From NCBI GenBank assembly GCA_031412945.1, contig JANODY010000006.1, forward strand, positions 35,224 through 99,223: a stretch of DNA of 64,000 nt, given 5' to 3'. The stretch comes from Cyanobacteria bacterium SOY_65_metabat_81 (GTDB taxonomy: Bacteria; Cyanobacteriota; Cyanobacteriia; Pseudanabaenales; Pseudanabaenaceae). The notes beneath the pieces are model-generated. The model worked only from the letters and a program-made list of their open reading frames with translations. It searched no databases and had not been told where the DNA came from. Positions 1 through 64,000 of the stretch are shown here, piece after piece (positions within the stretch are counted from its first letter, which is position 1; the number at the start of each line of letters is the position of its first letter). The position numbers were made by a program, and so were the translations under genes.

Positions 1-2
1 TC

Positions 3-143
3 GAACTTCTCACACGCAGTAAACCAATCTTACAAGAACAATTTGGTGTTACAAAACTTGCCCTATTTGGCTCAACAGCAAGAGACACCGCCACAACCTC
101 TCTCTCCTTGATTCCATACATCGCCATTTCTGTCAATGCGTAA
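3..143 (+). pseudogene. Truncated or degenerate nucleotidyltransferase (MNT-type, antitoxin-like) fragment entering from the left edge
   Basis: The frame reads ...KPILQEQFGVTKLALFGSTARDTAT..., the LFGSxAR motif of Pol-beta-type nucleotidyltransferases. The expected downstream DxD motif is missing and TAA at 141-143 ends the frame early. Confidence 0.35.
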
Positions 144-239
144 GTCCTATTCAAGATTAAAATTGCTAAACTCGTGGCAACTTAATTAGAAATATGTTTG
201 TCTGTGAGAAAATAGGCGCTGGTGTGTGGAGCTTAATTT

Positions 240-1637
240 ATGAAATTGTTTGGTACTGATGGCATTCGCGGTCATGTGGGTAGTTTTTTGACGGCTAATC
301 TGGCGCTAGAAGTAGGGATTAGTGCGGGCAAAATTTTAAAGGATCGCGTTAATCTCGATCGCCCTAATCTCGATCGCCCGAATAGTGAGACTAAAGCGAA
401 TGTAATTGCGATCGGGCAAGATTCACGAACATCGGGCGATATGCTCTCCACCGCAATTTCGGCAGGGCTGACGGCGGCGGGTTGGGATGTTTGGCATATT
501 GGATTGTGTCCTACGCCTGCGATCGCCCATCTAGCCGCACATTCACCCGAAATATTTGGCGGAGTGATGATTTCGGCAAGCCATAACCCGCCTGAAGACA
601 ATGGGATTAAGTTCTTTGGGGCGAATGGCGCAAAACTATGTGGTGAGACTCAACAGGCGATCGAGGTTTTATGGGAATCACGCATTCATGCTGATCTGGT
701 TAATTCTTCAACAGATTGGGGTAAATATCATGAGAAATCACATTTAATTGATGGTTATCAAGAATCTCTACAAAATTCGATCGCCACAGACTTGAGCGGA
801 CTAAAAGTGGTGTTAGATCTGGCTCATGGCTCGGCAACTCGCGTCTCCATGGAAGTATTTCGCAATTTGGGCGCAGAAGTAATTTGTTTGCACCATCAAC
901 CAGACGGCGATCGCATCAATGTTAATTGTGGCTCTACGCATCTCGAACCATTGCGGGAAGCTGTAAAAGAACATAATGCCGATATGGGCTTTGCCTTTGA
1001 TGGCGATGCCGATCGCGTGTTGGCGGTGGATAGTCAAGGGCGCGTTGTTGATGGCGATTACATTCTGTATCTCTGGGGACAAGAATTATTAGAGAAGAAT
1101 CAATTACCTGACAGTGCGATCGTGACAACGGTAATGGCAAATCTCGGATTTGAACGCGCTTGGCAAAAACTAGGCGGCAATTTTGTGCGTACTGCCGTTG
1201 GCGATCAATATGTCCATGCCGAAATGATGCGATCGGGCGCGATGCTCGGCGGCGAACAGTCAGGACATGTGCTGTGTCGCCACTATGCAGTTAGTGGTGA
1301 TGGCTTACTGGCGGCGCTACACCTCGCCGCCCTTGCCAAACAAAAAGCGCCTTTATCAGAATTAATGGATCAAAGCTTTCATCCTTATCCTCAATTGCTC
1401 AAAAATGTGCGGGTAGAAGATCGGGAATTGCGCCGCAATTGGCAGTCCTGTGATGCATTAGTGCAAGCGATCGCCTTAGCCGAACAAGATTTAGGCGATC
1501 GCGGTCGGGTGTTGGTGCGTGCATCAGGCACAGAGCCACTGATGCGGGTAATGGTGGAAGCCGAGACTTTAGACTTGGCAACCCATTGGACGGATAGTTT
1601 AACGGGATTAATTGAGACGCAATTGCTAAAAGTTTAA
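240..1637 (+). CDS. glmM: Phosphoglucosamine mutase
   Basis: 465 aa. N-terminus [11 protein letters not shown], phosphoserine loop [15 protein letters not shown], metal loop FDGDADR, and GEQSGH. Confidence 0.95.
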
Positions 1638-2272
1638 GTTCCTGCTAAAGATCGCAGACCAGCATCCATAAAACTGCGATCGCCCAAAACTTTGAGCATT
1701 GGTCCTAACGCGCCAAACTGAACCACGCTCAGTGAAGCCGCAGGAGTATCAATGCGATCGCGATATCTTCCCAAATCTATCCCCAACAGGCTACAGAGAA
1801 TCACCCGAATTGTCGCCTTATGAGCCACTACTAACACATGACCAGATGGATACTTCTCTTGGATTTCGGCAACCACTAGCGAGGCACGACTAGCCAATGA
1901 CACCGCAGTTTCACCGCCCGTCGGTGGATTCCAAGCGGGTTCAGTCAGCCAGCGCAGATAGTCATCGCCGTAGTTCTGTTTTACAAACTCGTTGGTTTGC
2001 CCTTCCCATTTGCCATAGCGCAATTCGCGTAAGCCATCGCGCACCTGCATCTTAAGATTTATGACATCACATAAAGGCTTCGCCGTGGCGATCGTGCGTT
2101 TCATCGGACTGACAAAAACAGCATCCCAAGCGATCGCGCTATGGGCTAGAGCAAATGCATCCGCCATTTTTTGACCATCAGGAGTTAGCTCAGGATCAAG
2201 ATCACCGCAATAACCGCCAGTGCGACTATAAACAGTTTCCCCATGTCTAAGGAGATATAGTTTCAAACTCAT
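1634..2272 (-). CDS. Histidine phosphatase family protein (phosphoglycerate mutase / alpha-ribazole phosphatase-like)
   Basis: N-terminal LYLLRHGET catalytic RHG motif. Convergent with glmM; the two stop codons overlap in the sequence TTAA at 1634-1637. Confidence 0.85.
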
Positions 2273-2366
2273 AATTTACCTTTTTGTGCGTAATAAAGCT
2301 TTGACGGTGTGGATGGATGCAAAAGACAGATGGTCAGGCCCGATCGGTTATTTTAAAAATAAACTT

Positions 2367-2394
2367 TTGACAATAATGCGATCGCTGCTATAGT
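2367..2394 (+). promoter_or_regulatory. Candidate sigma70-type promoter upstream of tRNA-Gly
   Basis: TTGACA (2367-2372), a 16-nt spacer, then TATAGT (2389-2394), about 75 nt upstream of the tRNA. Confidence 0.4.
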
Positions 2395-2469
2395 TAGTAA
2401 CTGCGTATAGTAAACGCGAGTCGGGTAACTTTGGTCAAGTAATTGTGATCAAGTAACTTGTAACTACAC

Positions 2470-2540
2470 GCGAATGTAGTTTAGTGGTAAAACCCCTGCC
2501 TTCCAAGCAGATGTTGCGGGTTCGATTCCCGCCATTCGCT
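2470..2540 (+). tRNA. tRNA-Gly (anticodon UCC)
   Basis: 71-nt cloverleaf. Acceptor GCGAATG/CATTCGC, anticodon loop CTTCCAA, T-arm GCGGG-TTCGATT-CCCGC. No encoded CCA. Confidence 0.9.
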
Positions 2541-2563
2541 TTTACACATAAAACTCCGAAAAT

Positions 2564-2596
2564 AAAAGTCGGCGCTTCGCGCCGACTTTCATTTTT
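2564..2596. terminator. Bidirectional rho-independent terminator (tRNA-Gly / tcdA)
   Basis: Hairpin GTCGGCGC-TTC-GCGCCGAC flanked by an A-run and a T-run. Confidence 0.7.
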
Positions 2597-2617
2597 GGAA
2601 AGCACAGGTCACTAGGT

Positions 2618-3331
2618 TTAGAGTAGATCGCGAATAACCACACTAGCCAGATTTAGCCCAAACAGCGCAGGTAAATAAGAAATAGTGCCGTAATATGATC
2701 GCTTAAAATTACTGCCATCGGTTAATTGCAAAGAATCACGGTTGACCAACTCCTCAGAATATACGGCAATAATTTCCGCATCGGCAAAACCCTTGCGCCG
2801 TAAACCTTTGCGAACTTTATAGGCAAATCGGCAACAATCAGTTTCAAAAATTGGGGCAATCCTGACCTTTTGGGGATCGATGCGCCCACCCGCACCCATA
2901 CTGCTCGCCACCTTTACCCCATTAGTGACGGCTGCGCCCAAAAAATATAACTTGGGTTGCAAGCTATCAATGCAATCTAGTACCCAATCAAACTTCGTCG
3001 TGACTAGCGCCATCATCAAGTCAGGGGTAAGAAATTCTTTGATTACCCCTAACTGCATCTCAGGATTAATGTCATGCATTCTCGCCGCCATCACATCCGC
3101 CTTATGCATATCAACGGTGCTATCGAGTGCCACAATTTGACGATTTTTGTTAGATGGATCAACGCGATCGCCATCCACAATTGTCATGTGACCAACCCCA
3201 GCGCGGCATAAAAATTCGGCAGCAAAACTGCCAACACCACCCATGCCAGCCACCAATACATTGGCCTGCTTAAGCCTTTCGGTACTATCCGAACCAATCA
3301 ACAATTCTGTGCGTTGCAACCAATCAGTCAT
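2618..3331 (-). CDS. tcdA: tRNA threonylcarbamoyladenosine dehydratase (ThiF/E1-like)
   Basis: 237 aa. Rossmann motif VLVAGMGGVGSFAAEFLCRAGVG followed by IVDGDRVDPSNKNRQ. Confidence 0.85.
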   Translation of the reverse strand: MTDWLQRTELLIGSDSTERLKQANVLVAGMGGVGSFAAEFLCRAGVGHMTIVDGDRVDPSNKNRQIVALDSTVDMHKADVMAARMHDINPEMQLGVIKEFLTPDLMMALVTTKFDWVLDCIDSLQPKLYFLGAAVTNGVKVASSMGAGGRIDPQKVRIAPIFETDCCRFAYKVRKGLRRKGFADAEIIAVYSEELVNRDSLQLTDGSNFKRSYYGTISYLPALFGLNLASVVIRDLL

Positions 3332-3412
3332 GACTAAAATCAGAGTATTTTAAGAAGAGGTGAGCAATATCTAGTACTGTTCATCACTACCTTAAATATA
3401 GAGTCTTTAACC

Positions 3413-3796
3413 ATGACATTACCTTCTCACGCCGCCTTAACCAAAGCTGAACTACTCGATCGCTATGCAAAGGGCGATCGCAACTTTGAAAGAACCCATT
3501 TACATGACATCGACATGCATGGCATCTCATTGCATGGCATTGATCTCAGTGAAGCGATCTTGACCCACGTTAATTTATGTGGCTCTGACCTGCGCGGAGC
3601 CGATTTAGGCTGGGCTGATCTGAGTCTTGCTAATCTCGAAAAAGCTGATCTCAGAGGTGCAATTTTGACAAGGGCTGATCTCAGCCGCGCCAATCTACGA
3701 GGAGCTAATCTGCTCAAAGCCGATCTCACGCTAGCTAAACTAGATCACACAGATTTGAGCGGAGCGATCATGCCCGATGGTTCTATTCATCAATAA
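3413..3796 (+). CDS. Pentapeptide repeat protein
   Basis: Continuous A(D/N)LxX pentapeptides, for example ADLSLANLEKADLRGAILTRADLSRANLRGANL. Confidence 0.9.
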   Translation: MTLPSHAALTKAELLDRYAKGDRNFERTHLHDIDMHGISLHGIDLSEAILTHVNLCGSDLRGADLGWADLSLANLEKADLRGAILTRADLSRANLRGANLLKADLTLAKLDHTDLSGAIMPDGSIHQ

Positions 3797-3800
3797 AAGC

Positions 3801-3839
3801 AAAAAAGTTGTTGCAAGCTGAGCTTGTAACAACTTTTTT
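3801..3839. terminator. Bidirectional terminator between convergent genes
   Basis: Hairpin AAAAAAGTTGTTGCAAGC-TGA-GCTTGTAACAACTTTTTT. Confidence 0.7.
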
Positions 3840-3892
3840 GCTTTGCTTTTGATTTGCTTAGCAAAGTGCAATTTTCAGAACAGGCTGTGCAT

Positions 3893-4465
3893 TTACTTTA
3901 ATTTTTTCTTGATAAAGTCAACTAGCTGCTGGAATTGCTTTTGCTGTGAGGACATCTGAGACTCTAACAATTTCTGCTTAGCTTCAAGCTCTTCAATGCG
4001 TTTAACTAAAGCATTATCTGAGCGATCGTGAGCCGCTATATCAGCAGGTGCGACTGTGGGCAGAACAGATGCAGGTGGACGCTTCTGCGCTAAGACCATT
4101 GCTCGCTTGATCGCCGTGATTAGTTCTTTTTGCTCAAATGGCTTTTCAATAAATACAATATATTTATCTTCAAATGGCTCAGAGATCTTACTGGTTACTT
4201 CCTCCTTGCGTCCAGACATTAAAACTAGGGGAATACGGCTCAACTCAGGGCTTTTTTGCAAGGTTTCGTAAACTTCATAGCCACTCATCCGAGGCAGTAA
4301 AAAATCTAGCATGATCATCCAAGGCTTTGCCTGCTGAATCATTTCCAGACCTTTGATGCCATCTGCCGCTTCTACCACCTCAAAATTGGCAGTCGGAAGC
4401 ATATCACGCACCATATTACGGATTACGCGACTATCATCAATCACTAATATTTTGTGAGCGGTCAC
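3893..4465 (-). CDS. Response regulator (CheY-like receiver plus C-terminal coiled coil)
   Basis: KILVIDDS acidic pocket, phospho-acceptor in MIMLDFLLP, conserved KPF. The C-terminal 50 aa are heptad-like. Confidence 0.9.
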   Translation of the reverse strand: MTAHKILVIDDSRVIRNMVRDMLPTANFEVVEAADGIKGLEMIQQAKPWMIMLDFLLPRMSGYEVYETLQKSPELSRIPLVLMSGRKEEVTSKISEPFEDKYIVFIEKPFEQKELITAIKRAMVLAQKRPPASVLPTVAPADIAAHDRSDNALVKRIEELEAKQKLLESQMSSQQKQFQQLVDFIKKKLK

Positions 4466-4585
4466 TGCTGATAACCCCTAAATTTGGTTTTGTGAATAGA
4501 CATGTAGATTAATTAACGAGTTCTTCTGGTTATTCTACTTTGGTCACTGACAACTTATGCTGTCTCAAATATAATGGATCACAAA

Positions 4586-4720
4586 TTGACACTCTCAACA
4601 CCGAAGTGACTGAGATTCCTGATTCAGCGAGACAACTTACCAACCTGACCTTAGATCTGGAAAGCAGAGGTCGAACTCTCCACAGGCGTAGAAATTTGGG
4701 TATGCCCTACCCTATTTAAA
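4586..4720 (-). ncRNA. Candidate omega-RNA (reRNA) scaffold overlapping the tnpB 3' end and right end
   Basis: In TnpB systems the guide RNA derives from the tnpB 3' end plus the right end. Here there is a conserved block with a UUCG-capped hairpin (CAC-TTCG-GTG) immediately 3' of the stop. The 5' boundary is a guess. Confidence 0.4.
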
Positions 4721-5859
4721 CCAATAGCCAAGATATTCAAAGCCGCATTATGGTCACGATCCAAAACAGTACCGCAATGACTGCATTGATGAGTGCGCTC
4801 ACTCAGCGATTTCTTGACTGTTGTTCCACAGGTTGAACAATTCTGGCTCGTATATTGTGGTGGCACGGCGATCGTCACCTTACCAAATACTTTGCCAAAA
4901 TACTCAACCCAATCTCGAAACATATACCAGCTAGCGTCAGATATTGACTTAGCTAATTTATGATTCTTGACCCTTACGGGTTTGCCAGTCGCTTCAAGTC
5001 GGTAAACCCGCCCAACGCGCTGGCTCACCATATTCCTCACCTGCAAATCTTCATAGGCAATCAGGTCGTTAGACCGAACTACGCACCTTGCTGTCTTTAC
5101 TGCAAAGTCTTTACGCTGCCTACTTACTTGCAAATGTTTTCTTGCTAACCGTTTTATTGCTTTTTTACGATTAGCTGATCCTCTCTTTCGCTTAGCAACT
5201 TTACGCTGCAACTTCTTGAGTTGACGCTCTGATTTTCTAAGAAATTTAGGGTTCTCAACAGTGTTGCCACTACTATCGGTATAGAAATGGTTTAATCCAA
5301 CATCTAAACCAGTTGTGGTTTGAGTTGGTGTCATTTCTTCCCTGCGATCAACATCAACACAGAATTGAGCGTAGTAACCATCAGCCCTTTTTACCAGCCT
5401 GACTCGTTTAATTTGCTCGATCGCGTAGAAGTTTAAATCGCGAGAGCCAACTAATTTGAGCCTGCCAATCTTGAAACCATCGGTCAAAGTTAGATATTTA
5501 CGATCTTCAGATAGTTTCCACCCAGTTTGTTTGTACTCAACTGAGTGACCTCGCTTCTTGAATTTTGGATATCCTTTCTTGCCTGATACTTTCTTTTTGC
5601 AGTTATCAAAGAATCGATTGATTGTGGCCCAGGCTCTCTCAGCGCTGGACTGTCTTGCCTGCGAGTTTAGCTTCTTAGCAAAATCAAACTCCTTGGCTAA
5701 TACAGCACACAGCGCAGATAGATCATATTTACTAGCACCTCGATTGTCCATCCAGTGCCTCAAAGCCTTATTACGCACGAACAGAGCCGTACGAATCGCC
5801 TCGTCAATGAGACCATACTGCCCTGTTTTGCCTTTTAGTTTTGCTTCGAGAACCAACAT
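4651..5859 (-). CDS. tnpB: RNA-guided endonuclease TnpB (IS605 OrfB family)
   Basis: 402 aa. RuvC triad candidates are D in TGLDVGLN, E in IAYEDLQV and D in LDRDHNAALN. Zinc ribbon CSTCG...CSHCG. Confidence 0.9.
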   Translation of the reverse strand: MLVLEAKLKGKTGQYGLIDEAIRTALFVRNKALRHWMDNRGASKYDLSALCAVLAKEFDFAKKLNSQARQSSAERAWATINRFFDNCKKKVSGKKGYPKFKKRGHSVEYKQTGWKLSEDRKYLTLTDGFKIGRLKLVGSRDLNFYAIEQIKRVRLVKRADGYYAQFCVDVDRREEMTPTQTTTGLDVGLNHFYTDSSGNTVENPKFLRKSERQLKKLQRKVAKRKRGSANRKKAIKRLARKHLQVSRQRKDFAVKTARCVVRSNDLIAYEDLQVRNMVSQRVGRVYRLEATGKPVRVKNHKLAKSISDASWYMFRDWVEYFGKVFGKVTIAVPPQYTSQNCSTCGTTVKKSLSERTHQCSHCGTVLDRDHNAALNILAIGLNRVGHTQISTPVESSTSAFQI

Positions 5860-6290
5860 GAGTTTGGCTTAATCTTAGTCTTACTATCATAGCGTAAGTG
5901 TTGCTAATTGTGACATAATCTAGAAGAGCAAAGCGAATAAGTTCGCTCGTCCGATTTTTGTCTCAGTATCTTATATTATTCTTTTAATGTTTGCCAGATT
6001 TTATTTTAGGCGAAATCACCAGTTAATATCCTCTCGATCGCGATGATTCGCCTTAGCAGATTGTTTCTGTTCGGGGCTTACAGTCGCTCCACAGACATTA
6101 ACCCTGAGTTTCCCCCTTGCCATATTGTTTGTATAATCTAAATAGGGGTGGCAAATGTGGTAATTGACGATCGCGCTATTTACCGCGCTATTTAAGGGGG
6201 AGATTGTCTTTAAGCCCTAGTCTAAAGTAAACTTTTGCTAAGCATAAAAAACAAGTTATAAAATCTTTTTGAAATACATAAGGAAAATTA

Positions 6291-6734
6291 ATGTCTGAGA
6301 TTAAGACATCTGGATTTGGGCAGGTTTCGGGTCAACCCAAAAAGAAGAAAAAATCACCGAACAAGCGCGAGGCGGCGGCTAGCAAATATGATGAGATGAA
6401 GGGCAAGGGGTTGCCTGAGTTCAACATCTTTATTCGCATCAAGGGCAAGGAATGGGTTCCTGCGGGTTCGATGGCGGTAGAACGTAGCAATCAAATCAGC
6501 CAAGCAATTTTTCAACAAGAAGCAGAGTTATTAAAGGGGGCGATCCGCTTGTATCCTGTTTTGCGAAATTTCAAAGACGATTTGGAATATGGCTATCGTC
6601 TGAAAGAGTTTCCTGATGAGGAAGTTACGGTTGCCGTTTTGCCTGAACCGACTATTGGCGATAGAGTGAAATATGCGATCGCCAAAGCTAAGGATTATTT
6701 TAACGCCGTAACCAAGAAAAAGGAAGTTAAATAG
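6291..6734 (+). CDS. Conserved hypothetical protein (possibly HHL1-like/DUF6523; functional assignment is weak)
   Basis: 147-aa ORF with ATG start, a lysine-rich N-terminus, and the core EFNIFIRIKGKEWVPAGSMAVERSNQISQAIF. Confidence 0.7.
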   Translation: MSEIKTSGFGQVSGQPKKKKKSPNKREAAASKYDEMKGKGLPEFNIFIRIKGKEWVPAGSMAVERSNQISQAIFQQEAELLKGAIRLYPVLRNFKDDLEYGYRLKEFPDEEVTVAVLPEPTIGDRVKYAIAKAKDYFNAVTKKKEVK

Positions 6735-6817
6735 GTCACAGGCTTGACGCTGTAAGTCCTTGGACAAAACGAATCACCCAAACCCACAAGGTCGAAACTT
6801 TACGGGTTTGGAGACGT

Positions 6818-7333
6818 TTAAAGCTTTTGTTTAAATAAAGCAACGTTGGCGGCGCTTAAATCAACCTGAATTTCTAGTCGTTGGGTCTCATCTCGAAAAA
6901 GTAGCACTGCATCACCATTGGGCTGAATGAGGCTACCAAATTGTGGGTCAACGACTTGGATTTTTTGATAAACGATTTTGGGTAAAGTAATGCGAAGTTG
7001 GTAGCTTTTGCCTGATGAGGGCAATATGTCTAGCTGTTGGTTATGGAGATCGAGTTGGATGTGGCTGACCGTGATATTGCGCTCGTCAGGGCTATTCGGC
7101 TTATACCAATAGAGGGTAATGCCTCGTAATGTTGGGTTGTGCATAGCAAATGTTTCATCGAAAGCTTGTTTACTCCAGTCGATCGCCTCGCGATCGGTAT
7201 TTTCGGTTAGTGGGCGTTGTTGCCAAATGATTTCTTGCCCTGCAAGGGCGCTCCACCATTGGGCGATACGGGCAAGATTTATTTCGGCATCGCGATCGCT
7301 ACTACCGAGTGTCCAAGTAATTGTTGATTCCAT
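6818..7333 (-). CDS. Hypothetical protein
   Basis: Long ORF. I prefer the ATG at 7333 (MESTITW...) over the track start at 7378. Divergent from tatA. Confidence 0.65.
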   Translation of the reverse strand: MESTITWTLGSSDRDAEINLARIAQWWSALAGQEIIWQQRPLTENTDREAIDWSKQAFDETFAMHNPTLRGITLYWYKPNSPDERNITVSHIQLDLHNQQLDILPSSGKSYQLRITLPKIVYQKIQVVDPQFGSLIQPNGDAVLLFRDETQRLEIQVDLSAANVALFKQKL

Positions 7334-7409
7334 TAGATTTGGTTTTTTATTTGTTGTTTGCGTAGAGAATGAAAGCATATTCAGATGCGTTTGAGGAGAT
7401 GTGTAAGAA

Positions 7410-7586
7410 ATGTTTGGAATTGGCTGGCCTGAGGTAGTTGTGATTTCGCTTGTGGCTGTGGCAATTTTTGGGGCTAAGCGTATCCCTGATATTGGTCGCA
7501 GTGTTGGGCAAGCCTTGCGAGGCTTTCAAGATGAGGTTAAGAGCAACGGGAGATCTGACGTTCAAGATCAAGATAAGAATAGCTAA
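7410..7586 (+). CDS. tatA: Twin-arginine translocase subunit TatA/E (58 aa, missing from the ORF track)
   Basis: Translation is MFGIGWPEVVVISLVAVAIFGAKRIPDIGRSVGQALRGFQDEVK..., with the canonical TM helix, FG hinge and amphipathic helix. Confidence 0.85.
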   Translation: MFGIGWPEVVVISLVAVAIFGAKRIPDIGRSVGQALRGFQDEVKSNGRSDVQDQDKNS

Positions 7587-7648
7587 TGTTAATTGACGGT
7601 TATTTTAGGACAAATCAAAACCTTAAAAGCAAAAAGAGGCGCAAAGCG

Positions 7649-8245
7649 CTATCTTTTACTTTTGAGGTTGTATTCTTTAGCGAGCATAGCGACAGATTTA
7701 TTTTGGAATTGATTGAGTAGGTCAATGTGATCCGATCCTTGGGCGATCAATTGGATGATGCGGTCTTCGGGTAAATCTTCTAAAAAGTCTGGGTCTAGAT
7801 CTAGGTTTGTTTTTTTGAGATTTGGCGATCGCGTAGTTAATGTTGGGACTGAGATATTGATCTGAAGATGGTCATGCGGAATGTTTGATAATTTGCTTGC
7901 CCACTCGATCGCCACAATGCCAAGCGGGAAATCTTGACCGCGCCAATATTCTTCTAAATGTAGACTAGGCACTTGGATCGGTTCTAAGCGATAGAGATCA
8001 ATGTGGTATAGCGGCAAGCGTCCTTCGGTATACTCATCAATGAGCGTAAACGTGGGACTAGTTATGGTCGAGCTAATGCCGAGGGCGCGACCAAATGCTT
8101 GCATAAAAGTAGTTTTGCCACTGCCAAGGTTGCCATCTAGTAACATAATTGTGCCTACGGCGACAAGTTGGGCAAGTTGAGTGGCGATCGCTTGGGTTGT
8201 CCCAAGATTGTTAGCATAAATCTCAATGTTTACAGGCTCAGTCAT
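7649..8245 (-). CDS. tsaE: tRNA t6A biosynthesis ATPase TsaE, with a C-terminal extension of about 50 aa
   Basis: Walker A GNLGSGKTTF, SPTFTLIDEY, LYHIDLYRL. I prefer the start at MTEPVN (8245) because the track start overlaps moaC. Confidence 0.85.
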   Translation of the reverse strand: MTEPVNIEIYANNLGTTQAIATQLAQLVAVGTIMLLDGNLGSGKTTFMQAFGRALGISSTITSPTFTLIDEYTEGRLPLYHIDLYRLEPIQVPSLHLEEYWRGQDFPLGIVAIEWASKLSNIPHDHLQINISVPTLTTRSPNLKKTNLDLDPDFLEDLPEDRIIQLIAQGSDHIDLLNQFQNKSVAMLAKEYNLKSKR

Positions 8246-8383
8246 AATTCGGGTAAACTCTTGTACTAGGCAAAAAAGTTTGCTAGCAGTTTTCATGATC
8301 AAACCAATTTTAGGGTTTCGATAATGAAAACTGATGTGATTCATTTCATTTTGTATTATCGTGCTAATTTCAGTAAAGCTTTT

Positions 8384-8896
8384 ATGGATACGGATAATCT
8401 TCAGTCACTCACTCATCTTGATCAAAGTGGTAATGCTCGGATGGTGGATGTGACTTATAAACCGCAAACGGTGAGACGGGCGATCGCCATGTGTGAAATA
8501 TCGATGCGAACCACCACATTGGATGCCATTCAAGCGGGAAACTTGCCGAAAGGGGATGTCTTAGGCACGGCGAGACTGGCAGGGATTATGGCGGCGAAAC
8601 AGACGGCTAATTTAATTCCGATGTGTCATCCGCTCAATTTAACTAGTGTCAATGTCAAAATTAGACTAGATGAAAACATTCCAGGTTATCAGATTGAGGC
8701 GGAGGTCAAAACCACTGCTGAGACTGGCGTTGAAATGGAAGCGATGACAGCGGTTACGATCGCCGCCCTCACTATTTACGACATGGCAAAGTCTCTAGAA
8801 AAAACGATGATTATCTCGAATACGAGATTAGTGCATAAGAGTGGTGGTAAGTCGGGTGATTTTGATATGCCTAGAGGCGAATATTGCGATCTCTGA
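8384..8896 (+). CDS. moaC: Cyclic pyranopterin monophosphate synthase
   Basis: [43 protein letters not shown] at 8384 is preferred. Confidence 0.9.
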
Positions 8897-8903
8897 AGAT
8901 GAC

Positions 8904-8922
8904 ATCGGCGCAAAGCGCCGAT
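8904..8922. terminator. Bidirectional terminator hairpin
   Basis: ATCGGCGC-AAA-GCGCCGAT between the convergent moaC and HMA genes. Confidence 0.65.
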
Positions 8923-8925
8923 TTA

Positions 8926-9120
8926 TTAATTGACTTTGTGACCTGCGATCGCGATTAGCTCCCGAAGTCTGACTTCGGGCAGATGACTCTCGATCGCCAA
9001 AGATTTAGTTAATGCGTCACCTACGATTATGGCGGACGCATCAACGGATTGGATGGCTTTGGTAATAGTTTCAATACAACTAGCACAACCGATCGAAGGA
9101 ACTGAAAGTTTTAAGGACAT
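8926..9120 (-). CDS. Heavy-metal-associated (HMA) domain metallochaperone
   Basis: 64 aa with the GCASC CxxC metal site near the N-terminus. Confidence 0.8.
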   Translation of the reverse strand: MSLKLSVPSIGCASCIETITKAIQSVDASAIIVGDALTKSLAIESHLPEVRLRELIAIAGHKVN

Positions 9121-9272
9121 AAAAATTTGGGTGAATGAGTTTAATTAAGTAATGTGTCGAAAGTATAACAATTTTCAGGAAATCGCGGTTAGTGCGTGGC
9201 TTTAATTCCGATCTTCTAAAGACTGTTATAAAATTGCGATGATGGCGACTTTTAATAGGAAATTTAGCGATC

Positions 9273-12101
9273 ATGCAAAACATCCTAGATCATATTCAAT
9301 GCGGAATCTTTGCGCTGACGATTGAGACAGATATCGATGTACTAAATATTAGTGATCCCAAATTTACATTACGGTTCGCGATCGCCAATACTGTCTTTGT
9401 ACATCTTGTTTTTGGAGAGCGTCTTGTCGATCAGACTGGAAATCTAATCGGGTTACAGCCCCATGAGTGCTTGCCTCTGGAATTTGCCCAATTATTAAAC
9501 ACAAATGTTAATAAATGTTTACAATCTCAACAGTGTGTTGAGTATGAAGCAAAGCTCGATCTGATCACTAATCGTCTTTTATCAGTTTCACTGTCGCTAA
9601 AGATTGATATCGATCATAATTCACTTCAAATTATTGGTACTTGTCAAGATATTACCAATTCATCGCTATCTAAATCTCAAGTCAAACATTTTAATAACCA
9701 TAAATTTAGTCGTCTAGTCAATGACATTTCAGACGCTGTGGTAGTGGTCGATGGCGATGGAGTTGTACGCTATGTCAACCAATCTGCCGAAAACATGTTT
9801 GGCTGTGCATCTGAAAAGATTCTCGGCGAGACTTTTGGATTGCCTGTGGTATCAGGCGAAAGTACGGATATTTCCATTCTTAATCGAGGTAAAACAACCT
9901 CAGCAGAAATGCGTGTATCGGAAACAATGGACGAAGATCGCATGGTCTATGTCGTCGCCTCGCTGCGTGATGTTTCCGAACGAAATCGGGTGGAAGAGTC
10001 TTTAAAATTACGCGATCGGGCGATCGCCGCTAGCTCTAATGGCATTGTTATTACCGATGCAACTAAACCCGAAAATCCAATAATCTATATAAATCCTAGT
10101 TTTGAACGAATCACAGGCTATGGGGCGGCGGAAGTGATTGGGCATGATTGTCGATTTTTGCAAGGGGGCGATCGCCATCAAAGCGGCGTTTTAGATTTAC
10201 ACAAAGCAATTGCAGAAAAGCGAGAATGTCATGCTGTTCTGCTCAACTATCGCAAAAATGGCGCACCATTTTGGAATGACTTGTACATTGCACCCGTATT
10301 TAATGATTATGGTGAACTCACAAATTATATTGGCATCCAAACTGATATTACTGAGCAAGTAAAATCGACTCAAAGATTAATTGAAAGCGAAGAATGCTTG
10401 CGTACAGTTTTAACCTCGATCAAAGAAGGTATTACCTTTAGCGATGATCGGGGCTATTTTGCTATCTTTAATACTGGGATGGAAAACTTAACTGGTTACA
10501 GTATTTCCGAAGCCAATTCTAGTCGAGATTTCGCAAACTTTTTATTTCCCGATCGCATTGAACATGACAAGTCTTTACAGCGATTGCAACAACTTCAAGA
10601 AACGGGGCGAGCCATGACTGTTGAAGCACATATTCGTCATAAAGATGGCACATTTAAAGATGTATTAGTTTTCACAAGACTGATGGCATACAAAGGTAAT
10701 CGGATGTATTTAAGTAGTTATTATGATATTACTGAAACAAAAAAAGTAGAAGCACAATTACGCTATCAAAATGAAAGAGAACGTTTGTTAAATGCAATAT
10801 TACTTAAAATTCAACGTGAACTAAATCTAGATCAAGTCCTATCAATTACCGTTAAAGAAGCTCAAGAATTATTACGCATCGATCGCGTAGTAATTTATCA
10901 GTTTCAAGAAGATTGGAGTGGTGTTTTTGTAGTTGAAGCAGTTAATGATCCATCATTAACAATCATTGGAAAAACAATTGGTGATAATTGCTTTAGAACA
11001 GATCATATTCAAAAATATCGAAACCAACCTGTTTCTAGTATAAATGATGTAAATGCTGTCGAATTAGATCCTTGCCACAAACTGCTTTTAGACCAATTTC
11101 AGGTTAAGGCAAACATTGTTGTTGCTATTTCATTTGGCAATACCCTATGGGGGTTATTAATTGCTCATCAATGCTTTGCTCCCCGTCAATGGGAAGAATT
11201 TGAAATAGATTTGTTGACCCAATTGGCTAATCATGTGGCGATCGCTATTCAACAAGCCAAGTTATTTGAACGAGTCCAAGAGCTTAATAAAAATCTAGAA
11301 CTACAAGTTGCCGATCGCACTCAACAATTAGAGCAAAGTTTAGGTCAGTTAGAGAGAGCTTTGCTCAAAGAAAAAGAATTGAATTCATTAAAATCTCAAT
11401 TTATTTCTAGAGCTTCCCACGAGTTTCGGACTCCACTTGCCACGATTCAATCGGCAAGTGACTTGCTCCGAAATTATGGACATAAGATGTCTGACAACAA
11501 AAAATTAGAAAAATTAGATAAAATCCAGCGCGAAGTTAAAGGAATGACCAACTTATTAGAGGAGGTTCTAGTTATTGGTAAAACTGAATCTGAGAAATTT
11601 AAATTACAGGAAGAAGAGATCGAAATTAATAGTTTCTGCCTAGAAATCATCGAACAAATTAAATTATTAGCAACTAATAAACATCAAGTTGTATTTAAAA
11701 ATATTAATGCTTTCTCTAAAATAGAGATTGACTCTAAGTTCTTTAGACAAATTATTTCTAACTTGTTATCTAATGCAATTAAATATTCCCCCAATGGCGG
11801 CGAAATCAATTTTAGAATTTCACAGACAAATGAGTCTATTCCTCATCTTTTGTTAGAATTTGTCGATCATGGAATCGGCATTCCCTTAGTTGATCAAGAA
11901 AAGATTTTTGATCATTTTTACCGCGCTCATAATGTGGGCGTAATTAGCGGCACTGGCTTAGGAATGGCGATCGTTAAAAATTCTATTGACATTCTTGGTG
12001 GATCAATTCAACTTGCGAGTGTTGAACATGAGGGGACAACTATCAGCGTGAGATTACCTTTAAGGCGATCGCCTAGCCATAGCGATTTGCGCCCTAATTA
12101 A
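9273..12101 (+). CDS. Multi-sensor histidine kinase: PAS, LOV, PAS, DXCF-type GAF, HisKA, HATPase
   Basis: LOV core IVITDA...NPIIYINPSFERITGY...GHDCRFLQG (Cys293). GAF with DNCF (Cys573) and DPCH (Cys601) then LWGLLIAHQC. H-box SHEFRTPL. G-boxes DHGIGI and GTGLGMAIV. Confidence 0.9.
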   Translation: MQNILDHIQCGIFALTIETDIDVLNISDPKFTLRFAIANTVFVHLVFGERLVDQTGNLIGLQPHECLPLEFAQLLNTNVNKCLQSQQCVEYEAKLDLITNRLLSVSLSLKIDIDHNSLQIIGTCQDITNSSLSKSQVKHFNNHKFSRLVNDISDAVVVVDGDGVVRYVNQSAENMFGCASEKILGETFGLPVVSGESTDISILNRGKTTSAEMRVSETMDEDRMVYVVASLRDVSERNRVEESLKLRDRAIAASSNGIVITDATKPENPIIYINPSFERITGYGAAEVIGHDCRFLQGGDRHQSGVLDLHKAIAEKRECHAVLLNYRKNGAPFWNDLYIAPVFNDYGELTNYIGIQTDITEQVKSTQRLIESEECLRTVLTSIKEGITFSDDRGYFAIFNTGMENLTGYSISEANSSRDFANFLFPDRIEHDKSLQRLQQLQETGRAMTVEAHIRHKDGTFKDVLVFTRLMAYKGNRMYLSSYYDITETKKVEAQLRYQNERERLLNAILLKIQRELNLDQVLSITVKEAQELLRIDRVVIYQFQEDWSGVFVVEAVNDPSLTIIGKTIGDNCFRTDHIQKYRNQPVSSINDVNAVELDPCHKLLLDQFQVKANIVVAISFGNTLWGLLIAHQCFAPRQWEEFEIDLLTQLANHVAIAIQQAKLFERVQELNKNLELQVADRTQQLEQSLGQLERALLKEKELNSLKSQFISRASHEFRTPLATIQSASDLLRNYGHKMSDNKKLEKLDKIQREVKGMTNLLEEVLVIGKTESEKFKLQEEEIEINSFCLEIIEQIKLLATNKHQVVFKNINAFSKIEIDSKFFRQIISNLLSNAIKYSPNGGEINFRISQTNESIPHLLLEFVDHGIGIPLVDQEKIFDHFYRAHNVGVISGTGLGMAIVKNSIDILGGSIQLASVEHEGTTISVRLPLRRSPSHSDLRPN

Positions 12102-12184
12102 AACCAAAATTGGTTTCAAAATCAGAATTACTGGTAAAATCGTATCTTGCTAAATTGATGCCTAAAGTTTGATGACCAAAGTTG

Positions 12185-13717
12185 ATGACCAAAGTTAATG
12201 ACACTGTGCAATTTGATTATTTAGAACGAATCCTTAAAGCTCGCGTGTATGATGTCGCGCAAGAAACCCCGTTAGAATTAGCTCCCAACCTTTCAGCCAG
12301 ATTAAATAATCAAATCTTGCTGAAAAGAGAAGACATGCAATCGGTTTTCTCTTTTAAACTGCGTGGGGCCTATAACAAAATGGTGCAACTTGCGCCCGAT
12401 CTGCTCGCCAAAGGAGTCATTGCCGCCTCGGCGGGAAATCATGCTCAAGGGGTCGCACTTAGCGCTCGCGAATTAGGCACAACCGCAATTATCGTCATGC
12501 CTGTAACGACTCCACTGATGAAGGTAAACGCCGTAAAAATGCGCGGTGGAGAAGTGGTTTTACATGGCGACACTTATGATGATGCTTACGCCTATGCGCG
12601 TCAACTTGAAACCGAGCAGAATCTTACCTTTATCCATCCATTTGATGATCCTGATGTGATTGCAGGTCAAGGAACGATTGGCATGGAGATTTTGCGTCAA
12701 TATCAAAAGCCAATCCATGCAATTTTTATTGCGATCGGTGGTGGTGGTCTCATTTCTGGAGTCGCCGCCTATGTAAAGCGTTTGTGTCCTGAGATTAAAA
12801 TTATTGGTGTAGAACCAGTAGATTCGGATGCGATGTCCCGATCGCTAAAAGCAGGACATCGAGTACGTCTTGAGCAAGTCGGGCTGTTTGCCGATGGTGT
12901 GGCGGTGCGCGAAGTTGGTCAAGAAACATTTCGGCTCTGTCAGCAATATGTCGATGAGATTTTGCTAGTTGATACTGATAATATTTGCGCGGCAATTAAA
13001 GATGTATTTGAAGACACGCGCTCCATTTTAGAACCTGCTGGAGCGTTGGCGATCGCAGGGGCAAAAGCCTATGTAGAGCGAGAAAATCTCACAGGACAAA
13101 CGCTAGTGGCGATCGCCTGCGGGGCAAATATGAACTTCGATCGCTTACGATTTGTGGCTGAACGCGCCGAACTAGGTGAACATCGCGAAGCTATTTTTGC
13201 GGTGACAATTCCTGAACAGACGGGGAGTTTGCGGAAGTTTTGTGAACTCATGCGCGATCGCAATCTCACCGAATTTAGTTATCGAATTGCAGATCAGGCG
13301 ATCGCCCATATTTTTATTGGTGTCCAAATCGCCAATCGTGCTGATGCGGTTGTTTTAGCTGATACTTTTGCTCAAAATGAATTTACGGCGATCGATATCA
13401 CTGACGATGAACTCACCAAGCTCCATTTGCGGCACATGGTCGGCGGGCGATCGCCCCTCGCCCATAACGAACTGCTCTATCGCTTCGAGTTTCCTGAACG
13501 TCCGGGCGCATTAATGAAATTCGTTGGCTCTATGAGTCCTAATTGGAACATTAGCCTATTCCATTATCGCAATAATGGCGCTGACTATGGGCGAATTGTC
13601 GTTGGAGTCCAAGTGCCACCAACCGAAATGGAAGAATGGCAAGCATTTCTCGATACTCTCGGCTATCGCTATTGGGATGAAAGTCAGAACCCCGTCTACA
13701 AACTATTTCTGGGTTGA
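12185..13717 (+). CDS. ilvA: Biosynthetic threonine ammonia-lyase (threonine deaminase)
   Basis: PLP lysine motif SFKLRGAYN, glycine loop GGGGLISG, and two C-terminal ACT-like regulatory repeats. Confidence 0.93.
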   Translation: MTKVNDTVQFDYLERILKARVYDVAQETPLELAPNLSARLNNQILLKREDMQSVFSFKLRGAYNKMVQLAPDLLAKGVIAASAGNHAQGVALSARELGTTAIIVMPVTTPLMKVNAVKMRGGEVVLHGDTYDDAYAYARQLETEQNLTFIHPFDDPDVIAGQGTIGMEILRQYQKPIHAIFIAIGGGGLISGVAAYVKRLCPEIKIIGVEPVDSDAMSRSLKAGHRVRLEQVGLFADGVAVREVGQETFRLCQQYVDEILLVDTDNICAAIKDVFEDTRSILEPAGALAIAGAKAYVERENLTGQTLVAIACGANMNFDRLRFVAERAELGEHREAIFAVTIPEQTGSLRKFCELMRDRNLTEFSYRIADQAIAHIFIGVQIANRADAVVLADTFAQNEFTAIDITDDELTKLHLRHMVGGRSPLAHNELLYRFEFPERPGALMKFVGSMSPNWNISLFHYRNNGADYGRIVVGVQVPPTEMEEWQAFLDTLGYRYWDESQNPVYKLFLG

Positions 13718-13856
13718 GTAGAGCAGTTGAGTAGAGCAGTTTTTAAAAAATTGCTTGGTTTTAAGCGGATTGACTGACAAATCTCCCCAAAAAGCAGGCA
13801 GGATGCCTGCGCTACAGGGATTTCAAACACTTTTATCAGTCAATCAGGATCGCAAG

Positions 13857-14300
13857 TCACTGTTTGGCAAAATCTTTCTCGGCATAAACCCGAAATCTAT
13901 CTAAATCAGCTTGAAGTGTGGATTCTACAATTTGCCCCAAAAATAAATTATCCATAAGCTGCCCGATCGCAGGAATTGCATAGGAAATGCTCAACTTCAC
14001 GATAGTCATATTATTAGGACGACCGTAAAATCTCACCGCGCCGCGATTGGGCAGTCCACTAACTGACTCCCACTGAATAATTTGATTGGGAATTTGTTTA
14101 AGAATCCTAGATTTCCAAGTAAAAGTTAGCCCTGAAGTGCCAAGCTTCCAAGCAGATACTTCAGGATCGGAAGTGATCACCACAGAGTCAATCCACTTCA
14201 TCCAACGGGGCATCGCCTGTAAGTCTGACCACAATGACCACGCATATTCCACGGGAATAGTTACTTCAGTTTGGACGGTATGTTCTAGCCAATCGCTCAT
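13857..14300 (-). CDS. SRPBCC (cyclase/dehydrase) family protein
   Basis: 147 aa with a typical N-terminus ...VEYAWSLWSDLQAMPRWMKWIDSV. Confidence 0.8.
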   Translation of the reverse strand: MSDWLEHTVQTEVTIPVEYAWSLWSDLQAMPRWMKWIDSVVITSDPEVSAWKLGTSGLTFTWKSRILKQIPNQIIQWESVSGLPNRGAVRFYGRPNNMTIVKLSISYAIPAIGQLMDNLFLGQIVESTLQADLDRFRVYAEKDFAKQ

Positions 14301-14573
14301 TGAATAATGGTTACTAATTTTGCTTGATGTATTGATATACAGGCGGCGCTTTGCACTTTCTTAAAACCCAATAAGTTTCTCGAAACGCTTGCTAAGCAAT
14401 TCTTTTAAGAAACTCAATTAATGCTAATACTATAGCAAACTCTAATAGTCAAGCCCCACCCAATTAATAATCAACCTGACTTCATAGATCTGAGAATGAT
14501 CTAGACTAAATGACAACAATCGTAATAAACTGTAGGTTACGTTATAGCTAGTTGACCGCTGGAAGAGTTTGTT

Positions 14574-15599
14574 GTGGGTTTATTACGCCATTTTACGAAA
14601 GACATCGGCATTGATCTTGGTACTGCCAACACACTGATTTATGTGTCTGGGGAAGGCATTGTCTTGCAAGAACCATCAGTTGTAGCGATCGATCAAAGAG
14701 ACAAGACTGCTTATGCAGTTGGAGATGAAGCCAACAAAATGATCGGACGCACACCTGGTGACATTATTGCGGTGCGCCCCCTCAAAGATGGTGTGATTGC
14801 TGACTTTGACTCTGCGGAGTTAATGTTGCGTTCCTTTATTCAAAAAGTCAAAAAAGGTGTTTTTAATCCTCGCATCGCGATCGGTATTCCTAGCGGTGTC
14901 ACAGGCGTAGAATGGAGAGCAGTTATGGATGCTGCCCGTCGTGCTGGCGCTAGCGAAGTTTATCCGATTGATGAACCGATCGCTGCGGCGATCGGGGCAG
15001 GACTGCCTGTGACCGAAGCCACAGGCAACATGATCATTGATATTGGCGGTGGCACGACCGAAGTCGCGGTCATGAGTTTGCAGGGGATCGTGTTGAGCGA
15101 GTCTGTGCGCGTCGCGGGTGATGAACTCAGCGAAGCCATCATGAAGTACATGAAAACTGTACATAATTTGGTTGTGGGTGAACGGACTTCTGAAGAAATT
15201 AAAATCAAAATTGGTTCAGCTTATCCAATTAAAGAAGAGATTTCTATGGAAGTAAGAGGGTTGCACCTGCTATCTGGCTTACCTCGCACCGTTACCGTAA
15301 AATCTTCTGAGATTCGCGAAAGCATGAGTGAGCCGCTATCAGTGATTATTGAAGCCGTAAAGCGCACTCTAGAACGCACTCCTCCTGAACTTGCGGCTGA
15401 TATCATCGATCGCGGAATCATGTTAGCGGGTGGTGGAGCATTGCTCAATGGGATTGACACACTGATCAGTCATGAGACAGGCATTGTGACTCACATTGCG
15501 CCAGCGCCACTGCATTGCGTCGTCATCGGCGCTGGTCGCGTACTTGAAGATTATAAAAATCTTGGTCGAGTGCTGACTAGCCGATTGAAAAATTTATAG
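14574..15599 (+). CDS. mreB: Rod shape-determining protein MreB
   Basis: GTG start preceded by GGAAGAG. Contains DIGIDLGTANT and IDIGGGTTEVAV. Confidence 0.95.
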   Translation: MGLLRHFTKDIGIDLGTANTLIYVSGEGIVLQEPSVVAIDQRDKTAYAVGDEANKMIGRTPGDIIAVRPLKDGVIADFDSAELMLRSFIQKVKKGVFNPRIAIGIPSGVTGVEWRAVMDAARRAGASEVYPIDEPIAAAIGAGLPVTEATGNMIIDIGGGTTEVAVMSLQGIVLSESVRVAGDELSEAIMKYMKTVHNLVVGERTSEEIKIKIGSAYPIKEEISMEVRGLHLLSGLPRTVTVKSSEIRESMSEPLSVIIEAVKRTLERTPPELAADIIDRGIMLAGGGALLNGIDTLISHETGIVTHIAPAPLHCVVIGAGRVLEDYKNLGRVLTSRLKNL

Positions 15600-15610
15600 G
15601 TTAATTTTTC

Positions 15611-16357
15611 ATGAACTCAATTCGTAGTTGGTGGGAGCGTTATAGCTTTCAGACGGCTGTTGTCACGGCTGGGATTGGTCTGGCTTGGTTTATCCGCCAA
15701 ACTCAGGGGGTAGCAGTCATGGAGACTTATCAATTTTTAAGTCGTCCTTTTCAAGCCACTGTATCTAAGCAAGAGTTATTACAAGATGCTCAAGTGCGAG
15801 AATTGCGTTATCGATTGACTGAGCTAGAGTCTCAGAATCAGCAGATGAAAAACCTATTGAAGGTGAAAGTCGCCCCGACTGACGATGGCGTTTGGGCTGT
15901 GGTAATTGGTCGTGGTGCTGATTCTTGGTGGAATCAAATGCTAATTGGTAAGGGTAACAATGATGGCATTAAGGCTGGTTCTGTTGTGGTGGCCTCTGGG
16001 GGATTGGTTGGTCGGGTGACGCATGTTTCACCTAATAGCAGTCAGATTTTGCTAATCAGCGATCCGAATAGTCAAGTTGGGGTTGTTGTTAGCCGAAGCC
16101 GCTATAGCGGGATGCTGAAAGGACAAAGCCAAAATACGGCGACATTAGAGTTTTTTGAGCGAGATGCTGATGTGAGAGTGGGTGACATTGTGCAAACTTC
16201 GCAGTTTAGTACGCTGTTTCCTGAAAATGTGCCTGTGGGTCGAATTAAATCGATCAATCTTGATAAGCAGCCATCTCCTGAAGCGATCGTAGAGTTTTCG
16301 ACTCCGCTCGGTTTATTGGAATATGTAAAAGTATATTCTTTTCAAGAAAAGCGTTAA
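15611..16357 (+). CDS. mreC: Rod shape-determining protein MreC
   Basis: Lies 11 nt after mreB. Has an N-terminal TM segment, a coiled coil, and beta-barrel motifs GLVGRVTHV and PVGRI. Confidence 0.9.
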   Translation: MNSIRSWWERYSFQTAVVTAGIGLAWFIRQTQGVAVMETYQFLSRPFQATVSKQELLQDAQVRELRYRLTELESQNQQMKNLLKVKVAPTDDGVWAVVIGRGADSWWNQMLIGKGNNDGIKAGSVVVASGGLVGRVTHVSPNSSQILLISDPNSQVGVVVSRSRYSGMLKGQSQNTATLEFFERDADVRVGDIVQTSQFSTLFPENVPVGRIKSINLDKQPSPEAIVEFSTPLGLLEYVKVYSFQEKR

Positions 16358-16381
16358 AAATCAATTAACTAAGTTTTTTAA

Positions 16382-16921
16382 ATGCGCGATCGCCAAATTT
16401 CCTTAAAGCTTTTAAATTGGGCAGTAACAATTGGCTCAGTCTTAGTCTGCATCTTGGCGATGTATACCAGATTTGCTGGCATGACCTTAATGGGGCTTGC
16501 CCCAAATTGGTTGTTGATTTGGCTAGTGGCTTGGAGTGTTAATCGTCCTGTTTTTTTGGCGGTGATGACGGGGATCGCCCTCGGTTTGGTACAGGATGGC
16601 ATGACGATTGTGGATATGAGGGCGGCTCCAACTCATGCCTTAGGATTGGCGATCGCGGGTGGGCTAACCTCGCTTTTACAAAAGCAAAAATATGTACAAG
16701 AGGATTTCATATCTATTGCTTTAATCGTGTTTGGGATGTCAGTAATTGTTGAGACGATGCATGCCGTCCAACTGACTTTTATGGGATCTGCCATGAATAA
16801 TGTTTGGACTTTGCAACAGCGCATTGCTCTAAGTTCGGCAATTTTGAGCAGTTTATGGTCACCTGTGATTTATTTTCCACTTAGTCTTTGGTGGCGATCG
16901 CTAGAAAAAAAAGAAGATTAG
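16382..16921 (+). CDS. mreD: Rod shape-determining protein MreD
   Basis: Third gene of the mreBCD operon; a polytopic membrane protein of 179 aa. Confidence 0.85.
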   Translation: MRDRQISLKLLNWAVTIGSVLVCILAMYTRFAGMTLMGLAPNWLLIWLVAWSVNRPVFLAVMTGIALGLVQDGMTIVDMRAAPTHALGLAIAGGLTSLLQKQKYVQEDFISIALIVFGMSVIVETMHAVQLTFMGSAMNNVWTLQQRIALSSAILSSLWSPVIYFPLSLWWRSLEKKED

Positions 16922-16924
16922 ATC

Positions 16925-16965
16925 AAATATAAAAAAGTGGCGCAAAGCGCCGCTTGTTTATATTT
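16925..16965. terminator. Bidirectional terminator
   Basis: AAATATAAA...GTGGCGC-AAA-GCGCCGC...TTTATATTT, a nested hairpin between mreD and the convergent nuclease gene. Confidence 0.7.
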
Positions 16966-16978
16966 GGTTTTAAAAAAT

Positions 16979-17476
16979 TTAATTGTTTTCGAGTCCACTT
17001 TGTTTGACTAATTCATTTGGCGTGAGTTTTGATAAAAAATTACGAAAAGCCTTTCTCTCGGCTTCGTCGGCATCTTGATCGACAGGAATTGAAGCCTCTA
17101 AGATAACCTCTTCCATCACCCAGATAGGACACTTCGCCCTCACCGCGATCGCGATCGCATCACTAGGACGAGCATCCATCTCTTTTTTTACATCTCCTTG
17201 CGAGAGAGTGATTACCGCATAAAAAGTACTATTTTTGAGGGCATGAACCACAATACGCTCGACAGTTATGCCCCATGTGTCCAAAAAATTAAGCATCAGA
17301 TCATGGGTCATTGGACGCTCTAGGGGGCGGCCGTCTAATGCCCCGATGATCGCCTTGGCTTCAGCTTCACCAATCCAGATCGGTAAGGCTCTCCGTTCTG
17401 AAGTGTCTCGCAGTAAGACGATAGGGTTACGGCTAACAGCGTCAATAGCAATTCCAGCCACTTTCATTTCGATCAT
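16979..17476 (-). CDS. Bifunctional nuclease (BFN/DUF151) family protein
   Basis: MKVAGIAIDAVSRNPIVLLRD...RALPIWIGEAEAKAI...RPMTHDL. Confidence 0.8.
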   Translation of the reverse strand: MIEMKVAGIAIDAVSRNPIVLLRDTSERRALPIWIGEAEAKAIIGALDGRPLERPMTHDLMLNFLDTWGITVERIVVHALKNSTFYAVITLSQGDVKKEMDARPSDAIAIAVRAKCPIWVMEEVILEASIPVDQDADEAERKAFRNFLSKLTPNELVKQSGLENN

Positions 17477-17718
17477 CGTTTGCTAGCCTTCCTCAAGAAA
17501 TGAGCGCAATTGACACTCTCACAAATCAAAGCTCTTGGTTTGATATTGATAATTTTTAAAGATAATCAATATTCAACTAGCAAGGATTTTATCGCTAGAG
17601 AGGCTTTTATGCACTATTATATCACCGTCGCGATGTGGGTCTGGCTTCTAGTCTTGTTTTTACTATGGGTTTTAGATTCAGAGAAAAGCTTCAAGTTTCT
17701 TCAGTAATTAGCTAAAAA

Positions 17719-18645
17719 ATGAAATCTGACTTAAAAAATGTGACGATCGTGGGATCGGGGGCGTGGGGATCGGCGCTAGCAGCGTTAGTCCAAACCAATC
17801 AACACCATGTGCAGATCTGGTCGCGCCAAAGTCCATTGGCTCTGGCTGAAATGGTGAGCAATAGCGATGCGATCATCTCAGCCGTCTCAATCAAAGGCGT
17901 GAGGGCGATCGCCGAGCAATTACAAACTGCCAAATTGCTGCCCCATGCTGTTTTGGTTAGTGCTACCAAGGGGCTAGAGCCGATCACAGGTCAGACACCA
18001 TCACAAATTTGGCGATCGCTGATTCCTGAGCATCCGTTGGTAGTTTTGTCGGGACCAAATCTATCGAAGGAGATTATGGCTGGCAAACCTGCGGCGACAG
18101 TTGTGGCTAGTACCGATGAGCCAGCCGCTCAATTTATTCAAAATATTTTTGCCTCAAGAAACTTTCGGGTTTACACAAATTCTGATCCGATTGGGGTGGA
18201 GTTGGGCGGCACTCTCAAAAACGTGATCGCGATCGCCGTTGGTGCTTGTGATGGATTAGATCTAGGTACAAATGCTAAATCAGCTTTAATTACGCGATCG
18301 CTAATTGAGATTATTCGGGTTGGTGTTTATTTTGGGGCGCAACCTGAAACTTTTTGGGGCTTATCTGGCTTGGGCGATTTGTTAGCAACTTGCAATAGCA
18401 GTCTCAGTCGTAACTATCAAATTGGTTATGCGATCGCGCAGGGGCATAGTCTAGAATCGGCGATCGCCATTGTCCAAGGGACGGCTGAGGGCGTAAATAC
18501 GGCTAATGTCTTAATCGAAATCAGCGATCGCCAAAAAATTAGTGTGCCTGTGTCACGCTATGTGTATCGGCTACTCAAAGGCGAGCTTACTTTACAGCAA
18601 GCCGTTGAAGGGCTAATGGAACGCGATTTAAAAGCAGAAAACTAA
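17719..18645 (+). CDS. gpsA: NAD(P)H-dependent glycerol-3-phosphate dehydrogenase
   Basis: VTIVGSGAWGSALA Rossmann motif, GPNLSKEI, GTLKNVIAIA. Confidence 0.92.
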   Translation: MKSDLKNVTIVGSGAWGSALAALVQTNQHHVQIWSRQSPLALAEMVSNSDAIISAVSIKGVRAIAEQLQTAKLLPHAVLVSATKGLEPITGQTPSQIWRSLIPEHPLVVLSGPNLSKEIMAGKPAATVVASTDEPAAQFIQNIFASRNFRVYTNSDPIGVELGGTLKNVIAIAVGACDGLDLGTNAKSALITRSLIEIIRVGVYFGAQPETFWGLSGLGDLLATCNSSLSRNYQIGYAIAQGHSLESAIAIVQGTAEGVNTANVLIEISDRQKISVPVSRYVYRLLKGELTLQQAVEGLMERDLKAEN

Positions 18646-18741
18646 CAATGGATTAAAACCTATTGTTAAGTACATCGCTTTGCGCTTATATAAAACCCAA
18701 AGGATTTGCTATTGAGCAGGTTTTTCTAAAGTACTCAAAAG

Positions 18742-18768
18742 AAAAAGCCTCGCTTTGCGAGGCTTTTT
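18742..18768. terminator. Bidirectional terminator
   Basis: AAAAAGCCTCGC-TTTG-CGAGGCTTTTT. Confidence 0.7.
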
Positions 18769-18787
18769 CTTTTACGAAATTAGAATA

Positions 18788-19129
18788 TTAGTGATGCGCG
18801 GCTTCAATTTCTCTCAAAACATCCTCAAAGATTCTTCTTAAAATTATTTTCTCAGTAACAAACAAATGCGGAACTTCATCTGGGATATTTAAAGACTGAT
18901 GATCTAAAGTCAGACAATTTTCGCCATCATCCATCAACCATTCAACATGCAACAATTCGTCACAATTCCCCAAGGCACTTTGACACTCTTCTCGAAATTC
19001 AAGAGCTATCTCCGACTGATATCCATCAACTGGAATTAGCGCTGTAAGCTTGGCGTGGTAACGAAGATCAAAATCAACAACGTATTGAAGATTGTGTAAA
19101 GCTTGTTCTACTTGGGCGTAAGTCAACAT
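18788..19129 (-). CDS. Hypothetical protein (113 aa after trimming the start)
   Basis: The first 43 codons of the track ORF (to 19258) read through MITE copy A1. ATG at 19127-19129 (MLTYAQVEQ...) is the first start outside the repeat. Confidence 0.55.
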   Translation of the reverse strand: MLTYAQVEQALHNLQYVVDFDLRYHAKLTALIPVDGYQSEIALEFREECQSALGNCDELLHVEWLMDDGENCLTLDHQSLNIPDEVPHLFVTEKIILRRIFEDVLREIEAAHH

Positions 19130-19157
19130 TTTGGCTGGATCTATAAATTTGTCTATT

Positions 19158-19264
19158 AAGTAGCTAGGCGCAATTAAATATAAAACCAAAACCGAGACCT
19201 GTAGCACACGCGTAGCCTGCGCTACAGGTTTTAGAGTTTTATATTTAATTAAGCTCACTTACTT
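19158..19264. mobile_element. MITE-like element, family A, copy 1
   Basis: Terminal inverted repeats AAGTAGCTAGGCGCAATTAAATATAAAAC / GTTTTATATTTAATTAAGCTCACTTACTT around the hairpin CCTGTAGC...GCTACAGG. Related copies lie at 45399-45499 and 53703-53805. Confidence 0.75.
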
Positions 19265-19369
19265 ACAAAGCTTAACTTATTGAGTCAGAGACTAGGTTTT
19301 GTTATATATTTTGTTAAGTGGACTGGCTCAAATGCAGCAGATCTCGCTTCAATCTTACCAAAAAAAATT

Positions 19370-22300
19370 ATGAAAATCCTTCATGGTACTTGGATTCCTG
19401 ATCACAATGATGAGTTTATCCAAGGTGGTAATTTTTACATTTGGGTAGAGACAACTGAAACCAAGGCGATCGCCACCAAGCGCAAGTCACCTAAGCAGAA
19501 AACCGCCGATCTAGAGCGATCGGCGGAAAAGCATCCTGCGAGCATGGCTGAATCAGATTTAAAGGGCTTTCTTTGGAAGGATTTGGGGATTAAAGACGAG
19601 CTTTTGCAAGAACCAGATTATAGGTATGTCAGCAAAAGTTTTAAAAAAGATAAAATTATTTTTCCGAAATATTTTTTGCTGCCCACCAGTAACTTACAGC
19701 CGTTACCTTCTCTAGAGTCGGCGCGATATTTAGAAGTTGACATCCCCGAAAACTTTGAACTCCAGTACTGGCAAGTTGACTGCTATCAAGTTACGACTTC
19801 TGTTAAATTCAGTACCTACATATCTAAACGGGCAGTTAATGTTGTCAAATTGCTGAATGATTTACATTTCATCGCCATTAATAATCTTGCCGATGTGCAG
19901 CTAGGTGCGGATTTGCTTTTCTGGTATCACTACACCCAAGCCTTTAAGCAAATCATTCTCAAAGATCAATATATTCCCGCTTTTAAATATCGGGAACTTG
20001 CCGTTCAAGCCACAAAATCGACTAAAGCCGCGAAAACTTCAACAAAAACTTCGGCAAAAGCGAAAAAAGAAGCCCTGCAAACTCCCAAATTTGAAATTTA
20101 TCCTGCATGGGAAATTATTTCTGAGCAGTACGAAACAGAACTAGAGCAGTATGTGGAATATATGCCATTGGTTTGTGTTTCAGGCTTTAGCGAACTTGGG
20201 GATCAGCCGCAATTTTTCGATCGCCACAGCCTATTACAGCATTTCTCCGAATCGTTGCTACATAGCATTGTTACCCACACCCCATCGACTGCTCAATTTG
20301 ATAAGCAAGTAAGTGAGTCTCTATTACAAAAATGTCTGGATTTTTCTGATGATCATTTTGGCGATCCGATGATTGCTAATGATGCAGCTTTAGAAGAATA
20401 TCAACAGTGGCAAAGATGGCAACACAAAATCAATCGCACCCTGTCGGATTCACCATTTTATCTCTGCTTTCAACTCCAAACTCCGCTAAAGGAAGAAGAA
20501 CCTTGGCAACTACAATTTCTGATCTCGCCAAAACAAGACCCGTCATCAAAAATGTCTTTAGCCGATTATTGGGCAATGACTGCGGCAAAAAAGAAGGCTA
20601 CAGAAAAGCAGTTTGGCAAAGAGTTTGAGCAAAATCTCTTACTAAATCTAGGTTATGCGGCGCGAATTTATAATCAGATTTGGGAAGGATTGGAAACCGA
20701 TCGGCCGATTGGTTTAAGCCTCAATATCGATCAAGCCTTTGAGTTTCTGAAGGAATCAGCTTGGATTTTAGAAGATGCTGGTTATAAAGTGGTTGTGCCT
20801 GCTTGGTGGACACCTATAGGGCGACGACGCGCCAAAATGCGCCTGAAAGCATCGGGCAAAAGTAAAAGCAGCAGTAAAACTCAAGCCAAGAGCTACTTTG
20901 GGTTCGATCAGCTTGTGGAATATCAGTACGAATTGGCGATCGGCGATGAAACCATCTCAGTTCAGGAATGGGAGCAGTTGATCATCGCAAAAGCGCCATT
21001 GGTCAAGTTTCGCGGTGAGTGGATGGAACTCGATCGCGACAAAATGCAAGAGATGCTGACTTTTTGGCAACAACATGGTCAAGAGAAGCCAGAAATGAGT
21101 CTGATTGACTTTATGCAATTGACCGCAAGTGATCCTGATTTGGAGGTCGATCACGATAGTACCCTTGCCGAGATGATGGCAAAGTTGCAAGATAAGCAGC
21201 AATTTGAACCAATCGAAAATCCACCACAACTCAATGGCACTTTGCGAGAATATCAAAGACGCGGTGTGGCTTGGTTGCAATATTTAGAAAGCCTTGGCTT
21301 AAATGGTTGTCTTGCTGACGATATGGGCTTAGGTAAAACCGTGCAGATTATTGCCCGACTGGTCAATGAGAAAGCCGAAATTAATGCAGAAATTAGTGAG
21401 ATCCCAGAAAATCCTAAAGCCAAAAAATCCACAAAAACAACCAAAACCAAAAAAACTAGCGCTCCATTATCAAATTCTATTTTCAAGCCCACCTTGCTGA
21501 TTGCGCCGACATCGGTGGTCGGGAATTGGCAAAAGGAAATCGAAAAATTTGCGCCACATTTACGGGCGATCGTACATCATGGAGGCGATCGCCTCCATGA
21601 CGCAGCCGCCTTTGAAAAAATCTGTCAAACTCACGATCTGATCATTACTTCCTTCACTCTAATTCGCAAAGATGAAGCTCTGTTTGGTGGCGTAAACTGG
21701 CATCGCATTGTGCTTGATGAAGCTCAAAACATCAAAAATCCTAAAGCTGCCCAAACTAAGGCAATCCTTAAACTAGAATCCAAACATCGCCTTGCGCTCA
21801 CAGGTACACCTGTGGAAAATCGACTATTAGATCTATGGTCAATTTTTAACTTTCTCAATCCGGGATATTTAGGCAAAGAAGCACAGTTCAAGAAATCTTT
21901 TGAAACTCCAATTCAAAAAAATAACGATCAAATCCAAGCAGGTGTTCTCAAAAAATTAGTCGAGCCATTCATTTTGCGGCGTGTCAAAACCGATCAATCC
22001 ATCATCAAAGACCTGCCCGACAAAATCGAACAAAAACTCTACACTAACCTCACCAAGGAGCAAGCTTCGCTCTATGAAGCAGTGGTTAGGGATGTGGAGA
22101 ATCAACTCAATGAAGTAGAAGGTATTCAGCGAAAGGGTTTAATTCTATCCACATTGCTGAAGCTCAAACAGATTTGCAATCATCCCCGTCAGTTTTTGCA
22201 AGATGGTAGCGACTTCACAACCGAGCGATCGCATAAACTTAGTCGTCTATCCGAAATGGTCGAAGAAGCAATTTCGGAAGGAGAAAGCCTCTTAATCTTT

Positions 22301-22771
22301 ACTCAATTTACCGACATTGGCGATGCTCTAGAAAAACATCTGCGCCAAAAGCATCATTACAACACCTACTATATTCACGGCGGCACAAATCGCGATAAAC
22401 GCGAACGGATGATTACGGAGTTTCAAGATCCTGAAACTGAGCCTTCGGTGTTTATTCTCTCCCTCAAAGCGGGTGGTGTCGGCATTACGCTGACCAAGGC
22501 AAACCACGTCTTCCATTTCGATCGCTGGTGGAACCCAGCTGTTGAAGACCAAGCCACCGATCGCGCCTTTCGGATTGGTCAAAAGAAGAATGTGTTCGTG
22601 CATAAGTTTGTGACGATTGGCTCTCTAGAGGAGCGCATCGACCAAATGATTGAGGATAAAAAGAAACTCGCGGGTGCGATCGTGGGTGCTGATGAGTCTT
22701 GGCTCACGGAGCTAGACAACGACAAGTTTAAGCAGCTTATTGCTTTGAATAAGAGTTCAATTATGGATTAA
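19370..22771 (+). CDS. SNF2/RAD54-family helicase with a long N-terminal SNF2-associated region
   Basis: Motif I DDMGLGKT, motif II DEAQNIKN, LTGTPVENRL, C-terminal QATDRAFRIGQKK. Two Lys/Thr-rich low-complexity inserts. ATG at 19370 (MKILHGTWIPD) is preferred. Confidence 0.9.
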   Translation: MKILHGTWIPDHNDEFIQGGNFYIWVETTETKAIATKRKSPKQKTADLERSAEKHPASMAESDLKGFLWKDLGIKDELLQEPDYRYVSKSFKKDKIIFPKYFLLPTSNLQPLPSLESARYLEVDIPENFELQYWQVDCYQVTTSVKFSTYISKRAVNVVKLLNDLHFIAINNLADVQLGADLLFWYHYTQAFKQIILKDQYIPAFKYRELAVQATKSTKAAKTSTKTSAKAKKEALQTPKFEIYPAWEIISEQYETELEQYVEYMPLVCVSGFSELGDQPQFFDRHSLLQHFSESLLHSIVTHTPSTAQFDKQVSESLLQKCLDFSDDHFGDPMIANDAALEEYQQWQRWQHKINRTLSDSPFYLCFQLQTPLKEEEPWQLQFLISPKQDPSSKMSLADYWAMTAAKKKATEKQFGKEFEQNLLLNLGYAARIYNQIWEGLETDRPIGLSLNIDQAFEFLKESAWILEDAGYKVVVPAWWTPIGRRRAKMRLKASGKSKSSSKTQAKSYFGFDQLVEYQYELAIGDETISVQEWEQLIIAKAPLVKFRGEWMELDRDKMQEMLTFWQQHGQEKPEMSLIDFMQLTASDPDLEVDHDSTLAEMMAKLQDKQQFEPIENPPQLNGTLREYQRRGVAWLQYLESLGLNGCLADDMGLGKTVQIIARLVNEKAEINAEISEIPENPKAKKSTKTTKTKKTSAPLSNSIFKPTLLIAPTSVVGNWQKEIEKFAPHLRAIVHHGGDRLHDAAAFEKICQTHDLIITSFTLIRKDEALFGGVNWHRIVLDEAQNIKNPKAAQTKAILKLESKHRLALTGTPVENRLLDLWSIFNFLNPGYLGKEAQFKKSFETPIQKNNDQIQAGVLKKLVEPFILRRVKTDQSIIKDLPDKIEQKLYTNLTKEQASLYEAVVRDVENQLNEVEGIQRKGLILSTLLKLKQICNHPRQFLQDGSDFTTERSHKLSRLSEMVEEAISEGESLLIFTQFTDIGDALEKHLRQKHHYNTYYIHGGTNRDKRERMITEFQDPETEPSVFILSLKAGGVGITLTKANHVFHFDRWWNPAVEDQATDRAFRIGQKKNVFVHKFVTIGSLEERIDQMIEDKKKLAGAIVGADESWLTELDNDKFKQLIALNKSSIMD
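22558..22771 (+). repeat. Direct repeat copy 1 (functional 3' end of the SNF2 gene)
   Basis: Collinear with 25582-25795 at an offset of exactly 3,024 bp. The first 93 bp are identical and the remaining 121 bp have 13 substitutions. Confidence 0.95.
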
Positions 22772-22844
22772 GGAATTAAAAAGTTTGTATGCGAAAATAA
22801 ATCAGACTTACAGAACTAAACCAATAATTTACGAGATAGATCTG

Positions 22845-23162
22845 ATGATTGTCCAAATTCCTGAACCATTGAAAATCCTTGATTCTCTCTATTTAAAAGG
22901 CTATCGCAGTAGTTTAATTGATCGCTCCCTCACCAAAATTATTGAGCTAGAAAAAGCAAATACCATCAAACAAGCTTCTGAACTTCAATCAAAATTACAG
23001 GCTTATGAGCTTCAATATCAAATGCCTTCAGAGATTTTCTATCAAAGATTTAGCGCAGGTAGTTTAGGTGATGAGATGGATTATTTTGAATGGGATGTTA
23101 TTTATGAGCTTTGGCAATCTGTGCAAGAGCGTTTGCAGGTTTTGCAGCCAAACAGACAGTAA
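22845..23162 (+). CDS. Small coiled-coil protein, putative antitoxin partner of the downstream TumE-like gene
   Basis: 105 aa from the ATG at 22845. Its stop is 5 nt before the next ATG. Function is inferred from the pairing only. Confidence 0.6.
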   Translation: MIVQIPEPLKILDSLYLKGYRSSLIDRSLTKIIELEKANTIKQASELQSKLQAYELQYQMPSEIFYQRFSAGSLGDEMDYFEWDVIYELWQSVQERLQVLQPNRQ

Positions 23163-23167
23163 TCATT

Positions 23168-23554
23168 ATGGAATCTGGTCAATATCTTGAAAATATTAAG
23201 TCTAGACTGATTGCCAGCAATGCGATCGCTGCTTTTACAATTGTTGAAGAATTAGATCTTGGCGATCGCGGTTATTTTCGGGCAAGGGTGACGCTCAGTA
23301 ATGATGACTTTTTGGAAGTTGCTGAGTATTTTAAAATTACGGAGAATGTTGTGACAACAACGAGGTATCGCTATCAGTGGATGGACTGCGATCGCGCTAA
23401 TTTACGCAAACGTTGGGACAATGTGCCGCATTTTCCAAATCTGCCTAATTTTCCGCATCATATTCATGTTGAGTCAGAGGAAAATGTTATTTCAGGTAAT
23501 TCGTTAAGCATTCAGGATCTTTTAGATATTCTCGAACAAGAGATTGAGTTTTGA
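23168..23554 (+). CDS. DUF6516/TumE-family toxin-like protein
   Basis: Core RYRYQWMD...RWDNVPHFPNLPNFPHHIHV matches my recollection of the family signature (WDNAPHH...FPHHKH). Confidence 0.65.
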   Translation: MESGQYLENIKSRLIASNAIAAFTIVEELDLGDRGYFRARVTLSNDDFLEVAEYFKITENVVTTTRYRYQWMDCDRANLRKRWDNVPHFPNLPNFPHHIHVESEENVISGNSLSIQDLLDILEQEIEF

Positions 23555-23707
23555 TCGCCTGAATAAAACTGAAATTTAAAGCCATTAATGATCTTTGATG
23601 GCACGGCGATCGCTGCCTCAATTAGATTTTACCTTTGCTAATTTTATAAATACTTGTAATTTACTCGAAATCTAACGATAATGTGATGATTCGCGATTTG
23701 TAACATT

Positions 23708-25339
23708 ATGACCGATCCCTTAGCTGAAAAAATTGGTATTAACGTGCAGGGCGGTACTGTGAATGTACAGAACCTCAATATTGGGATTGCCGAAAGGCTT
23801 GCAGAGTCAGGCGATCGCGTCAGAATTTTGGTAGTAGCAGCTAACCCTTTGGGATCGTCTCCTTTGAAGCTGGATCATGAGGTGAAAACCATCCAAGAGG
23901 CGTTAAGGCGATCGCGCAAACGTGATAATTTTGTGGTGGAATATCGGCTGGCGGCTACTCCTTCAGAATTGCGGCGTGCTTTGTTGGATGTGGAACCCCA
24001 TGTTTTGCATTTTAGCGGTCACGGTTCGGGGGAGAAGGGGCTGTTATTTGTGAGTGATGAGTCGGCTGGGGCGATCTATCGTTCGGATAGTGGGGAGGTG
24101 CGATCGCGTTCGACTAGCAGCAACGAGATTAAATTTGTACCCGCGCAACCACTGGCGAATTTGTTGCAGCTTTGTGATGAGCATTTGGAATGTGTGGTTT
24201 TGAATGCTTGTTATTCGGATGTGCAGGGTGATGCGATATCGGTAAATATTCCCTTTACGATTGGGATGCGTGATGTGGTTGAGGATAATGTGGCGATTAA
24301 GTTTTCGCAGGGGTTTTATGATGCGATCGGTGCGGGTAAGGGTTATGAGAAGGCTTTTGAATGGGGGAAGGTGGCGATCTCGTTCGATCTGGCAAATGAG
24401 GAAGCTGCAAGGATTTTGGTGTTACGAAGAAAAGGAGAAACAACACAGATTATTGAAGAAACTACAACAAATGTAGATTCAAGCAGAACTATTAACCCTG
24501 AAATTTTGCCAGCCGATAATAACAATTTTTTCTCTGGACTTAAAAAGCTATTTACTCCTTCATTAAGTGCTAATGATTATTTTGATCGCGCTCACGAAAA
24601 ACAAAATAGAGGAGATAAACAAGGAGCGATTACCGACTACAGCGAAGCCATCCGCCTCAATCCCAATTATGCACAAGCTTACAACAATCGTGGGCTTGCA
24701 AAAAATAATATAGGAAATAGGCAAGGTGCAATACTTGATTATAACGAAGCCATACGCCTCAACCCGAAGTATTCACTCGCTTATTATAATCGTGGTCTTG
24801 TAAAGTATAAATTGGAAGATAAACACGGTTCTATTGCTGATTACAATAAATCGATTCGTCTTAATCCAGATTTTGCTGATGCTTATAACAGTCGTGGTAT
24901 TGCAAAAAGACATTTAAATGATATTCATGGATCAGTAATGGATTACAGTGAAGCAATTAGTCTTAGTCCAAACTTCGCTATTGCTTACCACAATCGCGGG
25001 TTAGCAAAGTCTGCATTAGGAGACAAAGAAGGAGCGATCGCCGACTACAAGGAAGCCATTCGCCTCAATCCTAATTATGCTGAAGCTTATTATAGTCGTG
25101 GGATAGTGAAGTCTGAGTTAGGAGACAAACAAGGAGCGATCGCCGACTACAACGAAGCCATCCGCCTCAATCCTAATTTTGCTGCTGCCTACTACAATCG
25201 CGGGTTAATCAAAAAAGAAAGAGGTGAAAAACAAGAAGCATTGGCAGATTTTCGGAAAGCATCGGAACTCTATCAACAGCAAGGGAATACAGAATGGTAT
25301 AACAACTCTCGCGATAGGATTAGAGAGCTAGGAGGCTAG
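23708..25339 (+). CDS. CHAT (caspase-like) domain protein fused to about 7 TPR repeats
   Basis: His/Cys dyad contexts VLHFSGHG and CVVLNACYS after ILVVAANP...LKLDHEVKTIQEAL. The C-terminal half has 34-aa repeats AIxDYxEAIRLNPNYAxAYxNRG. Confidence 0.85.
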   Translation: MTDPLAEKIGINVQGGTVNVQNLNIGIAERLAESGDRVRILVVAANPLGSSPLKLDHEVKTIQEALRRSRKRDNFVVEYRLAATPSELRRALLDVEPHVLHFSGHGSGEKGLLFVSDESAGAIYRSDSGEVRSRSTSSNEIKFVPAQPLANLLQLCDEHLECVVLNACYSDVQGDAISVNIPFTIGMRDVVEDNVAIKFSQGFYDAIGAGKGYEKAFEWGKVAISFDLANEEAARILVLRRKGETTQIIEETTTNVDSSRTINPEILPADNNNFFSGLKKLFTPSLSANDYFDRAHEKQNRGDKQGAITDYSEAIRLNPNYAQAYNNRGLAKNNIGNRQGAILDYNEAIRLNPKYSLAYYNRGLVKYKLEDKHGSIADYNKSIRLNPDFADAYNSRGIAKRHLNDIHGSVMDYSEAISLSPNFAIAYHNRGLAKSALGDKEGAIADYKEAIRLNPNYAEAYYSRGIVKSELGDKQGAIADYNEAIRLNPNFAAAYYNRGLIKKERGEKQEALADFRKASELYQQQGNTEWYNNSRDRIRELGG

Positions 25340-25581
25340 AGAAGGAAAAAGGGAAAAGGGAAAAGTTTAAAATAGCAGTCAAATTAGTGAATATTAGGAG
25401 TCTAAAGTGATGCGGAAACGGTAGAACGCACTGAAGATGCTGAGGTTGGGAGTAAAGGTGGTCTCGATAAACTGGTTGGAGCATTGACGGCTGAGATTAA
25501 GTTCGACAAAGTAATCGGCTTTTTTAGTTTTGTCGGTGAGAAATTTGAGGAAAAGCCGATCGAAGTCCATGTGAAGGTGGG

Positions 25582-25795
25582 CGATCGCGCCTTTCGGATT
25601 GGTCAAAAGAAGAATGTGTTCGTGCATAAGTTTGTGACGATTGGCTCTCTAGAGGAGCGCATCGACCAAATGATCGAAGACAAAAAGAAACTCGCGGGTG
25701 CGATCGTTGGTGCAGATGAGTCTTGGCTCACGGAGCTAGATAATGACAAGTTTAAGCAGCTTATTGCGCTGAACAAAAGTGCGATTATGGATTAA
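25582..25795 (+). pseudogene. Orphan 3' fragment of an SNF2 helicase gene (direct repeat copy 2)
   Basis: Encodes DRAFRIGQKKNVFVHKFVTIGSLEERIDQMIEDKKKLAGAIVGADESWLTELDNDKFKQLIALNKSAIMD*. It has no helicase sequence upstream. Confidence 0.9.
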
Positions 25796-25960
25796 AAACT
25801 GATGTTGCGGAAATCTCCTCTGCTGCGGGTCAAGTATACTTGCACTGTCGTTTTTACGAACGAACAAAGCCAAGTTAGCTAGCGATCGCGAATTATTCAG
25901 ATTAGCAGTCGCATAATTGGCTAGATTTAATGGCTAAAGCTGCAAAAGCTGTAAACTAGA

Positions 25961-27493
25961 GTGGCAAAGTTTACAGTCTTGCAAGACAGTCTTGCAAGTA
26001 TGGGTTATTTAACCTATTCACGACTCCTTATGCAAATGCGATCGCGATTTTCTCGGCTATTTTATTGGGTGCTATTTTGCGGGGCGATCGCCATTGCTAT
26101 CAGTGCCTGTCAAGCTAAAGCAGGGATAGTTTCTGTATTACCACAGCATCCCAATATTCAAGTATTTTTTAATCAAAATCAGGCGGCTCGATATACTGAC
26201 CCCTACCGCAACATTGAACGGCTTGGCGACAATCTGGAAAGGGTGCTGATCGATAATGTTAGTCAAGCCAAGATTAGTTTAGATATTGCTGTTCAAGAGT
26301 TGCGGTTACCAAATATTGCCAAGGCGATCGTTGATGCAAAATTACGCGGTGTCAATGTTCGGCTGATTCTCGAAAATAATTACAGTCGGGCTTGGAGTGA
26401 GTTTACCCCAGTCCAGATTGAGAAGATGAATGCACGCGATCGCGATCGCTACCAAGAATTTCAAAAATTTGCAGATATCAATAAAGATGGCAGCTTAAGT
26501 GAAAATGAACTTGATCGTCGTGACGGACTGCGATTAATCAAAGGAGCTAATATTGCTTGGCTTGACGATACTGCCGATGGCTCGAAAGGTAGTGGATTGA
26601 TGCATCATAAGTTTATGGTGATTGATGATCAGCTTGTTTTATTTGGTTCAGCCAATCTGACCATGAGCGACATTCATGGCGATTTTACCAAACCTGATAC
26701 TAGAGGAAATGCCAATAATCTGGTGCGGGTTGATAGCAAAGAATTGGCTAAGCATTTTAAAAAAGAATTTAATATCATGTGGGGCGATGGACCTAGTGGC
26801 AAACTTGATAGCTTATTCGGCTCTAAAAAACCATCTCGCAAAATCGATTATTTAGTAGTCGGAGGGGCGCAACTCCGTATCAAATTTTCTCCAGATCCTG
26901 AAAATACCGCTCGCGAGCAAACTAGTAATGGACTGATCGCCACGGCGATCGCAGGAACTAAAAAGACTGTTGATATGGCTTTATTTGTCTATTCCGAAGA
27001 GTTTATTTCCACAATTCTCGAAGAACGCCAACAAAATAATGTCCAGATTCGGGCGCTAATTGAACCTCAATTTGCCTATCGAGATTATGCGGCAACCCTT
27101 GATATGTGGGGATTACAATCTACACAAGATTGCAAAACAGGCAAAAGCAGTGCATGGCAACAACCACTTAAAACGGTCGGTATTCCTAACCTCATCGCTG
27201 GCGATACTCTGCATCACAAGTTCGCCATTCTCGATCGCAACTTAATTCTTACAGGTTCGCATAACTGGACTAATGCCGCTAACCATATCAATGATGAAGT
27301 TTTAGTGGCGATTCAAAATGAGACTGTGGCAAAGCATTACCAAAGGGAATACGATCGCCTGTATCAAGATGTCACCCTTGGTCCAACTGCAAAATTAGTG
27401 CAAGCTAGTTCGCAAAGCTGTACGGAAAGGGTTAAGGAAAAGTCCAAACCAAACTCTAGATCAAACGATATTGACGAGCCAAATTCTGATTGA
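25961..27493 (+). CDS. Phospholipase D-family (two HKD motifs) protein, probably a lipoprotein or membrane-anchored, with an EF-hand insert
   Basis: HKD motifs HHKFMVIDDQLVLFGSANLT and HHKFAILDRNLILTGSHNWT. Lipobox-like AIAISAC. EF-hand loop DINKDGSLSENE. The start is uncertain (GTG 25961 or ATG 26000/26030). Confidence 0.85.
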   Translation: MAKFTVLQDSLASMGYLTYSRLLMQMRSRFSRLFYWVLFCGAIAIAISACQAKAGIVSVLPQHPNIQVFFNQNQAARYTDPYRNIERLGDNLERVLIDNVSQAKISLDIAVQELRLPNIAKAIVDAKLRGVNVRLILENNYSRAWSEFTPVQIEKMNARDRDRYQEFQKFADINKDGSLSENELDRRDGLRLIKGANIAWLDDTADGSKGSGLMHHKFMVIDDQLVLFGSANLTMSDIHGDFTKPDTRGNANNLVRVDSKELAKHFKKEFNIMWGDGPSGKLDSLFGSKKPSRKIDYLVVGGAQLRIKFSPDPENTAREQTSNGLIATAIAGTKKTVDMALFVYSEEFISTILEERQQNNVQIRALIEPQFAYRDYAATLDMWGLQSTQDCKTGKSSAWQQPLKTVGIPNLIAGDTLHHKFAILDRNLILTGSHNWTNAANHINDEVLVAIQNETVAKHYQREYDRLYQDVTLGPTAKLVQASSQSCTERVKEKSKPNSRSNDIDEPNSD

Positions 27494-27512
27494 AAAACTT
27501 GTTTTCCATTCT

Positions 27513-29498
27513 TTACCAACTGCGACCATTGACCGATCGCCTCAAACCAGAAGCCCCAAATCCGACTAATTCCATCTCTTTGTTGATCAGATTGTCGTTG
27601 ATCGGATTAGAATTATTTGTTAGCTCCTGACGTTGATCATCCTGATATTTTTTCTCGTCGCGAAGCAATACGGTTCGCAAGGCCCTTACTATAGATCTCT
27701 GAGCGAGTTTAGACAGGACATCGCGTCCAAAGTTAAGCGTTTGTGGCTTGCTGAGAATCCTTGTCGCGAGGGGCAGAATATCAGTGGGCGCGATCGCTTT
27801 ATCAGTTTGCAAAATTGTCCACAACTTGGCGATATGACTCAAACTTGATTGAGTTTCGGTGACTTTTTCCTTAATATTGCCATCAGCTACCATATCGCCG
27901 ACTGGCTTATCTCCAATTAACAAATTGCGTAATCTTTCGGGCAATCGTTTACTAGTTTCGACTTCTATCCCTTTGACAATCTCATCGATGATGCGATCGT
28001 GCATAAATTCACTGCGTTCAGAAAATAGAAATTCAAGCCCTTTATCGAGAGTTCCATTTAGGCTGTAGTCTGGGTTGATCTGAGCATTGCTTAATAGATT
28101 TTCTAAACGATTCCAGCGAAATTCACCATCACGGAAGAGTAAATCTTTGAGGGCTATTGTCAGTTCAGGTGAAGAGTCATTTAACAGACGATTTGCCACA
28201 TAGGGATAAGCGACTTCTAAAACTTTAAATTTGGGATCGACACTAAAAGCAATTCCTTCCAAAGTGACCAGCGATCGGATAATTAGCGCATAGTAAGCTG
28301 GAACTTGAAATGGATAGTCATACATGATCTGCGAAAGTTGATCAGTCATGTCTTTAAAATTCATTTGGGTCAAGCTCTGACCTTCGGGCGGATTGAATAC
28401 TTGCGATAGAGCAGGCACGATCGCCCCAAAGTCAATATCTTCAGTCAGAAAGCCTAGACGGACATAATCTTTTGATAGAGCGTCAAAATCACGATTAACC
28501 AAATGGACAATCGCTTCAATCAGTCCAAAACGCTGCTCGGCGGAAACTTCGCTCATCATCCCAAAGTCAAGGTAGGCTAGCTTGCCATCACCCATGACTA
28601 ACAAATTACCTGGATGCGGATCAGCGTGAAAATAGCCATAGTCAAGCAATTGTCGTAAAGAGCATTGCACCCCGACCTCAATGACATGACGACTATCAAA
28701 ACCCGCCTCTTTGACCTTCTGAACATTGGTGAGCTTGATTCCTTCAATCCATTCCATAGTCAACACCCGTTTAGCGGTGTAGTTCCAATAGATCTTGGGA
28801 ACGTAGATTCCTTCTAGTTGTCCATAGTATTTAGCAAATTTTTCCGCATTTTGACCTTCAAAGGTATAGTCCATTTCTTCAAAGATGCGGCTAGCAAACT
28901 CATCAAGGATCGCCGCTAAATCAGTACGAATAAATTTAAAGGTCTTTTTTAACCATGTGCCAATGCCGCGCAAGATATACATGTCAAGGGCAATACCTGC
29001 GGCAATGTCAGGACGTTGGACTTTGATGGCGACGAGTTCACCTGTTTTTAGCCGCCCCTTATAGACTTGTCCCAATGAAGCTGCGGCGATCGGATTGTCC
29101 GAGATTTCGGCATAAACTTCTAATGGGTCGGCTCCTAATGCATCTCGAATAAATTGAAAAGCGATCGCATTAGGAAATGGCGGCAGTTGATCTTGCAATT
29201 CAGCCAATTCGTCCATAAATACTGGCGGCACGATGTCAGGGCGGGTCGAGAGGGCTTGACCGATTTTGATAAAGGCTGGTCCCAGTCGAGTCAATAATTT
29301 ACGCGACTCGATCGCCAGTTTACGCATTTGGGCTGCTGAAGCTTTAGCACTAAGTCTTAGTCTCAGCAACAACCAAATAAGAGGTACAAAAATTACTATG
29401 CACCGCCACCAGACCCGCAACGGTTGGTTACGATAATAATCGGCGATCGCCTTAACGTCATAGCGATCTAACTCAAAGTCTGGTTTATTAGCAGGCAT
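27513..29498 (-). CDS. ABC1/UbiB (AarF) atypical kinase family protein
   Basis: 661 aa. Contains IAAASLGQVYKGRL, VAIKVQRP and HADPHPGNL. Confidence 0.9.
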   Translation of the reverse strand: MPANKPDFELDRYDVKAIADYYRNQPLRVWWRCIVIFVPLIWLLLRLRLSAKASAAQMRKLAIESRKLLTRLGPAFIKIGQALSTRPDIVPPVFMDELAELQDQLPPFPNAIAFQFIRDALGADPLEVYAEISDNPIAAASLGQVYKGRLKTGELVAIKVQRPDIAAGIALDMYILRGIGTWLKKTFKFIRTDLAAILDEFASRIFEEMDYTFEGQNAEKFAKYYGQLEGIYVPKIYWNYTAKRVLTMEWIEGIKLTNVQKVKEAGFDSRHVIEVGVQCSLRQLLDYGYFHADPHPGNLLVMGDGKLAYLDFGMMSEVSAEQRFGLIEAIVHLVNRDFDALSKDYVRLGFLTEDIDFGAIVPALSQVFNPPEGQSLTQMNFKDMTDQLSQIMYDYPFQVPAYYALIIRSLVTLEGIAFSVDPKFKVLEVAYPYVANRLLNDSSPELTIALKDLLFRDGEFRWNRLENLLSNAQINPDYSLNGTLDKGLEFLFSERSEFMHDRIIDEIVKGIEVETSKRLPERLRNLLIGDKPVGDMVADGNIKEKVTETQSSLSHIAKLWTILQTDKAIAPTDILPLATRILSKPQTLNFGRDVLSKLAQRSIVRALRTVLLRDEKKYQDDQRQELTNNSNPINDNLINKEMELVGFGASGLRRSVNGRSW

Positions 29499-29623
29499 AG
29501 CATTCTCGTAGACTCAGTTCCATAACAGTAATCTTCATTGCGCTTATTGAAACGAAGATTACGTTGTTATTTTAACAATCTGTAACACAATTCGGGATAG
29601 CTCTCTAGGCTTATGTTTTGAAC

Positions 29624-29661
29624 AAAAAAAAGATGTGCGGCGATGCCGCACATCTTTTTTT
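29624..29661. terminator. Hairpin terminator, apparently terminating the STAS gene (the adjacent ABC1 gene is co-directional and its start, not its end, lies here)
   Basis: A-run, then AGATGTGCGGC-GAT-GCCGCACATCT, then a T-run. Confidence 0.7.
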
Positions 29662-29685
29662 CTTTTTTGATTGGAAACTGCGTGT

Positions 29686-30111
29686 TTAAGCTGCAACTAG
29701 ACAGGCAGAAGCTTGGTGTTTAGCATCAAACTGATCCATAAACTCATCAACACTAGGAAAGATGGCAAATAGTTGATCAATTCTTGAGATTTCAAATACA
29801 AATCTAATAGAGGATTGTTGAGAACACAGTAATAAATTACTGTGTTGAGCTTGCATTAATCTGAGCGCGGCTAACAGTTTTTGTAAACCCTGACTGTCGA
29901 TAAACTCTACATTTCCCATGTCAACTATCAAAACAGGAATTTCTTTGTTATTCATCATCATATTGGCTGAAACCCACGATTCAACCTTAGCCAATAAATC
30001 GGATCCCGCAAAGCTATCGAATTTATTACTGGTCAATTTAATAATAAAAGCTGGATCGCTATTTAACCCATGACGGAAGGATGACTGGTTGATCTTAGTA
30101 ATTGTATCCAT
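29686..30111 (-). CDS. STAS domain protein (anti-sigma-factor antagonist-like)
   Basis: VLIVDMGNVEFIDSQGLQKLLAALRL. ATG at 30111 is preferred over the TTG at 30126. Confidence 0.8.
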   Translation of the reverse strand: MDTITKINQSSFRHGLNSDPAFIIKLTSNKFDSFAGSDLLAKVESWVSANMMMNNKEIPVLIVDMGNVEFIDSQGLQKLLAALRLMQAQHSNLLLCSQQSSIRFVFEISRIDQLFAIFPSVDEFMDQFDAKHQASACLVAA

Positions 30112-30319
30112 TGTTCTTCCTTGCAAATTTTTTAGAGAATAATAGTCTGATTTCTAAGTCGCATTGGTGAGAACAACATCTACATCTTGTTTCACAATGT
30201 CAACAAATGTTTTATTGTCTCTTGAGCCTTATTATTCACTTTTTTCTAAACGATGAAACATCCAAGAGATATATAAAAGTTAGTAAGAAAGATTAAAAGG
30301 TTATATAAAAGTTACTTTT

Positions 30320-30377
30320 TTGACAATCTTCAGCCTAAAGGCGTGAGGATTGCTGATTCAGCGAGACAACTTACCAA
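30320..30377 (-). mobile_element. Orphan copy of the tnpB right-end / omega-RNA 3' module
   Basis: On the minus strand it shares TTGGTAAGTTGTCTCGCTGAATCAG (25/25) with 4619-4643, then a hairpin with compensatory changes, then TGTCAA. There is no tnpB alongside. Confidence 0.7.
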
Positions 30378-30393
30378 ATAGACCATTATTATT

Positions 30394-30439
30394 TATAGCA
30401 ATCCTGAATGATTTATAGCTTTTTAAGAGTTGTGAGAGG
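30394..30439. repeat. Degenerate fragment of MITE family B
   Basis: TATAGCAATCCTGAATGA...GAGTTGTGAGAGG matches the reverse complement of the right arm of copy B2 (CCTCTCACAACTCATTTAGGATTGCTATA). No second terminus is present. Confidence 0.55.
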
Positions 30440-30467
30440 CAAAAGATTTGTCAGCCAGTCAGGAGAT

Positions 30468-31862
30468 TTAGACTAGTTCCCCAAATAGGTCGTAGTGATC
30501 GGCGGCGGTGATTTTGACAGAAAACATTGAGCCTAGCGTGGCTTTGCCTTGTGGGTCGCGGATATAGACGACACCATCCACATCAGGGGCAAATCTTGCC
30601 GATCGCCCAATTAGTTCGCCCGTATCGGGATTTTCCTGTTCGATCAAGACATCAACGGTTTTACCGATTTCGGCTTGGTTGTTTTTGAGCGAGATCTCTT
30701 GTTGGGCGGCCATGAGGCGATCGCGGCGCTCTTGTTTGACTTCTTCGGGGATTTGATTAGGCAAATCAAAGGCGGCTGTCCCTTCTTCGGCGGAGAAAGT
30801 AAATACGCCGACATGATCGAACTCATGACGCTTCACAAATTCTAATAAATGCTCGAACTGCTCTTCGGTTTCATCGGGAAAACCAACAATAAAAGTGGTA
30901 CGGGTGACGGCGTTAGGGAGCGCCGCTTTGATTTGTTCAACGATCTTGTCATTGATCCGCCCTTGCCAAGGACGATTCATCGCTTTTAAGACTTCGGGAT
31001 GGGAGTGTTGTAAAGGCAGATCAAGATAAGGAACCACATTAGGCGTGGACTTCATGGCGTTGATTACCTTCGGGGTCAGCCCTGTGGGGTAAGCATAATG
31101 CATTCTGATCCAAGGCACATCGACCTGACCGAGGGCGGTTAATAGTTCGGCTAGGCGCGGCTGACCGTAAATATCTAAGCCGTAATTAGTCGTAATTTGA
31201 GAAATTAAAATAATCTCTTTTACGCCCTCAGTGGCGAGGCGATCGCACTCAGTCACAATCGACTCAATAGTTCGCGATCGCTGATCCCCGCGTAAATGGG
31301 GAATGATGCAAAAAGCACAACGATAATCACAGCCCTCCGCCACGCGCACATAGGCGACCGCCTCATTGGTGGTGCGATAGCGCGGCACAGTGTCATCAGC
31401 GATATAGGTAGGAACGGCGGTGATCTCTTTGACCCGCTCCCCTGTTTCGGCGCGTTCGATCACATCGACAATTTTGTAATAGTCCCCCGTTCCGACTAGG
31501 GCAACAGCTTCAGGGATTTCATCAAGTAGTTCTTGTTGAAAGTGTTGCGCCATACAGCCAGCGATCACAATGCGTTTGCCCATTTCTGCAAGCTCTACCA
31601 AAGTTCGCACCGATTCTTGACGGGCATCTTCGATAAAGCTACAGGTATTAACGATCACATAATCGGCTAATTCTTCATTGCTATCGACTTGATAGCCAGC
31701 CTGCACTAACAATCCCAACATGTGTTCGGTATCGACGCGGTTCTTTTCACAACCCAAATGAGAGAAAGCGATCGTGGGCTTGATCGTAGCTTTGACGGTT
31801 GGAACCAGATTGACCATATTTGTATTAACGTAATCTTTGACGCGCAAAATTTCAATTGACAT
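30468..31862 (-). CDS. rimO: Ribosomal protein S12 methylthiotransferase
   Basis: UPF0004 N-domain LGCEKN, radical-SAM CDYRCAFC, C-terminal TRAM domain. Confidence 0.92.
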
Positions 31863-32065
31863 TCCTTAGTCTGAAGACGTAAGGATTCTTGGACTCACTA
31901 TCGCCTGTAGGACTTGTCCTAACATGGTTAGTGGTATCTAGTCTTTCAACTAGCTTTTCAAGCGTGAATTTCCGTATGCCCTGCGGTATTGGCTATATTA
32001 TAATGTAAAGCCGTGCTAGAAGCACGGGGTTTCAAAGCCAATTTTCCGATAACCTTTACAAATTC

Positions 32066-33508
32066 ATGTCTGTTCGAGTTCGCATTGCACCAAGCCCCAC
32101 GGGTAATCTACACATCGGCACAGCCCGCACTGCCATATTTAATTGGCTCTATGCTCGTCACCACAAGGGGACATTTATTCTTAGGGTCGAAGATACCGAT
32201 CGCGAAAGATCTAAGGATGAGTATACTCAAAATATTTTGGAAGGCTTGGCTTGGTTAGGAATTGATTTTGATGAGGGACCATTTTTTCAAACCCAACGTA
32301 GCGATCGCTATATTGCCACTGTCGAGAAGCTGCTAGCTGACAAGAAAGCTTATTTTTGCTACTGCACTGAAGCTGAGCTAGATGCCATGCGCGAAGCTCA
32401 AAAAGCGAATAAACAAGCCCCCCGCTACGACAATCGCCATCGCAACTTGACTGACGAGCAACGTCAAGCATTTGCGGATGAAGGTCGTCGCCCCGTGATC
32501 CGCTTCATCATCGAGGAGCCGCGCACGGTTGCATGGAATGACCTAGTACGCGGCACGGTGTCTTGGAGCAGTAGCGATCTTGGCGGTGATATGGTGATCG
32601 CCCGTGTGGATGAGCAAGGCAATATCGGCTTACCTTTGTATAACTTTGCCGTGGTCGTTGATGATATCGATATGGAGATCACGCAAGTAATTCGTGGGGA
32701 AGATCATATTGCGAATACGGCTAAGCAGATTTTGATTTATGAAGCCTTAGGAACTACGCCGCCACAGTTTGGACATGCGCCGCTAATTCTCAATCAACAA
32801 GGCGCAAAAATTTCTAAACGTGATGGCGCAACTTCCGTTTGGGAATTTCGGAACATGGGCTATATTCCTGAAGCTTTTAATAATTATATGGCGCTGCTGG
32901 GTTGGTCGCCTAGTGATGGAAAAGAGCTATTTACGATGCAAGAAGCCGCCCAGATTTTTAGCTTCGATCGCGTCAATAAGGCGGGTGCGAAGTTCGATTG
33001 GGATAAACTCAATTGGATTAATAGTCAATATTTGCACTCATTACCAACAGAAGATGTTTGCGATCGCCTGACTCCATTTCTAAAGGAAGCTGGCTATGAT
33101 TTGGAATCTGTCGATCGCCAATGGTTGCTAGATCTCACCAAATTGATCGCGCCAAGTTTAACGGTGCTGACCGATGCCGCCAAGATTAGCAAGTTCTTCT
33201 TCACGGAGTTTGAAGACTATACCGATGAGGCGAAAACAACTCTGCAAGGTGATGCGATCGCAGGTATTATCACGGCTCTGATCGCAGCACTCACAGAAAC
33301 TTCAGATCTTGATGCGGATATTGCGGGTGAAGTAATCAAGACGGTCACTAAATCACAGGGCGTTAAAAAAGGCGTAGTTATGAAATCTTTACGGGCGGCG
33401 CTCACAGGCGATCTGCATGGTCCCGAAATTTTGCCCACCTTTGTGCTGCTCCATCGTCAAGGCTTGGCTTTATCCCGTTTGCAACGAGCAATGAGTACTC
33501 ATATATAA
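32066..33508 (+). CDS. gltX: Glutamate--tRNA ligase
   Basis: RIAPSPTGNLHIG (HIGH motif), KISKRDG (KMSKS-type motif). Confidence 0.95.
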   Translation: MSVRVRIAPSPTGNLHIGTARTAIFNWLYARHHKGTFILRVEDTDRERSKDEYTQNILEGLAWLGIDFDEGPFFQTQRSDRYIATVEKLLADKKAYFCYCTEAELDAMREAQKANKQAPRYDNRHRNLTDEQRQAFADEGRRPVIRFIIEEPRTVAWNDLVRGTVSWSSSDLGGDMVIARVDEQGNIGLPLYNFAVVVDDIDMEITQVIRGEDHIANTAKQILIYEALGTTPPQFGHAPLILNQQGAKISKRDGATSVWEFRNMGYIPEAFNNYMALLGWSPSDGKELFTMQEAAQIFSFDRVNKAGAKFDWDKLNWINSQYLHSLPTEDVCDRLTPFLKEAGYDLESVDRQWLLDLTKLIAPSLTVLTDAAKISKFFFTEFEDYTDEAKTTLQGDAIAGIITALIAALTETSDLDADIAGEVIKTVTKSQGVKKGVVMKSLRAALTGDLHGPEILPTFVLLHRQGLALSRLQRAMSTHI

Positions 33509-33514
33509 CGTCGA

Positions 33515-33693
33515 TTTATGTAACTCATGTTACGCAGAGCGAAGATCTACCCTCATCCCCCAGCCCCTTCTCCCAGAGCGGGAGAAGGGGAGAAAGAGTC
33601 GCTTTTGAATTTTTCTTGTTCCCCTCTCCCTTTTTGGGAGAGGGGCTAGGGGTGAGGGTCTTAGAACCTTCTGCGTAAGGTGAGTTATGTAAA
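33515..33693. repeat. 179-bp nested palindromic element (MITE-like)
   Basis: Outer arms TTTATGTAACTCATGTTACGCAGAG... / ...CTTCTGCGTAAGGTGAGTTATGTAAA. Two inner hairpins: CCCCTTCTCCC-AGAGC-GGGAGAAGGGG and CCCCTCTCCC-TTTTT-GGGAGAGGGG. Confidence 0.75.
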
Positions 33694-33709
33694 ACCAAAA
33701 AAATAAAAA

Positions 33710-33726
33710 GTGGCGCGAAGCGCCAC
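33710..33726. terminator. Terminator hairpin between the convergent gltX and fur genes
   Basis: GTGGCGC-GAA-GCGCCAC with A/T-rich flanks. Confidence 0.6.
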
Positions 33727-33754
33727 GACGTTATATTTCATTTTTTTGTTTTTT

Positions 33755-34216
33755 TTAAAAAATGGAACGTTGCCCTTCAGGGCTAACGCCAATAATCGTG
33801 AGTTGACAATCTAGAACAGAGAAGCCATATTTGTCAGCAACTTTTTTGCTAATACTCAAAATTTGGTCATTCTTAAACTCAATGACTCGGTTAGTTTTGA
33901 CACAGACTAGATGGTGATGATGATGCGGTTTTGGCTGATTGATTTCGTAATGTTTATGATCTTCGGTCAGTTCTAACTCACGCAAAATCCCCATCCGCGC
34001 CATCATCTTCACAGTGCGATAAATTGTGGAAAGACTAATATTTTCACCTTGCGCTTTGAGGCGATCGCACAGATCTTCAGCGCTTAGATGTTCGCCTTCA
34101 GGCAATGTCTGAAATGTATTTAAAATCACCTCGCGCTGCGGGGTCATGCGCCAACCCTTTGAGTTGAGTTCAGCCTTGAGAGATTCAGGTGAATAGGTGG
34201 TCTCCGCAGAAGTCAT
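33755..34216 (-). CDS. fur: Fur-family transcriptional regulator (FurA-like)
   Basis: RMTPQREVIL, the HHHHHLVC histidine cluster, and DCQLTIIG. ATG at 34216 (MTSAETTY) is preferred over the track start. Confidence 0.88.
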   Translation of the reverse strand: MTSAETTYSPESLKAELNSKGWRMTPQREVILNTFQTLPEGEHLSAEDLCDRLKAQGENISLSTIYRTVKMMARMGILRELELTEDHKHYEINQPKPHHHHHLVCVKTNRVIEFKNDQILSISKKVADKYGFSVLDCQLTIIGVSPEGQRSIF

Positions 34217-34324
34217 ATTGCCATTATCAATAACGATTGCTTCTTGAGAATAGCATAAAAAACGATTCTCCCAAAAATCCAAATACTCCCTTCCCGCTAT
34301 AAAACTAGACATTAAAAACCAAGA

Positions 34325-34359
34325 ATTAGCGTTGCGGCGCTTCGCGCCGCAACGCTAAT
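34325..34359. terminator. Strong 16-bp hairpin between the divergent fur and 34471 genes (role unclear)
   Basis: ATTAGCGTTGCGGCGC-TTC-GCGCCGCAACGCTAAT followed by TTTTTC. Confidence 0.4.
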
Positions 34360-34470
34360 TTTTCACTGAGAAGGGAGTAGAACTTACGCATTGACAAAAT
34401 TTCAACCTATGCGTTGGGCAGTTTAGTGTCAAATTTATGTCAAAATCAAAAGGTGTAAATCCTGAATATT

Positions 34471-35091
34471 ATGAAACTTTTAAAAAATACTGTTTTTGCA
34501 TTGTTTACTACGGTCACACTTGCTTCTAGCCCTCTAATTCTTGCTCAGAGAGCTTTTGCAGATACTAGCGGCTCAAAGGTAGCCACTTCAAACGTGAAAG
34601 CTCCAGTTGTCAATAGAGCGATTACCGAGGCTGAAGTATTGTCTGCTCAGAAAGCTTGGGGAGATGCATTGGTTTTAATTTCTAAGACTCATGAGATGAA
34701 TGGTAAAGAGTCAGCGAAAGCATTGGCTGGGAAAGTCATTGATGAGGCTTACGGATACCAGTTTGGGGTCGTCCTTTTCAAGCCAACACTTACCGTTGCT
34801 CCACAGACATTCCGCACAACTCGTGCAGGAGCCTTAGCCTATTTTGTGGGAGGTGATCCTGCTTTCCCTATGGATAATGGCTTTGCCTTGAATGGCTGGC
34901 GCAAAGTAGAAATTAAGAATGCCGCGATCTTTATTTCTGGTAATACGGCTACCACGATGGGCAATGCGCTTATTACGGATAAAAACGGGAAGACCACTAC
35001 TGTGGACAAGACTTGGCAGTTCTTCAAAGATGATAACGGTAAGCTCCGAATTATTCTCCATCACTCTTCATTACCTTATACAGGTAAATAG
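34471..35091 (+). CDS. Secreted NTF2-like (SgcJ/EcaC, CaMKII-AD-type) protein; candidate iota-class carbonic anhydrase
   Basis: Signal peptide MKLLKNTVFALFTTVTLASSPLILAQRAFA. C-terminus ends ...RIILHHSSLPYTGK, containing the HHSS motif reported for iota-CA. Confidence 0.8.
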   Translation: MKLLKNTVFALFTTVTLASSPLILAQRAFADTSGSKVATSNVKAPVVNRAITEAEVLSAQKAWGDALVLISKTHEMNGKESAKALAGKVIDEAYGYQFGVVLFKPTLTVAPQTFRTTRAGALAYFVGGDPAFPMDNGFALNGWRKVEIKNAAIFISGNTATTMGNALITDKNGKTTTVDKTWQFFKDDNGKLRIILHHSSLPYTGK

Positions 35092-35117
35092 CTAAGGGTT
35101 AAGAATTTATCAAACCT

Positions 35118-35157
35118 AAAAACCGTTTGGATGGGCTTTGTCGATCCAAACGGTTTT
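35118..35157 (+). terminator. Rho-independent terminator
   Basis: AAAACCGTTTGGAT-(11 nt)-ATCCAAACGGTTTT. Confidence 0.7.
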
Positions 35158-35259
35158 AATTTTAATTAAATAATTTATTTGTCTTTAAATGCAATTTTGG
35201 CGATGCTGCCCATACTTTATGTTATGGTTATCAGCCTATCTAATAAAAAAGTATCAGCC

Positions 35260-36486
35260 ATGTCATCGTTGCCCCGTGCGATTATTCATCGTAAAAAAGT
35301 CGATGCGGTTCAGCGTTTTCATCCTTGGATTTTTTCAGGGGCGATCGCCAAAATGCAAGGACAAGTCAGCGATGGCGACTTAGTTGAAGCTTATAGTGAA
35401 GACGGTAAATTTTTAGCGATCGGCTTGTGGGGATTGGGCAGTATTGCCATTAAGGTGTTGTCGTTCCAGCCTGTGGAGTCGATGCAGCAGTTGATTAGCG
35501 ATCGCCTACGGCAAGCATTTGCCCTCAGACAACAGATTGGATTAATTGATAATTCAGACACAAATTGTTATCGATTGATTAACTCAGAGGGTGATGGTTT
35601 ATCAGGATTAATTATCGATATTTATGGTGATACGGCGGTTTTGCAATGTCATTCCCTAGGTACATATCGCCATCGGATGGAGATTGCTGAGACTCTGATT
35701 GAGATTTATGGCGATCGCCTACAAGCTGTTTATGACAAAAGCGCCGCCACACTTTCACGCAAACCGCAAACCCAATCTCAGTCTCAAGATGGCTTATTGA
35801 TTGGCGATCGCTCTGATAATTCATCTAATAATCCAGATGATAGTGCAGAAGTTCTAGAATATGGACATCGGTTTATTGTCGATTGGGAACGGGGACAGAA
35901 AACAGGATTTTTCTTGGATCAACGGGAAAATCGGCGTTTGTTTGGACAATATGTCAAGAATAAAAAGGTGTTAAATACATTCTGCTATTCGGGTGGTTTC
36001 TCAGTCTATGCCTTAGCTGGTGGGGCGAGAGAAGTTCATTCTATCGACAGTTCAGTAAAAGCGATGGAATGGACTGATCGCAATATTGCGGCAAATTGCG
36101 ATCTAGAAGAGCAATCAAAACATACTTCTTTTACAGGGGATGTGTTTAACTTCCTGAAAGAATGTGATCAAGATTATGAGGCGATCGTGCTTGATCCTCC
36201 TGCTTTTGCCAAAAACTTATCGGCGCGACATTCAGCAATGCAAGCTTACAAAAAGTTGAATTTGCAGGCGATGTCTAAGTTAAAAAGTGGTGGCTTGTTA
36301 TTTACCTTCTCTTGTTCGCAGGTGGTGAATGTGGAAAACTTTACGGGTGCAGTGACGGCGGCGGCGATCGAGTCAGGGCGCACAATTCAGGTTTTGCATC
36401 ATCTGACCCATCCTGCGGATCATCCAACCAGTATTTTTCATCCTGAAGGCTCTTATCTCAAGGGCTTAGTTTTGAGCGTCATTTAA
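35260..36486 (+). CDS. Class I SAM-dependent rRNA m5C methyltransferase (RlmI-like, PUA plus MTase)
   Basis: HPWIFSGAI (PUA-region motif), TGFFLDQREN, VLDPPAF. ATG at 35260 is preferred. Confidence 0.85.
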   Translation: MSSLPRAIIHRKKVDAVQRFHPWIFSGAIAKMQGQVSDGDLVEAYSEDGKFLAIGLWGLGSIAIKVLSFQPVESMQQLISDRLRQAFALRQQIGLIDNSDTNCYRLINSEGDGLSGLIIDIYGDTAVLQCHSLGTYRHRMEIAETLIEIYGDRLQAVYDKSAATLSRKPQTQSQSQDGLLIGDRSDNSSNNPDDSAEVLEYGHRFIVDWERGQKTGFFLDQRENRRLFGQYVKNKKVLNTFCYSGGFSVYALAGGAREVHSIDSSVKAMEWTDRNIAANCDLEEQSKHTSFTGDVFNFLKECDQDYEAIVLDPPAFAKNLSARHSAMQAYKKLNLQAMSKLKSGGLLFTFSCSQVVNVENFTGAVTAAAIESGRTIQVLHHLTHPADHPTSIFHPEGSYLKGLVLSVI

Positions 36487-36628
36487 CTCATGTCATCCCT
36501 ACACAACTTCTATTTAAATTTCGCTAATAATTTGTCTCTATACTTCTAGGTTTTGAGGTTACTATTTAATTGCGCCTGCTTACTTGTGTAGATCAAGATT
36601 TATAGGGTTTATTAAGGATTTATTAACA

Positions 36629-38554
36629 ATGTTGCAAGAGATTCAATTACCTGTTGTTGCCGATATAAAAAAATGGGCTATTCAAGATAGCGAGACACTC
36701 TATCGTATTGATGGCTGGGGAGAGCCGTATTTTAGTATCAACGAGGCTGGTCATGTAACTGTGTCACCGAAGGGCGATCGCGGCGGCTGTGTTGACCTGT
36801 TCGAGTTGGTAAATGACCTGAAACAACGGGGCTTGCGAACCCCTATCTTGATCAGATTTTCAGATATTCTGGCCGATCGCATTGAGCGTCTGAATGCCAC
36901 CTTTGCCAAGGCGATCGCCCGCTATAACTACAATGGCGTTTATCGCGGCGTTTTTCCTGTCAAGGTCAATCAACAGCGCCAACTAGTTGAAGAAATTGCT
37001 AAATATGGCAAACCCTTTCAGTTTGGGCTTGAGGCAGGTTCTAAGCCTGAACTTTTGATTGCACTAGCCACATTACGCACCCCCGGTTCGTTGCTGATTT
37101 GCAATGGTTACAAAGATGCTGAATATATCGAAACGGCTCTGCTAGCCAGAAAGCTAGGACAAAATACGATCATTGTCATCGAGCAGCTTGAAGAAGTAGA
37201 AATGATCATCCGCGCCGCCACTAAGTTAGGCATCGCGCCTGTGGTTGGAGTACGCGCTAAACTCAGCGCCAAAGGGGTCGGGCATTGGGAAGACTCCACG
37301 GGCGATCGCGCTAAATTTGGCTTGAGCATGTGGGAAATTTTGGAAGCCGTTGAACAATTGGAAGCCGCAGACATGCTGGATTCTCTTAAGTTGTTACACT
37401 TCCATATCGGTTCGCAAATCAGCAACATCAGCACGATCAAAGATGCCTTGAGAGAAGCAGGACAGATCTATGTGCAGCTTGCGGGGCTGGGCGCACCGAT
37501 GGGACATCTTGATGTGGGCGGTGGTTTGGGCGTTGACTACGATGGCTCTAAAACCAATTTCTATGCTTCCAAAAATTACAGTATGCAGAACTATGCTTAC
37601 GATATTGTGGCCGCGATTAAAGATGCTTGTGCGGATAAAGGCGTGACCGTGCCGACACTCACAAGTGAAAGTGGTCGGGCGATCGCCTCACACCAATCGG
37701 TTTTAGTGTTTGACGTGGTGGGCATTAGTGGCACTCCTAATCAGGCGATCGCGCCACTGCAAGAAGACGAACATTTGATTGTGCGAAATCTCTTTGAAGC
37801 TCTTGAAAATATCAATGAAAAGAATTATCAAGAGATTTATCATGATGCCGTGCAGTTCAATCAAGAAGCTGTTAGTTTGTTCACCTTTGGCTATCTATCT
37901 CTCAAACAACGCGCCAGAGTTGAAAGGCTTTTTTGGGAATGTTGCGATCGCATTCTCAAAGTAACTCGCAAACTCAACTATGTCCCCGACGATCTGGAAG
38001 ATCTAGAGAAAGCGATGGCGCTGACTTACTATTGCAATTTCTCCGTCTTCCAGTCTGCGCCTGACAGTTGGGCGATCGATCAGCTTTTCCCGATCATGCC
38101 AATTCACCGTCTCAACGAAGAACCAACCTGTCGCGGCACGATCGCCGATCTCACCTGTGACAGCGACGGCAAAATTGATCGCTTCATCGATTTACGCGAT
38201 GTCAAATCCACGCTAGAGTTACATCCATTTATTAGCGAAGAGCCATACTTTTTAGCTCTATTTCTCGGCGGTGCATACCAAGAAATTTTGGGTGATTTGC
38301 ATAATCTATTTGGCGATACCGATGCAGTGCATATTCACACAACACCCACAGGCTATAAAGTTGAGCATGTGATCAAAGGTGACTCAATGACAGAAGTACT
38401 TGCCTATGTCCAATACAACCGTGATGCCATGCTCGAAAATATTCGTCAAGAGACAGAACGCGCTCTTCAAGACAAGCAAATTACTTTGGATGAAGCCAGA
38501 TTATTTTTGCAAAAATACGAACATTGCTTAAATGGTTACACCTATCTCAGCTAA
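36629..38554 (+). CDS. speA: Biosynthetic arginine decarboxylase
   Basis: YRIDGWGEPYF, PVKVNQQ (PLP lysine), HFHIGSQ, CDSDG. ATG at 36629 is preferred. Confidence 0.93.
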   Translation: MLQEIQLPVVADIKKWAIQDSETLYRIDGWGEPYFSINEAGHVTVSPKGDRGGCVDLFELVNDLKQRGLRTPILIRFSDILADRIERLNATFAKAIARYNYNGVYRGVFPVKVNQQRQLVEEIAKYGKPFQFGLEAGSKPELLIALATLRTPGSLLICNGYKDAEYIETALLARKLGQNTIIVIEQLEEVEMIIRAATKLGIAPVVGVRAKLSAKGVGHWEDSTGDRAKFGLSMWEILEAVEQLEAADMLDSLKLLHFHIGSQISNISTIKDALREAGQIYVQLAGLGAPMGHLDVGGGLGVDYDGSKTNFYASKNYSMQNYAYDIVAAIKDACADKGVTVPTLTSESGRAIASHQSVLVFDVVGISGTPNQAIAPLQEDEHLIVRNLFEALENINEKNYQEIYHDAVQFNQEAVSLFTFGYLSLKQRARVERLFWECCDRILKVTRKLNYVPDDLEDLEKAMALTYYCNFSVFQSAPDSWAIDQLFPIMPIHRLNEEPTCRGTIADLTCDSDGKIDRFIDLRDVKSTLELHPFISEEPYFLALFLGGAYQEILGDLHNLFGDTDAVHIHTTPTGYKVEHVIKGDSMTEVLAYVQYNRDAMLENIRQETERALQDKQITLDEARLFLQKYEHCLNGYTYLS

Positions 38555-38568
38555 AAGCCTGAAGCATT

Positions 38569-38600
38569 AAAAAGGTAAAAACGCCGCTTTTACCTTTTTT
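38569..38600. terminator. Terminator after speA
   Basis: AAAAAGGTAAAA-ACGCCGC-TTTTACCTTTTT. Confidence 0.7.
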
Positions 38601-38642
38601 TATTGCCGAGCATTTTATTGCCGAACATTTTATTGCCGAACA
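38598..38642. repeat. 3 x 15-bp tandem repeat
   Basis: TTTTATTGCCGAGCA / TTTTATTGCCGAACA / TTTTATTGCCGAACA. A further TATTGCCGAG occurs at about 38705. Confidence 0.9.
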
Positions 38643-38703
38643 ATAGTGGCGAGATTAAAATCCGTGAAATCTAATCATCCGTTTAATCCGTGATTCAGCC
38701 TTT

Positions 38704-39090
38704 CTATTGCCGAGTCTGGCTCACCAGAGATAAAATTCCCTGATTGAGCGATCGCATCTCCTGCAAAATCTCTCGCAATAAGCGATTAGTTTCATTTTGA
38801 GTCGGTTCTTGCACCTGAATTGTCACCTGCTTCATTTTCAAAACATCTCGCGCAAATCTTGATACTTCAGTTGGGTGAAATAACAATGGTTCACGATCGC
38901 TTTGGCGTAACTCAGCATTAAGCCGCATCGGATCGTAAGGCAAGTTGAGTAAACCCTTAATGTGACTGGTGTTGGCATAGCGATATATCGAAGCCCGCGA
39001 TCGCCCTAACGCTTTTTGGATTGCTTCAACATCCATTAGCTCATAGGTTTTATCTGTACTTAGATCGGTTGCAGAAAATAGGAGACTCAT
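38704..39090 (-). CDS. Hypothetical protein with a probable helix-turn-helix segment
   Basis: 128-aa ORF. The segment IQKALGRSRASIYRYAN looks HTH-like. It sits directly downstream of the Hpt gene on the same strand. Confidence 0.6.
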   Translation of the reverse strand: MSLLFSATDLSTDKTYELMDVEAIQKALGRSRASIYRYANTSHIKGLLNLPYDPMRLNAELRQSDREPLLFHPTEVSRFARDVLKMKQVTIQVQEPTQNETNRLLREILQEMRSLNQGILSLVSQTRQ

Positions 39091-39125
39091 GGCAAATTTA
39101 TTGATAACCAGCCATGATTATAGTC

Positions 39126-39494
39126 TCATTTTAAGACTGTTGGTCTTTCGATAATAAACTGTTCGATCGCCTGCATTTCTTTGATCATGTTGTCAACAAT
39201 TCCTGAAAGTTCTGGGATGCTAGCTAGATCTAAAACCCGATCCAGCTTTTCAAGTTGAACTGCTAAAGAGAGCATTTGCCAAGCACCCACATTACTGCTA
39301 GCCCCCTTGATGTGATGATTTGCGCTCATGATCTGCTCATAATCATTATTGGCGATCGCCTCACGCGCTTTATCTATTCTTGGCATAATATCTTCGACAT
39401 ACACTTGCAAAACCTCGATTTCAAAGGCTATATCCCCTAGGGATATTTCGTTGAGTAGTTCTAAATCAATAGGACAATTTGATTGCTGATTCAT
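39126..39494 (-). CDS. Hpt (histidine phosphotransfer) domain protein
   Basis: SANHHIKGASSNVGA phospho-histidine motif. ATG at 39494 (MNQQSNC) is preferred over the TTG at 39524. Confidence 0.8.
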   Translation of the reverse strand: MNQQSNCPIDLELLNEISLGDIAFEIEVLQVYVEDIMPRIDKAREAIANNDYEQIMSANHHIKGASSNVGAWQMLSLAVQLEKLDRVLDLASIPELSGIVDNMIKEMQAIEQFIIERPTVLK

Positions 39495-39539
39495 ATATTT
39501 CAAAAGTTTTACAGCATTTAGCAAGAGCTAGATTACTTA

Positions 39540-39641
39540 TATAGCAATCCTAAACGAATTGTGAGTAGGGGCAATTCATAAACTGCCCCTACTCACAAAG
39601 ATGACAAAATATTTTGATACATATCATTTCGGATTGCTATA
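39540..39641. mobile_element. MITE-like element, family B, copy 1
   Basis: Termini TATAGCAATCC...GGATTGCTATA. The core is the 36-bp palindrome GTGAGTAGGGGCAATTCATAAACTGCCCCTACTCAC (39561-39596). Confidence 0.75.
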
Positions 39642-39803
39642 TTTAGGCTTTGCTAAATTAACATGCGCCTAGTCAAAAAAGGCAAAAAATAAAGAATTAG
39701 CTCTCTACTTATCTTATTTTCGACAGTGGCGATCGTAATATCGGTGTTAGAATTATGATAAATGTAAAGTTTTGCAAAGTCATCTATGTGAGTCAAATTG
39801 ACC

Positions 39804-40985
39804 ATGCGTATCATTTTAATGACAGGAAAAGGCGGAGTTGGTAAAACTTCCGTAGCGGCGGCGACAGGCTTACGTTGTGCCGAATTGGGTTATAAAACAC
39901 TAGTGTTGAGTACTGATCCTGCTCACTCCCTTGCAGATAGCTTTATGGTCGAGTTAGGACATGATCCTAAACAGATTCGTCCCAATCTTTGGGGAGCAGA
40001 ACTTGATGCGTTAAAAGAGCTAGAAGGGAACTGGGGCGCGGTCAAACGGTATATCAGCGAAGTCTTACAGGCGCGTGGTCTCGAAGGTGTTCAGGCTGAA
40101 GAATTAGCAATTTTACCTGGCATGGATGAGATCTTTGGGCTAGTGCGGGTCAAGCGGCACTATGACGAAAAAGAATTTGATGTGTTGGTCATTGACTCTG
40201 CGCCAACGGGGACAGCGCTACGTTTACTGTCCCTGCCCGAAGTTGCGGGTTGGTACATGCGGAAATTCTATAAACCATTGCAAGGTATGGCTCAGGTTCT
40301 AAACCCTGTATTTGAACCTATTTTCAAGCGCGTTACTGGATTTTCGCTACCAAATAAGGAGGTAATGGATGCTCCCTATGAGTTTTATGAAGAACTAGAA
40401 GCTCTAGAAAAGATTCTCACTGACAACACCATTACAACGGTCAGGCTGGTAACTAATCCTGAGAAGATGGTCATCAATGAGTCATTGAGGGCACATTCTT
40501 ATCTGAGTCTTTACAATGTCGCGACAGACATGGTGATTGCTAATCGAATTATTCCTGAAGAAGTTCAAGATCCATTTTTTAAAGCTTGGAAGGAAAATCA
40601 GAAACAATATTGTGAACAGATTTATCGTGATTTTCATCCTTTGCCAATTAAGCAAATTCCACTTTATTCTGAAGAGATGTGCGGTCTAAAAGCATTAGAA
40701 CGGCTCAAAGACACTCTGTTTGGTGATGAAGATCCATCTCAAATCTATTACAAAGAGAACACGATGCGGGTAGTTGAAGAAAACAAACAGTATCGTTTAG
40801 AGCTATTTTTGCCTGGTGTGCCTAAGGAAAAAATTGAGCTAACCAAGACGGGTGACGAGCTAAACATTCGGATTGGCAATCATCGCCGTAATTTGGTTTT
40901 GCCTCAAGCTTTGTCGGTTCTCCAAACTGCTGGCGCGAAGATGGAAGATGATTATTTAAAGATTCAATTTAAGACTCCTGTTTAG
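39804..40985 (+). CDS. ArsA/GET3-family ATPase with a C-terminal HSP20-like domain
   Basis: P-loop [27 protein letters not shown]. Confidence 0.88.
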
Positions 40986-41083
40986 CAAATCAGAATAATT
41001 TTGATGTCGATAAAAGTCTTGCTAAGCGAGACTTTTATACATGCCCAATTGGCAATCATAAAAATGCAATCATAAAAATCATT

Positions 41084-42181
41084 ATGCCCAAACCCAAGAC
41101 TACGCTAATCCTCAATCCTAAACCACAATCGCAAATAACGCTCAGCGAGTATGTTACGGCGATCGCATGGTCACCCGATGGCAAATATGTCGCCACCGCC
41201 ACCGCGTCAGGTGAGGTTGTTTTATTGGATGATACGAGCGCCGTTTCTGATATCTCGCAAAAGTTGATAGAATTGCAAAAGTCCACTGAGATTGCGGTGG
41301 ACTGTCTGGGTTTTTCGGCGGATGGATGCTGGTTTGCGACAGGAGGACAAGATGGGAAAGTGCGAGTTTGGAAATTAGAAAACAATCAGGTGGCGATCGC
41401 GGCTACCCTTGATCTTGGCAACACATGGATCGAACATCTGGTCTGGCATCCTAGCCGAGCCGAGATTGCCTTTAGTTTTGGCAAATATGTCCAAGTCTGG
41501 AGTGCAAATACTCTCGATATTGTCACCACTTTACATTTTGAAAAATCAACAGTACTGGCGATCGCATGGCATCCTAGTGGCGAATATCTGTCCGTAGGCG
41601 GTGATGGTGGCTTTAAGACTTGGGCCGCCCAAGATTGGTATGCAGACCCTATTTTGTTTGAAATGTCCACGGCGATCGCCAAAATCGCTTGGGATCACGC
41701 AGGGCAGTACATAGTAGCAAGTACCCTTGATAATTTGGTTGTAGTTATGGAATGGCTAGGAACAGACTTTGATGTTTCACCTTGGCGGATGCAGGGCTTT
41801 CCAGCTAAAATCCGCTCTTTTGCTTGGTCGGCTAATAAAACTTCGCCATTATTATCGTCATCTAGTGGTTCTGATATTGTCATTTGGGAACGACATGCTG
41901 ATCTGAATATTGGTTGGGAAGGTGAGTCAATTAAAGGGCATAACAGCGTTGTCGGTTTTGCGACCTTCAAGCCAAAATCGCAAGTATTAGCCTCGGCTGA
42001 CGAAAATGGCAGGATTGCGATCTGGAAAAATGCTAAGGATTGGGTGCAAGCTTTAGATACACCGATGGGCGAGATTACGGCTCTACAATGGCAACCACAG
42101 GGCAGAAAATTGGCGGCGGCTAATGCTGATGGCGATCTCATGATCTGGGCTGAATCTTCACAGGGCAAGGGTTTTCGCTAA
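41084..42181 (+). CDS. WD40 repeat protein
   Basis: Repeating units such as AIAWSPDGKYVATA..., GFSADGCWFATGGQDGKVRVW and ADENGRIAIW. Confidence 0.85.
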   Translation: MPKPKTTLILNPKPQSQITLSEYVTAIAWSPDGKYVATATASGEVVLLDDTSAVSDISQKLIELQKSTEIAVDCLGFSADGCWFATGGQDGKVRVWKLENNQVAIAATLDLGNTWIEHLVWHPSRAEIAFSFGKYVQVWSANTLDIVTTLHFEKSTVLAIAWHPSGEYLSVGGDGGFKTWAAQDWYADPILFEMSTAIAKIAWDHAGQYIVASTLDNLVVVMEWLGTDFDVSPWRMQGFPAKIRSFAWSANKTSPLLSSSSGSDIVIWERHADLNIGWEGESIKGHNSVVGFATFKPKSQVLASADENGRIAIWKNAKDWVQALDTPMGEITALQWQPQGRKLAAANADGDLMIWAESSQGKGFR

Positions 42182-42345
42182 AATCAACATTTTTTCGTCA
42201 TTTGTCCCCCGCAAAGCGTTTTCTTAAAACCCAAGAAATTTTCTAAAAAGCTTGCAAAGCAAGCCTTTTAAAAAATTTCTTGGACTACACATACTGTGAT
42301 ATCATTGCAATTGCTTTGCTGACCAATAGTCTACAAAAGATATTT

Positions 42346-42432
42346 GGAGAGGTGGCAGAGTGGTTGAATGCGTCTGACTCGAAATCAGATTTGGGGTCAC
42401 ACCTAACGGGAGTTCGAATCTCCCCCTCTCCG
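42346..42432 (+). tRNA. tRNA-Ser (anticodon CGA)
   Basis: 87 nt, class II with a long variable arm. Acceptor GGAGAGG/CCTCTCC, anticodon arm TCTGA-CTCGAAA-TCAGA, T-arm GGGAG-TTCGAAT-CTCCC. Confidence 0.9.
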
Positions 42433-42449
42433 TTTCTTAAAAGCAAAAA

Positions 42450-42478
42450 ATAGTGCTGCTCAGCAGCACTATTTTTTT
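42450..42478 (+). terminator. Terminator after tRNA-Ser
   Basis: ATAGTGCTGC-TCAG-CAGCACTAT followed by TTTTTT. Confidence 0.7.
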
Positions 42479-42724
42479 ATGTTTAGCGGTTGTGAAACGA
42501 TTGTTGTGCATGAAGATTTAAAAAATGTAGGGAGAAAATCATGATTTGCTCCTATGATAAAATGAAACTTTAAAGTCGTTTTTTGCGTAAGCCCTAACTT
42601 TATGTAGTTTGCAAAGAAATTTTAAAGTGCCGCTTTGCAGCATTTTTAAATTTCTCTCTGGGTTTAATGTCAGCTATAGCGCTGTAAAAATAAATTTGTA
42701 AAATCAATTGGAGATAGCCTAAAC

Positions 42725-44524
42725 ATGGACGAACAGGATACAAAAGGGCTACATTTTAATGCTCAAAAATTAATTCAAGATTATATGTCTCAAAATTATG
42801 ATGTGTTGTCTGAGCAGCTAATTCATATTTTGGAACACTTTGAGCAAGTTAATTATTTAGAAATATCAGATGAATTACGATACTTTATAAATGCATTTGT
42901 TAAAAATTTTTTATATATCTTCACGCAGCCTGATTATGTATTAAGCGATCGCTATGTGACAAGATTTATTCAATTAAATTTAATCATATCTAATTTAGTA
43001 GCAATTTCTGACTTTAAGACTACAGACGCTTATTTAGAAATATTAAAATGGCAGCCCCAAAATTATGTAAAGATGCTTAGTCTATGTTCGGCTAGAAATA
43101 TTTTTACAATCGATCGCCAGTCTTTTTTTGATGCTAGTCCTCAATTGGCTTGTTTGTGGTATTGCCATTATTTAGAAATTTATCGATCGGGTTTAGTAAA
43201 TAGAATTGCATATCAAAATTTGCGAGAACACCTTATATACGAAGACGATCGCTTAACTGATTTTTATAAAATTGATGATCTCTACTTTGGCTCAACATAT
43301 ATTGATGGAGATGGCGATCGCTTACTCAAGGCAAAAATAAATAAATCAATTCAAAATAGTCAACTCATCAAAAGTATAGTTATCAATAATCAACCAAACC
43401 CTAAAAAAATTGCAGTAATATCTAGATTTTGGTTTCCTCAACATTCTGTTTATCGGGTTCTTTTTAAATTTGTGGCATCACTTAAAGATAGCTATCATCT
43501 TACCTTAATACATTTGGGCGATCGGCAATTAGAAATTGATACTCAGTATTTTCATGAAGTAAAATATTTACAGCTTCAAGACGATAAACTTGATATTAGT
43601 AGTATCGAGACAAATGATTTTGCTGCCATCTACTATCCAGATATTGGGATGTCAATCGAAAGTATTTTATTGTCGAATCTGCGTATCGCTCCCGTGCAAA
43701 TCTGTGGAGTAGGACATCCTGTAAGTACATTTGGGAGCGAGATTGATTATTTTATTGGTGGTGCTGATGCTGAAGTAAGTCGCAATCCTGAAGTCAATTA
43801 TTCTGAACGCTTAGTTCTATTAAATGGTTTAGGAATCATCAATAATCAGCCTAATTATGAACGTCAGCACAAATCATCTACTCGCAAATCTGTTGACAAG
43901 GATGACAGATTTATTATTAATTGTCCTTGGTACGCCCAAAAAGTAAATTATCCGCTATTAGTTTTGCTAAAAAAACTAACCCAAGAAGCTAAATCTTCTA
44001 TACTATTTCGCTTCTTTTCAGGAGGAGCATTAACTCGTAAAAATGACTTTCTTCCATTTGTCAAAGACGTGGAACAAGTTTTAGGATCTGAACATGTTCA
44101 GGTCTATCCATATATGCCCTACGGTGAATACATGGCTTGTATGGAAGAAGGTGATATCTGTATTGATTCCTATCATTTTGGTGGATGTAATGTCATCATT
44201 GATGGGCTGTATCTCCAAAAGCCAACAATCGTATTTGAAGGTAAACGTTGGTATACCAGAGCAGGAGCGCGACTAATGAAAAATTTAGGGCTAGGAGATC
44301 TGGTTGCTAAGACACCTACGGAATATACTCAACTAATTCTCAAACTAATCAACAACCAAAGCTTTTATGCAGAAGTGCAAGAGCGAGTAAGTCAAGTGGA
44401 ATTATCAAAAATAGCCTTTCAATCAGATGATGGTCAATATTTTAAAAAAGCGATCGATTTTTTAATTCAAAATCACGATCATTTGCAAAAAGATAACACA
44501 AAGAAACCAATTCGGATTTTATGA
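42725..44524 (+). CDS. GT41-like glycosyltransferase (OGT/HMW1C-like) with an all-helical N-domain and no TPRs
   Basis: IGMSIESILLSNLRIAPVQICGVGHPVSTFGSEIDYFIGG resembles the GT41 core (LAPVQ...WGHP.TTG...IDY). Confidence 0.65.
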   Translation: MDEQDTKGLHFNAQKLIQDYMSQNYDVLSEQLIHILEHFEQVNYLEISDELRYFINAFVKNFLYIFTQPDYVLSDRYVTRFIQLNLIISNLVAISDFKTTDAYLEILKWQPQNYVKMLSLCSARNIFTIDRQSFFDASPQLACLWYCHYLEIYRSGLVNRIAYQNLREHLIYEDDRLTDFYKIDDLYFGSTYIDGDGDRLLKAKINKSIQNSQLIKSIVINNQPNPKKIAVISRFWFPQHSVYRVLFKFVASLKDSYHLTLIHLGDRQLEIDTQYFHEVKYLQLQDDKLDISSIETNDFAAIYYPDIGMSIESILLSNLRIAPVQICGVGHPVSTFGSEIDYFIGGADAEVSRNPEVNYSERLVLLNGLGIINNQPNYERQHKSSTRKSVDKDDRFIINCPWYAQKVNYPLLVLLKKLTQEAKSSILFRFFSGGALTRKNDFLPFVKDVEQVLGSEHVQVYPYMPYGEYMACMEEGDICIDSYHFGGCNVIIDGLYLQKPTIVFEGKRWYTRAGARLMKNLGLGDLVAKTPTEYTQLILKLINNQSFYAEVQERVSQVELSKIAFQSDDGQYFKKAIDFLIQNHDHLQKDNTKKPIRIL

Positions 44525-44994
44525 AATTAAAGCAGCAAGTTGTAAATTTATTTCACTCTTTGACGATCGCCTGTAAAGATGAAAGTTTTTTGAGGGCGAT
44601 CACCAAAATTGAAAATATTGTTTCTAAAATATTGGCGGTCGCTCTGGTCTTCGTGATTTTGATTGCCCTGTTTGACTTGCTCAAGGTTTTGACCTATGAC
44701 TTGTTTTTTACCGATCCTAAGGGTGTGTTTACGGCTCCGCTACTAAAAATTTTTGGGATGTTTCTTAATGTTTTAATTGCATTGGAACTCATGGAAAATA
44801 TCACCGCCTATTTGCGTCAACATGTGATTCAGCTAGAGTTAGTGGTGATCACCGCCCTGACCGCAGTTGCTCGTAAAATTGTCATTTTTGATAGCAAAGC
44901 CGATGGTGACTTAACTGGTTTAGCGATCGCCGTTTTATCCCTATCAATCAGTTACTGGATCGTCCGCAGCCAAAATCAATCGCGCAAACATTGA
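44521..44994 (+). CDS. PsiE-family (phosphate-starvation-inducible) membrane protein
   Basis: ATGA overlap with the upstream gene. Four TM helices; ALELMENITAYLRQHVIQLELVVITALTAVARKIVIFD. Confidence 0.7.
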   Translation: MKLKQQVVNLFHSLTIACKDESFLRAITKIENIVSKILAVALVFVILIALFDLLKVLTYDLFFTDPKGVFTAPLLKIFGMFLNVLIALELMENITAYLRQHVIQLELVVITALTAVARKIVIFDSKADGDLTGLAIAVLSLSISYWIVRSQNQSRKH

Positions 44995-45086
44995 CCTGCT
45001 TTCAGCGCCTAGAAGTTGCGATCGTCTGATGCTAAAATCATGCTAAGCACTTAGTCTGTATATTAAAACTTTACCTCTAAACCTAT

Positions 45087-45206
45087 ATGACATCATCATT
45101 AACCAATCTTTTGCTCAGCCTTGTCGCTGGCAGCGTAGTCCTTGGACTGATCCTTGTAGCCTTGCTGATCGTTAGCAACAAAGACAAAACCGTTCGTCGA
45201 GGCTAA
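45087..45206 (+). CDS. psbX: Photosystem II reaction-centre protein X (39 aa, missing from the ORF track)
   Basis: MTSSLTNLLLSLVAGSVVLGLILVALLIVSNKDKTVRRG matches the PsbX pattern (TPSL..F..SL..G.VVLG....LI.ISQ.DK..R). Confidence 0.8.
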   Translation: MTSSLTNLLLSLVAGSVVLGLILVALLIVSNKDKTVRRG

Positions 45207-45217
45207 ACAACAAGCCC

Positions 45218-45258
45218 AAAACATTGAAAGCTTTGCAGTGCGAGACTTTCAATGTTTT
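45218..45258 (+). terminator. Terminator after psbX
   Basis: AAAACATTGAAAG-(15 nt)-CTTTCAATGTTTT. Confidence 0.7.
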
Positions 45259-45398
45259 GAACTTACCGCGCACTCAAACTAAAAAGAAGAAAGGCTTGCG
45301 ATGCAAACCTTTCTTTTTTGTCTTGGTACGGAGAACGCGACAATATCAACAGCTTTGGTATAACTCTTGAGTCGGTATAATCAGATTTGATTAATGAT

Positions 45399-45499
45399 AA
45401 GTAAATAAGCGCAATTAAATATAAAACCAGAACCGAAACCTGTGGCGCAGCGTGCGCCACAGGTTTTAGGATTTTATATTTAATTAAGCCAACTTACTT
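45399..45499. mobile_element. MITE-like element, family A, copy 2
   Basis: AAGTAAATAAGCGCAATTAAATATAAAAC...core CCTGTGGCGCA-GCG-TGCGCCACAGG...GATTTTATATTTAATTAAGCCAACTTACTT. Confidence 0.75.
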
Positions 45500-45536
45500 A
45501 AGTAACATTTAGTAATAATCAGGAGCTTTGCGCGAT

Positions 45537-47432
45537 ATGCAAGAGCAGGGAACGATCAGCATTCATACCGAGAATATCTTTCCCATTATCAAGAAGGCTT
45601 TATATTCAGAACGCGATATCTTCTTGCGGGAATTGGTTTCTAATGCGGTAGATGCAATTAGCAAACTCAAAATGGTGTCTTATGCTGGAGAGACGAACCA
45701 TTCAGCCGAGCCAGAAATCACAATCACCATTGATAAAGATAAAAAGACCTTGGCGATCGCCGATACAGGGCTTGGCATGACGGCGGATGAGGTCAAGCAA
45801 TACATTAACCAAGTTGCCTTTTCTAGCGCTCAAGAATTTGCGACTAAATATGCCAACAGTGGCACAGGCGATCAGCAAATTATTGGTAACTTTGGTTTAG
45901 GTTTTTACTCGTCATTTATGGTGGCGAGCAATGTCGAGATCGACACACGCTCCTACAAAGAAGGCGCTGAGGCGGTGCATTGGGCTTGCGATGGTTCGAC
46001 CACTTTTACCCTCGATGATAGCGATCGCGCCACTGTCGGCACAACCATCACCTTGACTTTGCAAGAAGATGCTGAGGAGTATCTAGAGGAAGGCTCGATC
46101 AAGCGGATGATTCGCAACTATTGCGACTTTATGCCCGTGCCGATCAAGCTCAATGATGAAGTCATCAACAAGCAAACGGCGCTGTGGGACAAGTCTCCAA
46201 AGTCTGTTACTAACGATGAATACCTCGAATTTTATCGCTATCTCTATCCCTACCAAGACGATCCTCTGTTTTGGATTCATCTGAATACCGATTATCCCTT
46301 TGTGATTAAGGGGATTTTATATTTCCCGAAAATGAAGGCGGATATCGATCCCAATCGTGGACAGATCAAGTTGTTCTGCAATCACGTTTTTGTCAGCGAC
46401 AATTGCGATGATGTGATTCCTAAGTTTTTGATGCCCTTGCGTGGGGCGATCGATAGTACTGATATTCCTCTGAATGTGTCGCGGAGCTTCTTGCAGGGCG
46501 ATCCCAAGGTTCGCAAGATTCAAGACTTTATTGCTAAGAAAGTAGGCGATCGCCTCAGCTCACTGTACAGTGACTCCCGTGAAGAATTTTTGAAATGTTG
46601 GCAAGATATCAGCATCTTCATGAAATTTGGGGCGATGAATAGCGATAAGTTCTATCAACAAATCAAAGATATTTTGGTTTACTCCACCACTAGCGAATCT
46701 GAAGAAGTCAAGAGTGCTAGTGGTAACTACACGACCTTGCAAGCTTATCTAGAGCGGAATAAGGCTGAACACGAAAATCAAGTTTTCTACACGTCCGACC
46801 CGATCGCCCAAGGGACTTATGTAGAATTGCATAAAAACCAAGGTTTGGAAGTGCTGACCTTTGATGCGTTTATCGATAGCCATTTCATCAACTTCCTTGA
46901 GCGTGAATTTACCGATATTAAGTTTGCTCGCGTTGATGCTGAAATCGACGATCGCCTTGTGGATAAAGAATCGAATACCGAAATTGTCGATCCTAAAACC
47001 AACAAAACCAAGAGCGATCATCTTCAAGACATCTTCCGTGAGGCGTTAAATAAACCAAAATTGGTAATTCGCACCGAAGCAATTAAGTCTGACGATGTGG
47101 CTTCTGCCCCACCTGCAATTATTCTATTACCCGAATCAGCGCGGCGGATGCAAGAAATGATGGCGCTGATGCAACAAGGCACGGTGAGCTTTCCTGAAGA
47201 TCATGTGTTGCTAGTCAATACCGCCCATCCTTTGATGCAAAAGCTCATCGATCTTGAAAGCAATCAAATTCTTGTCGGCGGTAAATCTGAATCCCTCGAT
47301 CTCGCTAATTTGATTTGCGCCCATGTCTATGACTTGGCTTTGATGGCGCAAAAGAGCTTTGATGCGGACAGTATGAAGGGCTTTTTGCAGCGATCGAATC
47401 AATTGCTGACTAAATTGACCAGCAAAATCTAA
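45537..47432 (+). CDS. htpG: Molecular chaperone HtpG (Hsp90)
   Basis: LRELVSNAVDA, IGNFGLGFYS. AGGAG lies 11 nt before the ATG at 45537. Confidence 0.93.
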   Translation: MQEQGTISIHTENIFPIIKKALYSERDIFLRELVSNAVDAISKLKMVSYAGETNHSAEPEITITIDKDKKTLAIADTGLGMTADEVKQYINQVAFSSAQEFATKYANSGTGDQQIIGNFGLGFYSSFMVASNVEIDTRSYKEGAEAVHWACDGSTTFTLDDSDRATVGTTITLTLQEDAEEYLEEGSIKRMIRNYCDFMPVPIKLNDEVINKQTALWDKSPKSVTNDEYLEFYRYLYPYQDDPLFWIHLNTDYPFVIKGILYFPKMKADIDPNRGQIKLFCNHVFVSDNCDDVIPKFLMPLRGAIDSTDIPLNVSRSFLQGDPKVRKIQDFIAKKVGDRLSSLYSDSREEFLKCWQDISIFMKFGAMNSDKFYQQIKDILVYSTTSESEEVKSASGNYTTLQAYLERNKAEHENQVFYTSDPIAQGTYVELHKNQGLEVLTFDAFIDSHFINFLEREFTDIKFARVDAEIDDRLVDKESNTEIVDPKTNKTKSDHLQDIFREALNKPKLVIRTEAIKSDDVASAPPAIILLPESARRMQEMMALMQQGTVSFPEDHVLLVNTAHPLMQKLIDLESNQILVGGKSESLDLANLICAHVYDLALMAQKSFDADSMKGFLQRSNQLLTKLTSKI

Positions 47433-47682
47433 AAGTTTGGACAACCAGATCAACAAAATTCTCCAAGAAAATTCCTCCTGTTGTTTTCCACTCGCACTGG
47501 TTCAGATCAACAGAAAGCACTAGGTTCTGTTGTCGTTGGCTTTTGATTTGTTTTTTAACTGCCTGTCAAAATCTACAGTAAAGCGATGAGAATACCGATC
47601 TATAGAGTTGGCTATTTTTGGATAATCTTGTATCTTATTAGTTGTAACTACGAAAACTACATTAAAACACTAAATTAAAATT

Positions 47683-48324
47683 ATGACACTGCGTTTAGGC
47701 GACACTGTTCCAGACTTTACCCAAGACTCAACCGAAGGCGTTATTAACTTCCATGAGTGGATTGGTGATAGCTGGGCAATTCTATTTTCTCACCCCAAAG
47801 ATTTTACCCCTGTCTGCACGACCGAGTTAGGCACTGTTGCCAAACTCAAAGGTGAATTTGACAAGCGTAATATCAAGGCGATCGCTTTGAGCGTTGATGG
47901 TGTTGAGTCACACAAGGGGTGGGTTAGTGACATCGAAGAAACTCAAGGCGCTACCCTCAACTATCCGATTCTTGCGGATGAAGACAAAAAAGTCTCAGAA
48001 CTTTATGACATGATTCATCCCAATTCCGCCACGGGTAGCACCTTGACTGTGCGATCCGTGTTTATCATTGACTCCAACAAAAAACTTCGCCTCAGCTTGA
48101 CCTATCCTGCTAGCACAGGTCGCAATTTTGACGAAATCTTGCGCGTGATCGACTCATTGCAACTGACCGACAACTACAGCGTCGCCACACCTGCTAACTG
48201 GAAAGATGGCGATGATTGCGTAATTGTCCCTTCGGTATCTAATGAAGAAGCCAAAGTTAAGTTTCCTAAAGGCTTTAATCCTGTGAAGCCTTATTTGCGA
48301 TTGACTCCTCAACCTAACAAATAA
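47683..48324 (+). CDS. 1-Cys peroxiredoxin (Prx6 type)
   Basis: LFSHPKDFTPVCTTELG peroxidatic cysteine motif; 213 aa. Confidence 0.92.
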   Translation: MTLRLGDTVPDFTQDSTEGVINFHEWIGDSWAILFSHPKDFTPVCTTELGTVAKLKGEFDKRNIKAIALSVDGVESHKGWVSDIEETQGATLNYPILADEDKKVSELYDMIHPNSATGSTLTVRSVFIIDSNKKLRLSLTYPASTGRNFDEILRVIDSLQLTDNYSVATPANWKDGDDCVIVPSVSNEEAKVKFPKGFNPVKPYLRLTPQPNK

Positions 48325-48342
48325 TCACAAAAACCGAAAAGT

Positions 48343-48413
48343 AAAAGGCGGTGCGATGCGCCGCCTTTTATTTGGTGATAAAAAATAAAAAGGCTTGCTT
48401 AGCAAGCCTTTTT
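48343..48413. terminator. Two tandem terminator hairpins between convergent genes
   Basis: AAAAGGCGGTGC-GAT-GCGCCGCCTTTT and AAAAAGGCTTGC-TTA-GCAAGCCTTTTT. Confidence 0.7.
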
Positions 48414-48425
48414 ATTTTTATGTTT

Positions 48426-48737
48426 TTACCAACTTTCGTCTTCGACAGCCGTTTTGTCCCAAATCTCTAAATCTAGCTCTTCTAGATAAATGATGCCAGT
48501 CTGAATTTGTTGCGTTGTTCCAGTGAGTTCCAATGTGAACCAGCCGTCATCTTCAGGACTTTCACCCAAAAGAGCAGCAATAATGTTCACACTAAGCCCA
48601 TGCTCACAAGAGAGGCGCGAGATAATTGGCTCGCCATAGCAGCTCCTCGGCACACGCATAGCTATGCGTGTTGTCGTTCGGCGCTTTTCCTCTAAGTTTA
48701 CAGTAGCCCTGGAATCGATACATTCCGCCGCTAACAT
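48426..48737 (-). CDS. NIL domain protein
   Basis: YGEPIISRLSCEHGLSVNIIAALLG...DGWFTLELTG is typical of the NIL (MetN C-terminal-like) fold. Confidence 0.75.
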   Translation of the reverse strand: MLAAECIDSRATVNLEEKRRTTTRIAMRVPRSCYGEPIISRLSCEHGLSVNIIAALLGESPEDDGWFTLELTGTTQQIQTGIIYLEELDLEIWDKTAVEDESW

Positions 48738-48862
48738 TGAAATTTCTCCAGTGCAAATGTCTTCATGCTTTGATACTTATCATCATAGCTAAAGATTTAA
48801 TGATTGGGACGTGATTTGAGTCACTAAGTTTAGAAAAATCACAAAATTATACAATAGTGATT

Positions 48863-49198
48863 ATGTCAAGCAAATTAACATCTTACGATCGCATTTACGA
48901 GATTGTGCGCCAAATTCCCTACGGACAAGTTGCTACATATGGGCAAGTTGCCGAACTGTCAAACTTGGCTGGAAAAGCGCGGGTGGTCGGCTATGCGCTC
49001 TATCGTATTGATATGCAAACCTCAGATATTCCTTGGCAGCGCGTAGTAAATGCCAAAGGTGAGGTATCACTTTCGCCTTTGCGTTTCGGCACTGACTATT
49101 TACAGCGATCGCTCCTTGAGCGCGAAGGGATAAGTTTTAACGATGCTGGCAAAATCGATTTACGCAAATATTTATGGAGACCCGAATCGATAATTTAA
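48863..49198 (+). CDS. Alkyltransferase-like (ATL) protein: MGMT DNA-binding domain without the acceptor cysteine
   Basis: IPYGQVATYGQVA helix-turn-helix. The canonical PCHRV site reads PWQRV. Confidence 0.8.
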   Translation: MSSKLTSYDRIYEIVRQIPYGQVATYGQVAELSNLAGKARVVGYALYRIDMQTSDIPWQRVVNAKGEVSLSPLRFGTDYLQRSLLEREGISFNDAGKIDLRKYLWRPESII

Positions 49199-49238
49199 AA
49201 ACCCCAGAAGAGGAGTGGCGGCGCTCCCCCTCTTCTTA

Positions 49239-50600
49239 CTAATCAATTGGCAAAGAATCCACTTTTTTAAATTCGCCGTTCCAAGGTGCAAATAATGGCA
49301 AGAAAGCCATTCCCGGTATAGCTAAAGCCAGTGTAAGCAAGAAAAATAGCGACCAACCTTTGCCATCACTGCCAGCTAGCCATGAGATTTGATTAATCGC
49401 TGTCCATGATGGCATATTGCGCTGAATAAATTGGGCGGATTCTCCTGAAAAAGGTGAAGCTAAGAGATCGCGCCCGACCGCAAATAGACTGGAAAGCAAC
49501 GCATATTGAGTTGCCGAAAAGCTGGGATTGCATAGCACCATTAAAAAGCCTAAAAATCCTGCGGTTCCAAGTCCCCCACAAAAATTTTCCACATTAATCG
49601 CCGCCAATAAAACTAGATCGTTTTTACCAACTACCGAAATTGCGTAATAGCCAATGTTGCTAACTGCTTGCAAAAATCCAAACACCCATAGCGATCGATT
49701 AATGCCAATTTTGCTCAAGATCGCCCCGCCCGTCAGAGTCCCCACAATAGTCGCAACTACGCCAATCCCCTGTCGCACCGTGCCAATTGTGCCGTCGTCA
49801 AAAAGAGTTTTTAAAAAAGGCACTGCCATTTTGCTTACCATGGCATCGCTAAATCGATAAAAAATCGTAAACACAAGGATTAATAAAACTTTCTTTACTC
49901 CCAATCGTTGAAAAAATTCTTGAAAAGGCTTGACCACTGCTTCATCTAGTGATAGTGGACGCGCATTTACTTCTGGCGGCTCAGGGGCAAAGATCGTTAC
50001 CACCATGCCAAGACTCATCACGATCGCTAGTAACACATAGACCCATGCCCACCCCAATTTACTTGCCAAATTAAATCCGATAAATCCAGCAAATAGGATC
50101 GCGATCCGATATCCCATCACCCAAATACCAATCCCTGCCCCGACTTCTTGCGGTTCTAGCACATCAGTCCGATAAGCATCGATCGCAATATCTTGAGTGG
50201 CACTCAGAAAAGCCAGAATCACCGCCGCGATCGCCAATGTTGGCAAAGCCGAGGCTCTTTCTGTAGGCAAAATATTACTAATTGTAAACATTTGCCAAGC
50301 GATTGCCAAAATTGCCAACACCAATCCACCCTGAGTCAATAAAATCCAACCGCGCCGCCGTCCTAAAAAAGGTGGTACAAAGCGATCGGTAAAAGGCGAC
50401 CATAAAAATTTGAGGGAATAGGGCAATGAAACCAAACCTAGCCAACCAATCGTACTGAGGTCAAACTTAGCGCTAGTAAGCCACGCCCGAAAAGCATCAT
50501 CAGTTAGCGCGTATGGCAACCCTGAGGCAAATCCTAGTAACAAAAGCGCCACCATTTTGCGACTCTGAAAAACCCGAAAAAATTGCGCGATCGTATTCAT
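49239..50600 (-). CDS. ampG: AmpG-family muropeptide MFS permease
   Basis: 453 aa, about 12 TM segments. LLLGFASGLPYALT and GRRRGWILLTQ motifs. Confidence 0.85.
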   Translation of the reverse strand: MNTIAQFFRVFQSRKMVALLLLGFASGLPYALTDDAFRAWLTSAKFDLSTIGWLGLVSLPYSLKFLWSPFTDRFVPPFLGRRRGWILLTQGGLVLAILAIAWQMFTISNILPTERASALPTLAIAAVILAFLSATQDIAIDAYRTDVLEPQEVGAGIGIWVMGYRIAILFAGFIGFNLASKLGWAWVYVLLAIVMSLGMVVTIFAPEPPEVNARPLSLDEAVVKPFQEFFQRLGVKKVLLILVFTIFYRFSDAMVSKMAVPFLKTLFDDGTIGTVRQGIGVVATIVGTLTGGAILSKIGINRSLWVFGFLQAVSNIGYYAISVVGKNDLVLLAAINVENFCGGLGTAGFLGFLMVLCNPSFSATQYALLSSLFAVGRDLLASPFSGESAQFIQRNMPSWTAINQISWLAGSDGKGWSLFFLLTLALAIPGMAFLPLFAPWNGEFKKVDSLPID

Positions 50601-50627
50601 ATTTGCGGATTAGACTACAATGTATAT

Positions 50628-50708
50628 GTAAGCGGAGACGCAAGTTTCCGTTCACTCCTCACACCACATTCCGCCTGAGCTTATGAGCAGCAAAGGCGGT
50701 TTTTTCTT
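50628..50708 (+). ncRNA. yfr1: Cyanobacterial sRNA Yfr1
   Basis: Exact ACTCCTCACAC (50654-50664) lies unpaired between a 5' hairpin (CGGAGA-CGCAAG-TTTCCG) and a terminator (CCGCCT-17 nt-AGGCGG followed by TTTTTT). TACAAT -10 at 50616-50621. It lies about 200 nt upstream of trxA. Confidence 0.8.
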
Positions 50709-50909
50709 TTTTGACTATAAGTGTTTTTTGGTAAGTCTTTATCAAAAGTCAAAGAGGATGATGTGGCGCAGTTGGCTTTTTTTTGATTTGCGCCAAAGTA
50801 TTCTGCTATACAATTTTGGTTTTTAGCAAATGTGCAATCCTAGCTGTTATACTACCTACACACAATTTTTGAAATTAAAAGTTTTTAACATTTAGGGAGT
50901 TATCAAAGC

Positions 50910-51248
50910 ATGTCATCAGCGATCGCCGTTACAGATGCTAGCTTTGAGCAGGACGTACTTAAAAGTGATGTACCTGTTCTAGTAGATTTTTGGGCCCCTT
51001 GGTGTGGTCCTTGCCGTATGGTTGCCCCTGTAGTCGAAGAAGTCGCTACACAGTATGAGGGCAAGATCAGAGTTTTCAAGCTTAATACTGATGAGAATCC
51101 TACCGTAGCTGGACAATATGGTATTCGCAGTATTCCCACGCTCATGTTATTCAAAGGTGGGCAGCGTGTTGATGTAGTCGTTGGGGCTGTCCCTAAAGCA
51201 ACGCTTTGTAGCACTATCGAAAAGTATTTAGATAGCGCTCAAATATAA
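50910..51248 (+). CDS. trxA: Thioredoxin
   Basis: [15 protein letters not shown] active site; 112 aa. Confidence 0.95.
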
Positions 51249-51570
51249 AAAGCTGATTTAGCTACCGAGCGAAAGCCCCGCACTCTATCCGTTTACAGGA
51301 TGAGTGACGGGATGTAGTCGCTTTTCTCAAGCGGTTCGCGGCTTCGTAGATGGACAACGTAGCGCGAGAAACTCGAAATTTATCCAAGGCAGTAAAAGTC
51401 GTAGGGTATAAAACAAGAAATTAATAGTCTTCGGAGGGACGCTCCGTGGACTTAAAACAAAGCTCAGGATATGCCCGATGCAATAGCAGGGTTCACTGAG
51501 AAGCCCACCCTATAATCGTCCGCAAGTTAGGGTGGGAGTCGTCACTAAACTTATTAACAAAAATTAAGTA

Positions 51571-52119
51571 GTGCAGCAATTCAAGGTTGTCGAAATTTTA
51601 TCTGCTGACGAGCTACGTCGCACGGTCAATCGTCTGGCTTCGCAAATCGTTGAAGCTAGTGATGATTTGTCAAACGTAGTCTTGCTCGGAGTTTATACGC
51701 GTGGTGTGCCGCTAAGTATGGCGATCGCCAAACAGATACACACACTTGAAGGCATAACAGTTCCGTCTGGCGCGTTGGATATTACATTTTATCGCGATGA
51801 TCTAGATAAGATTGGATTGCGAACACCAAATAAAACCGAGATTCCTGCCGATCTAAATGGTAAGACTGTCGTCTTAGTCGATGACGTAGTTTATAGCGGT
51901 CGAACAATTGGAGCCGCCTTAAGTGCGATTCATGATTATGGTCGTCCCAAAGTTTTAAGATTACTGGTTTTGATCGATCGCGGTCATCGTGAGTTACCGA
52001 TCCATCCTGACTATGTGGGGCGCACTTTGCCGACTTCTAAAGATGAGCAGGTCAAAGTATTTTTGACTGCGGCTGGGGATGGTCGCGATGGGGTTGAGTT
52101 AGTTAAGCCAATTGGTTAG
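51571..52119 (+). CDS. pyrR: Bifunctional pyr operon regulator / uracil phosphoribosyltransferase PyrR
   Basis: GTG start. [16 protein letters not shown] loop [23 protein letters not shown]. Confidence 0.9.
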
Positions 52120-52134
52120 ATATTTGGATAGTTT

Positions 52135-52779
52135 TTATGCCGATCTTTGGTTAGGGCGATTTTGCCAGTAGAAGGCGATCGCTACATTAATCCATTTAAA
52201 GGTGTAATAGAGGCTAGTAAAAACCACAAAAAACAACATTGTGCCGAAAAAGAAGTTAGGATTTTTTAAATTACTAATTCCATGACTTATCACAAAATTC
52301 GGCTTTGTAAATACATCCCAGCTATTCAATCTGTTGAATCTGCCCCAATAAACAGCGATCGCACAAATGAAATTGATGCTGATTTCTAGCCAGACCATAT
52401 TCTTAGTTAGCTTGAGAAAACTAAAATATTGAATAAATCTAATGATCGACAAAACATAACATTGGAAGCCAAACAATAGGAAAACCACATATTGCGGAAT
52501 CAGAACGAAAATTATGCCATTAACCGAAATATCAGGCGATCGTGAATCATCGACAAAATGGATAATGTCAGTCAAAATATAGGGCGCGTTTGGTAAAAAC
52601 AGCATAAAAATAGCGAAACCGCACCACCAAATCAGGGCTTTTGGGAATTGTCTTGGCGATCGCTTAGACAATTGTTTGTTAAATAAGATAAAGCTAAGTA
52701 CGCATGGAATAATTGCTAAAAATAGATTCCAACCCATCCATCGAAAATTCCCAAAAAACTGCTCAAATGCTTCTGTCAT
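52135..52779 (-). CDS. DUF1361-like integral membrane protein
   Basis: 214 aa, about 6 TM helices. The family call is from memory only. Confidence 0.65.
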   Translation of the reverse strand: MTEAFEQFFGNFRWMGWNLFLAIIPCVLSFILFNKQLSKRSPRQFPKALIWWCGFAIFMLFLPNAPYILTDIIHFVDDSRSPDISVNGIIFVLIPQYVVFLLFGFQCYVLSIIRFIQYFSFLKLTKNMVWLEISINFICAIAVYWGRFNRLNSWDVFTKPNFVISHGISNLKNPNFFFGTMLFFVVFTSLYYTFKWINVAIAFYWQNRPNQRSA

Positions 52780-52932
52780 TATTTTTGCTCTCTATTATTA
52801 AAGTGGGTCGCGGGGCAAAGCCCCGCAATGGGTTTTATATTCTTATTTGTGGCGTGGCGGGTTTTAAAGCAAATTGCTATAGCTAGCTACTTATAAAAAC
52901 TATCAAAAACTAGAAAAGAAAGATTAACTCCT

Positions 52933-53691
52933 ATGATAAGCAGCCTTCCAATTTCGCCGCAATGGTTAATCGCGATCGCCTTAAATACAGTTCTTGGGGC
53001 GATCGCCCTATTATTGCCTCGTAAAGTCTTAACTACCGCAGGTATCTACCATGCATGGGCGCTAGGAATTACGATCTGGGGCTGTCTCGGATGGCAAGGT
53101 TATGTTGTAATTTTAAGCTATCTAATCGTGGGTTCGGGGGTAACTCGCATTGGTAAAGAGATCAAAGAAGCTAAAGGTATTGCTGAAAAACGTGATGGCG
53201 CAAGGGGACCAGAAAATCTGTGGGGATCGGCGGCGACAGGTGCAGTTTGTGCGATCGGTCAGGCGATCGCTCCAAATCCGCTCTGGTTAATTGCCTATAC
53301 CGCCAGTCTCAGCACCAAACTTTCCGACACGACCGCGAGCGAAGTTGGCAAAGCTTACGGCAAAAGCACATTTTTGATTACCACGTTCAAGCCTGTCGCG
53401 GCTGGGACAGAGGGCGCGATTAGCCTAGAGGGAACGATCGCAGGAATTATTGGTTCACTAGTGATCGCGGCGATCGGCTTGGCGGTGGGCTTATTGGCGA
53501 GTCCTTGGGATCTGCTCTGGTGCGCGATCGCGGCTTTTATCGCCACAAATATCGAAAGCGTGATCGGGGCAACTTTGCAAGAAAAATATGACTGGCTCAC
53601 CAATGAACTCGTCAACGGGATCAATACATTAATTGGTGCGGTGATTTCTGTGATGATTTCTGTGGCGATCGCCGTTTTCGTTAAGACATAA
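52933..53691 (+). CDS. DUF92/TIGR00297 membrane protein (VTE6 phytyl-phosphate kinase family)
   Basis: Polytopic. RKGARGPENLWGSA-type loop (KRDGARGPENLWGSAATG), SDTTASEVGK, GTEGAISLEGT. Confidence 0.75.
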   Translation: MISSLPISPQWLIAIALNTVLGAIALLLPRKVLTTAGIYHAWALGITIWGCLGWQGYVVILSYLIVGSGVTRIGKEIKEAKGIAEKRDGARGPENLWGSAATGAVCAIGQAIAPNPLWLIAYTASLSTKLSDTTASEVGKAYGKSTFLITTFKPVAAGTEGAISLEGTIAGIIGSLVIAAIGLAVGLLASPWDLLWCAIAAFIATNIESVIGATLQEKYDWLTNELVNGINTLIGAVISVMISVAIAVFVKT

Positions 53692-53702
53692 AGCGGTTGA
53701 AT

Positions 53703-53805
53703 AAGTAAGCACAATTAAATATAAAACCCTATTGCCTAAAACCGCCCGCTATGCGGGCGGTTTTAGGCTTTTTATATGTTATTTAATTACGCCAAGCTAC
53801 TTACT
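53703..53805. mobile_element. MITE-like element, family A, copy 3
   Basis: AAGTAAGCACAATTAAATATAAAAC...core AAACCGCCCGC-TAT-GCGGGCGGTTT...TTTATATGTTATTTAATTACGCCAAGCTACTTACT. Confidence 0.7.
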
Positions 53806-53899
53806 CAAGAAAAAAAAAGCCGTCGATTCAACATTACAATTGATACTTGTATATTTGATTGCATTTGCTAATCACATTTGTATAGCACGGAGCCAGATT

Positions 53900-54265
53900 T
53901 TGACTACTATTGATTTATTTAAAAACGAAAAAGATTTCACTACCATTCCAGCAGGAGCCGTAATTTTTGAAAAGGGCGGAGTTGCCGATCATATGTATGC
54001 AGTTCTTGAAGGCGAAGTCGAGATTTCGATCGACGGCAAGTTGATGGACACCACTGGCGCGGGTGGAATTATTGGGGAAATGGCTCTAATTAGCGCAACT
54101 CCAAGAAGTGCCACGGCGATCGCCAAAACAGAATGTAAATTAGTCGCTGTTGATCAACAGCGCTTTATGTTTTTGGTACAACAAACTCCATTTTTTGCGA
54201 TCAATGTGATGAAGATCATGACCGAAAGAATTAGAAAGCTAGATGCTCTTGTTCTAGGAAGTTAA
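53900..54265 (+). CDS. Cyclic nucleotide-binding domain protein (stand-alone cNMP domain)
   Basis: GEMALISATPRSATAIA phosphate-binding cassette. The track N-terminus reads through MITE A3. TTG at 53900 is preceded by GGAG and is tentative. Confidence 0.7.
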   Translation: MTTIDLFKNEKDFTTIPAGAVIFEKGGVADHMYAVLEGEVEISIDGKLMDTTGAGGIIGEMALISATPRSATAIAKTECKLVAVDQQRFMFLVQQTPFFAINVMKIMTERIRKLDALVLGS

Positions 54266-54423
54266 AGTTTTTAATAATCTAGCTACAGCGCTTTGCGCTG
54301 ATATAAAAGCCAAAGAGAAGCTTAAAAGTGCCGCTTTGTGGCACTTTTAAACTTTTCTTTGATATCCCTCTAAAAAAGAAAAGTCGTTTTTGTCCAGCTT
54401 TTTAATGAAAACATGACATTTGA

Positions 54424-55776
<1,353 letters not shown>

Positions 55777-55792
55777 ATGTTCAGTAGAACTT

Positions 55793-55826
55793 ACCGTAAG
55801 GGCAATTCATGAATTGCCCTTACGGT
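55793..55826. repeat. 34-bp perfect palindrome related to the family B core
   Basis: ACCGTAAGGGCAATTCAT/GAATTGCCCTTACGGT shares GGGCAATTCAT.AA.TGCCC with 39567-39589 and 58739-58760. Confidence 0.8.
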
Positions 55827-55833
55827 TCAAACC

Positions 55834-55873
55834 AAAAAAGAGCGTCGGCGCGATGCGCCGATACTCTTTTTTT
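55834..55873. terminator. Bidirectional terminator
   Basis: AAAAAAGAGCGTCGGCGC-GAT-GCGCCGATACTCTTTTTTT. Confidence 0.7.
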
Positions 55874-55880
55874 AGCTTTG

Positions 55881-56330
55881 CTAACAATCGCGATTGGAGA
55901 TTAATCCACTGGGCAGAACCGTCTTGCAGAGTTTGGCTTGGGCCAATTGAGTTTCTGATATCGTGGCGCTGGTCAGATCGGCTTCGGTTAAATCAGTTTT
56001 ATTAAATATTGCCCTAGTAAAGTCAGTCAATAACATTTTAGTGTGCTTGAGATTGGCATAGCTTAGATCAGTTCCGTTAAGATTAGCCCGACTGAGATTA
56101 GAGAAAGTTATACTCGCCCCCAACAAGTTAGCGCTAGTCAGATCTGCCGCCAGTAGATAGGTATAGTCAAGGTTGCTAACTGGCAAATATGCCCCAGTCA
56201 AATCACAAACTTGACATCTTTTGGTGGATTGCAGTTGGATAACTTGGCTCGGATTTGCCGCCCACGCTGACCACGAGAACGAAAACGATATGATAAGTAG
56301 CGCGATCGCCAAAAAGATGCGGTATTTCAT
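55881..56330 (-). CDS. Secreted pentapeptide repeat protein
   Basis: Signal peptide MKYRIFLAIALLIISFSFSWSAWA followed by A(D/N)LxX repeats. Confidence 0.85.
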   Translation of the reverse strand: MKYRIFLAIALLIISFSFSWSAWAANPSQVIQLQSTKRCQVCDLTGAYLPVSNLDYTYLLAADLTSANLLGASITFSNLSRANLNGTDLSYANLKHTKMLLTDFTRAIFNKTDLTEADLTSATISETQLAQAKLCKTVLPSGLISNRDC

Positions 56331-56356
56331 AATTAGAGCTTGATTCTCAATGAATA

Positions 56357-56779
56357 TTACTGATTCTTTTTGTAGTTAATTCGATTAATAGCTTCTAGAA
56401 TCTGGCTATCTGAAACGATCTGCCTACGCTGATCTAGTTTAAATTTTTGAATGCGATCGCCAATAGTTTGCTCAGCTATGACCTCAGTTTCTGGAATTTC
56501 CCACTTAAAAAATTTTTCTAATCCTTCAAAAGGGACAAAAGACACATTGTTTTGAGTGAATCGAAACAGCTGCATACTACCACCGCCGACTGCAGGCGCA
56601 TTGCTCTGGCGCATTTCCACTAGGATTTGTTGTGCTGGCGATAGTCCGTTGGACTGGCTGGCATCAATTTTTACTTGGGCTTTTAGACATTCTACATTTG
56701 CTAAAAATATTGGCACAAATATTGTTGAACATGCAGTGCTAGCGATCGCCAATAATCTCCAGATTTTGAAACGCGACAT
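56357..56779 (-). CDS. Hypothetical secreted protein
   Basis: 140-aa ORF with an N-terminal hydrophobic signal-like segment. No motif recognised. Confidence 0.55.
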   Translation of the reverse strand: MSRFKIWRLLAIASTACSTIFVPIFLANVECLKAQVKIDASQSNGLSPAQQILVEMRQSNAPAVGGGSMQLFRFTQNNVSFVPFEGLEKFFKWEIPETEVIAEQTIGDRIQKFKLDQRRQIVSDSQILEAINRINYKKNQ

Positions 56780-56869
56780 CGAATTTCTCCTGAAATCATA
56801 CTAAGATTTTCTCTAAGAATTTAACATAATAATTATAAAAATAACTATAAAAAATCTGCGTAGTTGCCG

Positions 56870-57577
56870 CTATTCTTCTGGATTTACTGGTTCTATATTA
56901 ACAAGCTCAACGGAGTTTGGGGCATTGCGAGCATCGGTGAAGTCCGTGCCTTCAATGCTTTTGAGCGTTGATAAATAAGTTCCTGTGAGATCTGCGCCAA
57001 TTAACTTAGCATTGGCAAGATTTGCCCAATTTAGCTTGGCATCGGTCAGATTAGCCCGACTAAGATCTGCACCCGCTAGATTGGCTCCTGTCAGATTGGC
57101 TCTGGTGAGATCCGCTCCTGTGAGATTTGCGCCACGCAAGTCCGCTCCATTTAAATAAGCACCTGTCAAAAAGGCATTGGTAAGATTAGCTCGACATAGA
57201 CGCGATCGCGTCAGATTGGCACTGGTCAGAAATGCGTTAGAAAAATTAGCTTCAACTAAGATCGCATCGCTCAAATCAGCTTCGATTAAGAAAGCTTCTG
57301 AAAGATTTGCCCCAATCAATGAAGCTTGTTCGAGAATCGTGCCATTGAGATTTGCTTGGATCAAAATCGAGCCACTCAGATTAGCGCGGACTAAATTAGC
57401 CAGATTTAGTTCCACATCTTCTAGATTAGCCACATCGAGCGTAATCTCTTCGAGATCGGCTTCGATGAAGTTGGCTCCAGACAGGTTCGCTCCAGTCAAT
57501 ATCAATCCGATCAGCGATCGCTTACTAAAGTCGCGATCGCCCAAAGCGTAACTTTCGAGAAGTTCTTTTGCGTTCAT
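56870..57577 (-). CDS. Pentapeptide repeat protein
   Basis: About 40 consecutive pentapeptides (ANLSGANFIEADLEE..., ADLRGANLTGADLTRANLTGANLAGADLSRANL). Confidence 0.9.
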   Translation of the reverse strand: MNAKELLESYALGDRDFSKRSLIGLILTGANLSGANFIEADLEEITLDVANLEDVELNLANLVRANLSGSILIQANLNGTILEQASLIGANLSEAFLIEADLSDAILVEANFSNAFLTSANLTRSRLCRANLTNAFLTGAYLNGADLRGANLTGADLTRANLTGANLAGADLSRANLTDAKLNWANLANAKLIGADLTGTYLSTLKSIEGTDFTDARNAPNSVELVNIEPVNPEE

Positions 57578-57595
57578 GGTAATTGAAAAAAAAAG

Positions 57596-58603
<1,008 letters not shown>

Positions 58604-58731
58604 TTATTAACTGATGTTTATTAACTTTTCTTAAGGGTTTTGGCTTAAAAATAGGTGTTTTTTAGTTATGCATTATACCAGAATGATTCACGATGAGATG
58701 ATTGTTAGTAATTCTGATGATGAAATGATTG

Positions 58732-58767
58732 GTGAGTAGGGGCAGTTCATGAACTGCCCCTACTCAC
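58732..58767. repeat. 36-bp perfect palindrome (stand-alone copy of the family B core)
   Basis: GTGAGTAGGGGCAGTTC-AT-GAACTGCCCCTACTCAC. Confidence 0.9.
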
Positions 58768-59625
58768 TTTGCGTAAGCTAGCACTTGGGGCAAGTTCGCT
58801 ATTATTTTGTTCGGCTTTGCGGATGTTGATAATTTCTAGAGCCGTCCCCTGAAGAGTGCGATCGCGATAGGGAATAGCCGCACGCGTTTTTAGAAAAGCA
58901 GCTTCATTTTCTGAGATTGGCGGTAATAGGTTTGGGGCAAAGGCGGCGATTGTGCTGGGGGATTTGCGACCGACAGGGGCGATCGCCCCAATTTGTAATC
59001 CAGCCTGAAGCATGGCGGCGCGGACAGCTGATGATGAAGAATAGGTAACTAGATATCCGTCAGGCTTGAGACAATTGGCTAAAAGCTGCATAAACTCCAC
59101 TGTCCAGAGTTGGGGGCAATGGGGCGGCGAGAATGGATCGAGAAAAATAGCATCAGCCCATTGGCTTGGAACTTGGCTGATGGTTTGTCTAGCATCTCCA
59201 ATTAATAGTTGCAAATCTAGTTTTAATCCCAAATCTTCAGTTTCGACAGTTTGGGTGGCGGCGGCGGTGGTTAATATGTGGGCGATCGCAGGTGACCAAA
59301 TATTTACTAATCCTGTGGCGATCGCTTTTTGAGGGACTTCTAGATTATTTTCGAGGGCGATGATATTTAGATGGGCTGGGCTTGAATCCGATAGCTCTGA
59401 GACACAGGCGATCGCGGCGGCGGTGTTGTAACCCAAGCCATAGCAGACATCCAGAATATTAAGTTGAGTTTGGGTTTTGGCTTTTTCGGCAATTTTGGCG
59501 GGTATCACAAATTTGGCCTCAGATTCATGCTTTGCGCCATGGGAGCTATGAAAGGTTTCTTGAAATGTCTCTGACCAAAAGGTGACAGAACCATCTTCGG
59601 TAGGAAAAAGTGAAAGTACATCCAT
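58747..59625 (-). CDS. MnmC/MnmD-type tRNA (mnm5s2U34) methyltransferase domain protein
   Basis: ILDVCYGLGYN SAM motif, DAIFLDPFSPPHCPQLWT, LKPDGYLVTYSSS. Confidence 0.75.
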   Translation of the reverse strand: MDVLSLFPTEDGSVTFWSETFQETFHSSHGAKHESEAKFVIPAKIAEKAKTQTQLNILDVCYGLGYNTAAAIACVSELSDSSPAHLNIIALENNLEVPQKAIATGLVNIWSPAIAHILTTAAATQTVETEDLGLKLDLQLLIGDARQTISQVPSQWADAIFLDPFSPPHCPQLWTVEFMQLLANCLKPDGYLVTYSSSSAVRAAMLQAGLQIGAIAPVGRKSPSTIAAFAPNLLPPISENEAAFLKTRAAIPYRDRTLQGTALEIINIRKAEQNNSELAPSASLRKVSRGSS

Positions 59626-59666
59626 ATTAATGAATTAATGAGGCTGAATCTTGTAAGATATCTTTT

Positions 59667-59770
59667 TATAGCAATCCGAAATCATTTATGAGAAAAATAG
59701 GGCTTCGACTTCGCTCAGCCAGCGTATATCCGAAGTCGAAACCTCTCACAACTCATTTAGGATTGCTATA
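59667..59770. mobile_element. MITE-like element, family B, copy 2
   Basis: It has the same termini, TATAGCAATCC...GGATTGCTATA, but a different internal hairpin (CTTCGACTTCG...CGAAGTCGAA). Confidence 0.75.
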
Positions 59771-59773
59771 GTA

Positions 59774-60487
59774 TTGCTTGTCGTTAGACCAACATTTTCA
59801 AGCCGTAAAGCCACGGAATTTCATGAACATTACCAAAATATTAAGAACTTGATCAAAGCAAGAGTTACTGAATGTTATCGCTCCCAAGGGTATGAGGTTA
59901 TTGATCAACCAACTGTCGATCAGATGCCTTTTAATTTGGAGGCATATTGTCCTGACTTGCTGGTGAAGGTATCCGAGCATCAAGGATTTATCATTGAGAC
60001 TAAAGATGTCGCCACTAATTTAGCCATTGATCATTACAGCAACCTCGCTAAAATCGTCGCCGAGCATAGTGGATGGCAATTTTTACTAATTACTGGCGAA
60101 GATGCGACCCCGATCGCTGAAGAAGACATTATTGATCATAAATTAACCCGATCGCAGATCTTGCATCGTAAAGAGCGCATCGCTAAGTTGATTTCGATTG
60201 GAGAATATGAGGCGGCGTTTTTATCATTGTGGATATTTATCGAAGTCTTGATGAGAAGACTTGCCAAACAGTCTTTAATTCCCATTGATCGATTGCCGAC
60301 AATGTTGATGATTCAGCATTTTTATGATCAATCGATGATTTCATCTGACCAATTTGAACGGGCGATCGCCTTAGCTGAGATTAGACATCGAGTTGCTCAT
60401 GGATTTCCTGTTAAGCCTCTAAATCTTAATGAAGCGATCGAAAAACTTTTAAATTTAGTAGATGAATTTATTGTCATGCAAGCTTAA
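59774..60487 (+). CDS. Hypothetical protein: N-terminal PD-(D/E)xK nuclease-like motif plus C-terminal HEPN-like Rx4H motif
   Basis: CPDLLVKVSEHQGFIIETK (PD...ExK) and AEIRHRVAHG (R-x4-H). The TTG start abuts MITE B2, so the start is uncertain. Confidence 0.6.
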   Translation: MLVVRPTFSSRKATEFHEHYQNIKNLIKARVTECYRSQGYEVIDQPTVDQMPFNLEAYCPDLLVKVSEHQGFIIETKDVATNLAIDHYSNLAKIVAEHSGWQFLLITGEDATPIAEEDIIDHKLTRSQILHRKERIAKLISIGEYEAAFLSLWIFIEVLMRRLAKQSLIPIDRLPTMLMIQHFYDQSMISSDQFERAIALAEIRHRVAHGFPVKPLNLNEAIEKLLNLVDEFIVMQA

Positions 60488-60512
60488 AAAAGCGTGCTTC
60501 GCACGCTTTTTT
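60486..60512. terminator. Bidirectional terminator
   Basis: AAAAAAGCGTGC-TTC-GCACGCTTTTTT. Confidence 0.7.
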
Positions 60513-60522
60513 CTTTAAGGTT

Positions 60523-61914
60523 TTAGACCTTAGCTAGCCCTTGTTGACGCGCCACTGCATGAACAGCCGCAGCCACGGCTTGGCAAACACGAGGATCAAA
60601 AACAGAAGGAATAATAAAATCAGGAGCAAGATCACTGCTACTAACTAGAGATGCGATCGCGATCGCTGCGCCTAAGTTCATCTGAGTAGTGATTTGGGTA
60701 ACTCTTGCATCAAGCGCTCCACGGAAAATACCAGGGAAGGCAAGCACATTGTTGATTTGGTTAGGATAGTCACTGCGACCTGTGGCAATTACGGCAGCAT
60801 CATGTTCGATTAGTTCAGGACGAATCTCAGGATCGGGATTTGCCATCGCAAACACGATCGCCGCAGGAGCCATGCTTCTGACCATTTCGGGCGTGAGCGC
60901 TCCCTTGACACTTAGCCCGATAAATATATCGGCTCCCTTGAGCGTGTCTGCTAATGAACCAGATGACTCACTAGCAAATTCTAATTTTTCAGGAGTCAGG
61001 TCTGGGCGATCTTTGCTGATGCAACCCTTAGAGTCACACATCTCAATCTTGGTTACCCCTGCCTCGCGCAATAGTCTGGCCACCGCGATACCCGCCGCCC
61101 CTGCACCATTCATCACCACGCGGACGGACTCAATCGGTTTGCTGACGACTTTAAGCGCGTTGATGGTGGCGGCAACAACGACGATCGCCGTGCCATGTTG
61201 ATCATCGTGATAGACAGGAATATCTAATTCGGCTTTGAGGCGTTTTTCAATTTCAAAACAGCGGGGGGCGCTAATGTCCTCGAGATTCACTCCACCAAAG
61301 GTCGGCGCAATGCGTTTGACTGTTTCTACGATTTCGTCAACATCTTTAGTGTCGAGGCAAATAGGAAACGCATCTAGCCCCGCAAATTGTTTAAATAACA
61401 TCGCCTTGCCTTCCATGACAGGCATGGCGGCTTCGGGTCCAATATCGCCTAATCCCAATACAGCCGTACCGTCAGTAACTACGGCGATGGTATTGCATTT
61501 AATGGTGTAATCATAAACCTTGCGCTTATCTTCGGCGATCGCCATACATACGCGCCCCACCCCAGGCGTATAGACCATAGCGAGGTCATCTTGTCCTTTG
61601 ACCGCCACTTTAGATTCGAGATGGATTTTACCGCCTTTGTGAATATTAAAAGTGCGATCGTAAACATCAATCACCCGAATTTCAGGAACTGCCTTCACGA
61701 CGGCGATCAACTTATCCATATGCTCAGCGCTGTAAGCATTTACGGTAATGTCGCGCACCGAAATTTTGCGAGTCTGTTGGATCAGATCAATCTGTCCAAG
61801 ATTCCCGCCTGCTTCAGCTAGAGCGCCAATGACAGAAGACAGCATCCCTGCGCGATTGAGTAGTTGCAAGCGGAAGGTTAAGCTAAAGCTAGGGTTTGGT
61901 GTTAATTTTTGCAT
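60523..61914 (-). CDS. NAD(P)-dependent malic enzyme with an N-terminal ACT domain
   Basis: VYTPGV, VVTDGTAVLGLGDIG, FGGVNLEDI, GAGAAG. ATG at 61914 is preferred. Confidence 0.9.
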   Translation of the reverse strand: MQKLTPNPSFSLTFRLQLLNRAGMLSSVIGALAEAGGNLGQIDLIQQTRKISVRDITVNAYSAEHMDKLIAVVKAVPEIRVIDVYDRTFNIHKGGKIHLESKVAVKGQDDLAMVYTPGVGRVCMAIAEDKRKVYDYTIKCNTIAVVTDGTAVLGLGDIGPEAAMPVMEGKAMLFKQFAGLDAFPICLDTKDVDEIVETVKRIAPTFGGVNLEDISAPRCFEIEKRLKAELDIPVYHDDQHGTAIVVVAATINALKVVSKPIESVRVVMNGAGAAGIAVARLLREAGVTKIEMCDSKGCISKDRPDLTPEKLEFASESSGSLADTLKGADIFIGLSVKGALTPEMVRSMAPAAIVFAMANPDPEIRPELIEHDAAVIATGRSDYPNQINNVLAFPGIFRGALDARVTQITTQMNLGAAIAIASLVSSSDLAPDFIIPSVFDPRVCQAVAAAVHAVARQQGLAKV

Positions 61915-62196
61915 CGTGAAGATTAAATAATTGCATAGTCTCAAGCCATGCTTGATGCTATGCATGTTATCCGATCGTTTGTTTGTGTTGCGTTACAAAT
62001 AGCACGATTGATCAAAGTACAGCGCTTTGCGCCGCCACTTATCTTTTGGGTTTTACATCCTTTACAAAACTTATCGTGTCTTTTTGGTTGAAATACCTGT
62101 AAATGCGGCATTTTCTGATGAGATAGAGTTAGATATTTAAGTTGGAAAACCCTATACTTGGGTAGATATTATTTCGACTTTTTACATACCCTTTAA

Positions 62197-64000
<1,804 letters not shown>

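Follow-up and report, generated by a model that had tools for sequence, protein, structure and literature searches.

A cyanobacterial histidine kinase predicted to join a LOV domain and a two-cysteine cyanobacteriochrome GAF domain

Much is understood about LOV domains and about cyanobacteriochromes, and optogenetics makes wide use of both. The locus described here raises the question of whether a single natural histidine kinase contains both and, if so, what such a kinase would control. The window, i.e. the whole stretch of 64,000 nucleotides that was analysed, comes from a cyanobacterium of fresh water that resembles Pseudanabaena and contains gene P0001, for which a preliminary description had proposed that a LOV domain and a two-Cys GAF domain feed one HisKA/HATPase output. 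The proposal is supported at the sequence level, with both domains situated upstream of an intact transmitter. The gene product is likely to be a cytosolic, homodimer-type sensor histidine kinase, in which two different photosensors are arranged in series ahead of one HisKA/HATPase transmitter. This dual-sensor reading is based on sequence hallmarks, conservation, architecture and synteny. The gene, its PAS domains and one of its connectors are as follows.

9273-12101, plus strand: gene P0001, soluble multi-sensor histidine kinase of 942 amino acids (open reading frame list and translation; Met1 and the N-terminus are kept in orthologues)
9273-9650, plus strand: N-terminal PAS-like domain, residues 1-126 (AlphaFold2 model alone; no Pfam match)
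9702-9992, plus strand: PAS domain 2, residues 144-240 (Pfam PAS_4 and PAS_8; PAS fold at 150-233 in the model)
10428-10727, plus strand: PAS domain 3, residues 386-485 (Pfam PAS_3 match at 400-471; model)
10731-10817, plus strand: helical connector from PAS domain 3 to the GAF domain, residues 487-515 (model helix H487-515)

The domains follow each other in the order PAS-like, PAS, LOV (Cys293), PAS, cyanobacteriochrome GAF (Cys573 and Cys601-His602), HisKA (His716) and HATPase. The secondary structure elements of residues 1-126 in the AlphaFold2 model (E11-19, E31-38, H40-47, H63-85, E89-94, E102-112 and E117-126) have the order of a PAS fold. The structure of the kinase is an AlphaFold2 monomer model with a pTM of 0.37, a low value that makes the geometry between the domains tentative and counts against the dual-sensor reading. 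Foldseek searches with the whole model returned generic multi-domain sensor kinases only.

The LOV core had been called near canonical, and this is borne out by IVITDA at residue 258, NPIIYINPSFERITGY at 268 and GHDCRFLQG at 290. The position given earlier for its adduct-forming cysteine is exact.

10011-10355, plus strand: LOV domain, residues 247-361 (Pfam PAS_9, E 6.6e-39; NCBIfam; PDB matches; PAS fold in the model)
10149-10151, plus strand: Cys293, predicted flavin C4a adduct-forming cysteine in GHDCRFLQG (Cys in 111/111 aligned homologues)
10350-10418, plus strand: J-alpha-like helical connector from the LOV domain to PAS domain 3, residues 360-382 (unbroken model helix H360-382)

The preliminary description had also suggested that both sensor domains be compared with known LOV and cyanobacteriochrome sequences. 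Besides the PAS_9 match, the LOV part scores 156 bits against the NCBIfam family YtvA_fam and 136 bits against BluLightHisKinLov. In the Protein Data Bank the short LOV proteins 7r5n (E 1e-40) and 7a6p match best; phototropin and aureochrome (both E 1e-27) and the Brucella LOV-HK come next. The closest solved relatives are thus short LOV proteins that bind flavin and carry the same DCRFLQ motif. The Asp preceding the LOV cysteine was considered as a possible defect and rejected, since solved flavin-binding Pseudomonas LOV proteins share DCRFLQ. The adduct cysteine and flavin-contact residues are common to the present kinase, Brucella LOV-PAS-HK (6PH4), the engineered YF1 (4GCZ) and the Pseudomonas short LOVs (7R5N, 7A6P and 3SW1), the last of which have the identical Asp-Cys-Arg-Phe-Leu-Gln variant. 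The LOV-helix-PAS-helix-kinase layout of the Brucella protein resembles that of the present kinase in Foldseek comparisons. However, none of these proteins has a bilin-binding GAF domain, and in the present kinase one Arg that binds the phosphate is replaced by His.

Most flavin-contact positions are kept in the 111 homologues: Arg294 in 104, Gln297 in 108, Asn325 in 109, Asn335 in 102 and Gln356 in 110. The second flavin-phosphate Arg position is His310 here, and is Arg in 81/111 homologues and His in 29/111. This substitution is a point against the dual-sensor reading. It would fit an explanation in which either the LOV or the GAF domain does not sense light: the LOV domain could be a dark sensor of redox state or flavin occupancy, or an apoprotein owing to the Arg-to-His change, or the GAF domain could be bilin-free and retain ancestral motifs. 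Numerous PAS and GAF domains of cyanobacterial kinases are not photosensors. Furthermore, a paralogue in the same genome has a LOV-like domain with NCAFLQ followed by a cysteine-free GAF domain, so such modules do degenerate. On the other hand, the LOV cysteine and the Asn/Asn/Gln flavin contacts are near-invariant, and His and Arg at position 310 are found side by side in a family that is constrained in other respects. Arg301 is aligned to another Arg, which contacts the phosphate in LOVs of the PpSB1 type. In the GAF domain, long-term conservation has also preserved the Asp, the two Cys and the two His. The loss of light sensing by either domain is considered quite improbable.

The second sensor is the GAF domain, in which the motifs noted earlier were all recovered: EDWSG at residue 546, GDNCF at 570 (Cys573 at nucleotides 10989-10991), DPCH at 599 (Cys601 at 11073-11075) and LWGLLIAHQC at 625.

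10824-11252, plus strand: cyanobacteriochrome-type GAF domain, residues 518-660 (Pfam GAF, E 3e-19; PDB matches)
10983-10994, plus strand: DXCF motif Asp571-Asn-Cys573-Phe574 with the predicted second (C10-adduct) cysteine (gapless TePixJ alignment)
11073-11078, plus strand: Cys601-His602, predicted canonical bilin-attachment dyad (aligned to TePixJ Cys522-His523)
11166-11168, plus strand: His632 in LWGLLIAHQC (corresponds to the His in LFGLLIAHQC of TePixJ)

The matches of the GAF domain in the Protein Data Bank include PPHK (6oap, 3e-41), miRFP670nano, which is derived from NpR3784 (4e-36), AnPixJg2, NpR6012g4 and TePixJ (4e-26). The top 16 of them (1e-41 to 1e-22) are cyanobacteriochromes or close stand-alone GAF relatives of phytochromes, whereas canonical PAS-GAF-PHY phytochromes match more weakly than 1e-9. 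A Pfam search found no PHY domain in the kinase. Judged by these comparisons, the GAF domain belongs inside the cyanobacteriochrome lineage, where its nearest relatives are mostly two-Cys domains, and not among the phytochromes. The alignments used were those to TePixJ, PPHK and NpR3784, all gapless; pairwise alignments to AnPixJg2 and NpR6012g4 are inconsistent around the DXCF motif because these red/green cyanobacteriochromes have an insertion of 4-5 residues.

TePixJ from Thermosynechococcus (PDB 3VV4, 4FOF/4GLQ and 6P58) is the prototype of DXCF blue/green sensors. HMMER aligned 145 residues of the two GAF domains without gaps (PDB chains 3vv4, 4fof and 6p58), and the full TePixJ sequence was recovered with a chimeric query. 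Asp571, Cys573 and Phe574 fall on TePixJ Asp492, Cys494 and Phe495 (DNCF versus DPCF), and the Tyr-Arg, the Cys-His and the His of LLIAHQC also occupy identical positions; the number His553 for the last of these in TePixJ was obtained by offsetting the chain numbering. The gapless alignment matches Cys494 and Cys522 and so upholds the previously noted 28-residue, TePixJ-like spacing of the two cysteines. Asp492 corresponds to the Asp that cyanobacteriochromes conserve above the pyrrole rings. Both TePixJ cysteines are linked to the bilin, and their numbering and the definition of the DXCF motif are taken from the literature (PMC9945933). Unlike the present kinase, TePixJ is a methyl-accepting chemotaxis-type protein without a LOV domain. 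The stretch after the DXCF motif reads Tyr-Arg-Asn-Gln-Pro here compared to Tyr-Arg-Gln-Gly-Arg in TePixJ, so that the Gly-Arg is missing, which is a point against the dual-sensor reading.

In the GAF tree, the orthologue clade (support 99/93) is nested in a different cluster, rich in two-Cys domains, and lies outside the TePixJ subclade. This placement also counts against the dual-sensor reading, and it refines the earlier description. Whole-domain scores put PPHK and NpR3784-type GAFs nearer to the domain than TePixJ. Certain DXCF-bearing domains elsewhere show atypical photocycles.

[quoted passage not shown] It too is a kinase with two inputs that centres on a cyanobacteriochrome GAF domain (PMC11480761), but its second input is a receiver domain and not a LOV domain. 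PPHK has Tyr at the position of Cys573 and is a green-absorbing one-Cys sensor (PMC11480761); NpR3784-derived proteins, which together with PPHK are the closest solved relatives, also have Tyr there. These relatives suggest another explanation, a single colour switch in which the bilin is attached to Cys601 without a reversible linkage to Cys573, and a one-Cys GAF of the green/red type, or a photo-inert one, stands beside a working LOV domain. Certain orthologue lineages have in fact swapped Cys573 for Val, Ile or Tyr and kept the remainder, so the GAF scaffold tolerates one-Cys chemistry. Nevertheless, Cys573 is present in 102 of 113 homologues alongside Asp571 and Phe/Leu574, the spacing to the second cysteine is exactly 28 in 85/94, the DxCFR...YR...CH context is gapless against TePixJ, and 20 of the 25 nearest GAFs outside the domain's own cluster have both cysteines. 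A one-Cys sensor is judged very unlikely here.

The other GAF positions are kept in 109 (Cys601), 100 (His602) and 112 (His632) of the same 113 homologues. All three cysteines (293, 573 and 601) are retained in 99/113, down to about 46% identity, and their arrangement exceeds chance. We consider it probable that the protein is a real dual flavin/bilin photoreceptor kinase, with chromophore binding and photocycles predicted from its resemblance to the known families.

The transmitter follows directly upon the GAF domain.

11196-11486, plus strand: continuous helix leading from the final GAF helix, by way of the signalling helix, into DHp helix 1, residues 642-738 (model H642-738)
11391-11591, plus strand: HisKA (DHp) domain (Pfam HisKA, E 1e-12)
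11730-12065, plus strand: HATPase_c catalytic domain, residues 820-931, with N, G1, F and G2 boxes (Pfam HATPase_c, E 4e-26)

The predicted phospho-acceptor His716 (nucleotides 11418-11420) is located in SHEFRTPL and is invariant in 63 sequences, as are all of the kinase boxes (SHEFRTPL, NLLSNAIKYS, DHGIGIP, FDHFYR and GTGLGMAI). The invariant residues of the HATPase domain are N830, N834, D865, G867, G869 and G893-G897, and Foldseek gave TM scores of 0.78-0.87 to the catalytic cores of HK853 and YycG. The transmitter is, by its motifs and fold, intact. The spacing from Trp626 in the GAF domain to the phospho-acceptor His716 is 83, 90 or 97 in 104/108 homologues and thus changes in heptad steps.

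The output of the kinase is probably control of c-di-GMP. A gene for a REC-GGDEF-EAL protein is found directly downstream, on the same strand, in 53/59 genomes of the family, spanning eight genera; this conserved partner, recognized by synteny, is an addition to the earlier description. Culturable relatives in which the two genes remain together include Pseudanabaena sp. ABRG5-3 and Synechococcus sp. PCC 7502. The source genome is arranged differently. There the kinase gene is flanked by moaC and ilvA, the latter following it, no receiver gene was found within about 10 kb of it in the window, and an orthologue of the partner, 86% identical, is on another contig. In this orthologue the REC Asp is present, the GGDEF motif has degenerated to RGDEF and the EAL motifs are intact. 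A Logan contig of run X1, possibly the source sample, exactly crosses the point where the kinase gene meets ilvA, so a misassembly there is unlikely. As the partner is on another contig and ilvA lies 3' of the kinase gene, the pairing of kinase and regulator in this organism is deduced from relatives only. Both sensors may work but the kinase may pass its signal here to another response regulator, one that acts on transcription or motility. The moaC and ilvA flanks, the lack of a receiver gene in that 10 kb and the ilvA junction, confirmed in the independent assembly of the public run X1, speak for this arrangement. The adjacency in 53/59 genomes and the retained orthologue indicate instead that the pair persists after separation, and a different regulator is judged unlikely.

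If both domains are photosensors, residues 247-361 would, as is usual in the LOV family, bind FMN non-covalently, and blue light near 450 nm would produce the C4a adduct with Cys293. This adduct would decay thermally, and the LOV domain would therefore report the fluence rate of blue light. By analogy with TePixJ, residues 518-660 would attach phycocyanobilin autocatalytically at Cys601, and the bound bilin may isomerise to phycoviolobilin. Cys573 would be joined to the C10 bridge in the dark (15Z) state, giving a form that absorbs violet or blue light. Light would isomerise ring D and release Cys573, creating a 15E form that absorbs in the green-to-orange range and can be reverted by light. 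Because its switching would be light-reversible, the GAF domain would report a ratio of colours.

The two sensors are linked by helical connectors, and the GAF domain appears to continue into the DHp helix of His716, whose length varies in heptad steps. With one long helix of this kind, both photosensor states are expected to reset the same coiled-coil register, which would set the balance of kinase and phosphatase activities. The likely substrate, judging from synteny, is the REC-GGDEF-EAL response regulator. The colour and intensity of light would then control c-di-GMP turnover and, probably, motility, aggregation or mat behaviour. Compact, soluble and kept throughout a family of cyanobacteria, the kinase would lend itself to studying how fluence and colour are integrated via helical linkers, with a candidate output at hand in the form of a phosphorylation-controlled c-di-GMP enzyme. 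Two-colour optogenetic two-component systems could draw design rules or parts from it, and it could help to show how benthic Pseudanabaena sense where they are in a light gradient.

A more speculative extension, which we regard as rather doubtful, is that the intensity signal of the LOV domain and the blue-to-green (or violet-to-orange) ratio signal of the GAF domain combine non-additively on the shared coiled coil as one computation, possibly with energy transfer. The kinase would then fire only for a particular combination of colour and brightness. Intramolecular energy transfer may contribute because flavin emission near 500 nm overlaps the absorption of the green-absorbing 15E bilin. About 22% FRET has been reported for an engineered LOV-cyanobacteriochrome fusion (PMC8707292). 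If this extension is correct, the protein would act in nature as a molecular logic gate that reads the light climate within sediments and mats and drives c-di-GMP.

The union of two photosensor classes in one polypeptide with one output has precedents. Neochrome combines a phytochrome with a phototropin LOV. Ppr combines PYP, a bacteriophytochrome and a kinase (PMC5812497), and dualchrome a phytochrome and a cryptochrome (PMC8209157). However, these are other sensor pairs in other organisms; none of the three contains both a LOV domain and a stand-alone cyanobacteriochrome GAF domain, and none has a REC-GGDEF-EAL regulator as its partner. SesA/B/C, Cph2 and the LOV-GGDEF-EAL protein SL2 of S. 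elongatus connect photosensors of the blue/green region to c-di-GMP and thereby to motility or aggregation (PMC10124867). In those proteins the sensor and the GGDEF/EAL enzyme belong to one chain, whereas the logic proposed here would need a two-component phosphorelay and two sensor types. In the literature searched, reviews included, no natural LOV-cyanobacteriochrome protein is described, and an earlier listing in architecture surveys is possible.

Of 48 species-level genomes of the genus, 44 have exactly one copy of the kinase gene, and the complete module is also found in five other genera of the family. A phylum-wide survey for LOV-PAS-GAF proteins, which scored four candidates per genome, gave at least one match outside the family among 400 genomes. 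The few other cyanobacteria that carry similar fusions of a LOV and a two-Cys GAF domain have them annotated merely as "PAS domain" proteins. No RNA runs containing the kinase sequence were found; the runs that hold it are freshwater sediment metagenomes. On its 5' side the kinase gene is preceded by an intergenic region of 152 nucleotides, and moaC ends in a hairpin at 8904-8922.

The kinase is the product of a single open reading frame of 942 codons, whose start codon is supported by the conservation of the N-terminus among orthologues. The motifs named in the preliminary description were all found in place, to the residue and the nucleotide. The features are as follows.

9273-12101, + strand: kinase open reading frame
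10149-10151, + strand: Cys293 of GHDCRFLQG, LOV domain
residues 518-659, + strand: GAF domain (Pfam)
residue 546, + strand: EDWSG
10989-10991, + strand: Cys573 of GDNCF
11073-11075, + strand: Cys601 of DPCH
residue 625, + strand: LWGLLIAHQC
residues 707-773, + strand: HisKA (Pfam)
residues 820-931, + strand: HATPase_c (Pfam)

Domain matches, alignments and conservation support, at the level of sequence, the earlier interpretation that two different photosensors would feed one kinase, and a heptad-stepped linker and a conserved c-di-GMP partner extend it. It is rather probable that the two predicted domains both work as photosensors and both feed the kinase. Each part of the protein belongs to a known family, and Ppr, neochrome and dualchrome are known two-chromophore photoreceptors. 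The full-text literature and reviews searched, a set outside which two likely architecture surveys lay, contained no account of a natural protein that joins LOV to a cyanobacteriochrome. The kinase is credible, conserved and directly testable, and is unsurprising in principle among cyanobacterial multi-sensor kinases.

Pfam recognizes three PAS-type domains, the middle one as PAS_9 (E 6.6e-39). The NCBIfam matches cover the LOV part only and are to the YtvA blue-light family (156 bits) and to a blue-light LOV histidine kinase model (136 bits). Among solved structures the LOV domain is closest to short LOV proteins of Pseudomonas (7r5n at E 1e-40, 7a6p and 3sw1); next come phototropin, aureochrome, YtvA and Brucella LOV-HK. 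The aspartate preceding the LOV cysteine is not a defect, because the flavin-binding Pseudomonas proteins carry the same QDCRFLQ motif. In an alignment of 113 homologues, 111 extend over the cysteine and every one of them keeps it; Arg294, Gln297, Asn325, Asn335 and Gln356 are near-invariant. The sole departure is His310, which occupies the position of the second phosphate-binding arginine of most LOV domains; the homologues have Arg here in 81 cases and His in 29. Changes in the phosphate-binding cluster of PpSB1/PpSB2-type LOV domains tune the lifetime of the adduct and do not abolish binding, so a functional LOV domain with altered kinetics would be expected.

The best matches of the GAF domain among all PDB sequences are cyanobacteriochromes: PPHK, the Leptolyngbya sp. 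JSC-1 kinase with a one-Cys green-absorbing GAF (6oap, 3e-41), the NpR3784-derived miRFP670nano (4e-36), TePixJ (4e-26), and also AnPixJg2, NpR6012g4, Slr1393g3 and RcaE, whereas canonical phytochromes score weaker than 1e-9. This comparison places the domain inside the cyanobacteriochrome lineage, where it had been put by motif; the refuting condition named in the preliminary description, a GAF falling outside that lineage, did not arise. The alignment with TePixJ, obtained with a short and then a chimeric query, is gapless over 145 residues, with KTIGDNCFRTDHIQKYRNQPVSSINDVNAVELDPCHK opposite QVIEDPCFREHWVEAYRQGRIQATTDIFKAGLTECHL. Asp571, Cys573, Cys601, His602 and His632 fall on TePixJ Asp492, Cys494, Cys522, His523 and His553, respectively (chain numbering is offset). 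TePixJ links its bilin through two cysteines, Cys494 and Cys522, and the Asp-Xaa-Cys-Phe motif gives the DXCF subfamily its name (PMC9945933).

When 1.84 billion representative proteins were searched exhaustively, 97 of the 148 best non-self matches had at least one DXCF...Cys-His/Tyr GAF. The 25 GAF domains closest to that of the kinase include 20 of the two-Cys type. In a maximum-likelihood tree the GAF domains of the kinase orthologues are monophyletic (support 99/93) and nest within a two-Cys-rich cluster, adjoined by two other GAF domains of the same genome. By motif and neighbourhood the domain is thus predicted to be of the DXCF type, but it is not a close orthologue of TePixJ, which falls in another two-Cys cluster.

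An AlphaFold2 model calculated from an alignment of 63 orthologues has a mean pLDDT of 78.8. In this model the first 126 residues, which contain no annotated domain, adopt a PAS-like fold. It has helical connectors at every junction, including residues 360-382 between LOV and PAS 3 and 487-515 between PAS 3 and GAF, and one unbroken helix (642-738), which begins at the end of the GAF domain, continues past the phospho-acceptor His716. The kinase has no membrane segment. Foldseek matches to the whole model are multi-domain sensor kinases, among them a Brucella LOV-PAS-HK and full-length bacteriophytochromes.

GAF Trp626 lies 90 residues from His716 in 87 homologues; 14 have a distance of 83 and three of 97, and four others carry an additional inserted domain. 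In 90 of 108 the LOV cysteine is 333 residues away from Trp626. Length changes in exact heptad steps are a signature of a register-dependent coiled-coil linker (photoreceptor kinase review, PMC6798134). The spacings support serial transmission, in which both the LOV and the GAF state would pass along a single helical spine to the kinase.

The genome comes from a freshwater-sediment metagenome. The closest named proteins, from Pseudanabaena species, are ~78% identical to the kinase, and that of Synechococcus sp. PCC 7502 is more distant (47%). A match is present in 59 of the 71 species-level genomes of the family. Within the genus the gene is single-copy in 44 of 48 genomes, with 72-82% identity across the whole LOV-PAS-GAF module; the full module is also present in five other genera, at 45-56%. 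In an even sample of 400 genomes from the phylum, one outside the family was found with the contiguous module, which is a minimum, as scoring was limited to a small number of candidates. Independent LOV/GAF fusions occur in hybrid kinases of Coleofasciculus/Trichocoleus, in an Allocoleopsis kinase, in a kinase of Oculatellaceae that shares the LOV-PAS-GAF module, and in PixJ-like chemoreceptors, where two to four DXCF GAFs precede a LOV domain. All are generically named, e.g. 'PAS domain S-box protein'.

The LOV cysteine and both GAF cysteines are present together in 99 of the 113 homologues. In a few lineages the DXCF cysteine is replaced by Val, Ile or Tyr, often with a His to Tyr change beside Cys601. 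Since the GAF domain changes while the LOV cysteine is constant, the pattern suggests colour retuning of a putative bilin sensor on a fixed putative flavin sensor. Among metagenome orthologues of ~49% identity (P0090-P0095 and P0098), those with Val or Ile at the DXCF cysteine also have Tyr for the His beside the canonical cysteine; P0092 and P0093, like PPHK, carry Tyr in place of the DXCF cysteine and retain Cys-His. These substitutions suggest that colour was retuned in a coupled way inside a single orthologous family.

The kinase gene is preceded in the window by tsaE, moaC and a small HMA-like gene and followed by ilvA; no receiver gene was found near it there. The small gene, an unannotated 64-residue frame (8926-9120, - strand) between moaC and the kinase, contains GCASC, a metal-binding motif of the kind usual in HMA copper-chaperone-like proteins. 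Pseudanabaena sp. ABRG5-3 has this gene in the corresponding position (5708-5902 of locus L017), with a weak Pfam HMA match.

In ABRG5-3 and PCC 7502 a REC-GGDEF-EAL gene directly follows the kinase, whether the upstream context is the same or unrelated, and the two regulators are 55% identical to each other. By comparison of coordinates, 53 of the 59 kinase-bearing genomes of the family have this gene downstream of the kinase and on its strand. The orthologue in the present genome (86% identical) is on another contig (C104, 30001-31725; L024 4002-5726, - strand), where tig-clpP-clpX and a gene resembling Hsp70 precede it. The conserved two-gene unit has been broken up specifically in this lineage. 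The orthologue retains the receiver Asp and intact EAL motifs, and its GGDEF motif is degenerate (RGDEF here, QGDEF in relatives); the protein is most simply read as a putative phosphorylation-controlled c-di-GMP phosphodiesterase. In other cyanobacteria, control of c-di-GMP by blue light is established both for cyanobacteriochromes and for a LOV protein (PMC10124867), which makes it a plausible but unproven output of the kinase.

Related modules occur elsewhere in the genome. In a paralogous kinase (C83, 100101-100997; L014, L012; 1194-residue frame) the LOV-like domain shares 58% identity with that of the kinase in the window and has the motif NCAFLQ, in which Ala replaces the Arg after the cysteine; a GAF without bilin cysteines directly follows it. 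The pair resembles a LOV-GAF module that has degenerated or been retasked. Two further GAF domains are of the two-Cys type (C102, 55068-55544, L002; C13, 58864-59382, L003), which gives the organism several predicted short-wavelength bilin sensors. One has DVCF with Cys-Tyr; the other has DTCF with Cys-His and a 12-residue insertion ahead of the WGLL motif. A cyanobacteriochrome-like GAF (C42, 35965-36423; L007) has Asp-Pro-Cys-Ile at the DXCF position and Lys-His replacing Cys-His. Its branch in the tree is very long, and it may belong to a rare class that binds bilin via the second cysteine only.

Follow-up and report, generated by a model that had tools for sequence, protein, structure and literature searches.

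The last 214 nt of a SNF2-family helicase gene are present twice in the window—the 64,000-nt stretch of contig JANODY010000006.1 analysed here, from a Pseudanabaena-like cyanobacterium—and the locus is a clear but ordinary recombination scar, with no new mobile element. The intact helicase gene is by its divergence pattern a chimera, native-like to about position 22642 and foreign-like from 22651. Recombinational import through one homologous and one illegitimate joint is the probable cause. The fuller reading, in which DNA of another Pseudanabaena was imported by a non-circular route and a 3'-end displacement scar remained at the locus, stands at roughly even chances, and the non-circular route taken specifically falls a little short of even. 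The features are listed in Table 1.

A repeat search of the window paired 22558–22771 with 25582–25795 as direct repeats, two copies of 214 nt with 94% identity and a spacing of 3024. Compared base by base, the copies are gapless, with no indels; the leading 93 nt are identical, and all 13 mismatches lie in the distal 121 nt (copy 1 positions 22651, 22654, 22657, 22684, 22690, 22717, 22720, 22744, 22745, 22750, 22753, 22757 and 22759). Both copies terminate in ATG GAT TAA. This is the geometry described in the initial annotation, as is the abrupt start of homology at the border of copy 2: similarity begins at C22558/C25582 (CGATCGCGCC), with no alignment over the 39 bases that precede it. Twelve codons differ, 11 of them synonymously and one as TCA/GCG (Ser/Ala). 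Random single-base changes in the 40 distal codons would be synonymous in only 20% of cases, so the probability that at least 11 of 12 changed codons are synonymous is 2×10−7, which excludes chance; the probability that all 12 changed codons fall within the distal 121 of 214 nt is 10−3. As had been proposed, the copies represent two selected alleles of a single helicase end.

The nearest homologues of the helicase are from Pseudanabaena, with 83% amino acid identity. Divergence was scored against a donor-clade reference, the consensus of three related loci (L001, L083 and L084). The helicase body differs from it at 75 of 679 sites and the 93-nt tract at 14 of 93, the same sites in both copies; the distal part of copy 1 differs at 6 of 121 and that of copy 2 at 12 of 121, the latter resembling the helicase body. 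Copy 1 departs from the upstream helicase in its distal part (Fisher p = 0.026), and the counts reject a donor-type origin for the 93-nt tract (14/93 vs 6/121, P = 2×10−4). In identity matrices the putatively imported end is as near to the three reference loci as those are to one another. The consensus is matched by copy 1 at nine of the 13 sites that differ between copies, by copy 2 at three and by neither at one, a contrast between copies that is not significant by itself (Fisher p = 0.22; 9:3 sign test about 0.07, one-sided). Entry of foreign DNA by recombination within the helicase 3' end, with the reading frame kept intact, had been suggested earlier and agrees with a chimeric gene that switches at 22643–22650; likewise, the orphan fragment said to have been left behind is the displaced end, with native-type divergence over its whole 214 nt. 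Neither a donor genome nor an empty site was found, so the roles of donor and recipient rest on 121–214 nt.

At the left border, positions 22403–23210 are about 90% identical to, and collinear with, plasmid ABRG53f of Pseudanabaena sp. ABRG5-3, where the spacer and the tumA-like gene adjoin the helicase stop with no duplication; the tumA-like ortholog 3' of that helicase is WP_126391671.1. By blastn, positions 22772–23210 match L083 (11376–11815) at 90%. This order is natural on ABRG53f, and the imported piece would on that account be part of the ordinary gene order of a relative. Farther along, tumE (67 bits against NCBIfam TumE, under the cut-off of 90) is 93–94% identical in nucleotide sequence to three metagenome contigs (L176–L178), and collinearity with these stops at 23621/23622, 8 nt past a HIP1 site at 23606–23613. 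The CHAT-TPR protein carries HFSGHG and NACYS motifs, its gene has six 102-nt TPR repeat units at 24610–25240, and its paralogues (85–91% identity) sit in unrelated contexts. The cargo comprises a TumE/TumA-type toxin-antitoxin pair and a CHAT-TPR protease, of defence or addiction type, and its genes are found elsewhere without helicase fragments. As had been noted, ORFs, domains and the repeat search revealed no integrase or transposase within 22558–25795 and no flanking inverted repeats; no recombinase, tRNA or Rfam matches were found.

The right border lies inside the fragment of a small-protein gene, whose product matches protein P0361 (E = 7×10−13, 66% identity; phmmer, 1.84 billion representatives) and also P0364–P0368. 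In L176–L178 the full-length small gene sits between tumE and a caspase gene; the fragment itself gave no DNA match among the loci, plasmid and phage records searched. The microhomology common to both parents covers at least CGAT (25582–25585): the junction-equivalent site of copy 1 has the sequence CCGATCGC, and the homologue of the small gene carries GGC GAT in the matching codons. The probability that a random position touches a HIP1 site is 0.018. A right end inside a truncated gene points to an arbitrary illegitimate joint with no cassette boundary. Together with the unduplicated left adjacency on ABRG53f, this removes the earlier picture of a self-contained cassette carrying a helicase fragment; the imported material appears to be an ordinary block of helicase end, tumA/tumE, CHAT-TPR gene and truncated small gene. 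The chimeric ORF that crosses the joint has no Pfam match; it is present in public protein collections as P0362 and is probably not a gene.

Table 1. Features of the helicase locus (window coordinates)
Feature	Coordinates	Strand	Remarks
SNF2-family helicase gene, intact	19370..22771	+	ORF; DUF3670 + SNF2-rel_dom + Helicase_C (Pfam); 1133 aa, ATG 19370
93-nt tract, copy 1	22558..22650	+	Identical in both repeats; native-type divergence from other Pseudanabaena
Putative homologous exchange interval	22643..22650	.	Last native-specific site 22642, first donor-type site 22651
Putatively imported helicase 3' end	22651..22771	+	40 codons + stop; 93–96% identical to L001/L083/L084
Helicase-tumA spacer, 73 nt	22772..22844	+	Same spacer 3' of helicase on ABRG53f
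tumA-like antitoxin gene, 105 aa	22845..23162	+	NCBIfam TumA 34.9 bits, under equivalog cut-off; PADLOC PDC-M44A
tumE toxin gene, 128 aa	23168..23554	+	Pfam PF20126 TumE 77.7 bits (cut-off 23.4); PADLOC PDC-M44B
tumE downstream stretch	23555..23621	+	Common to L176–L178
CHAT (caspase-like) + seven-TPR gene, 543 aa, intact	23708..25339	+	Pfam CHAT 38.4 bits, TPR families; PADLOC chat
Purine-rich stretch 3' of CHAT-TPR gene	25340..25383	+	Common to paralogue locus L174
Small-protein gene, internal fragment	25406..25582	+	About residues 38–98 of about 133, cut at both ends, 3' cut at the putative illegitimate joint
Chimeric ORF, 103 aa, TTG start	25484..25795	+	Small-gene fragment fused in frame to helicase end
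Putative illegitimate junction	25581..25588	.	Perfect HIP1 octamer GCGATCGC across 25581/25582
Orphan, displaced native helicase 3' end	25582..25795	+	71 codons + stop; native-type throughout
Post-orphan stretch, 75 nt	25796..25870	+	Terminator-like hairpin at 25824–25844
PLD-like gene	25961..27493	+	Conserved chromosomal Pseudanabaena gene; outside event

The helicase of the relatives lies on plasmids and adjoins a SWIM gene, not the PLD gene; no SWIM gene is present in the window. The helicase-SWIM junction is a hotspot of toxin-antitoxin and defence inserts, and two independent events resemble that in the window but differ from it in cargo and boundaries. In L005, 281 nt of the helicase end are duplicated around a DUF6036 nucleotidyltransferase pair, and in L106/L104, 456 nt of the SWIM gene end accompany a PDC-M29-like ATPase pair. 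Among about 170 related loci the arrangement is not a conserved feature and none has tandem full-length helicases, in keeping with the initial annotation.

In the reading we prefer, the donor's normal gene order would have been helicase, tumA, tumE, CHAT-TPR gene and small-gene remnant, an order seen on ABRG53f in partly decayed form. About 2.93 kb of donor DNA (22651–25581, starting perhaps a few bases earlier) would have entered the recipient's helicase locus via two joints. One would be a homologous exchange at 22643–22650, swapping in the donor's last 40 codons with one amino acid change; the other would be an illegitimate joint at 25581/25582, connecting the interior of the donor's small gene to the recipient helicase at CGATCGC, with 4–7 nt of microhomology on the HIP1 site. 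With the illegitimate joint placed 93 nt upstream of the homologous exchange, the recipient's last 214 nt would be kept downstream and the first 93 of them doubled. The substrate may have been a linear donor fragment with a one-sided homology anchor, its other end undergoing microhomology joining to a second chromosome copy or template switching. Such a route would resemble homology-facilitated illegitimate recombination (HFIR) combined with interchromatid bridging, as in pneumococcal merodiploids, which form by interchromatid integration during transformation (PMC3784515). Being non-circular, it would leave both 93-nt copies native without extra steps, and the cargo would afterwards simply have been retained. 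Import requires homologous pairing on an anchor that is 11–14% diverged, and this counts against the explanation.

A single Campbell crossover of a circle within the identical zone had been offered as the simplest model, and its placement of recombination in the helicase 3' end stands. A plain circle does not, because the left 93 nt of the orphan should then be donor-type and are native-type, as is the orphan over its full length; a circular donor would require that both 93-nt tracts became native-type through heteroduplex repair or a later gene conversion, and in that amended form we consider it a tentative, somewhat doubtful account. The circle could have been a self-closed 3-kb fragment, with the CGATCG palindrome at which the repeat begins as a possible cut-and-religated fragment end, although this version needs an illegitimate closure regardless; or a whole helicase-bearing plasmid could have been cointegrated and later shortened by a deletion that ran from the small gene to the 22558-equivalent of the second helicase copy, in keeping with the circular plasmids on which the Pseudanabaena helicase locus sits. 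The locus shows neither a circle nor a plasmid remnant nor the 5' part of a second helicase, and the conversion tract must end precisely where the crossover took place. An insert flanked by direct repeats of the homologous segment is nevertheless the textbook Campbell product, and candidate HFIR events in E. coli were mostly single crossovers with circular plasmids, giving duplications of 109–950 bp (PMC3240628). The L005 repeat, with an identical centre and mismatches at both ends, also resembles a crossover with repaired heteroduplex, which fits its layout better than simple duplication.

The remaining explanations fare worse. That an empty chromosome and a separate molecule or second strain were threaded into one assembly path is improbable. 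In Logan contigs of run SRR20217196, L081 and L082 correspond exactly to window positions 22621–25611 and 25645–33550 and include the two junctions; the contig breaks fall 30 nt into the 93-nt tract, where a k=31 graph must break, so they give no independent proof of linkage and would fit an integrated form or a circle plus empty site equally, and linkage over the tract rests solely on the window assembly. The joint at 25581/25582 is nonetheless present in the reads of this independent assembly (L081), so the recombinant molecule is real; a mixture of two strains cannot create that joint, a 3-kb circle without a replication gene could not persist, and the tract, being shorter than an ordinary read, was within reach of the window assembler. 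A mobile or integrative element with site specificity for the helicase 3' end, with a replacement end in its attachment site and an integrase lost or acting in trans, is largely refuted and very unlikely: duplicated gene 3' ends at the insert borders are typical of integrase-borne islands and the cargo is of defence or toxin-antitoxin type, but the insert has neither integrase or transposase nor inverted repeats, the genes at its left border are natural neighbours in ABRG5-3 and its right border is within a truncated gene, the cargo genes occur elsewhere without helicase fragments, and independent events vary in repeat length (214, 281 and 456 nt), junction sequence and cargo. We give equally little credence to an old tandem helicase duplication in which the second copy was mostly deleted and the cargo inserted between. 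The synonymous-only divergence would suit two ends that were once in functional genes; against it are the lack of tandem copies among the related loci, the switch of phylogenetic affinity at 22643–22650 in the intact gene, and the abutment of 93 nt without a difference to 121 nt at 11% divergence.

Among known systems, the closest by analogy seem to be C-terminal displacement at rhs, cdi and T6SS loci together with HFIR. Orphan 3' ends produced by such displacement have been reported in rhs, cdiA and T6SS loci (Jackson et al. 2009, as cited in PMC5361080; Poole et al. 2011, PMC3150448). There, as would be the case here, an incoming 3' end with linked downstream genes enters the resident gene by recombination in its conserved part, and the resident 3' end is displaced downstream as an orphan preceded by a short conserved stretch; no dedicated recombinase is involved, and HFIR has been proposed as the mechanism by which downstream genes are kept (PMC5361080). 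The helicase end, however, is no polymorphic toxin tip, and both ends encode the same peptide but for one residue, so the displacement would have no functional meaning and be a by-product of gaining neighbours; moreover, there is a single orphan and no array, and the cargo is no immunity gene matched to the displaced end. HFIR is known from naturally transformable bacteria (de Vries & Wackernagel 2002; Prudhomme et al. 2002, as cited in PMC3784515 and PMC5361080), and shares with the present case one homologous anchor, one microhomology joint of a few bases and the gain of otherwise non-homologous DNA. The recipient has no second flank in the window, which makes a two-sided exchange impossible. 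Classical HFIR deletes recipient DNA between anchor and joint, whereas here it is duplicated because the exchange point is 93 nt downstream of the joint; the duplication would need a second chromosome copy or a template switch (compare PMC3784515). Campbell integration of suicide plasmids (PMC3240628) likewise flanks an insert with a direct repeat and keeps the gene intact, but the expected chimeric orphan, donor-type on its left, is absent, and no evidence of a circle is seen. Integrase-borne islands at tRNA or protein-gene att sites also have a duplicated gene end at both borders of the foreign DNA; they differ in having an integrase, whereas here the repeat is long and partly diverged, independent events do not share borders and the left border coincides with a natural adjacency.

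In the minimal mobile elements of Neisseria, variable cassettes with conserved genes on either side are exchanged by transformation. The helicase and SWIM genes are comparable as conserved flanks of a variable slot, which holds toxin-antitoxin and defence genes in many cyanobacteria. Minimal mobile element exchange uses both flanks and leaves no duplication, whereas only one flank was on hand here and a duplication was left.

Downstream of the orphan, the stretch 25796–25870 would represent the native trailer of the helicase. The PLD loci of relatives are syntenic only from 25871 onward, and in those relatives a 62-aa ORF, not the helicase, precedes the PLD-like gene.

A gapless direct repeat of 214 nt is present in the window at 22558-22771 and 25582-25795, with a spacing of 3,024 nt, exactly as the initial annotation had it. 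The first copy forms the 3' end of an intact SNF2-family helicase gene and the second is an orphan gene end; homology between them starts abruptly at CGATCGCGCC, and both have ATG GAT TAA as their terminus. Base-by-base comparison gives 13 mismatches, every one of them in the distal 121 nt (P = 1e-3 that all changes fall there), which correspond to 11 synonymous codon changes and one TCA/GCG (Ser/Ala) change. Random single-base changes in these 40 codons would be synonymous in 20% of cases, and the probability of observing at least 11 synonymous changes among 12 is 2e-7. Both ends therefore evolved within working genes, and the proposal that they are two selected alleles rather than a copying error is upheld, in that neither is merely a decayed version of the other.

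Features of the helicase locus, of comparison loci, and of dispersed repeats. Positions without a locus name are those of the window.
Feature	Locus	Position	Remarks
SNF2-family helicase gene, intact	window	19370-22771	DUF3670, SNF2, and Helicase_C; closed by copy 1
tumA-like gene	window	22845-23162	weak TumA similarity; stop 5 nt upstream of tumE
tumE	window	23168-23554	PF20126, 77.7 bits (cut-off 23.4)
CHAT + seven-TPR gene	window	23708-25339	
CHAT-TPR trailer, 44 nt	window	within the 242 nt preceding the orphan	common to paralogue locus
Small-protein gene, internal fragment	window	25406-25582	~residues 38-98 of ~133; protein P0361, E = 7e-13
Orphan helicase end	window	25582-25795	native-type; starts in helicase motif VI (DRAFRIGQ)
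Helicase last 281 nt, repeated	L005 (Thermosynechococcaceae MAG)	10919-11199; 12246-12526	97% identical, spacing 1,327 nt
SWIM gene last 456 nt, repeated	L106 (metagenome contig)	11595-12050; 13997-14452	95% identical, spacing 2,402 nt
SWIM-end repeat	L104 (strain related to L106)	4007-4339; 6282-6614	same insert, further repeat-edge deletions
DUF2281 shared region	L083; L175	12043-13700; 6001-7700	
Dispersed repeat set	window	19181-19265; 45416-45500	
Dispersed repeat set	window	39552-39596; 58723-58767	
Dispersed repeat set	window	16925-16971; 33698-33744; 7624-7670	

Scanned against Pfam, the complete set of ORFs in 22772-25581 yields only TumE, CHAT/TPR, and the tumA-like protein. The toxin scores above the Pfam threshold and has a small upstream partner gene, and the two are predicted to form a toxin–antitoxin pair of the TumE-TumA family; the NCBIfam equivalog cut-offs are missed by both the toxin (67 bits against 90) and the partner (35 bits against 100). 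Neutralization of TumE toxicity by its partner has been demonstrated only in proteobacterial members (PMC10584680).

The 242 nt preceding the orphan, initially described as unrelated sequence, resolve into the trailer of the CHAT-TPR gene and an internal piece of a small-protein gene, the latter brought to light only when 1.84 billion proteins were searched without a profile; at the DNA level, 25340-25581 matches none of the loci, plasmid records, or phage records retrieved. This gene fragment reads in frame into the orphan, generating a chimeric ORF of 103 aa (25484-25795). The corresponding entry in public protein collections, P0362, is very likely an annotation artifact, a spurious database protein for which the recombination scar accounts.

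The window organism is Pseudanabaena-like, and its top helicase matches have 83% amino acid identity. In ~170 genomic and metagenomic helicase loci, the usual order is the helicase stop codon, ~9–60 nt, and then a SWIM zinc-finger gene, and this pair is often plasmid-borne; neither a SWIM gene nor a remnant of one is found anywhere in the window. The helicase-SWIM spacer is a hotspot for insertion, and in many cyanobacteria it is enlarged by small inserts (loci L001, L010, L017, L020, L026, L034, L041, L062, and L083), including PIN and MazF toxin–antitoxin pairs (L010, L062), a full NsnABC defence system (L001), and genes for DUF29, Uma2, a four-helix-bundle protein, and P450. The Pseudanabaena inserts lie after the stop codon and before the conserved ribosome-binding region of SWIM.

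On plasmid ABRG53f of Pseudanabaena sp. ABRG5-3 (L083), 22403-23210 has a collinear counterpart at ~90% identity that comprises the helicase end, a 73-nt spacer, and the tumA-like gene, so that the left border of the supposed cassette reflects an adjacency natural to the genus. The tumA-like gene of the plasmid is followed by decayed remains of tumE and of the CHAT start, then by a TPR gene, three small genes, and SWIM; the locus has no helicase-end duplication. CHAT-TPR homologues are dispersed paralogues and reveal no donor, because their neighbours are unrelated genes. The TPR gene of this plasmid (which lacks CHAT) and a chromosomal CHAT-TPR gene of ABRG5-3 have a common downstream DUF2281 gene region; ABRG5-3 suggests that dispersed CHAT-TPR paralogues exchange within one genome. 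Exact-protein look-ups aimed at an empty site returned matches only in contigs of the same sample. Relatives of the PLD gene that lies 3' of the orphan (25961-27493, plus strand) have no helicase upstream, and their synteny with the window begins only at 25871.

Additional copies of the helicase end were sought in 80 genome loci and 80 metagenome loci, among which L005 is the sole further case, and when 175 loci were scanned for self-repeats of any kind, a SWIM-end case, represented by L106 and L104, was added. The remaining self-repeats in the 175 loci are tandem paralogues, dispersed short repeats, or IS-like, and were set aside. Independent gene-end duplications thus number three in ~175 helicase loci, against none in the ~2 Mb that flank these loci. 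The L005 repeat encloses a DUF6036 nucleotidyltransferase gene together with a 97-aa gene on the minus strand; its mismatches are at both repeat ends, with an identical centre of 183 nt, the contig stops 71 nt past the second copy, and the nearest relative, at just 76% nucleotide identity, is too distant for donor/native analysis. The L106 copies differ at 24 codons (13 synonymous), evenly spread, and enclose an AAA_15 ATPase gene (423 aa) and a 141-aa gene, which match the PADLOC candidate PDC-M29 (PDC-M29A/B). In L104, a 72-nt deletion in copy 1 truncates the SWIM ORF at 151 aa, and the orphan is shorter. The architecture of these SWIM ends is the same as that of the window, on the neighbouring gene.

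To assign the two ends, each was set against a consensus built from L001, L083, and L084, the three closest helicases with available DNA sequence. The helicase body differs from this consensus at 75 of 679 positions and the 93-nt tract shared by both copies at 14 of 93, while the distal 121 nt differ at 6 positions in copy 1 and at 12 in copy 2. The distal part of copy 1 is distinguishable from the upstream part of the gene (p = 0.026), and at the 13 sites that differ between copies the clade is matched nine times by copy 1 and three times by copy 2; the direct contrast of the two copies is not significant alone (p = 0.22). With good confidence, although its polarity comes from little sequence, we regard the intact helicase as a probable chimera, native to 22642 and clade-type from 22651, and the orphan, native-type throughout, as the displaced original end. 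The affinity switch is inside the helicase, in homologous sequence, at 22643-22650; the foreign 3' end of the intact gene is contiguous with foreign downstream genes, and the former 3' end is kept downstream, beginning in a conserved part of the gene.

The right-hand side is informed by three metagenome contigs (L176–L178) in which a tumE 93–94% identical to that of the window is followed by a full-length small gene, a more distant homologue of the window's fragment (66% amino acid identity), and then a caspase gene. In L176 (1-1697), as in the other two, the next gene after tumE is the 133-aa gene, which precedes a Peptidase_C14 caspase gene; in the window (23555-23622, 25406-25582) the CHAT-TPR block stands in place of the spacer and the first ~37 codons of the small gene, and its break after tumE is 8 nt past a HIP1 site. 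A swap of small-protein and caspase/CHAT modules beside tumAE is suggested.

The right end is no cassette terminus: the joint cuts the small-protein gene and is of the illegitimate, microhomology type. It reads GTG GGC GAT/CGC GCC in the fragment, and the helicase reads ACC GAT CGC GCC. Since the corresponding codons of the small-gene homologue are GGC GAT, at least CGAT is common to both parents. This second junction joins unrelated sequences through a short microhomology, CGAT(CGC), for which we infer a length of 4–7 nt; were the donor small gene to read GGCGATCGC at the joint, the microhomology would be the full HIP1 core. The joint generates a perfect HIP1 octamer, GCGATCGC, in place of the CCGATCGC of the native helicase; the probability of a randomly chosen position touching HIP1 is 0.018. 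Three of the five window breakpoints are within 11 nt of a HIP1 site (random chance 0.059 each), in a count made post hoc and with BLAST alignment ends that may be pulled towards conserved HIP1 sites. The other junctions speak against this pattern: there is no HIP1 at the insert borders of L001 and L083, and the L005 and L106 junctions are not at HIP1. Recent work suggests that HIP1 raises transformation efficiency and recombination.

An imported stretch of ~2.93 kb, with the contiguous gene order of a relative, runs between a homologous junction at 22643-22650 and an illegitimate junction at 25581/25582, and the native end was retained as an orphan. The donor locus was probably plasmid-borne. 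The route that we tentatively prefer, at slightly below an even chance, is a non-circular one, in which a linear donor fragment would be anchored through one-sided homology in the helicase, and its far end would either be joined by microhomology to another chromosome copy—cyanobacteria are commonly polyploid—or arrive via template switching. Placement of the joint would then duplicate the 93 nt between the homologous and illegitimate junctions without an extra step. Interchromatid integration of this kind is documented in pneumococcal transformation (PMC3784515).

The initial annotation favoured a Campbell-type single crossover with a circular DNA, and circular routes of this sort, including plasmid cointegration followed by deletion, are possible but doubtful. 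A direct repeat of the homologous segment does bracket the insert, single crossovers of circular molecules in E. coli give duplications of 109–950 bp (PMC3240628), and the upstream copy is recipient-type on its left and donor-type on its right, as such a crossover requires. The reciprocal chimeras are not present, however: a plain crossover predicts an orphan that is donor-type on its left, and the downstream copy is native-type there, differing from the donor-clade consensus at 14 of 93 positions (P = 2e-4 for a donor-type origin). The model is rescued only if heteroduplex repair or gene conversion homogenized exactly the first 93 nt, and the L005 repeat, in which mismatches on both sides of an identical centre resemble heteroduplex repair, makes such correction plausible. 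The k=31 graph of run SRR20217196 fits an integrated insert and a free circle beside an empty site equally well. A circle derived from a restriction fragment, with the repeat starting at CGATCG, was also considered and receives no support from the L005 and L106 junctions.

A site-specific integrative element is very improbable. Repeat, Pfam, tRNA, and Rfam scans of the interval (22772-25581 for Pfam) yielded no flanking inverted repeats, tRNA, Rfam family, or recombinase—the Rfam and tRNA scans finding nothing—and there is no recombinase among the ORFs listed for 17-30 kb. Nor do the boundaries recur as they would in an integrase-borne island, the repeats of the window, L005, and L106 being 214, 281, and 456 nt with unrelated junctions and cargo. 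In all three cases the repeat ends at the stop codon, whereas left ends and cargo differ, a pattern that fits recombination at a conserved anchor and is the opposite of that expected of a site-specific element. We give hardly any credence to an assembly artifact as the source of the repeat, or to the orphan being an old tandem paralogue.

[quoted passage not shown] The polymorphic toxin tips and cognate immunity genes of those systems are not seen in the window, where the ends differ by one residue and the cargo is an unrelated toxin–antitoxin pair and a protease, both predicted. Because the two ends encode the same peptide bar that residue, displacement is a by-product of gaining neighbour genes and not a swap of function. 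The window shares with homology-facilitated illegitimate recombination both a homologous anchor and a microhomology joint, but that process deletes the recipient DNA between anchor and joint, whereas here 93 nt are duplicated; L106, with divergence uniform along its repeat, fits the classical form, unlike the window. The feature adds a further example to a known class of recombination scars and is not a new kind of element.

It provides a natural record of how a cyanobacterium acquired, from a relative and without mobile-element machinery, genes for a predicted toxin–antitoxin pair and a caspase-like protease, the conserved end of a neighbouring gene being the sole anchor of the import. The exchange point is resolved to 8 nt and the illegitimate joint to the base, and the donor gene order is visible in a relative; a scar this readable may therefore guide work on one-sided-homology integration in polyploid, HIP1-rich cyanobacteria. 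Orphan gene ends of this kind can mark recent gene import. A bolder reading, which we rate as unlikely, is that the conserved helicase-SWIM pair serves cyanobacteria in general as a landing pad where defence genes arrive without a recombinase, and that HIP1 sites set or mark the ends of imported tracts; its leads are the three gene-end duplications, the window breakpoints close to HIP1, and the work on HIP1 in transformation. If this were true, defence and toxin–antitoxin genes would pass between plasmids and chromosomes via 3'-end displacement, much as rhs/cdi orphans form, although the genes concerned would be ordinary ones, and HIP1 would have a Chi-like or break-site role.

Part of the helicase matches the NCBIfam 'sll1366 family intein-prone helicase' (267.6 bits, below the cut-off of 550), and there is no intein in the window's copy. 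A terminator-like hairpin and T-run are present at 25824-25844, 29 nt beyond the orphan's stop codon, a position consistent with the orphan having kept the native helicase trailer; in a promoter and terminator scan of 22.5-26.1 kb, sites were no more numerous than in shuffled sequence. Short intergenic repeats, MITE- or REP-like in style and built around G+C-rich hairpins, are dispersed in the window, with one copy just upstream of the helicase gene. In the stretch 27513-31854, beyond the PLD gene, the radical-SAM MiaB-like and STAS genes are inverted relative to other Pseudanabaena (L170, L173), a UbiB/ABC1 kinase gene sits between PLD and these inverted genes, and the window lacks a 62-aa ORF that relatives carry ahead of PLD; this region was rearranged independently of the helicase-end event.

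Follow-up and report, generated by a model that had tools for sequence, protein, structure and literature searches.

The window, that is, the whole 64,000-nt stretch of DNA analysed here, is a housekeeping neighbourhood (mreBCD, gpsA, gltX, eno) and not a defence island, and its largest ORFs encode an SNF2 helicase (1163 aa) and a histidine kinase (942 aa). The CHAT-TPR gene occupies 23708..25339 of the forward strand and encodes 543 aa; it was delineated by its ORF, a Pfam CHAT match and seven TPRs. The ORF, present as an earlier note on this DNA had claimed, starts with ATG and is intact across 543 codons, and the motifs picked out in that note (RILVVAANP...LDHEVKTIQEAL, VLHFSGHG, and CVVLNACYS) were all found in the translation. 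The exact protein is recorded in NCBI and Logan and forms a singleton cluster at 90% identity, and close homologues in NCBI bear the name "CHAT domain-containing tetratricopeptide repeat protein". The protein is a member of a very large, previously annotated cyanobacterial family, and its architecture is already named in NCBI. A consensus scan, whose hits were overall not enriched compared with shuffles, placed a promoter-like element (TTGTAA-17 nt-GATAAT; 23654..23682, +) 26 nt 5' of the CHAT start codon. The -35/-10-like hexamers and their spacing are kept in six of seven loci of the Pseudanabaena clade despite differing upstream genes; the CHAT gene carries its own conserved promoter-like element, whatever gene stands upstream.

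The gene is carried on an insert of 3,024 bp, which is flanked by a 214-nt direct repeat (copies 94% identical, 3,024 nt apart). The left copy (22558..22771, +) completes the SNF2/DUF3670 helicase gene (19280-22771) in frame at its 3' end, and the right copy (25582..25795, +), whose left edge lies at CGATCGCG, is a displaced remnant of the same SNF2 3' end. The first ~95 nt of the copies are identical and all 13 mismatches fall within the last ~120 nt. This duplication of the SNF2 3' end around 3,024 bp agrees with the 3-kb insert with a TumE-like pair that had been described in the earlier note. The stop codon of the CHAT-TPR gene and the right repeat are separated by a 242-nt spacer (25340..25581) containing an AAGGGAA microrepeat (x3.4); the first ~67 nt of the spacer match the clade locus L007, and the remainder is without homology to any fetched locus. 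In the search for an empty site, the exact 23-nt pattern of the downstream flank was unmatched in metagenomes, the 78 loci with relatives of the downstream PLD gene lost homology to the window upstream of ~25941, and SNF2 was within 9 kb in none of these 78 loci. Since no empty site was found, it is the 214-nt duplication alone from which the mobility of the insert is read. The base composition of the insert was not anomalous (GC 0.37-0.46, compared with 0.38-0.45 in the flanks), and no substrate candidate is encoded on it. The Logan contig L166 (2,991 bp, equivalent to 22621-25611 of the window) at first resembled a free circular insert. This was rejected, since the contig has no terminal overlap and stops at both ends within the stretch over which the repeat copies are exactly identical, where a k=31 unitig would be expected to stop. 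A phage origin was discarded after a comparison with 2.9 million viral contigs, which returned two distant matches (~30% identity).

Two genes precede the CHAT-TPR gene on the insert in the order antitoxin and then toxin, which is usual for TumE-TumA. The TumA-like antitoxin gene (22845..23162, +) encodes 105 aa when read from M21, the likely start of the listed ORF; a protein of these 105 aa has been recorded, and the gene is called in this form in the loci L003 and L164 and in L166. Its product matched the TumA model of NCBIfam with an E-value of 1.7e-8 (34.5 bits, below the equivalog cut-off of 100) and the PADLOC model PDC-M44A with 4e-9. The putative TumE toxin gene (23168..23554, +; 128 aa) ends 153 nt upstream of the CHAT-TPR gene, and its product matched Pfam TumE (PF20126, DUF6516) with 1e-21 (77 bits, above the cut-off of 23.4), NCBIfam TumE with 66.8 bits (below the equivalog cut-off of 90), and PADLOC PDC-M44B with 2e-19. 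One member of its cluster, from P. yagii, bears the name 'toxin-antitoxin system TumE family protein'.

The protease domain of the CHAT-TPR protein (residues 38-241; 23819..24430, +) was delimited by AlphaFold2 (AF2) modelling, Foldseek and HMM alignment. Pfam CHAT (PF12770) matched residues 56-216 (E=1.3e-9; 38.4 bits, with a curated gathering cut-off of 24), and the PADLOC 'chat' model matched the protein with 7.5e-15. The AF2 model of the N-terminal domain had a pLDDT of 82 and a pTM of 0.78, with residues 38-241 mostly at pLDDT 80-97. When this model was compared with solved structures by Foldseek, the top match was SAVED-CHAT (PDB 8tl0; E 5e-13, 25-28% identity, rmsd ~3 A over ~212 columns), and the next matches were MALT1, caspases 3 and 4, legumain, and separase. 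Such a comparison with CHAT and caspase folds was the check that had been suggested in the earlier note. The family profile also matched the SAVED-CHAT chain of 8tl0 with an E-value of 9e-27, and in the alignment HFSGHG was paired with HFIGHG and LNACYS with LNACCT. The predicted catalytic residues are thereby His105 (nt 24020-24022, +) and Cys168 (nt 24209-24211, +), since the histidine of GHG and the cysteine of NAC align to chain positions 355 and 402 of 8tl0, which are H375 and C422 in the numbering of the SAVED-CHAT paper (constant offset of 20). Alanine substitution of H375 and C422 abolished the activity of SAVED-CHAT (bioRxiv 10.1101/2023.06.23.546230). H101, H105, C162, and C168 are invariant across 82 genome-encoded relatives, and the dyad as well as every family-invariant residue is retained in the CHAT-TPR protein. 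Pfam, the structural model, the 8tl0 alignment and the 82 relatives agree that the N-terminal domain, as modelled, adopts the compact fold of caspases and CHAT proteases and has kept the His105/Cys168 dyad intact, and here the reading in the earlier note was confirmed. From the sequence we infer that the protein is proteolytically active.

The protease domain is preceded by an N-terminal tail of 36 aa (23708..23815, +; IGINVQGGTVNVQNLNIG) that is rich in G, N, Q, and V. The tail was predicted with a pLDDT of ~50-55, and it is 89-97% conserved, only among the loci of the Pseudanabaena clade; the majority of other family members begin 2-15 aa ahead of strand 1. Through the tail the protein could be connected to a partner whose gene lies elsewhere. 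A flexible linker of ~45 residues (242-287; 24431..24568, +) separates the two domains, as judged by its low pLDDT (37-44, with residues 245-287 all below 45 in the full-length AF2 model) and by the break of clade homology at this point. In the full-length model (pLDDT 83, pTM 0.55) both domains fold confidently, but the pTM and the disordered linker leave no usable interdomain arrangement. Interdomain docking or autoinhibition was therefore dropped as a reading of this model, which supports neither autoinhibition nor oligomerisation.

Seven 34-aa TPR units follow the linker (residues 288-525; 24569..25282, +). They were recognised by Pfam (seven stretches of TPR_1, E=2e-47), repeat finding and TRF, and correspond to paired helices spanning 288 to 525 in the full-length model. 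At the DNA level the repeat family D1 comprises six copies with a 102-nt period (24610-25240), and TRF reported arrays at 24598-24843 and 25018-25239. The earlier note had described a repetitive run of near-identical TPRs. The number of units (about seven), their length and the repetitive DNA agree with our results, but the units are consensus-like and not near-identical, with pairwise identities of 26-74% (aa) and 48-83% (nt). The sole close pair is formed by units 5 and 6 (74% aa, 83% nt). Some TPR units are recent duplicates, with a nucleotide identity of 83% in the CHAT-TPR gene and 94% in L001. Since the close homologues range from 326 to 543 aa in length, the size of the TPR array varies among them. 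The variability of the units, estimated as entropy over 52 distinct clade units, is highest at positions 2, 5, 9, 12, and 13. These are the concave helix-A positions by which TPRs contact ligands. High variability at these positions is general to TPR families and alone is no proof of diversifying selection. The protein ends with a conserved C-terminal capping helix (GNTEWYNNSRDRIRELGG; residues 526-543, including the stop codon 25283..25339, +; helix 528-542 in the model), and the same cap is present in P0001, P0002, P0007, and P0011 and in the separate TPR protein of L004.

The N-terminal domain defines an almost entirely cyanobacterial family of 8,834 clusters at 50% identity (E<=1e-30), and Pfam CHAT (PF12770) matched 81 of the 82 relatives. 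According to Pfam, an AAA_35 NTPase is fused in 38 of the 82 and is encoded by 24 of the 61 same-strand downstream genes; WD40 was also found downstream. These AAA_35 counts were taken from Pfam because a local AAA_35 HMM detected the fused NTPases and missed most of the downstream ones, so that its adjacent counts are underestimates. TIR fusions were found in 11 of the 82 relatives, and TPR, GUN4, cyclase, TRADD-N, and EAD10/11 were also fused. The AAA_35, TIR, EAD, and TRADD-N fusions support the view that relatives of the CHAT-TPR protein are embedded in NTPase-type conflict systems. The CHAT-TPR protein itself contains no AAA_35 (Pfam).

In every comparison between clade loci, nucleotide homology is lost where the CHAT domain ends; for the CHAT-TPR locus, homology to L001-L007 and L164 stops at 24390-24445. 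Different modules stand beyond this point. L004 is a split version in which CHAT-EAD9 is followed by an EAD9-like-TM-TPR protein, L008 encodes CHAT-FGE-sulfatase (an FGE-sulfatase/lectin-like domain), and P. yagii encodes CHAT-TM-helical domain. The CHAT head is a conserved portable module that has been recombined onto different C-terminal modules in close relatives. It occurs at four or more chromosomal sites in the clade, beside different toxin-antitoxin pairs. Truncated ORFs and decayed heads of the CHAT gene are frequent in the clade, and the copy of P. minima is interrupted by an IS66 element. No experimental test of any member of the minimal-CHAT family was found in the literature, and its protease activity and defence role are for this reason only inferred.

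The nearest solved relative of the protease domain is SAVED-CHAT, the Haliangium ochraceum protein associated with type III-B CRISPR/CBASS. Both proteins have a compact CHAT domain with the HFxGHG and VVLNAC dyad motifs, and in both a sensor is tied to CHAT through a flexible hinge. The sensor side differs, being a C-terminal TPR array in the CHAT-TPR protein and an N-terminal SAVED domain in SAVED-CHAT; Pfam detected no SAVED domain in the CHAT-TPR protein, and the PADLOC SAVED_CHAT model matched the CHAT part only (profile 286-451, E 1.5e-5). None of the partners of SAVED-CHAT (the cyclic-oligonucleotide synthase, the Cmr complex, and the PCaspase substrate) was found near the CHAT-TPR gene. 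Csx29 of the type III-E CRISPR Craspase likewise combines TPRs and a CHAT protease in one polypeptide and acts in a defence context, but its order is TPR-CHAT, the reverse of that in the window protein. Csx29 was absent from the top 50 structural matches of Foldseek, and the window contains no ORF of Cas7-11/gRAMP size and no Csx30/31. Thus, of the proposal that CHAT-TPR proteins are known conflict effectors, the part that refers to NTPase-type systems agrees with the fusions in the family, whereas the likeness to type III-E is loose. The absence of an NTPase or Cas partner, also proposed, was corroborated: in the window neither a Cas gene nor an NTPase of the type expected was found, and its large ORFs are housekeeping genes. 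Neither a CRISPR repeat family (Rfam) nor an array (TRF) was detected in it.

[quoted passage not shown] 2020, 2021; PMC7159879, PMC8195603). The CHAT-TPR family follows the same logic. Since homologues are named in NCBI and the design has been described by Kaur et al., the word "undescribed" in the earlier note was too strong for the protein. The EACC systems come mostly from actinobacteria or proteobacteria, and their defining feature is an EACC1 gene (single-TM domain) upstream or a fused EACC2, whereas the genes upstream of the CHAT-TPR gene are TumA and TumE; EACC1 was not among the top 25 of the 92 Pfam families found in 31 upstream neighbours of relatives. Within cyanobacteria, the CHAT-AAA_35 (STAND-like)/WD40 proteins share the N-terminal CHAT module with 40-50% identity and represent the majority architecture of the family. 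In contrast to them, the window protein and the whole Pseudanabaena clade lack the NTPase, and TPRs or another module are placed directly on the protease.

On balance, we lean somewhat towards the CHAT-TPR protein being a cytoplasmic, single-chain, stand-alone conflict or cell-death protease, which would be free of an NTPase, would bind its trigger or substrate by the variable TPRs, and would be independent of TumAE. The TPR array would be the ligand-binding part, serving as a trigger sensor, a substrate recruiter or both. Binding of the ligand would gather the CHAT domains and switch on proteolysis; clustering is proposed by analogy with caspases and with SAVED-CHAT, in which the sensor activates CHAT by oligomerisation. 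Activation by filament formation, as in SAVED-CHAT, is an analogy only for the CHAT-TPR protein. As a result, the cell may stop growing or die, in a conflict setting such as phage, foreign DNA or kin discrimination.

One competing explanation is a three-gene TumA-TumE-CHAT-TPR system, as the earlier note had raised, in which the protease would sense a trigger via its TPRs and cleave TumA or activate TumE. In its favour, the 3,024-bp insert carries the three genes side by side in one orientation, and the TumAE pair fits PDC-M44, a candidate defence system of PADLOC. In addition, the block from TumA to the CHAT head (22845-24443) shares ~83.6% identity with blocks of two other genomes (L003 and P. 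yagii L164); there it follows HcyBio, elsewhere on the chromosome, and it has therefore moved as a unit at least once. However, L003 and L164 share this locus and probably represent one event. When the gene neighbourhoods of homologues were compared, no conserved co-occurrence of the three genes emerged: of the 9 loci of the Pseudanabaena clade only 3 have TumAE beside the CHAT gene, it was absent there from all 75 loci of the rest of the family, and the six TumAE-free clade loci have PIN-Phd, DUF2281-PIN, DUF2442, or nothing instead. Moreover, the promoter-like element of the CHAT gene is conserved in TumAE-free loci, and the gap after tumE speaks further against a single unit. The TumE-TumA superfamily to which the neighbours correspond was described without a protease component (Durairaj et al. 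2023), and the validated toxin-antitoxin system TumE-TumA works in E. coli with its two genes and no need of a third component (PMC10584680). We therefore regard the three-gene system as quite unlikely and reject it as an obligate system. From its distribution and sequence, TumAE looks like an independent toxin-antitoxin passenger on the same 3-kb segment, sharing transport with the CHAT-TPR gene and forming no three-gene machine with it.

It is also possible, though unlikely, that the protein is an effector acting in trans, whose N-terminal tail or TPRs would dock on a distal STAND/AAA_35 or EAD protein in the manner of the EAD, Death-like or amyloid (BASS) motifs of multicellular bacteria. 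Its attraction is that an AAA_35 NTPase is fused to or encoded behind about half of the family, and that sister genes in the clade carry a terminal EAD9, with a separate EAD9-like protein as its partner. The tail, predicted at low confidence as if disordered, resembles BASS motifs in length and composition; some of these motifs are linked to CHAT, and Pseudanabaena is among the bacteria that have them (bioRxiv 10.1101/2020.01.06.895854). The BASS motifs described are, however, C-terminal on effectors and not N-terminal. A search with a 40-aa query containing the tail, low in sensitivity, returned eight short ORFs and no NTPase, and a local HMM of limited sensitivity found no AAA_35 at 13-36 kb of the window or in seven clade loci. 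A housekeeping or developmental regulatory protease, whose TPRs would recruit a specific cellular substrate, has a precedent in HetF, the Anabaena CHAT cysteine protease with demonstrated activity (PMC9457339) that degrades PatU3 and thereby coordinates division and differentiation (PMC9457339, PMC8406250); HetF shows that specific cellular substrates are possible for cyanobacterial CHAT proteases, and the CHAT-TPR gene is placed among housekeeping genes. HetF is, however, a large, conserved protein of development and the divisome, whereas the gene in the window is a small accessory gene and mobile. Close relatives have the gene at several chromosomal sites, the insert is flanked by a duplication, and the swapping of the C-terminus between strains together with the common truncated heads is the behaviour of an accessory conflict gene, so that a regulatory protease is improbable. 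Finally, the decayed heads and truncated ORFs of the clade and the IS66-interrupted P. minima copy could suggest non-functional cargo, that is, a recently transferred or decaying copy. This is highly improbable for the window gene, since its 543-codon ORF is intact, the dyad and the family-invariant residues are kept, the promoter-like element is conserved, and both domains are confident in the model.

The stand-alone protease that we favour can be extended to a bolder and, in our judgement, doubtful proposal. The Pseudanabaena CHAT-TPR protein would then be a distinct one-protein, NTPase-free immune sensor-effector, in which fast-reshuffled TPRs recognise a phage or foreign protein and clustering activates the caspase-like domain. 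It would spread on integrase-free cassettes together with a TumAE addiction module, inserting by recombination at the 3' ends of chromosomal genes and duplicating the 3' end of the target.

Caspase-like proteases increasingly turn out to be the executioners in bacterial immunity, as exemplified by Craspase, SAVED-CHAT/PCaspase, type IV Thoeris, and gasdermin-activating proteases. The present finding overturns nothing, since the architecture is already annotated and the three-gene proposal is unsupported. The minimal-CHAT family comprises thousands of cyanobacterial clusters at 50% identity, and the CHAT-TPR copy is a simple representative of it. As one NTPase-free polypeptide with a plain TPR array, it could ease the study of activators and cleavage targets.

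The CHAT-TPR gene (23708-25339, + strand) is an intact ORF of 543 codons, and the motifs quoted in an earlier note, made from the sequence alone, were found in its translation. In Pfam, residues 56-216 matched the CHAT domain (E 1.3e-9, 38.4 bits vs a cut-off of 24) and seven TPR_1 stretches were recognised (E 2e-47); the PADLOC 'chat' model matched at 7.5e-15. Our placement gave seven 34-aa TPR units at residues 288-525, directly followed by a capping helix of 18 residues, and the DNA that encodes them repeats every 102 nt, in agreement with the run of about seven TPRs with repetitive DNA described from the sequence. Their description as near-identical was overstated, since pairwise identities range over 26-74% (amino acid) and 48-83% (nucleotide) and a recent duplication is suggested for units 5 and 6 alone. 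The protein begins with a clade-specific, G/N/Q/V-rich tail of 36 aa (IGINVQGGTVNVQNLNIG; 23708-23815), which was predicted with low confidence in the structure model. The tail is similar in composition to bacterial amyloid signalling (BASS) motifs. No partner protein was found with the tail sequence, in a search of low sensitivity whose only matches were eight short ORFs.

The AF2 model of residues 1-275, made from 85 homologues (pLDDT 82, pTM 0.78), contains the entry strand (38-45) and helix (55-67) that had been proposed for the N-domain. The first Foldseek match in the PDB was the activated SAVED-CHAT filament 8tl0 (E 5e-13, 25-28% identity, rmsd about 3 Å over about 212 columns), followed by MALT1, caspases 3, 4, 6 and 7, legumain and separase, which confirms the proposed CHAT-caspase fold; Csx29 was not among the best 50 matches. 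The family profile matched the 8tl0 sequence at E 9e-27, with HFSGHG opposite HFIGHG and VVLNACYS opposite VVLNACCT. The GHG histidine and NAC cysteine of 8tl0, chain positions 355 and 402 counted along this alignment, are H375 and C422 of the publication by a single constant offset of 20, and SAVED-CHAT activity is lost when both are changed to alanine (bioRxiv 10.1101/2023.06.23.546230). H101, H105, C162 and C168 are invariant across 82 genome-encoded relatives. The fold is that of a compact CHAT domain, and the dyad is intact and of a validated type; taken together, these data indicate a compact, roughly 200-residue CHAT protease, predicted to be very probably active. In the full-length model (mean pLDDT 83), the domains were well folded, with low confidence for TPR unit 4, and the linker at 245-287 scored below 45; at a pTM of only 0.55, no arrangement of CHAT against TPR can be claimed. 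The modelled picture is of two modules joined by a flexible tether, like the tether described between the modules of SAVED-CHAT.

With the N-domain as query, 1,802 proteins were found, of which those most similar (85-91% identity) are from Pseudanabaena, and several close relatives are already named 'CHAT domain-containing tetratricopeptide repeat protein'. The CHAT-TPR protein is a member of a known, already annotated family, which to our knowledge is experimentally untouched so far. A profile search of 1.84 billion representatives gave 8,834 cluster representatives at E<=1e-30, and at least 594 matches, nearly all cyanobacterial, came from a scan in which each species was represented by one genome. 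Viral contigs contain essentially none of the family (2 distant matches of about 30% identity in 2.9 million contigs). An AAA_35 NTPase is fused to CHAT in 38 of the 82 genome-encoded members; C-terminal partners include TIR (11), TPRs (7) and GUN4 (5), and fusions to cyclase, TRADD-N and EAD10/11 also occur. AAA_35 was further encoded by 24 of 61 same-strand downstream genes, often with WD40 propellers, consistent with the earlier mention of CHAT-TPR architectures as effectors in NTPase-based conflict systems. The family belongs to the NTPase-centred conflict systems that Kaur et al. described in multicellular bacteria, in which the N-terminal caspase is constant and the C-terminal domains are many and alternative (PMC7159879, PMC8195603). 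The same design is seen in the EACC1/EACC2 systems, but their defining components were not found at family loci; EACC1 was absent from the best 25 of 92 Pfam families for 31 upstream neighbours of relatives.

Within the Pseudanabaena clade (nine loci, those from other genomes or contigs numbered L), the CHAT-coding head of the gene occupies four or more chromosomal sites: after the SNF2/DUF3670 helicase gene (window and P. minima L002), after HcyBio (L001, L003 and P. yagii L164), beside putA (L006, L007) and after a GFO/IDH oxidoreductase gene (L004). The CHAT domain is 84-89% identical in nucleotides between loci, and this homology ends at window 24390-24445, the CHAT domain boundary. The modules beyond it differ, being TPR arrays of differing lengths, EAD9 (L004), FGE-sulfatase (L008) or, at P. 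yagii L164/L165 6519-8165, a TM segment and a helical domain (about 250 aa) that Pfam does not recognise, which replace the TPRs behind a TumA-TumE-CHAT head block like that of the window. The gene is modular, mobile and strain-variable. In L004 (OY969811.1, 6001-8311), a CHAT-EAD9 gene is followed by an overlapping second gene, whose product combines an EAD9-like helix (49% identical at E 7e-8) with a hydrophobic segment that may span the membrane, then a linker rich in P/S/T, TPRs and the same cap as in the window protein. This suggests that an EAD9-EAD9 interaction may stand in for the covalent link, and the EAD9 and EAD9-like parts and the shared cap argue that CHAT and TPR array would act as a unit, linked covalently or via an adaptor.

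Positions 2, 5, 9, 12 and 13 of a TPR are the concave, ligand-contacting positions. Variability among 52 distinct clade units peaks at exactly these positions (2.7-3.2 bits of entropy vs 0-1 at scaffold positions), so that the array has a variable concave face beside its conserved cap. The pattern fits a binding role, as a general TPR property rather than proof of positive selection. Decayed or truncated heads are common in the clade, such as a 74-nt remnant downstream of the intact gene and 72% identical to it (L001 10413-10486) and eight ORFs of 32-70 aa consisting of the N-terminal tail only (P0121-P0128), which points to frequent recombination or erosion at the cassettes.

The window's CHAT-TPR gene lies in a 3,024-bp segment between two copies of a 214-nt direct repeat, the left at the 3' end of the SNF2/DUF3670 gene (22558-22771) and the right a duplicate of that end (25582-25795). 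The repeat covers 71 codons at the end of the SNF2 gene; its copies start 3,024 nt apart, and a HIP1-like CGATCGCG marks its left edge. Over their first ~95 nt the copies do not differ, all 13 mismatches being confined to the final ~120 nt. Exactly such a structure would arise if a 3-kb circle with the SNF2 3' end on it had recombined into the chromosome by one crossover, which is a possible route of insertion. Of the mobile insert claimed previously, the segment was borne out and is flanked by this duplication; no recombinase gene was present within it, and no empty site was found with the downstream-flank pattern or at loci with relatives of the downstream PLD gene. The GC content is unremarkable. 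A 2,991-bp Logan contig matching the insert is not a free form, being explained by assembly breaks within the exact repeat. The downstream neighbour (25961-27493, +) encodes a 510-aa protein with two PLD-like domains, whose weak PADLOC DrmC-type matches are due to the PLD fold; in related metagenomic contigs with this gene, synteny with the SNF2 side breaks off upstream of ~25941.

The remaining window is housekeeping (mreBCD, gpsA, ilvA, gltX, speA, htpG, eno), with a sole TnpB-type gene (4651-5859, - strand; 402 aa, OrfB_IS605 and Cas12f1-like TNB domain) and an Rfam match to the cyanobacterial sRNA Yfr1 (50632-50701, +; 44.6 bits vs a gathering score of 38). A palindromic repeat of ~105 nt, matching in both orientations, sits shortly before the SNF2 start codon (19156-19265), with copies 26 kb off (45398-45500, 82% identical) and in another Pseudanabaena genome (L003 2925-3029, 79%), and looks like a small MITE-like element.

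The earlier note raised the possibility that the protease and the TumE-like pair upstream act together as one three-gene system. The TumE-like gene (best start 23168, +; 128 aa) matched TumE well and the TumA-like gene (best start 22845, +; 105 aa) matched TumA weakly; TumE and TumA form a validated toxin-antitoxin system of two genes that targets translation (PMC10584680). The TumA-TumE-CHAT head block shares about 83.6% identity with its counterparts in L003 and P. yagii, which occupy a different locus, so that it has moved as a unit at least once. Against a functional three-gene system, the other six of the nine clade loci carry PIN-Phd, DUF2281-PIN, DUF2442 or no toxin-antitoxin pair, and TumAE was found at 0 of 75 other family loci. 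Moreover, the CHAT gene has its own promoter-like element, TTGTAA-17 nt-GATAAT, 26 nt upstream of its ATG, which is kept in 6 of 7 clade loci whatever gene is upstream. TumAE is thus read as a co-travelling addiction module outside the protease mechanism; a real functional link to the protease is rather unlikely, and so, to the same degree, is the three-gene model.

As noted earlier for NTPase and Cas genes, the 64-kb window holds no NTPase of the expected kind, Cas gene or CRISPR array. It is unlikely, if a little less so, that the protein is a trans-acting effector of a distal NTPase or adaptor, docking via its N-terminal tail. A HetF-like cellular regulator seems quite improbable; inert cargo is the least credible, very improbable reading. 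The family is embedded in conflict systems, and we lean slightly towards a mechanism, by analogy with caspases and SAVED-CHAT, in which the TPR array would bind a trigger and/or substrate and thereby cluster CHAT domains, switching on proteolysis, which in a conflict setting may stop growth or kill the cell. The reading as a protease-TPR sensor-effector holds in its fold, dyad and TPR array, with sensing and activity as its predicted parts. An NTPase-less variant with TPRs attached directly to CHAT is a modest twist on a known family.

Follow-up and report, generated by a model that had tools for sequence, protein, structure and literature searches.

Introduction

Insertion sequences of the IS200/IS605 group leave remnants of many kinds in bacterial genomes. 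In Geobacillus stearothermophilus, decayed or partial IS200/IS605 ends and non-autonomous tnpB-only elements have been catalogued (Meers et al., PMC10055086). Palindrome-associated transposable elements (PATEs) are IS200/IS605 derivatives without a gene, and they may be a source of omega RNAs that act in trans (PMC10055086). In the case of ISFba1, the guide RNA of TnpB is based on the RAGATH-18 motif and needs upstream stem-loops and pseudoknots for cleavage (PMC11061315).

The locus described here lies in a 64-kb window, by which we mean the whole stretch of DNA that was analysed (64,000 nt). A short module without tnpB, referred to below as the orphan, is located in the spacer between a rimO-like gene and a STAS-domain gene, and it shares sequence with the right end (RE) of an insertion sequence (IS) resident elsewhere in the window. 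Our results indicate, with a probability of about 0.88, that the orphan is an inert solo right end left by a dead IS copy in the rimO-STAS spacer.

Results

The 25-mer TTGGTAAGTTGTCTCGCTGAATCAG is found exactly at 4619-4643 and 30353-30377, both on the minus strand, and these are its only two occurrences in the 64-kb window. Allowing up to 3 mismatches revealed no further copies in the window beyond 4619-4643 and 30353-30377, and in dinucleotide shuffles the expected number of matches at this tolerance is 0. Downstream of each copy come 33 nt that comprise a hairpin and a terminal TGTCAA, and the two modules (4586-4643 and 30320-30377, minus strand) are both 58 nt long, with TGTCAA ending at 4586 and 30320, respectively. 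The hairpin of the resident IS reads CTCA-GT-CAC-TTCG-GTG-T-TGAG, and that of the orphan reads TCA-C-GCC-TTTA-GGC-TGA. The shared 25-mer, the equal lengths, the differing but paired hairpins and the TGTCAA ends had all been reported in the first-pass annotation, and every one of these sequence statements held on recheck. The orphan had also been placed downstream of the rimO stop codon with no tnpB attached. This is correct, the distance past the stop being 90 nt.

In the resident IS copy (4586..5966, minus strand), the tnpB ORF and the guide-RNA 3' module are intact, whereas the left end is truncated; the limits of the copy are drawn from a multi-copy comparison across the genus. Its tnpB (4651..5859, minus strand) codes for a protein of 402 aa that matches the Pfam families OrfB_IS605 (4.9e-28) and Cas12f1-like TNB (2.7e-22) and scores 284.5 bits with the guided_TnpB model NF040570. 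The closest solved natural protein is ISDra2 TnpB (8bf8, E 5e-30). When 41 Pseudanabaena genomes were searched with the IS region, the element proved to be multi-copy in the genus, and the copies were homologous to the window from 5966 to 4586-4584. The family RE finishes in ...GTGTCAA, and the flanks diverge right after it. The first base of this terminus is G in 58 and A in 4 of the 62 full copies, and T in the orphan. The left ends in relatives extend ~45 nt beyond that of the resident copy and follow TTAC in one subfamily and TTATC in another; the target-adjacent motif (TAM) and the cleavage sites are read from these flanks only.

Several further observations concern the resident copy and its surroundings. 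As a transposon, the resident copy is itself damaged: its left end (5960-5970) is ~42-47 nt shorter than in copies from three other genomes (G041, G014, G035), and the 5' arm of the left-end hairpin falls within the missing part. An in-frame insertion of 54 nt (~4973-5026), located just after the RuvC glutamate region, distinguishes its tnpB from dozens of copies in relatives and also occurs in a fragment elsewhere in the genome (C123:11298-11584). Directly upstream of the IS, a second relic (~6045-6107, minus strand) shows homology to another tnpB lineage (C113:49351-50260, C101), namely to its 3' coding end and the 5' part of its guide RNA (..GTCTGTGGAGCGACTGTAAG..); at those loci, this lineage ends in the same hairpin and GTCAA. 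The window also contains an Rfam Yfr1 (cyanobacterial functional RNA 1) match at 50632-50701 on the plus strand (44.6 bits; gathering score 38) and tRNAs at 2470-2540 and 42346-42432.

In this assembly, which is 99.45% complete in 145 contigs, no IS200-type TnpA was found. There were two PF01797 matches, and the better one resembles a REP-associated tyrosine transposase (RAYT), scoring 80.6 bits with NF047646 versus 37.7 bits with the IS200 model (cut-off 55). The only clear Y1 transposase, RAYT-like, is located at C65:52105-52470 of this genome (G000; L103:1468-1947, minus strand) and adjoins priA.

The structure of the guide-RNA 3' module was derived from an alignment of 14 full 3' ends from 12 genomes (A2). 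The A2 fold consists of a long-range stem, formed by CCTGTGGAGAGTTCGACC inside the tnpB coding end and the 25-mer, and a separate 7-bp terminal hairpin followed by GTGTCAA. The pairing partners of the 25-mer in the full copies are all situated 30-65 nt upstream, in the tnpB coding end. In the resident copy, the 25-mer module starts 8 nt after the tnpB stop codon, and the full guide-RNA (omega RNA) 3' module (4581..4706, minus strand) includes the core long-range stem, the terminal hairpin and GTGTCAA. With R1, a covariance model of the full 3' module, the resident copy scored 130.9 bits versus 32.1 bits for the orphan, whose 5' pairs are non-standard in the R1 alignment. Rfam RAGATH-18 (RF03064) matched the resident module at 4616-4686 with 25.2 bits (E 0.015-0.03), which is sub-threshold (gathering score 44.9); on the orphan region, the Rfam search at E up to 10 gave no RAGATH-18 match and nothing else of relevance. 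In addition, the orphan region as RNA folds no better than shuffled sequences (z -0.67). A complete omega RNA scaffold has 5' stem-loops, the core long-range stem and a 3' extension, with the guide right after it; of this scaffold, the orphan retains no more than the terminal hairpin and the 3' strand of the core stem, together with the terminal TCAA. Its 25-mer is identical to that of the resident IS because this strand is nearly invariant across the whole IS family.

The orphan corresponds to the last ~70 nt, at the 3' end, of a tnpB-only element of the IS200/IS605 type, the body of which has been lost. Homology to full-length copies is confined to 30320..30389 (minus strand), which is the whole IS-derived remnant, and this homology bears out the first-pass description of a tnpB right-end or omega-RNA 3' module lacking tnpB. 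On its 5' side, the remnant extends ~12 nt beyond the 25-mer, and these nucleotides (30378..30389, minus strand) are a relic of the tnpB stop-codon context ATAATGGTCTAT typical of one subfamily. The ...AGATAATGGTCTAT... context 5' of the 25-mer is also present in two full copies (L027, in genome G034, and L079) and two fragments (C13a, C13b). The 25-mer itself (30353..30377, minus strand), a duplicate of 4619-4643, is the 3' strand of the RAGATH-18-like core stem, and its partner is missing. It is followed by the terminal hairpin TCCTCAC-GCC-TTTA-GGC-TGAAGA (30327..30349, minus strand), which has one C.A mismatch and is of the 'CCTCACGCC/GGCTGAGG' subfamily type, and by TTGTCAA (30320..30326, minus strand), the transposon right terminus, for which the family consensus is GTGTCAA. 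The adjacent 20 nt (30300..30319, minus strand) are ancestral flank, kept upstream of the STAS gene in 11 relatives; in the event of transcription through the end, they would serve as the 'guide'.

On its upstream side, the remnant is separated by 4 nt (30390-30393) from the end fragment (...GGATTGCTATA) of an unrelated MITE-like repeat (30394..30437, minus strand), which is 93% identical to C41:13711-13754. At least 20 related ends of this repeat exist in the genome; the family end reads ...AATGATTTAGGATTGCTATA, and the usual body is a palindrome CGACTTCGCTCAGCC...GGCTGAGCGAAGTCGAAGCC. An orphan-specific G>C at 30352 makes AGCAATCCT (30346-30354, minus strand) a perfect 9-nt complement of the MITE end AGGATTGCT (30397-30405) ~40 nt upstream. 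This pairing is used in the minimum-energy fold of the region with z -0.67, and the complementarity is probably due to chance. The RimO-like gene (30468-31862, minus strand; UPF0004, Radical_SAM and TRAM domains) lies on one side of these repeats, and the STAS-domain gene (29686-30126), upstream of which the orphan lies, on the other.

This arrangement bears on whether the orphan could be a still-mobile gene-less mini-element of the PATE or MITE type. Such an element would have both ends with no gene between them, and PATE-like elements of related lineages do occur in the genus (L111, L116, L118) and in this genome (C99, C53). However, the orphan consists of an RE only. No left-end homology or left-end hairpin was found upstream of it, where the DNA belongs to the unrelated repeat family (44 nt), and this effectively refutes the reading. 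A tblastn search of this part of the contig gave no tnpB match. There is also no suitably placed TTAC or TTATC target-adjacent motif and no second copy with the same 5' junction. Thus, a mobile mini-element at this site is hardly credible.

The comparison with related genomes was consistent with a solo end. Both rimO and the region upstream of the STAS gene are conserved in 11 relatives, whereas the module is absent at the orthologous site. Homology with these relatives resumes at window positions 30321-30314, at the RE terminus, and ~195 nt of conserved STAS upstream sequence is retained in this genome. The coincidence of the RE terminus with the resumption of synteny indicates that a genuine insertion once ended here and that the element has since lost all but its last ~70 nt. 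In the relatives (L002-L012), the shared ...AATAACTTTTATATAAC flank is directly preceded by a conserved ~60-nt block (TTTTGGTATAT...TTATCAAATTTATAGC...). The present genome lacks this block and has scraps of the MITE and the IS in its place, and no TTAC or TTATC was found at the position of the orphan site that a clean insertion needs. Since the block is missing and no TAM is in the expected place, the history must have involved more than one event, and a single-step history with a clean reconstruction of the empty site was rejected. A TTTGGTA 7-mer that also occurs in the relatives' block was considered as a microhomology junction and rejected, because the IS-derived sequence reaches 12 nt further upstream; its sharing is probably due to chance.

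The loss of the ~60-nt block, together with the altered terminus, is what could speak for a role of the remnant in cis, either as a structure in the rimO 3' UTR or as an outward promoter element of the STAS gene. Through a G>T specific to the orphan, GTGTCA has become TTGTCA, which agrees with TTGACA at five of six positions and might act as a -35-like box, and a TATATAAC stretch follows it by 13-15 nt. However, the spacing is off, with good -10-like hexamers at 13-15 nt and only TAACCT at 17 nt, and the consensus scan gave no minus-strand promoter here. The retained ~195 nt of STAS upstream sequence probably has a promoter of its own. As for an RNA structure, the fold of the region is no better than that of shuffles, and a terminator role was rejected, since the hairpin is not followed by a U-run and neither strand has a T-run after it. 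Co-option in cis is therefore considered unlikely.

Remnants of this kind were found to be abundant. The genome that harbors the orphan has 1 intact element of the family and 2 longer fragments (C13b, C21) in which the 3' guide-RNA module is still complete, besides ~10-19 matches that are partial or divergent. A full copy of the hairpin subfamily to which the orphan belongs was not detected in this genome. Across the genus, 21 of the 41 Pseudanabaena genomes gave matches, 175 in total, and the best 150 of these 175 were split roughly evenly between matches of at least 85 bits (full 3' modules) and matches of 30-60 bits. Inspection of 20 partial matches revealed 5' truncations, internal deletions, diverged copies and gene-less PATE-like elements of related lineages. 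For example, L114 is an internal deletion in which the left end and 8 codons are fused into the 25-mer. Of 65 exact 23-mer matches elsewhere, ~58 retain the partner strand upstream; among the others, 4 are located at contig ends and 3 represent true solo ends. Comparable solo ends are scattered, and their flanks are unrelated. The first-pass annotation had proposed a genome-wide census and regarded many decayed copies without the paired stem, together with a lack of transcription from the orphan locus, as the mark of neutral debris; many decayed copies do exist, some of them with damaged stems.

A truncation hotspot at the tnpB stop codon was also considered. The solo ends examined first seemed to be cut within ~15 nt of each other, but in a wider sample the cuts were spread between -11 and +35 nt relative to the start of the 25-mer, and internal deletions were included. 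The hotspot was rejected, and no such claim is made for matches that had been selected for exactly this -11 to +35 range.

The gene-less PATE-like elements (L111, L116 and L118 in G048, G033 and G036; C99:8166-8301 and C53:25959-26088 in the own genome) are ~200 nt long. Each combines a left-end hairpin and a variant guide-RNA-like body with the same terminal hairpin and GTGTCAA as in the family. Several tnpB lineages and these gene-less mini-elements have the right-end hairpin and TCAA in common.

The difference between the two hairpins had been taken in the first-pass annotation as compensatory base change, and the covariation as a sign of selection on structure. In the family alignment, 94.9% of the cells of the terminal hairpin are paired, and both sides have changed in 4 of the 7 pairs. 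The covariation score was 0.444 versus 0.244 +/- 0.034 in shuffled alignments (0 of 500 reached it) and 0.04-0.12 when the partners were slid. At least five stem variants were observed, including TCTCAG/CTGAGA, TCCCCG/CGGGGA, TCCTCA..GCC/GGC..TGAGGA and TCACCG/GGGGA. The stems of the orphan and the resident IS differ because the stem sequence is free to covary between subfamilies. The differing stems are therefore real, but they are two of these at least five subfamily variants rather than a compensation between the two loci. Similarly, selection on structure holds at the family level, given the double changes and the shuffles, but it says nothing about selection at the orphan locus.

The variant of the orphan, CCTCA(C/T)GCCTTCAGGCTGAGG, is present in four full copies of other genomes (CCTCA(C/T)GCCTTCAGGCTGAGGAGTGTCAA in L027/G034, L043, L079 and L089). 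Judged from its sequence, the orphan hairpin is an inherited variant of another subfamily and not a local compensation. The left- and right-end hairpins are alike in one subfamily (CTCAG..TTCA..CTGAG) and unlike in the other, and the hairpin might be a DNA hairpin bound by TnpA rather than an RNA feature.

Relative to the variant of these four copies, the orphan has four substitutions in its last 33 nt. It has C at the closing base of the core stem, where all 62 full copies have G; the loop shows C>T; a G>A in the stem breaks a pair and leaves the C.A mismatch; and the terminus starts with T in place of G or A. By a fixed count of 7-nt strands, the orphan hairpin has 5 of 7 pairs, versus 6 in an undamaged copy of the same type. 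The 37 nt upstream of the hairpin (12 + 25) agree with the family consensus without a change, which could mean that the relic is young; taken alone, this agreement leaves room for constraint on the 25-mer. Stems with at most 5 of 7 pairs were found in 6 of 20 solo ends versus 2 of 60 full copies (Fisher p = 0.0025), a difference that is suggestive only, the copies being few, phylogenetically related and non-independent. The count covers 20 hand-curated solo ends only, as an automated whole-genome count had many false anchors.

The sequence next to each end was searched in the genome as 20-, 16- and 12-mers, and only the loci themselves and chance 12-mers were obtained. The first-pass annotation had proposed testing whether the 16-20 nt adjacent to the orphan match a target; they have no second genomic match at up to 1 mismatch. 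The would-be guide of the resident IS likewise has no other genomic match at up to 1 mismatch. A match to the own locus only is what would be expected of a homing guide, and it leaves a guide acting in trans without a target.

Use of the orphan in trans was another option raised in the first-pass annotation. A rimO read-through RNA could contain the module, and a crRNA-like piece from the rimO 3' UTR might then act as a TnpB decoy or as half of a split guide: the 25-mer would pair with the 5' scaffold half supplied by the resident IS (4644-4770), and the resident TnpB would be loaded with 30300-30319 as guide. As the 25-mer is 100% identical to the resident 3' strand, the cis pairing with the 5' strand of the IS could be reproduced at 24 of the 25 positions. 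Both the resident tnpB ORF and the guide-RNA module that goes with it appear intact, and the use in trans of omega RNAs from gene-less PATE elements is accepted in the literature (PMC10055086). However, the 5' strand of the core stem and all upstream scaffold are missing from the orphan, and the base after the 25-mer is the C that replaces the otherwise universal closing G. The hairpin carries its mismatch, the 20-mer and 16-mer of 30300-30319 match their own locus only, and the consensus scan gave no minus-strand promoter-like site in the spacer. The absence of the module at the orthologous site of the 11 relatives also speaks against this option, as does the debris-like scatter of similar solo ends among unrelated flanks. 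The trans-used guide or decoy is thus disfavored by the lack of a 5' scaffold, the absence in relatives and a guide with no other match, and we regard it as very improbable. If the split-guide reading were true, the guide RNA would be naturally divided in two and would stand between omega RNAs made in one piece and tracrRNA:crRNA pairs, with a bearing on how the latter arose from the former.

Discussion

Our results are best explained by a solo right end. The first-pass annotation had listed a solo end left by deletion among its options, and this option fits the RE boundary, the 5' truncation, the missing scaffold and the absence of the module in 11 relatives. A copy of the CCTCACGCC-TTCA-GGCTGAGG hairpin subfamily would have inserted with its right terminus (...GTGTCAA) abutting the present position 30319. 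Through a later deletion or rearrangement, the element would then have lost tnpB together with its left end, and also two-thirds of the guide-RNA scaffold on the 5' side. This event probably involved the MITE whose end adjoins the remnant, 4 nt upstream. The remnant would have been drifting since, and no function needs to be assigned to it. The sequence of events (insertion, arrival of the MITE, deletion) and the absence of a function are what we infer for this locus.

The finding is already known in kind, the orphan being one of many decaying ends of TnpB-type IS in Pseudanabaena, and it matters little in itself. For annotation, it explains the repeat of the 25-mer and identifies the rimO-STAS spacer as a patchwork of mobile-element scraps. 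In addition, some findings at the level of the family may be of modest use, namely the overlap of a RAGATH-18-like guide-RNA core with the tnpB coding end in this TnpB lineage, the strong covariation of the terminal hairpin, and the occurrence of one type of hairpin and TCAA right end in several tnpB lineages and in PATE-like elements.

The set described in G. stearothermophilus is similar to the present one in several respects. In both, the 3' part of the omega RNA lies within the RE, with the guide directly next to it, and most family members lack tnpA. The genomes are littered with copies of varying completeness, and both end hairpins and the terminal motifs are conserved. In contrast to that set, the orphan comprises only the last ~70 nt with no left end and is neither a tnpB-only element nor a PATE, and no autonomous TnpA was found in this genome. 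Of the features that define an IS200/IS605 element, a TnpB with OrfB_IS605/RuvC and zinc-ribbon domains (in the resident copy) and the shared RE are present, whereas a left end of the orphan and TnpA were not found. The orphan resembles a PATE in having no protein-coding gene and in combining an RE with sequence derived from an omega RNA. However, a PATE has both ends and usually a complete omega RNA, while in the orphan the left end is missing and less than half of the scaffold remains.

The guide RNAs (reRNA) of the RAGATH-18 type, known from IS607-type TnpB such as that of ISFba1 (PMC11061315; RF03064), have a core that folds like the one observed here, with a CCUGUGGAG...GAAUCAGG closing stem and an inner GAG/CUC stem, followed by a 3' extension and then the guide. 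Unlike the ISFba1 reRNA, which is fully intergenic, the motif here overlaps the tnpB coding end, and its match is sub-threshold. The orphan has the 3' strand only, and the protein of this family is nearer to ISDra2/IS200-type TnpB than to the IS607 type. ISDra2 and IS608 differ from the present family in that left and right hairpins are alike in just one subfamily here, with cleavage sites deduced from flanks only. As in the ISDra2 TnpB-omega RNA system (8bf8, 8exa, 8h1j), the TnpB of which is homologous, the omega RNA overlaps the 3' end of tnpB and runs to the RE. Similarly, the family has TTAC or TTATC at the left flank and an RE ending in TCAA, in agreement with the TTAC target and the TCAA right cleavage site of IS608.
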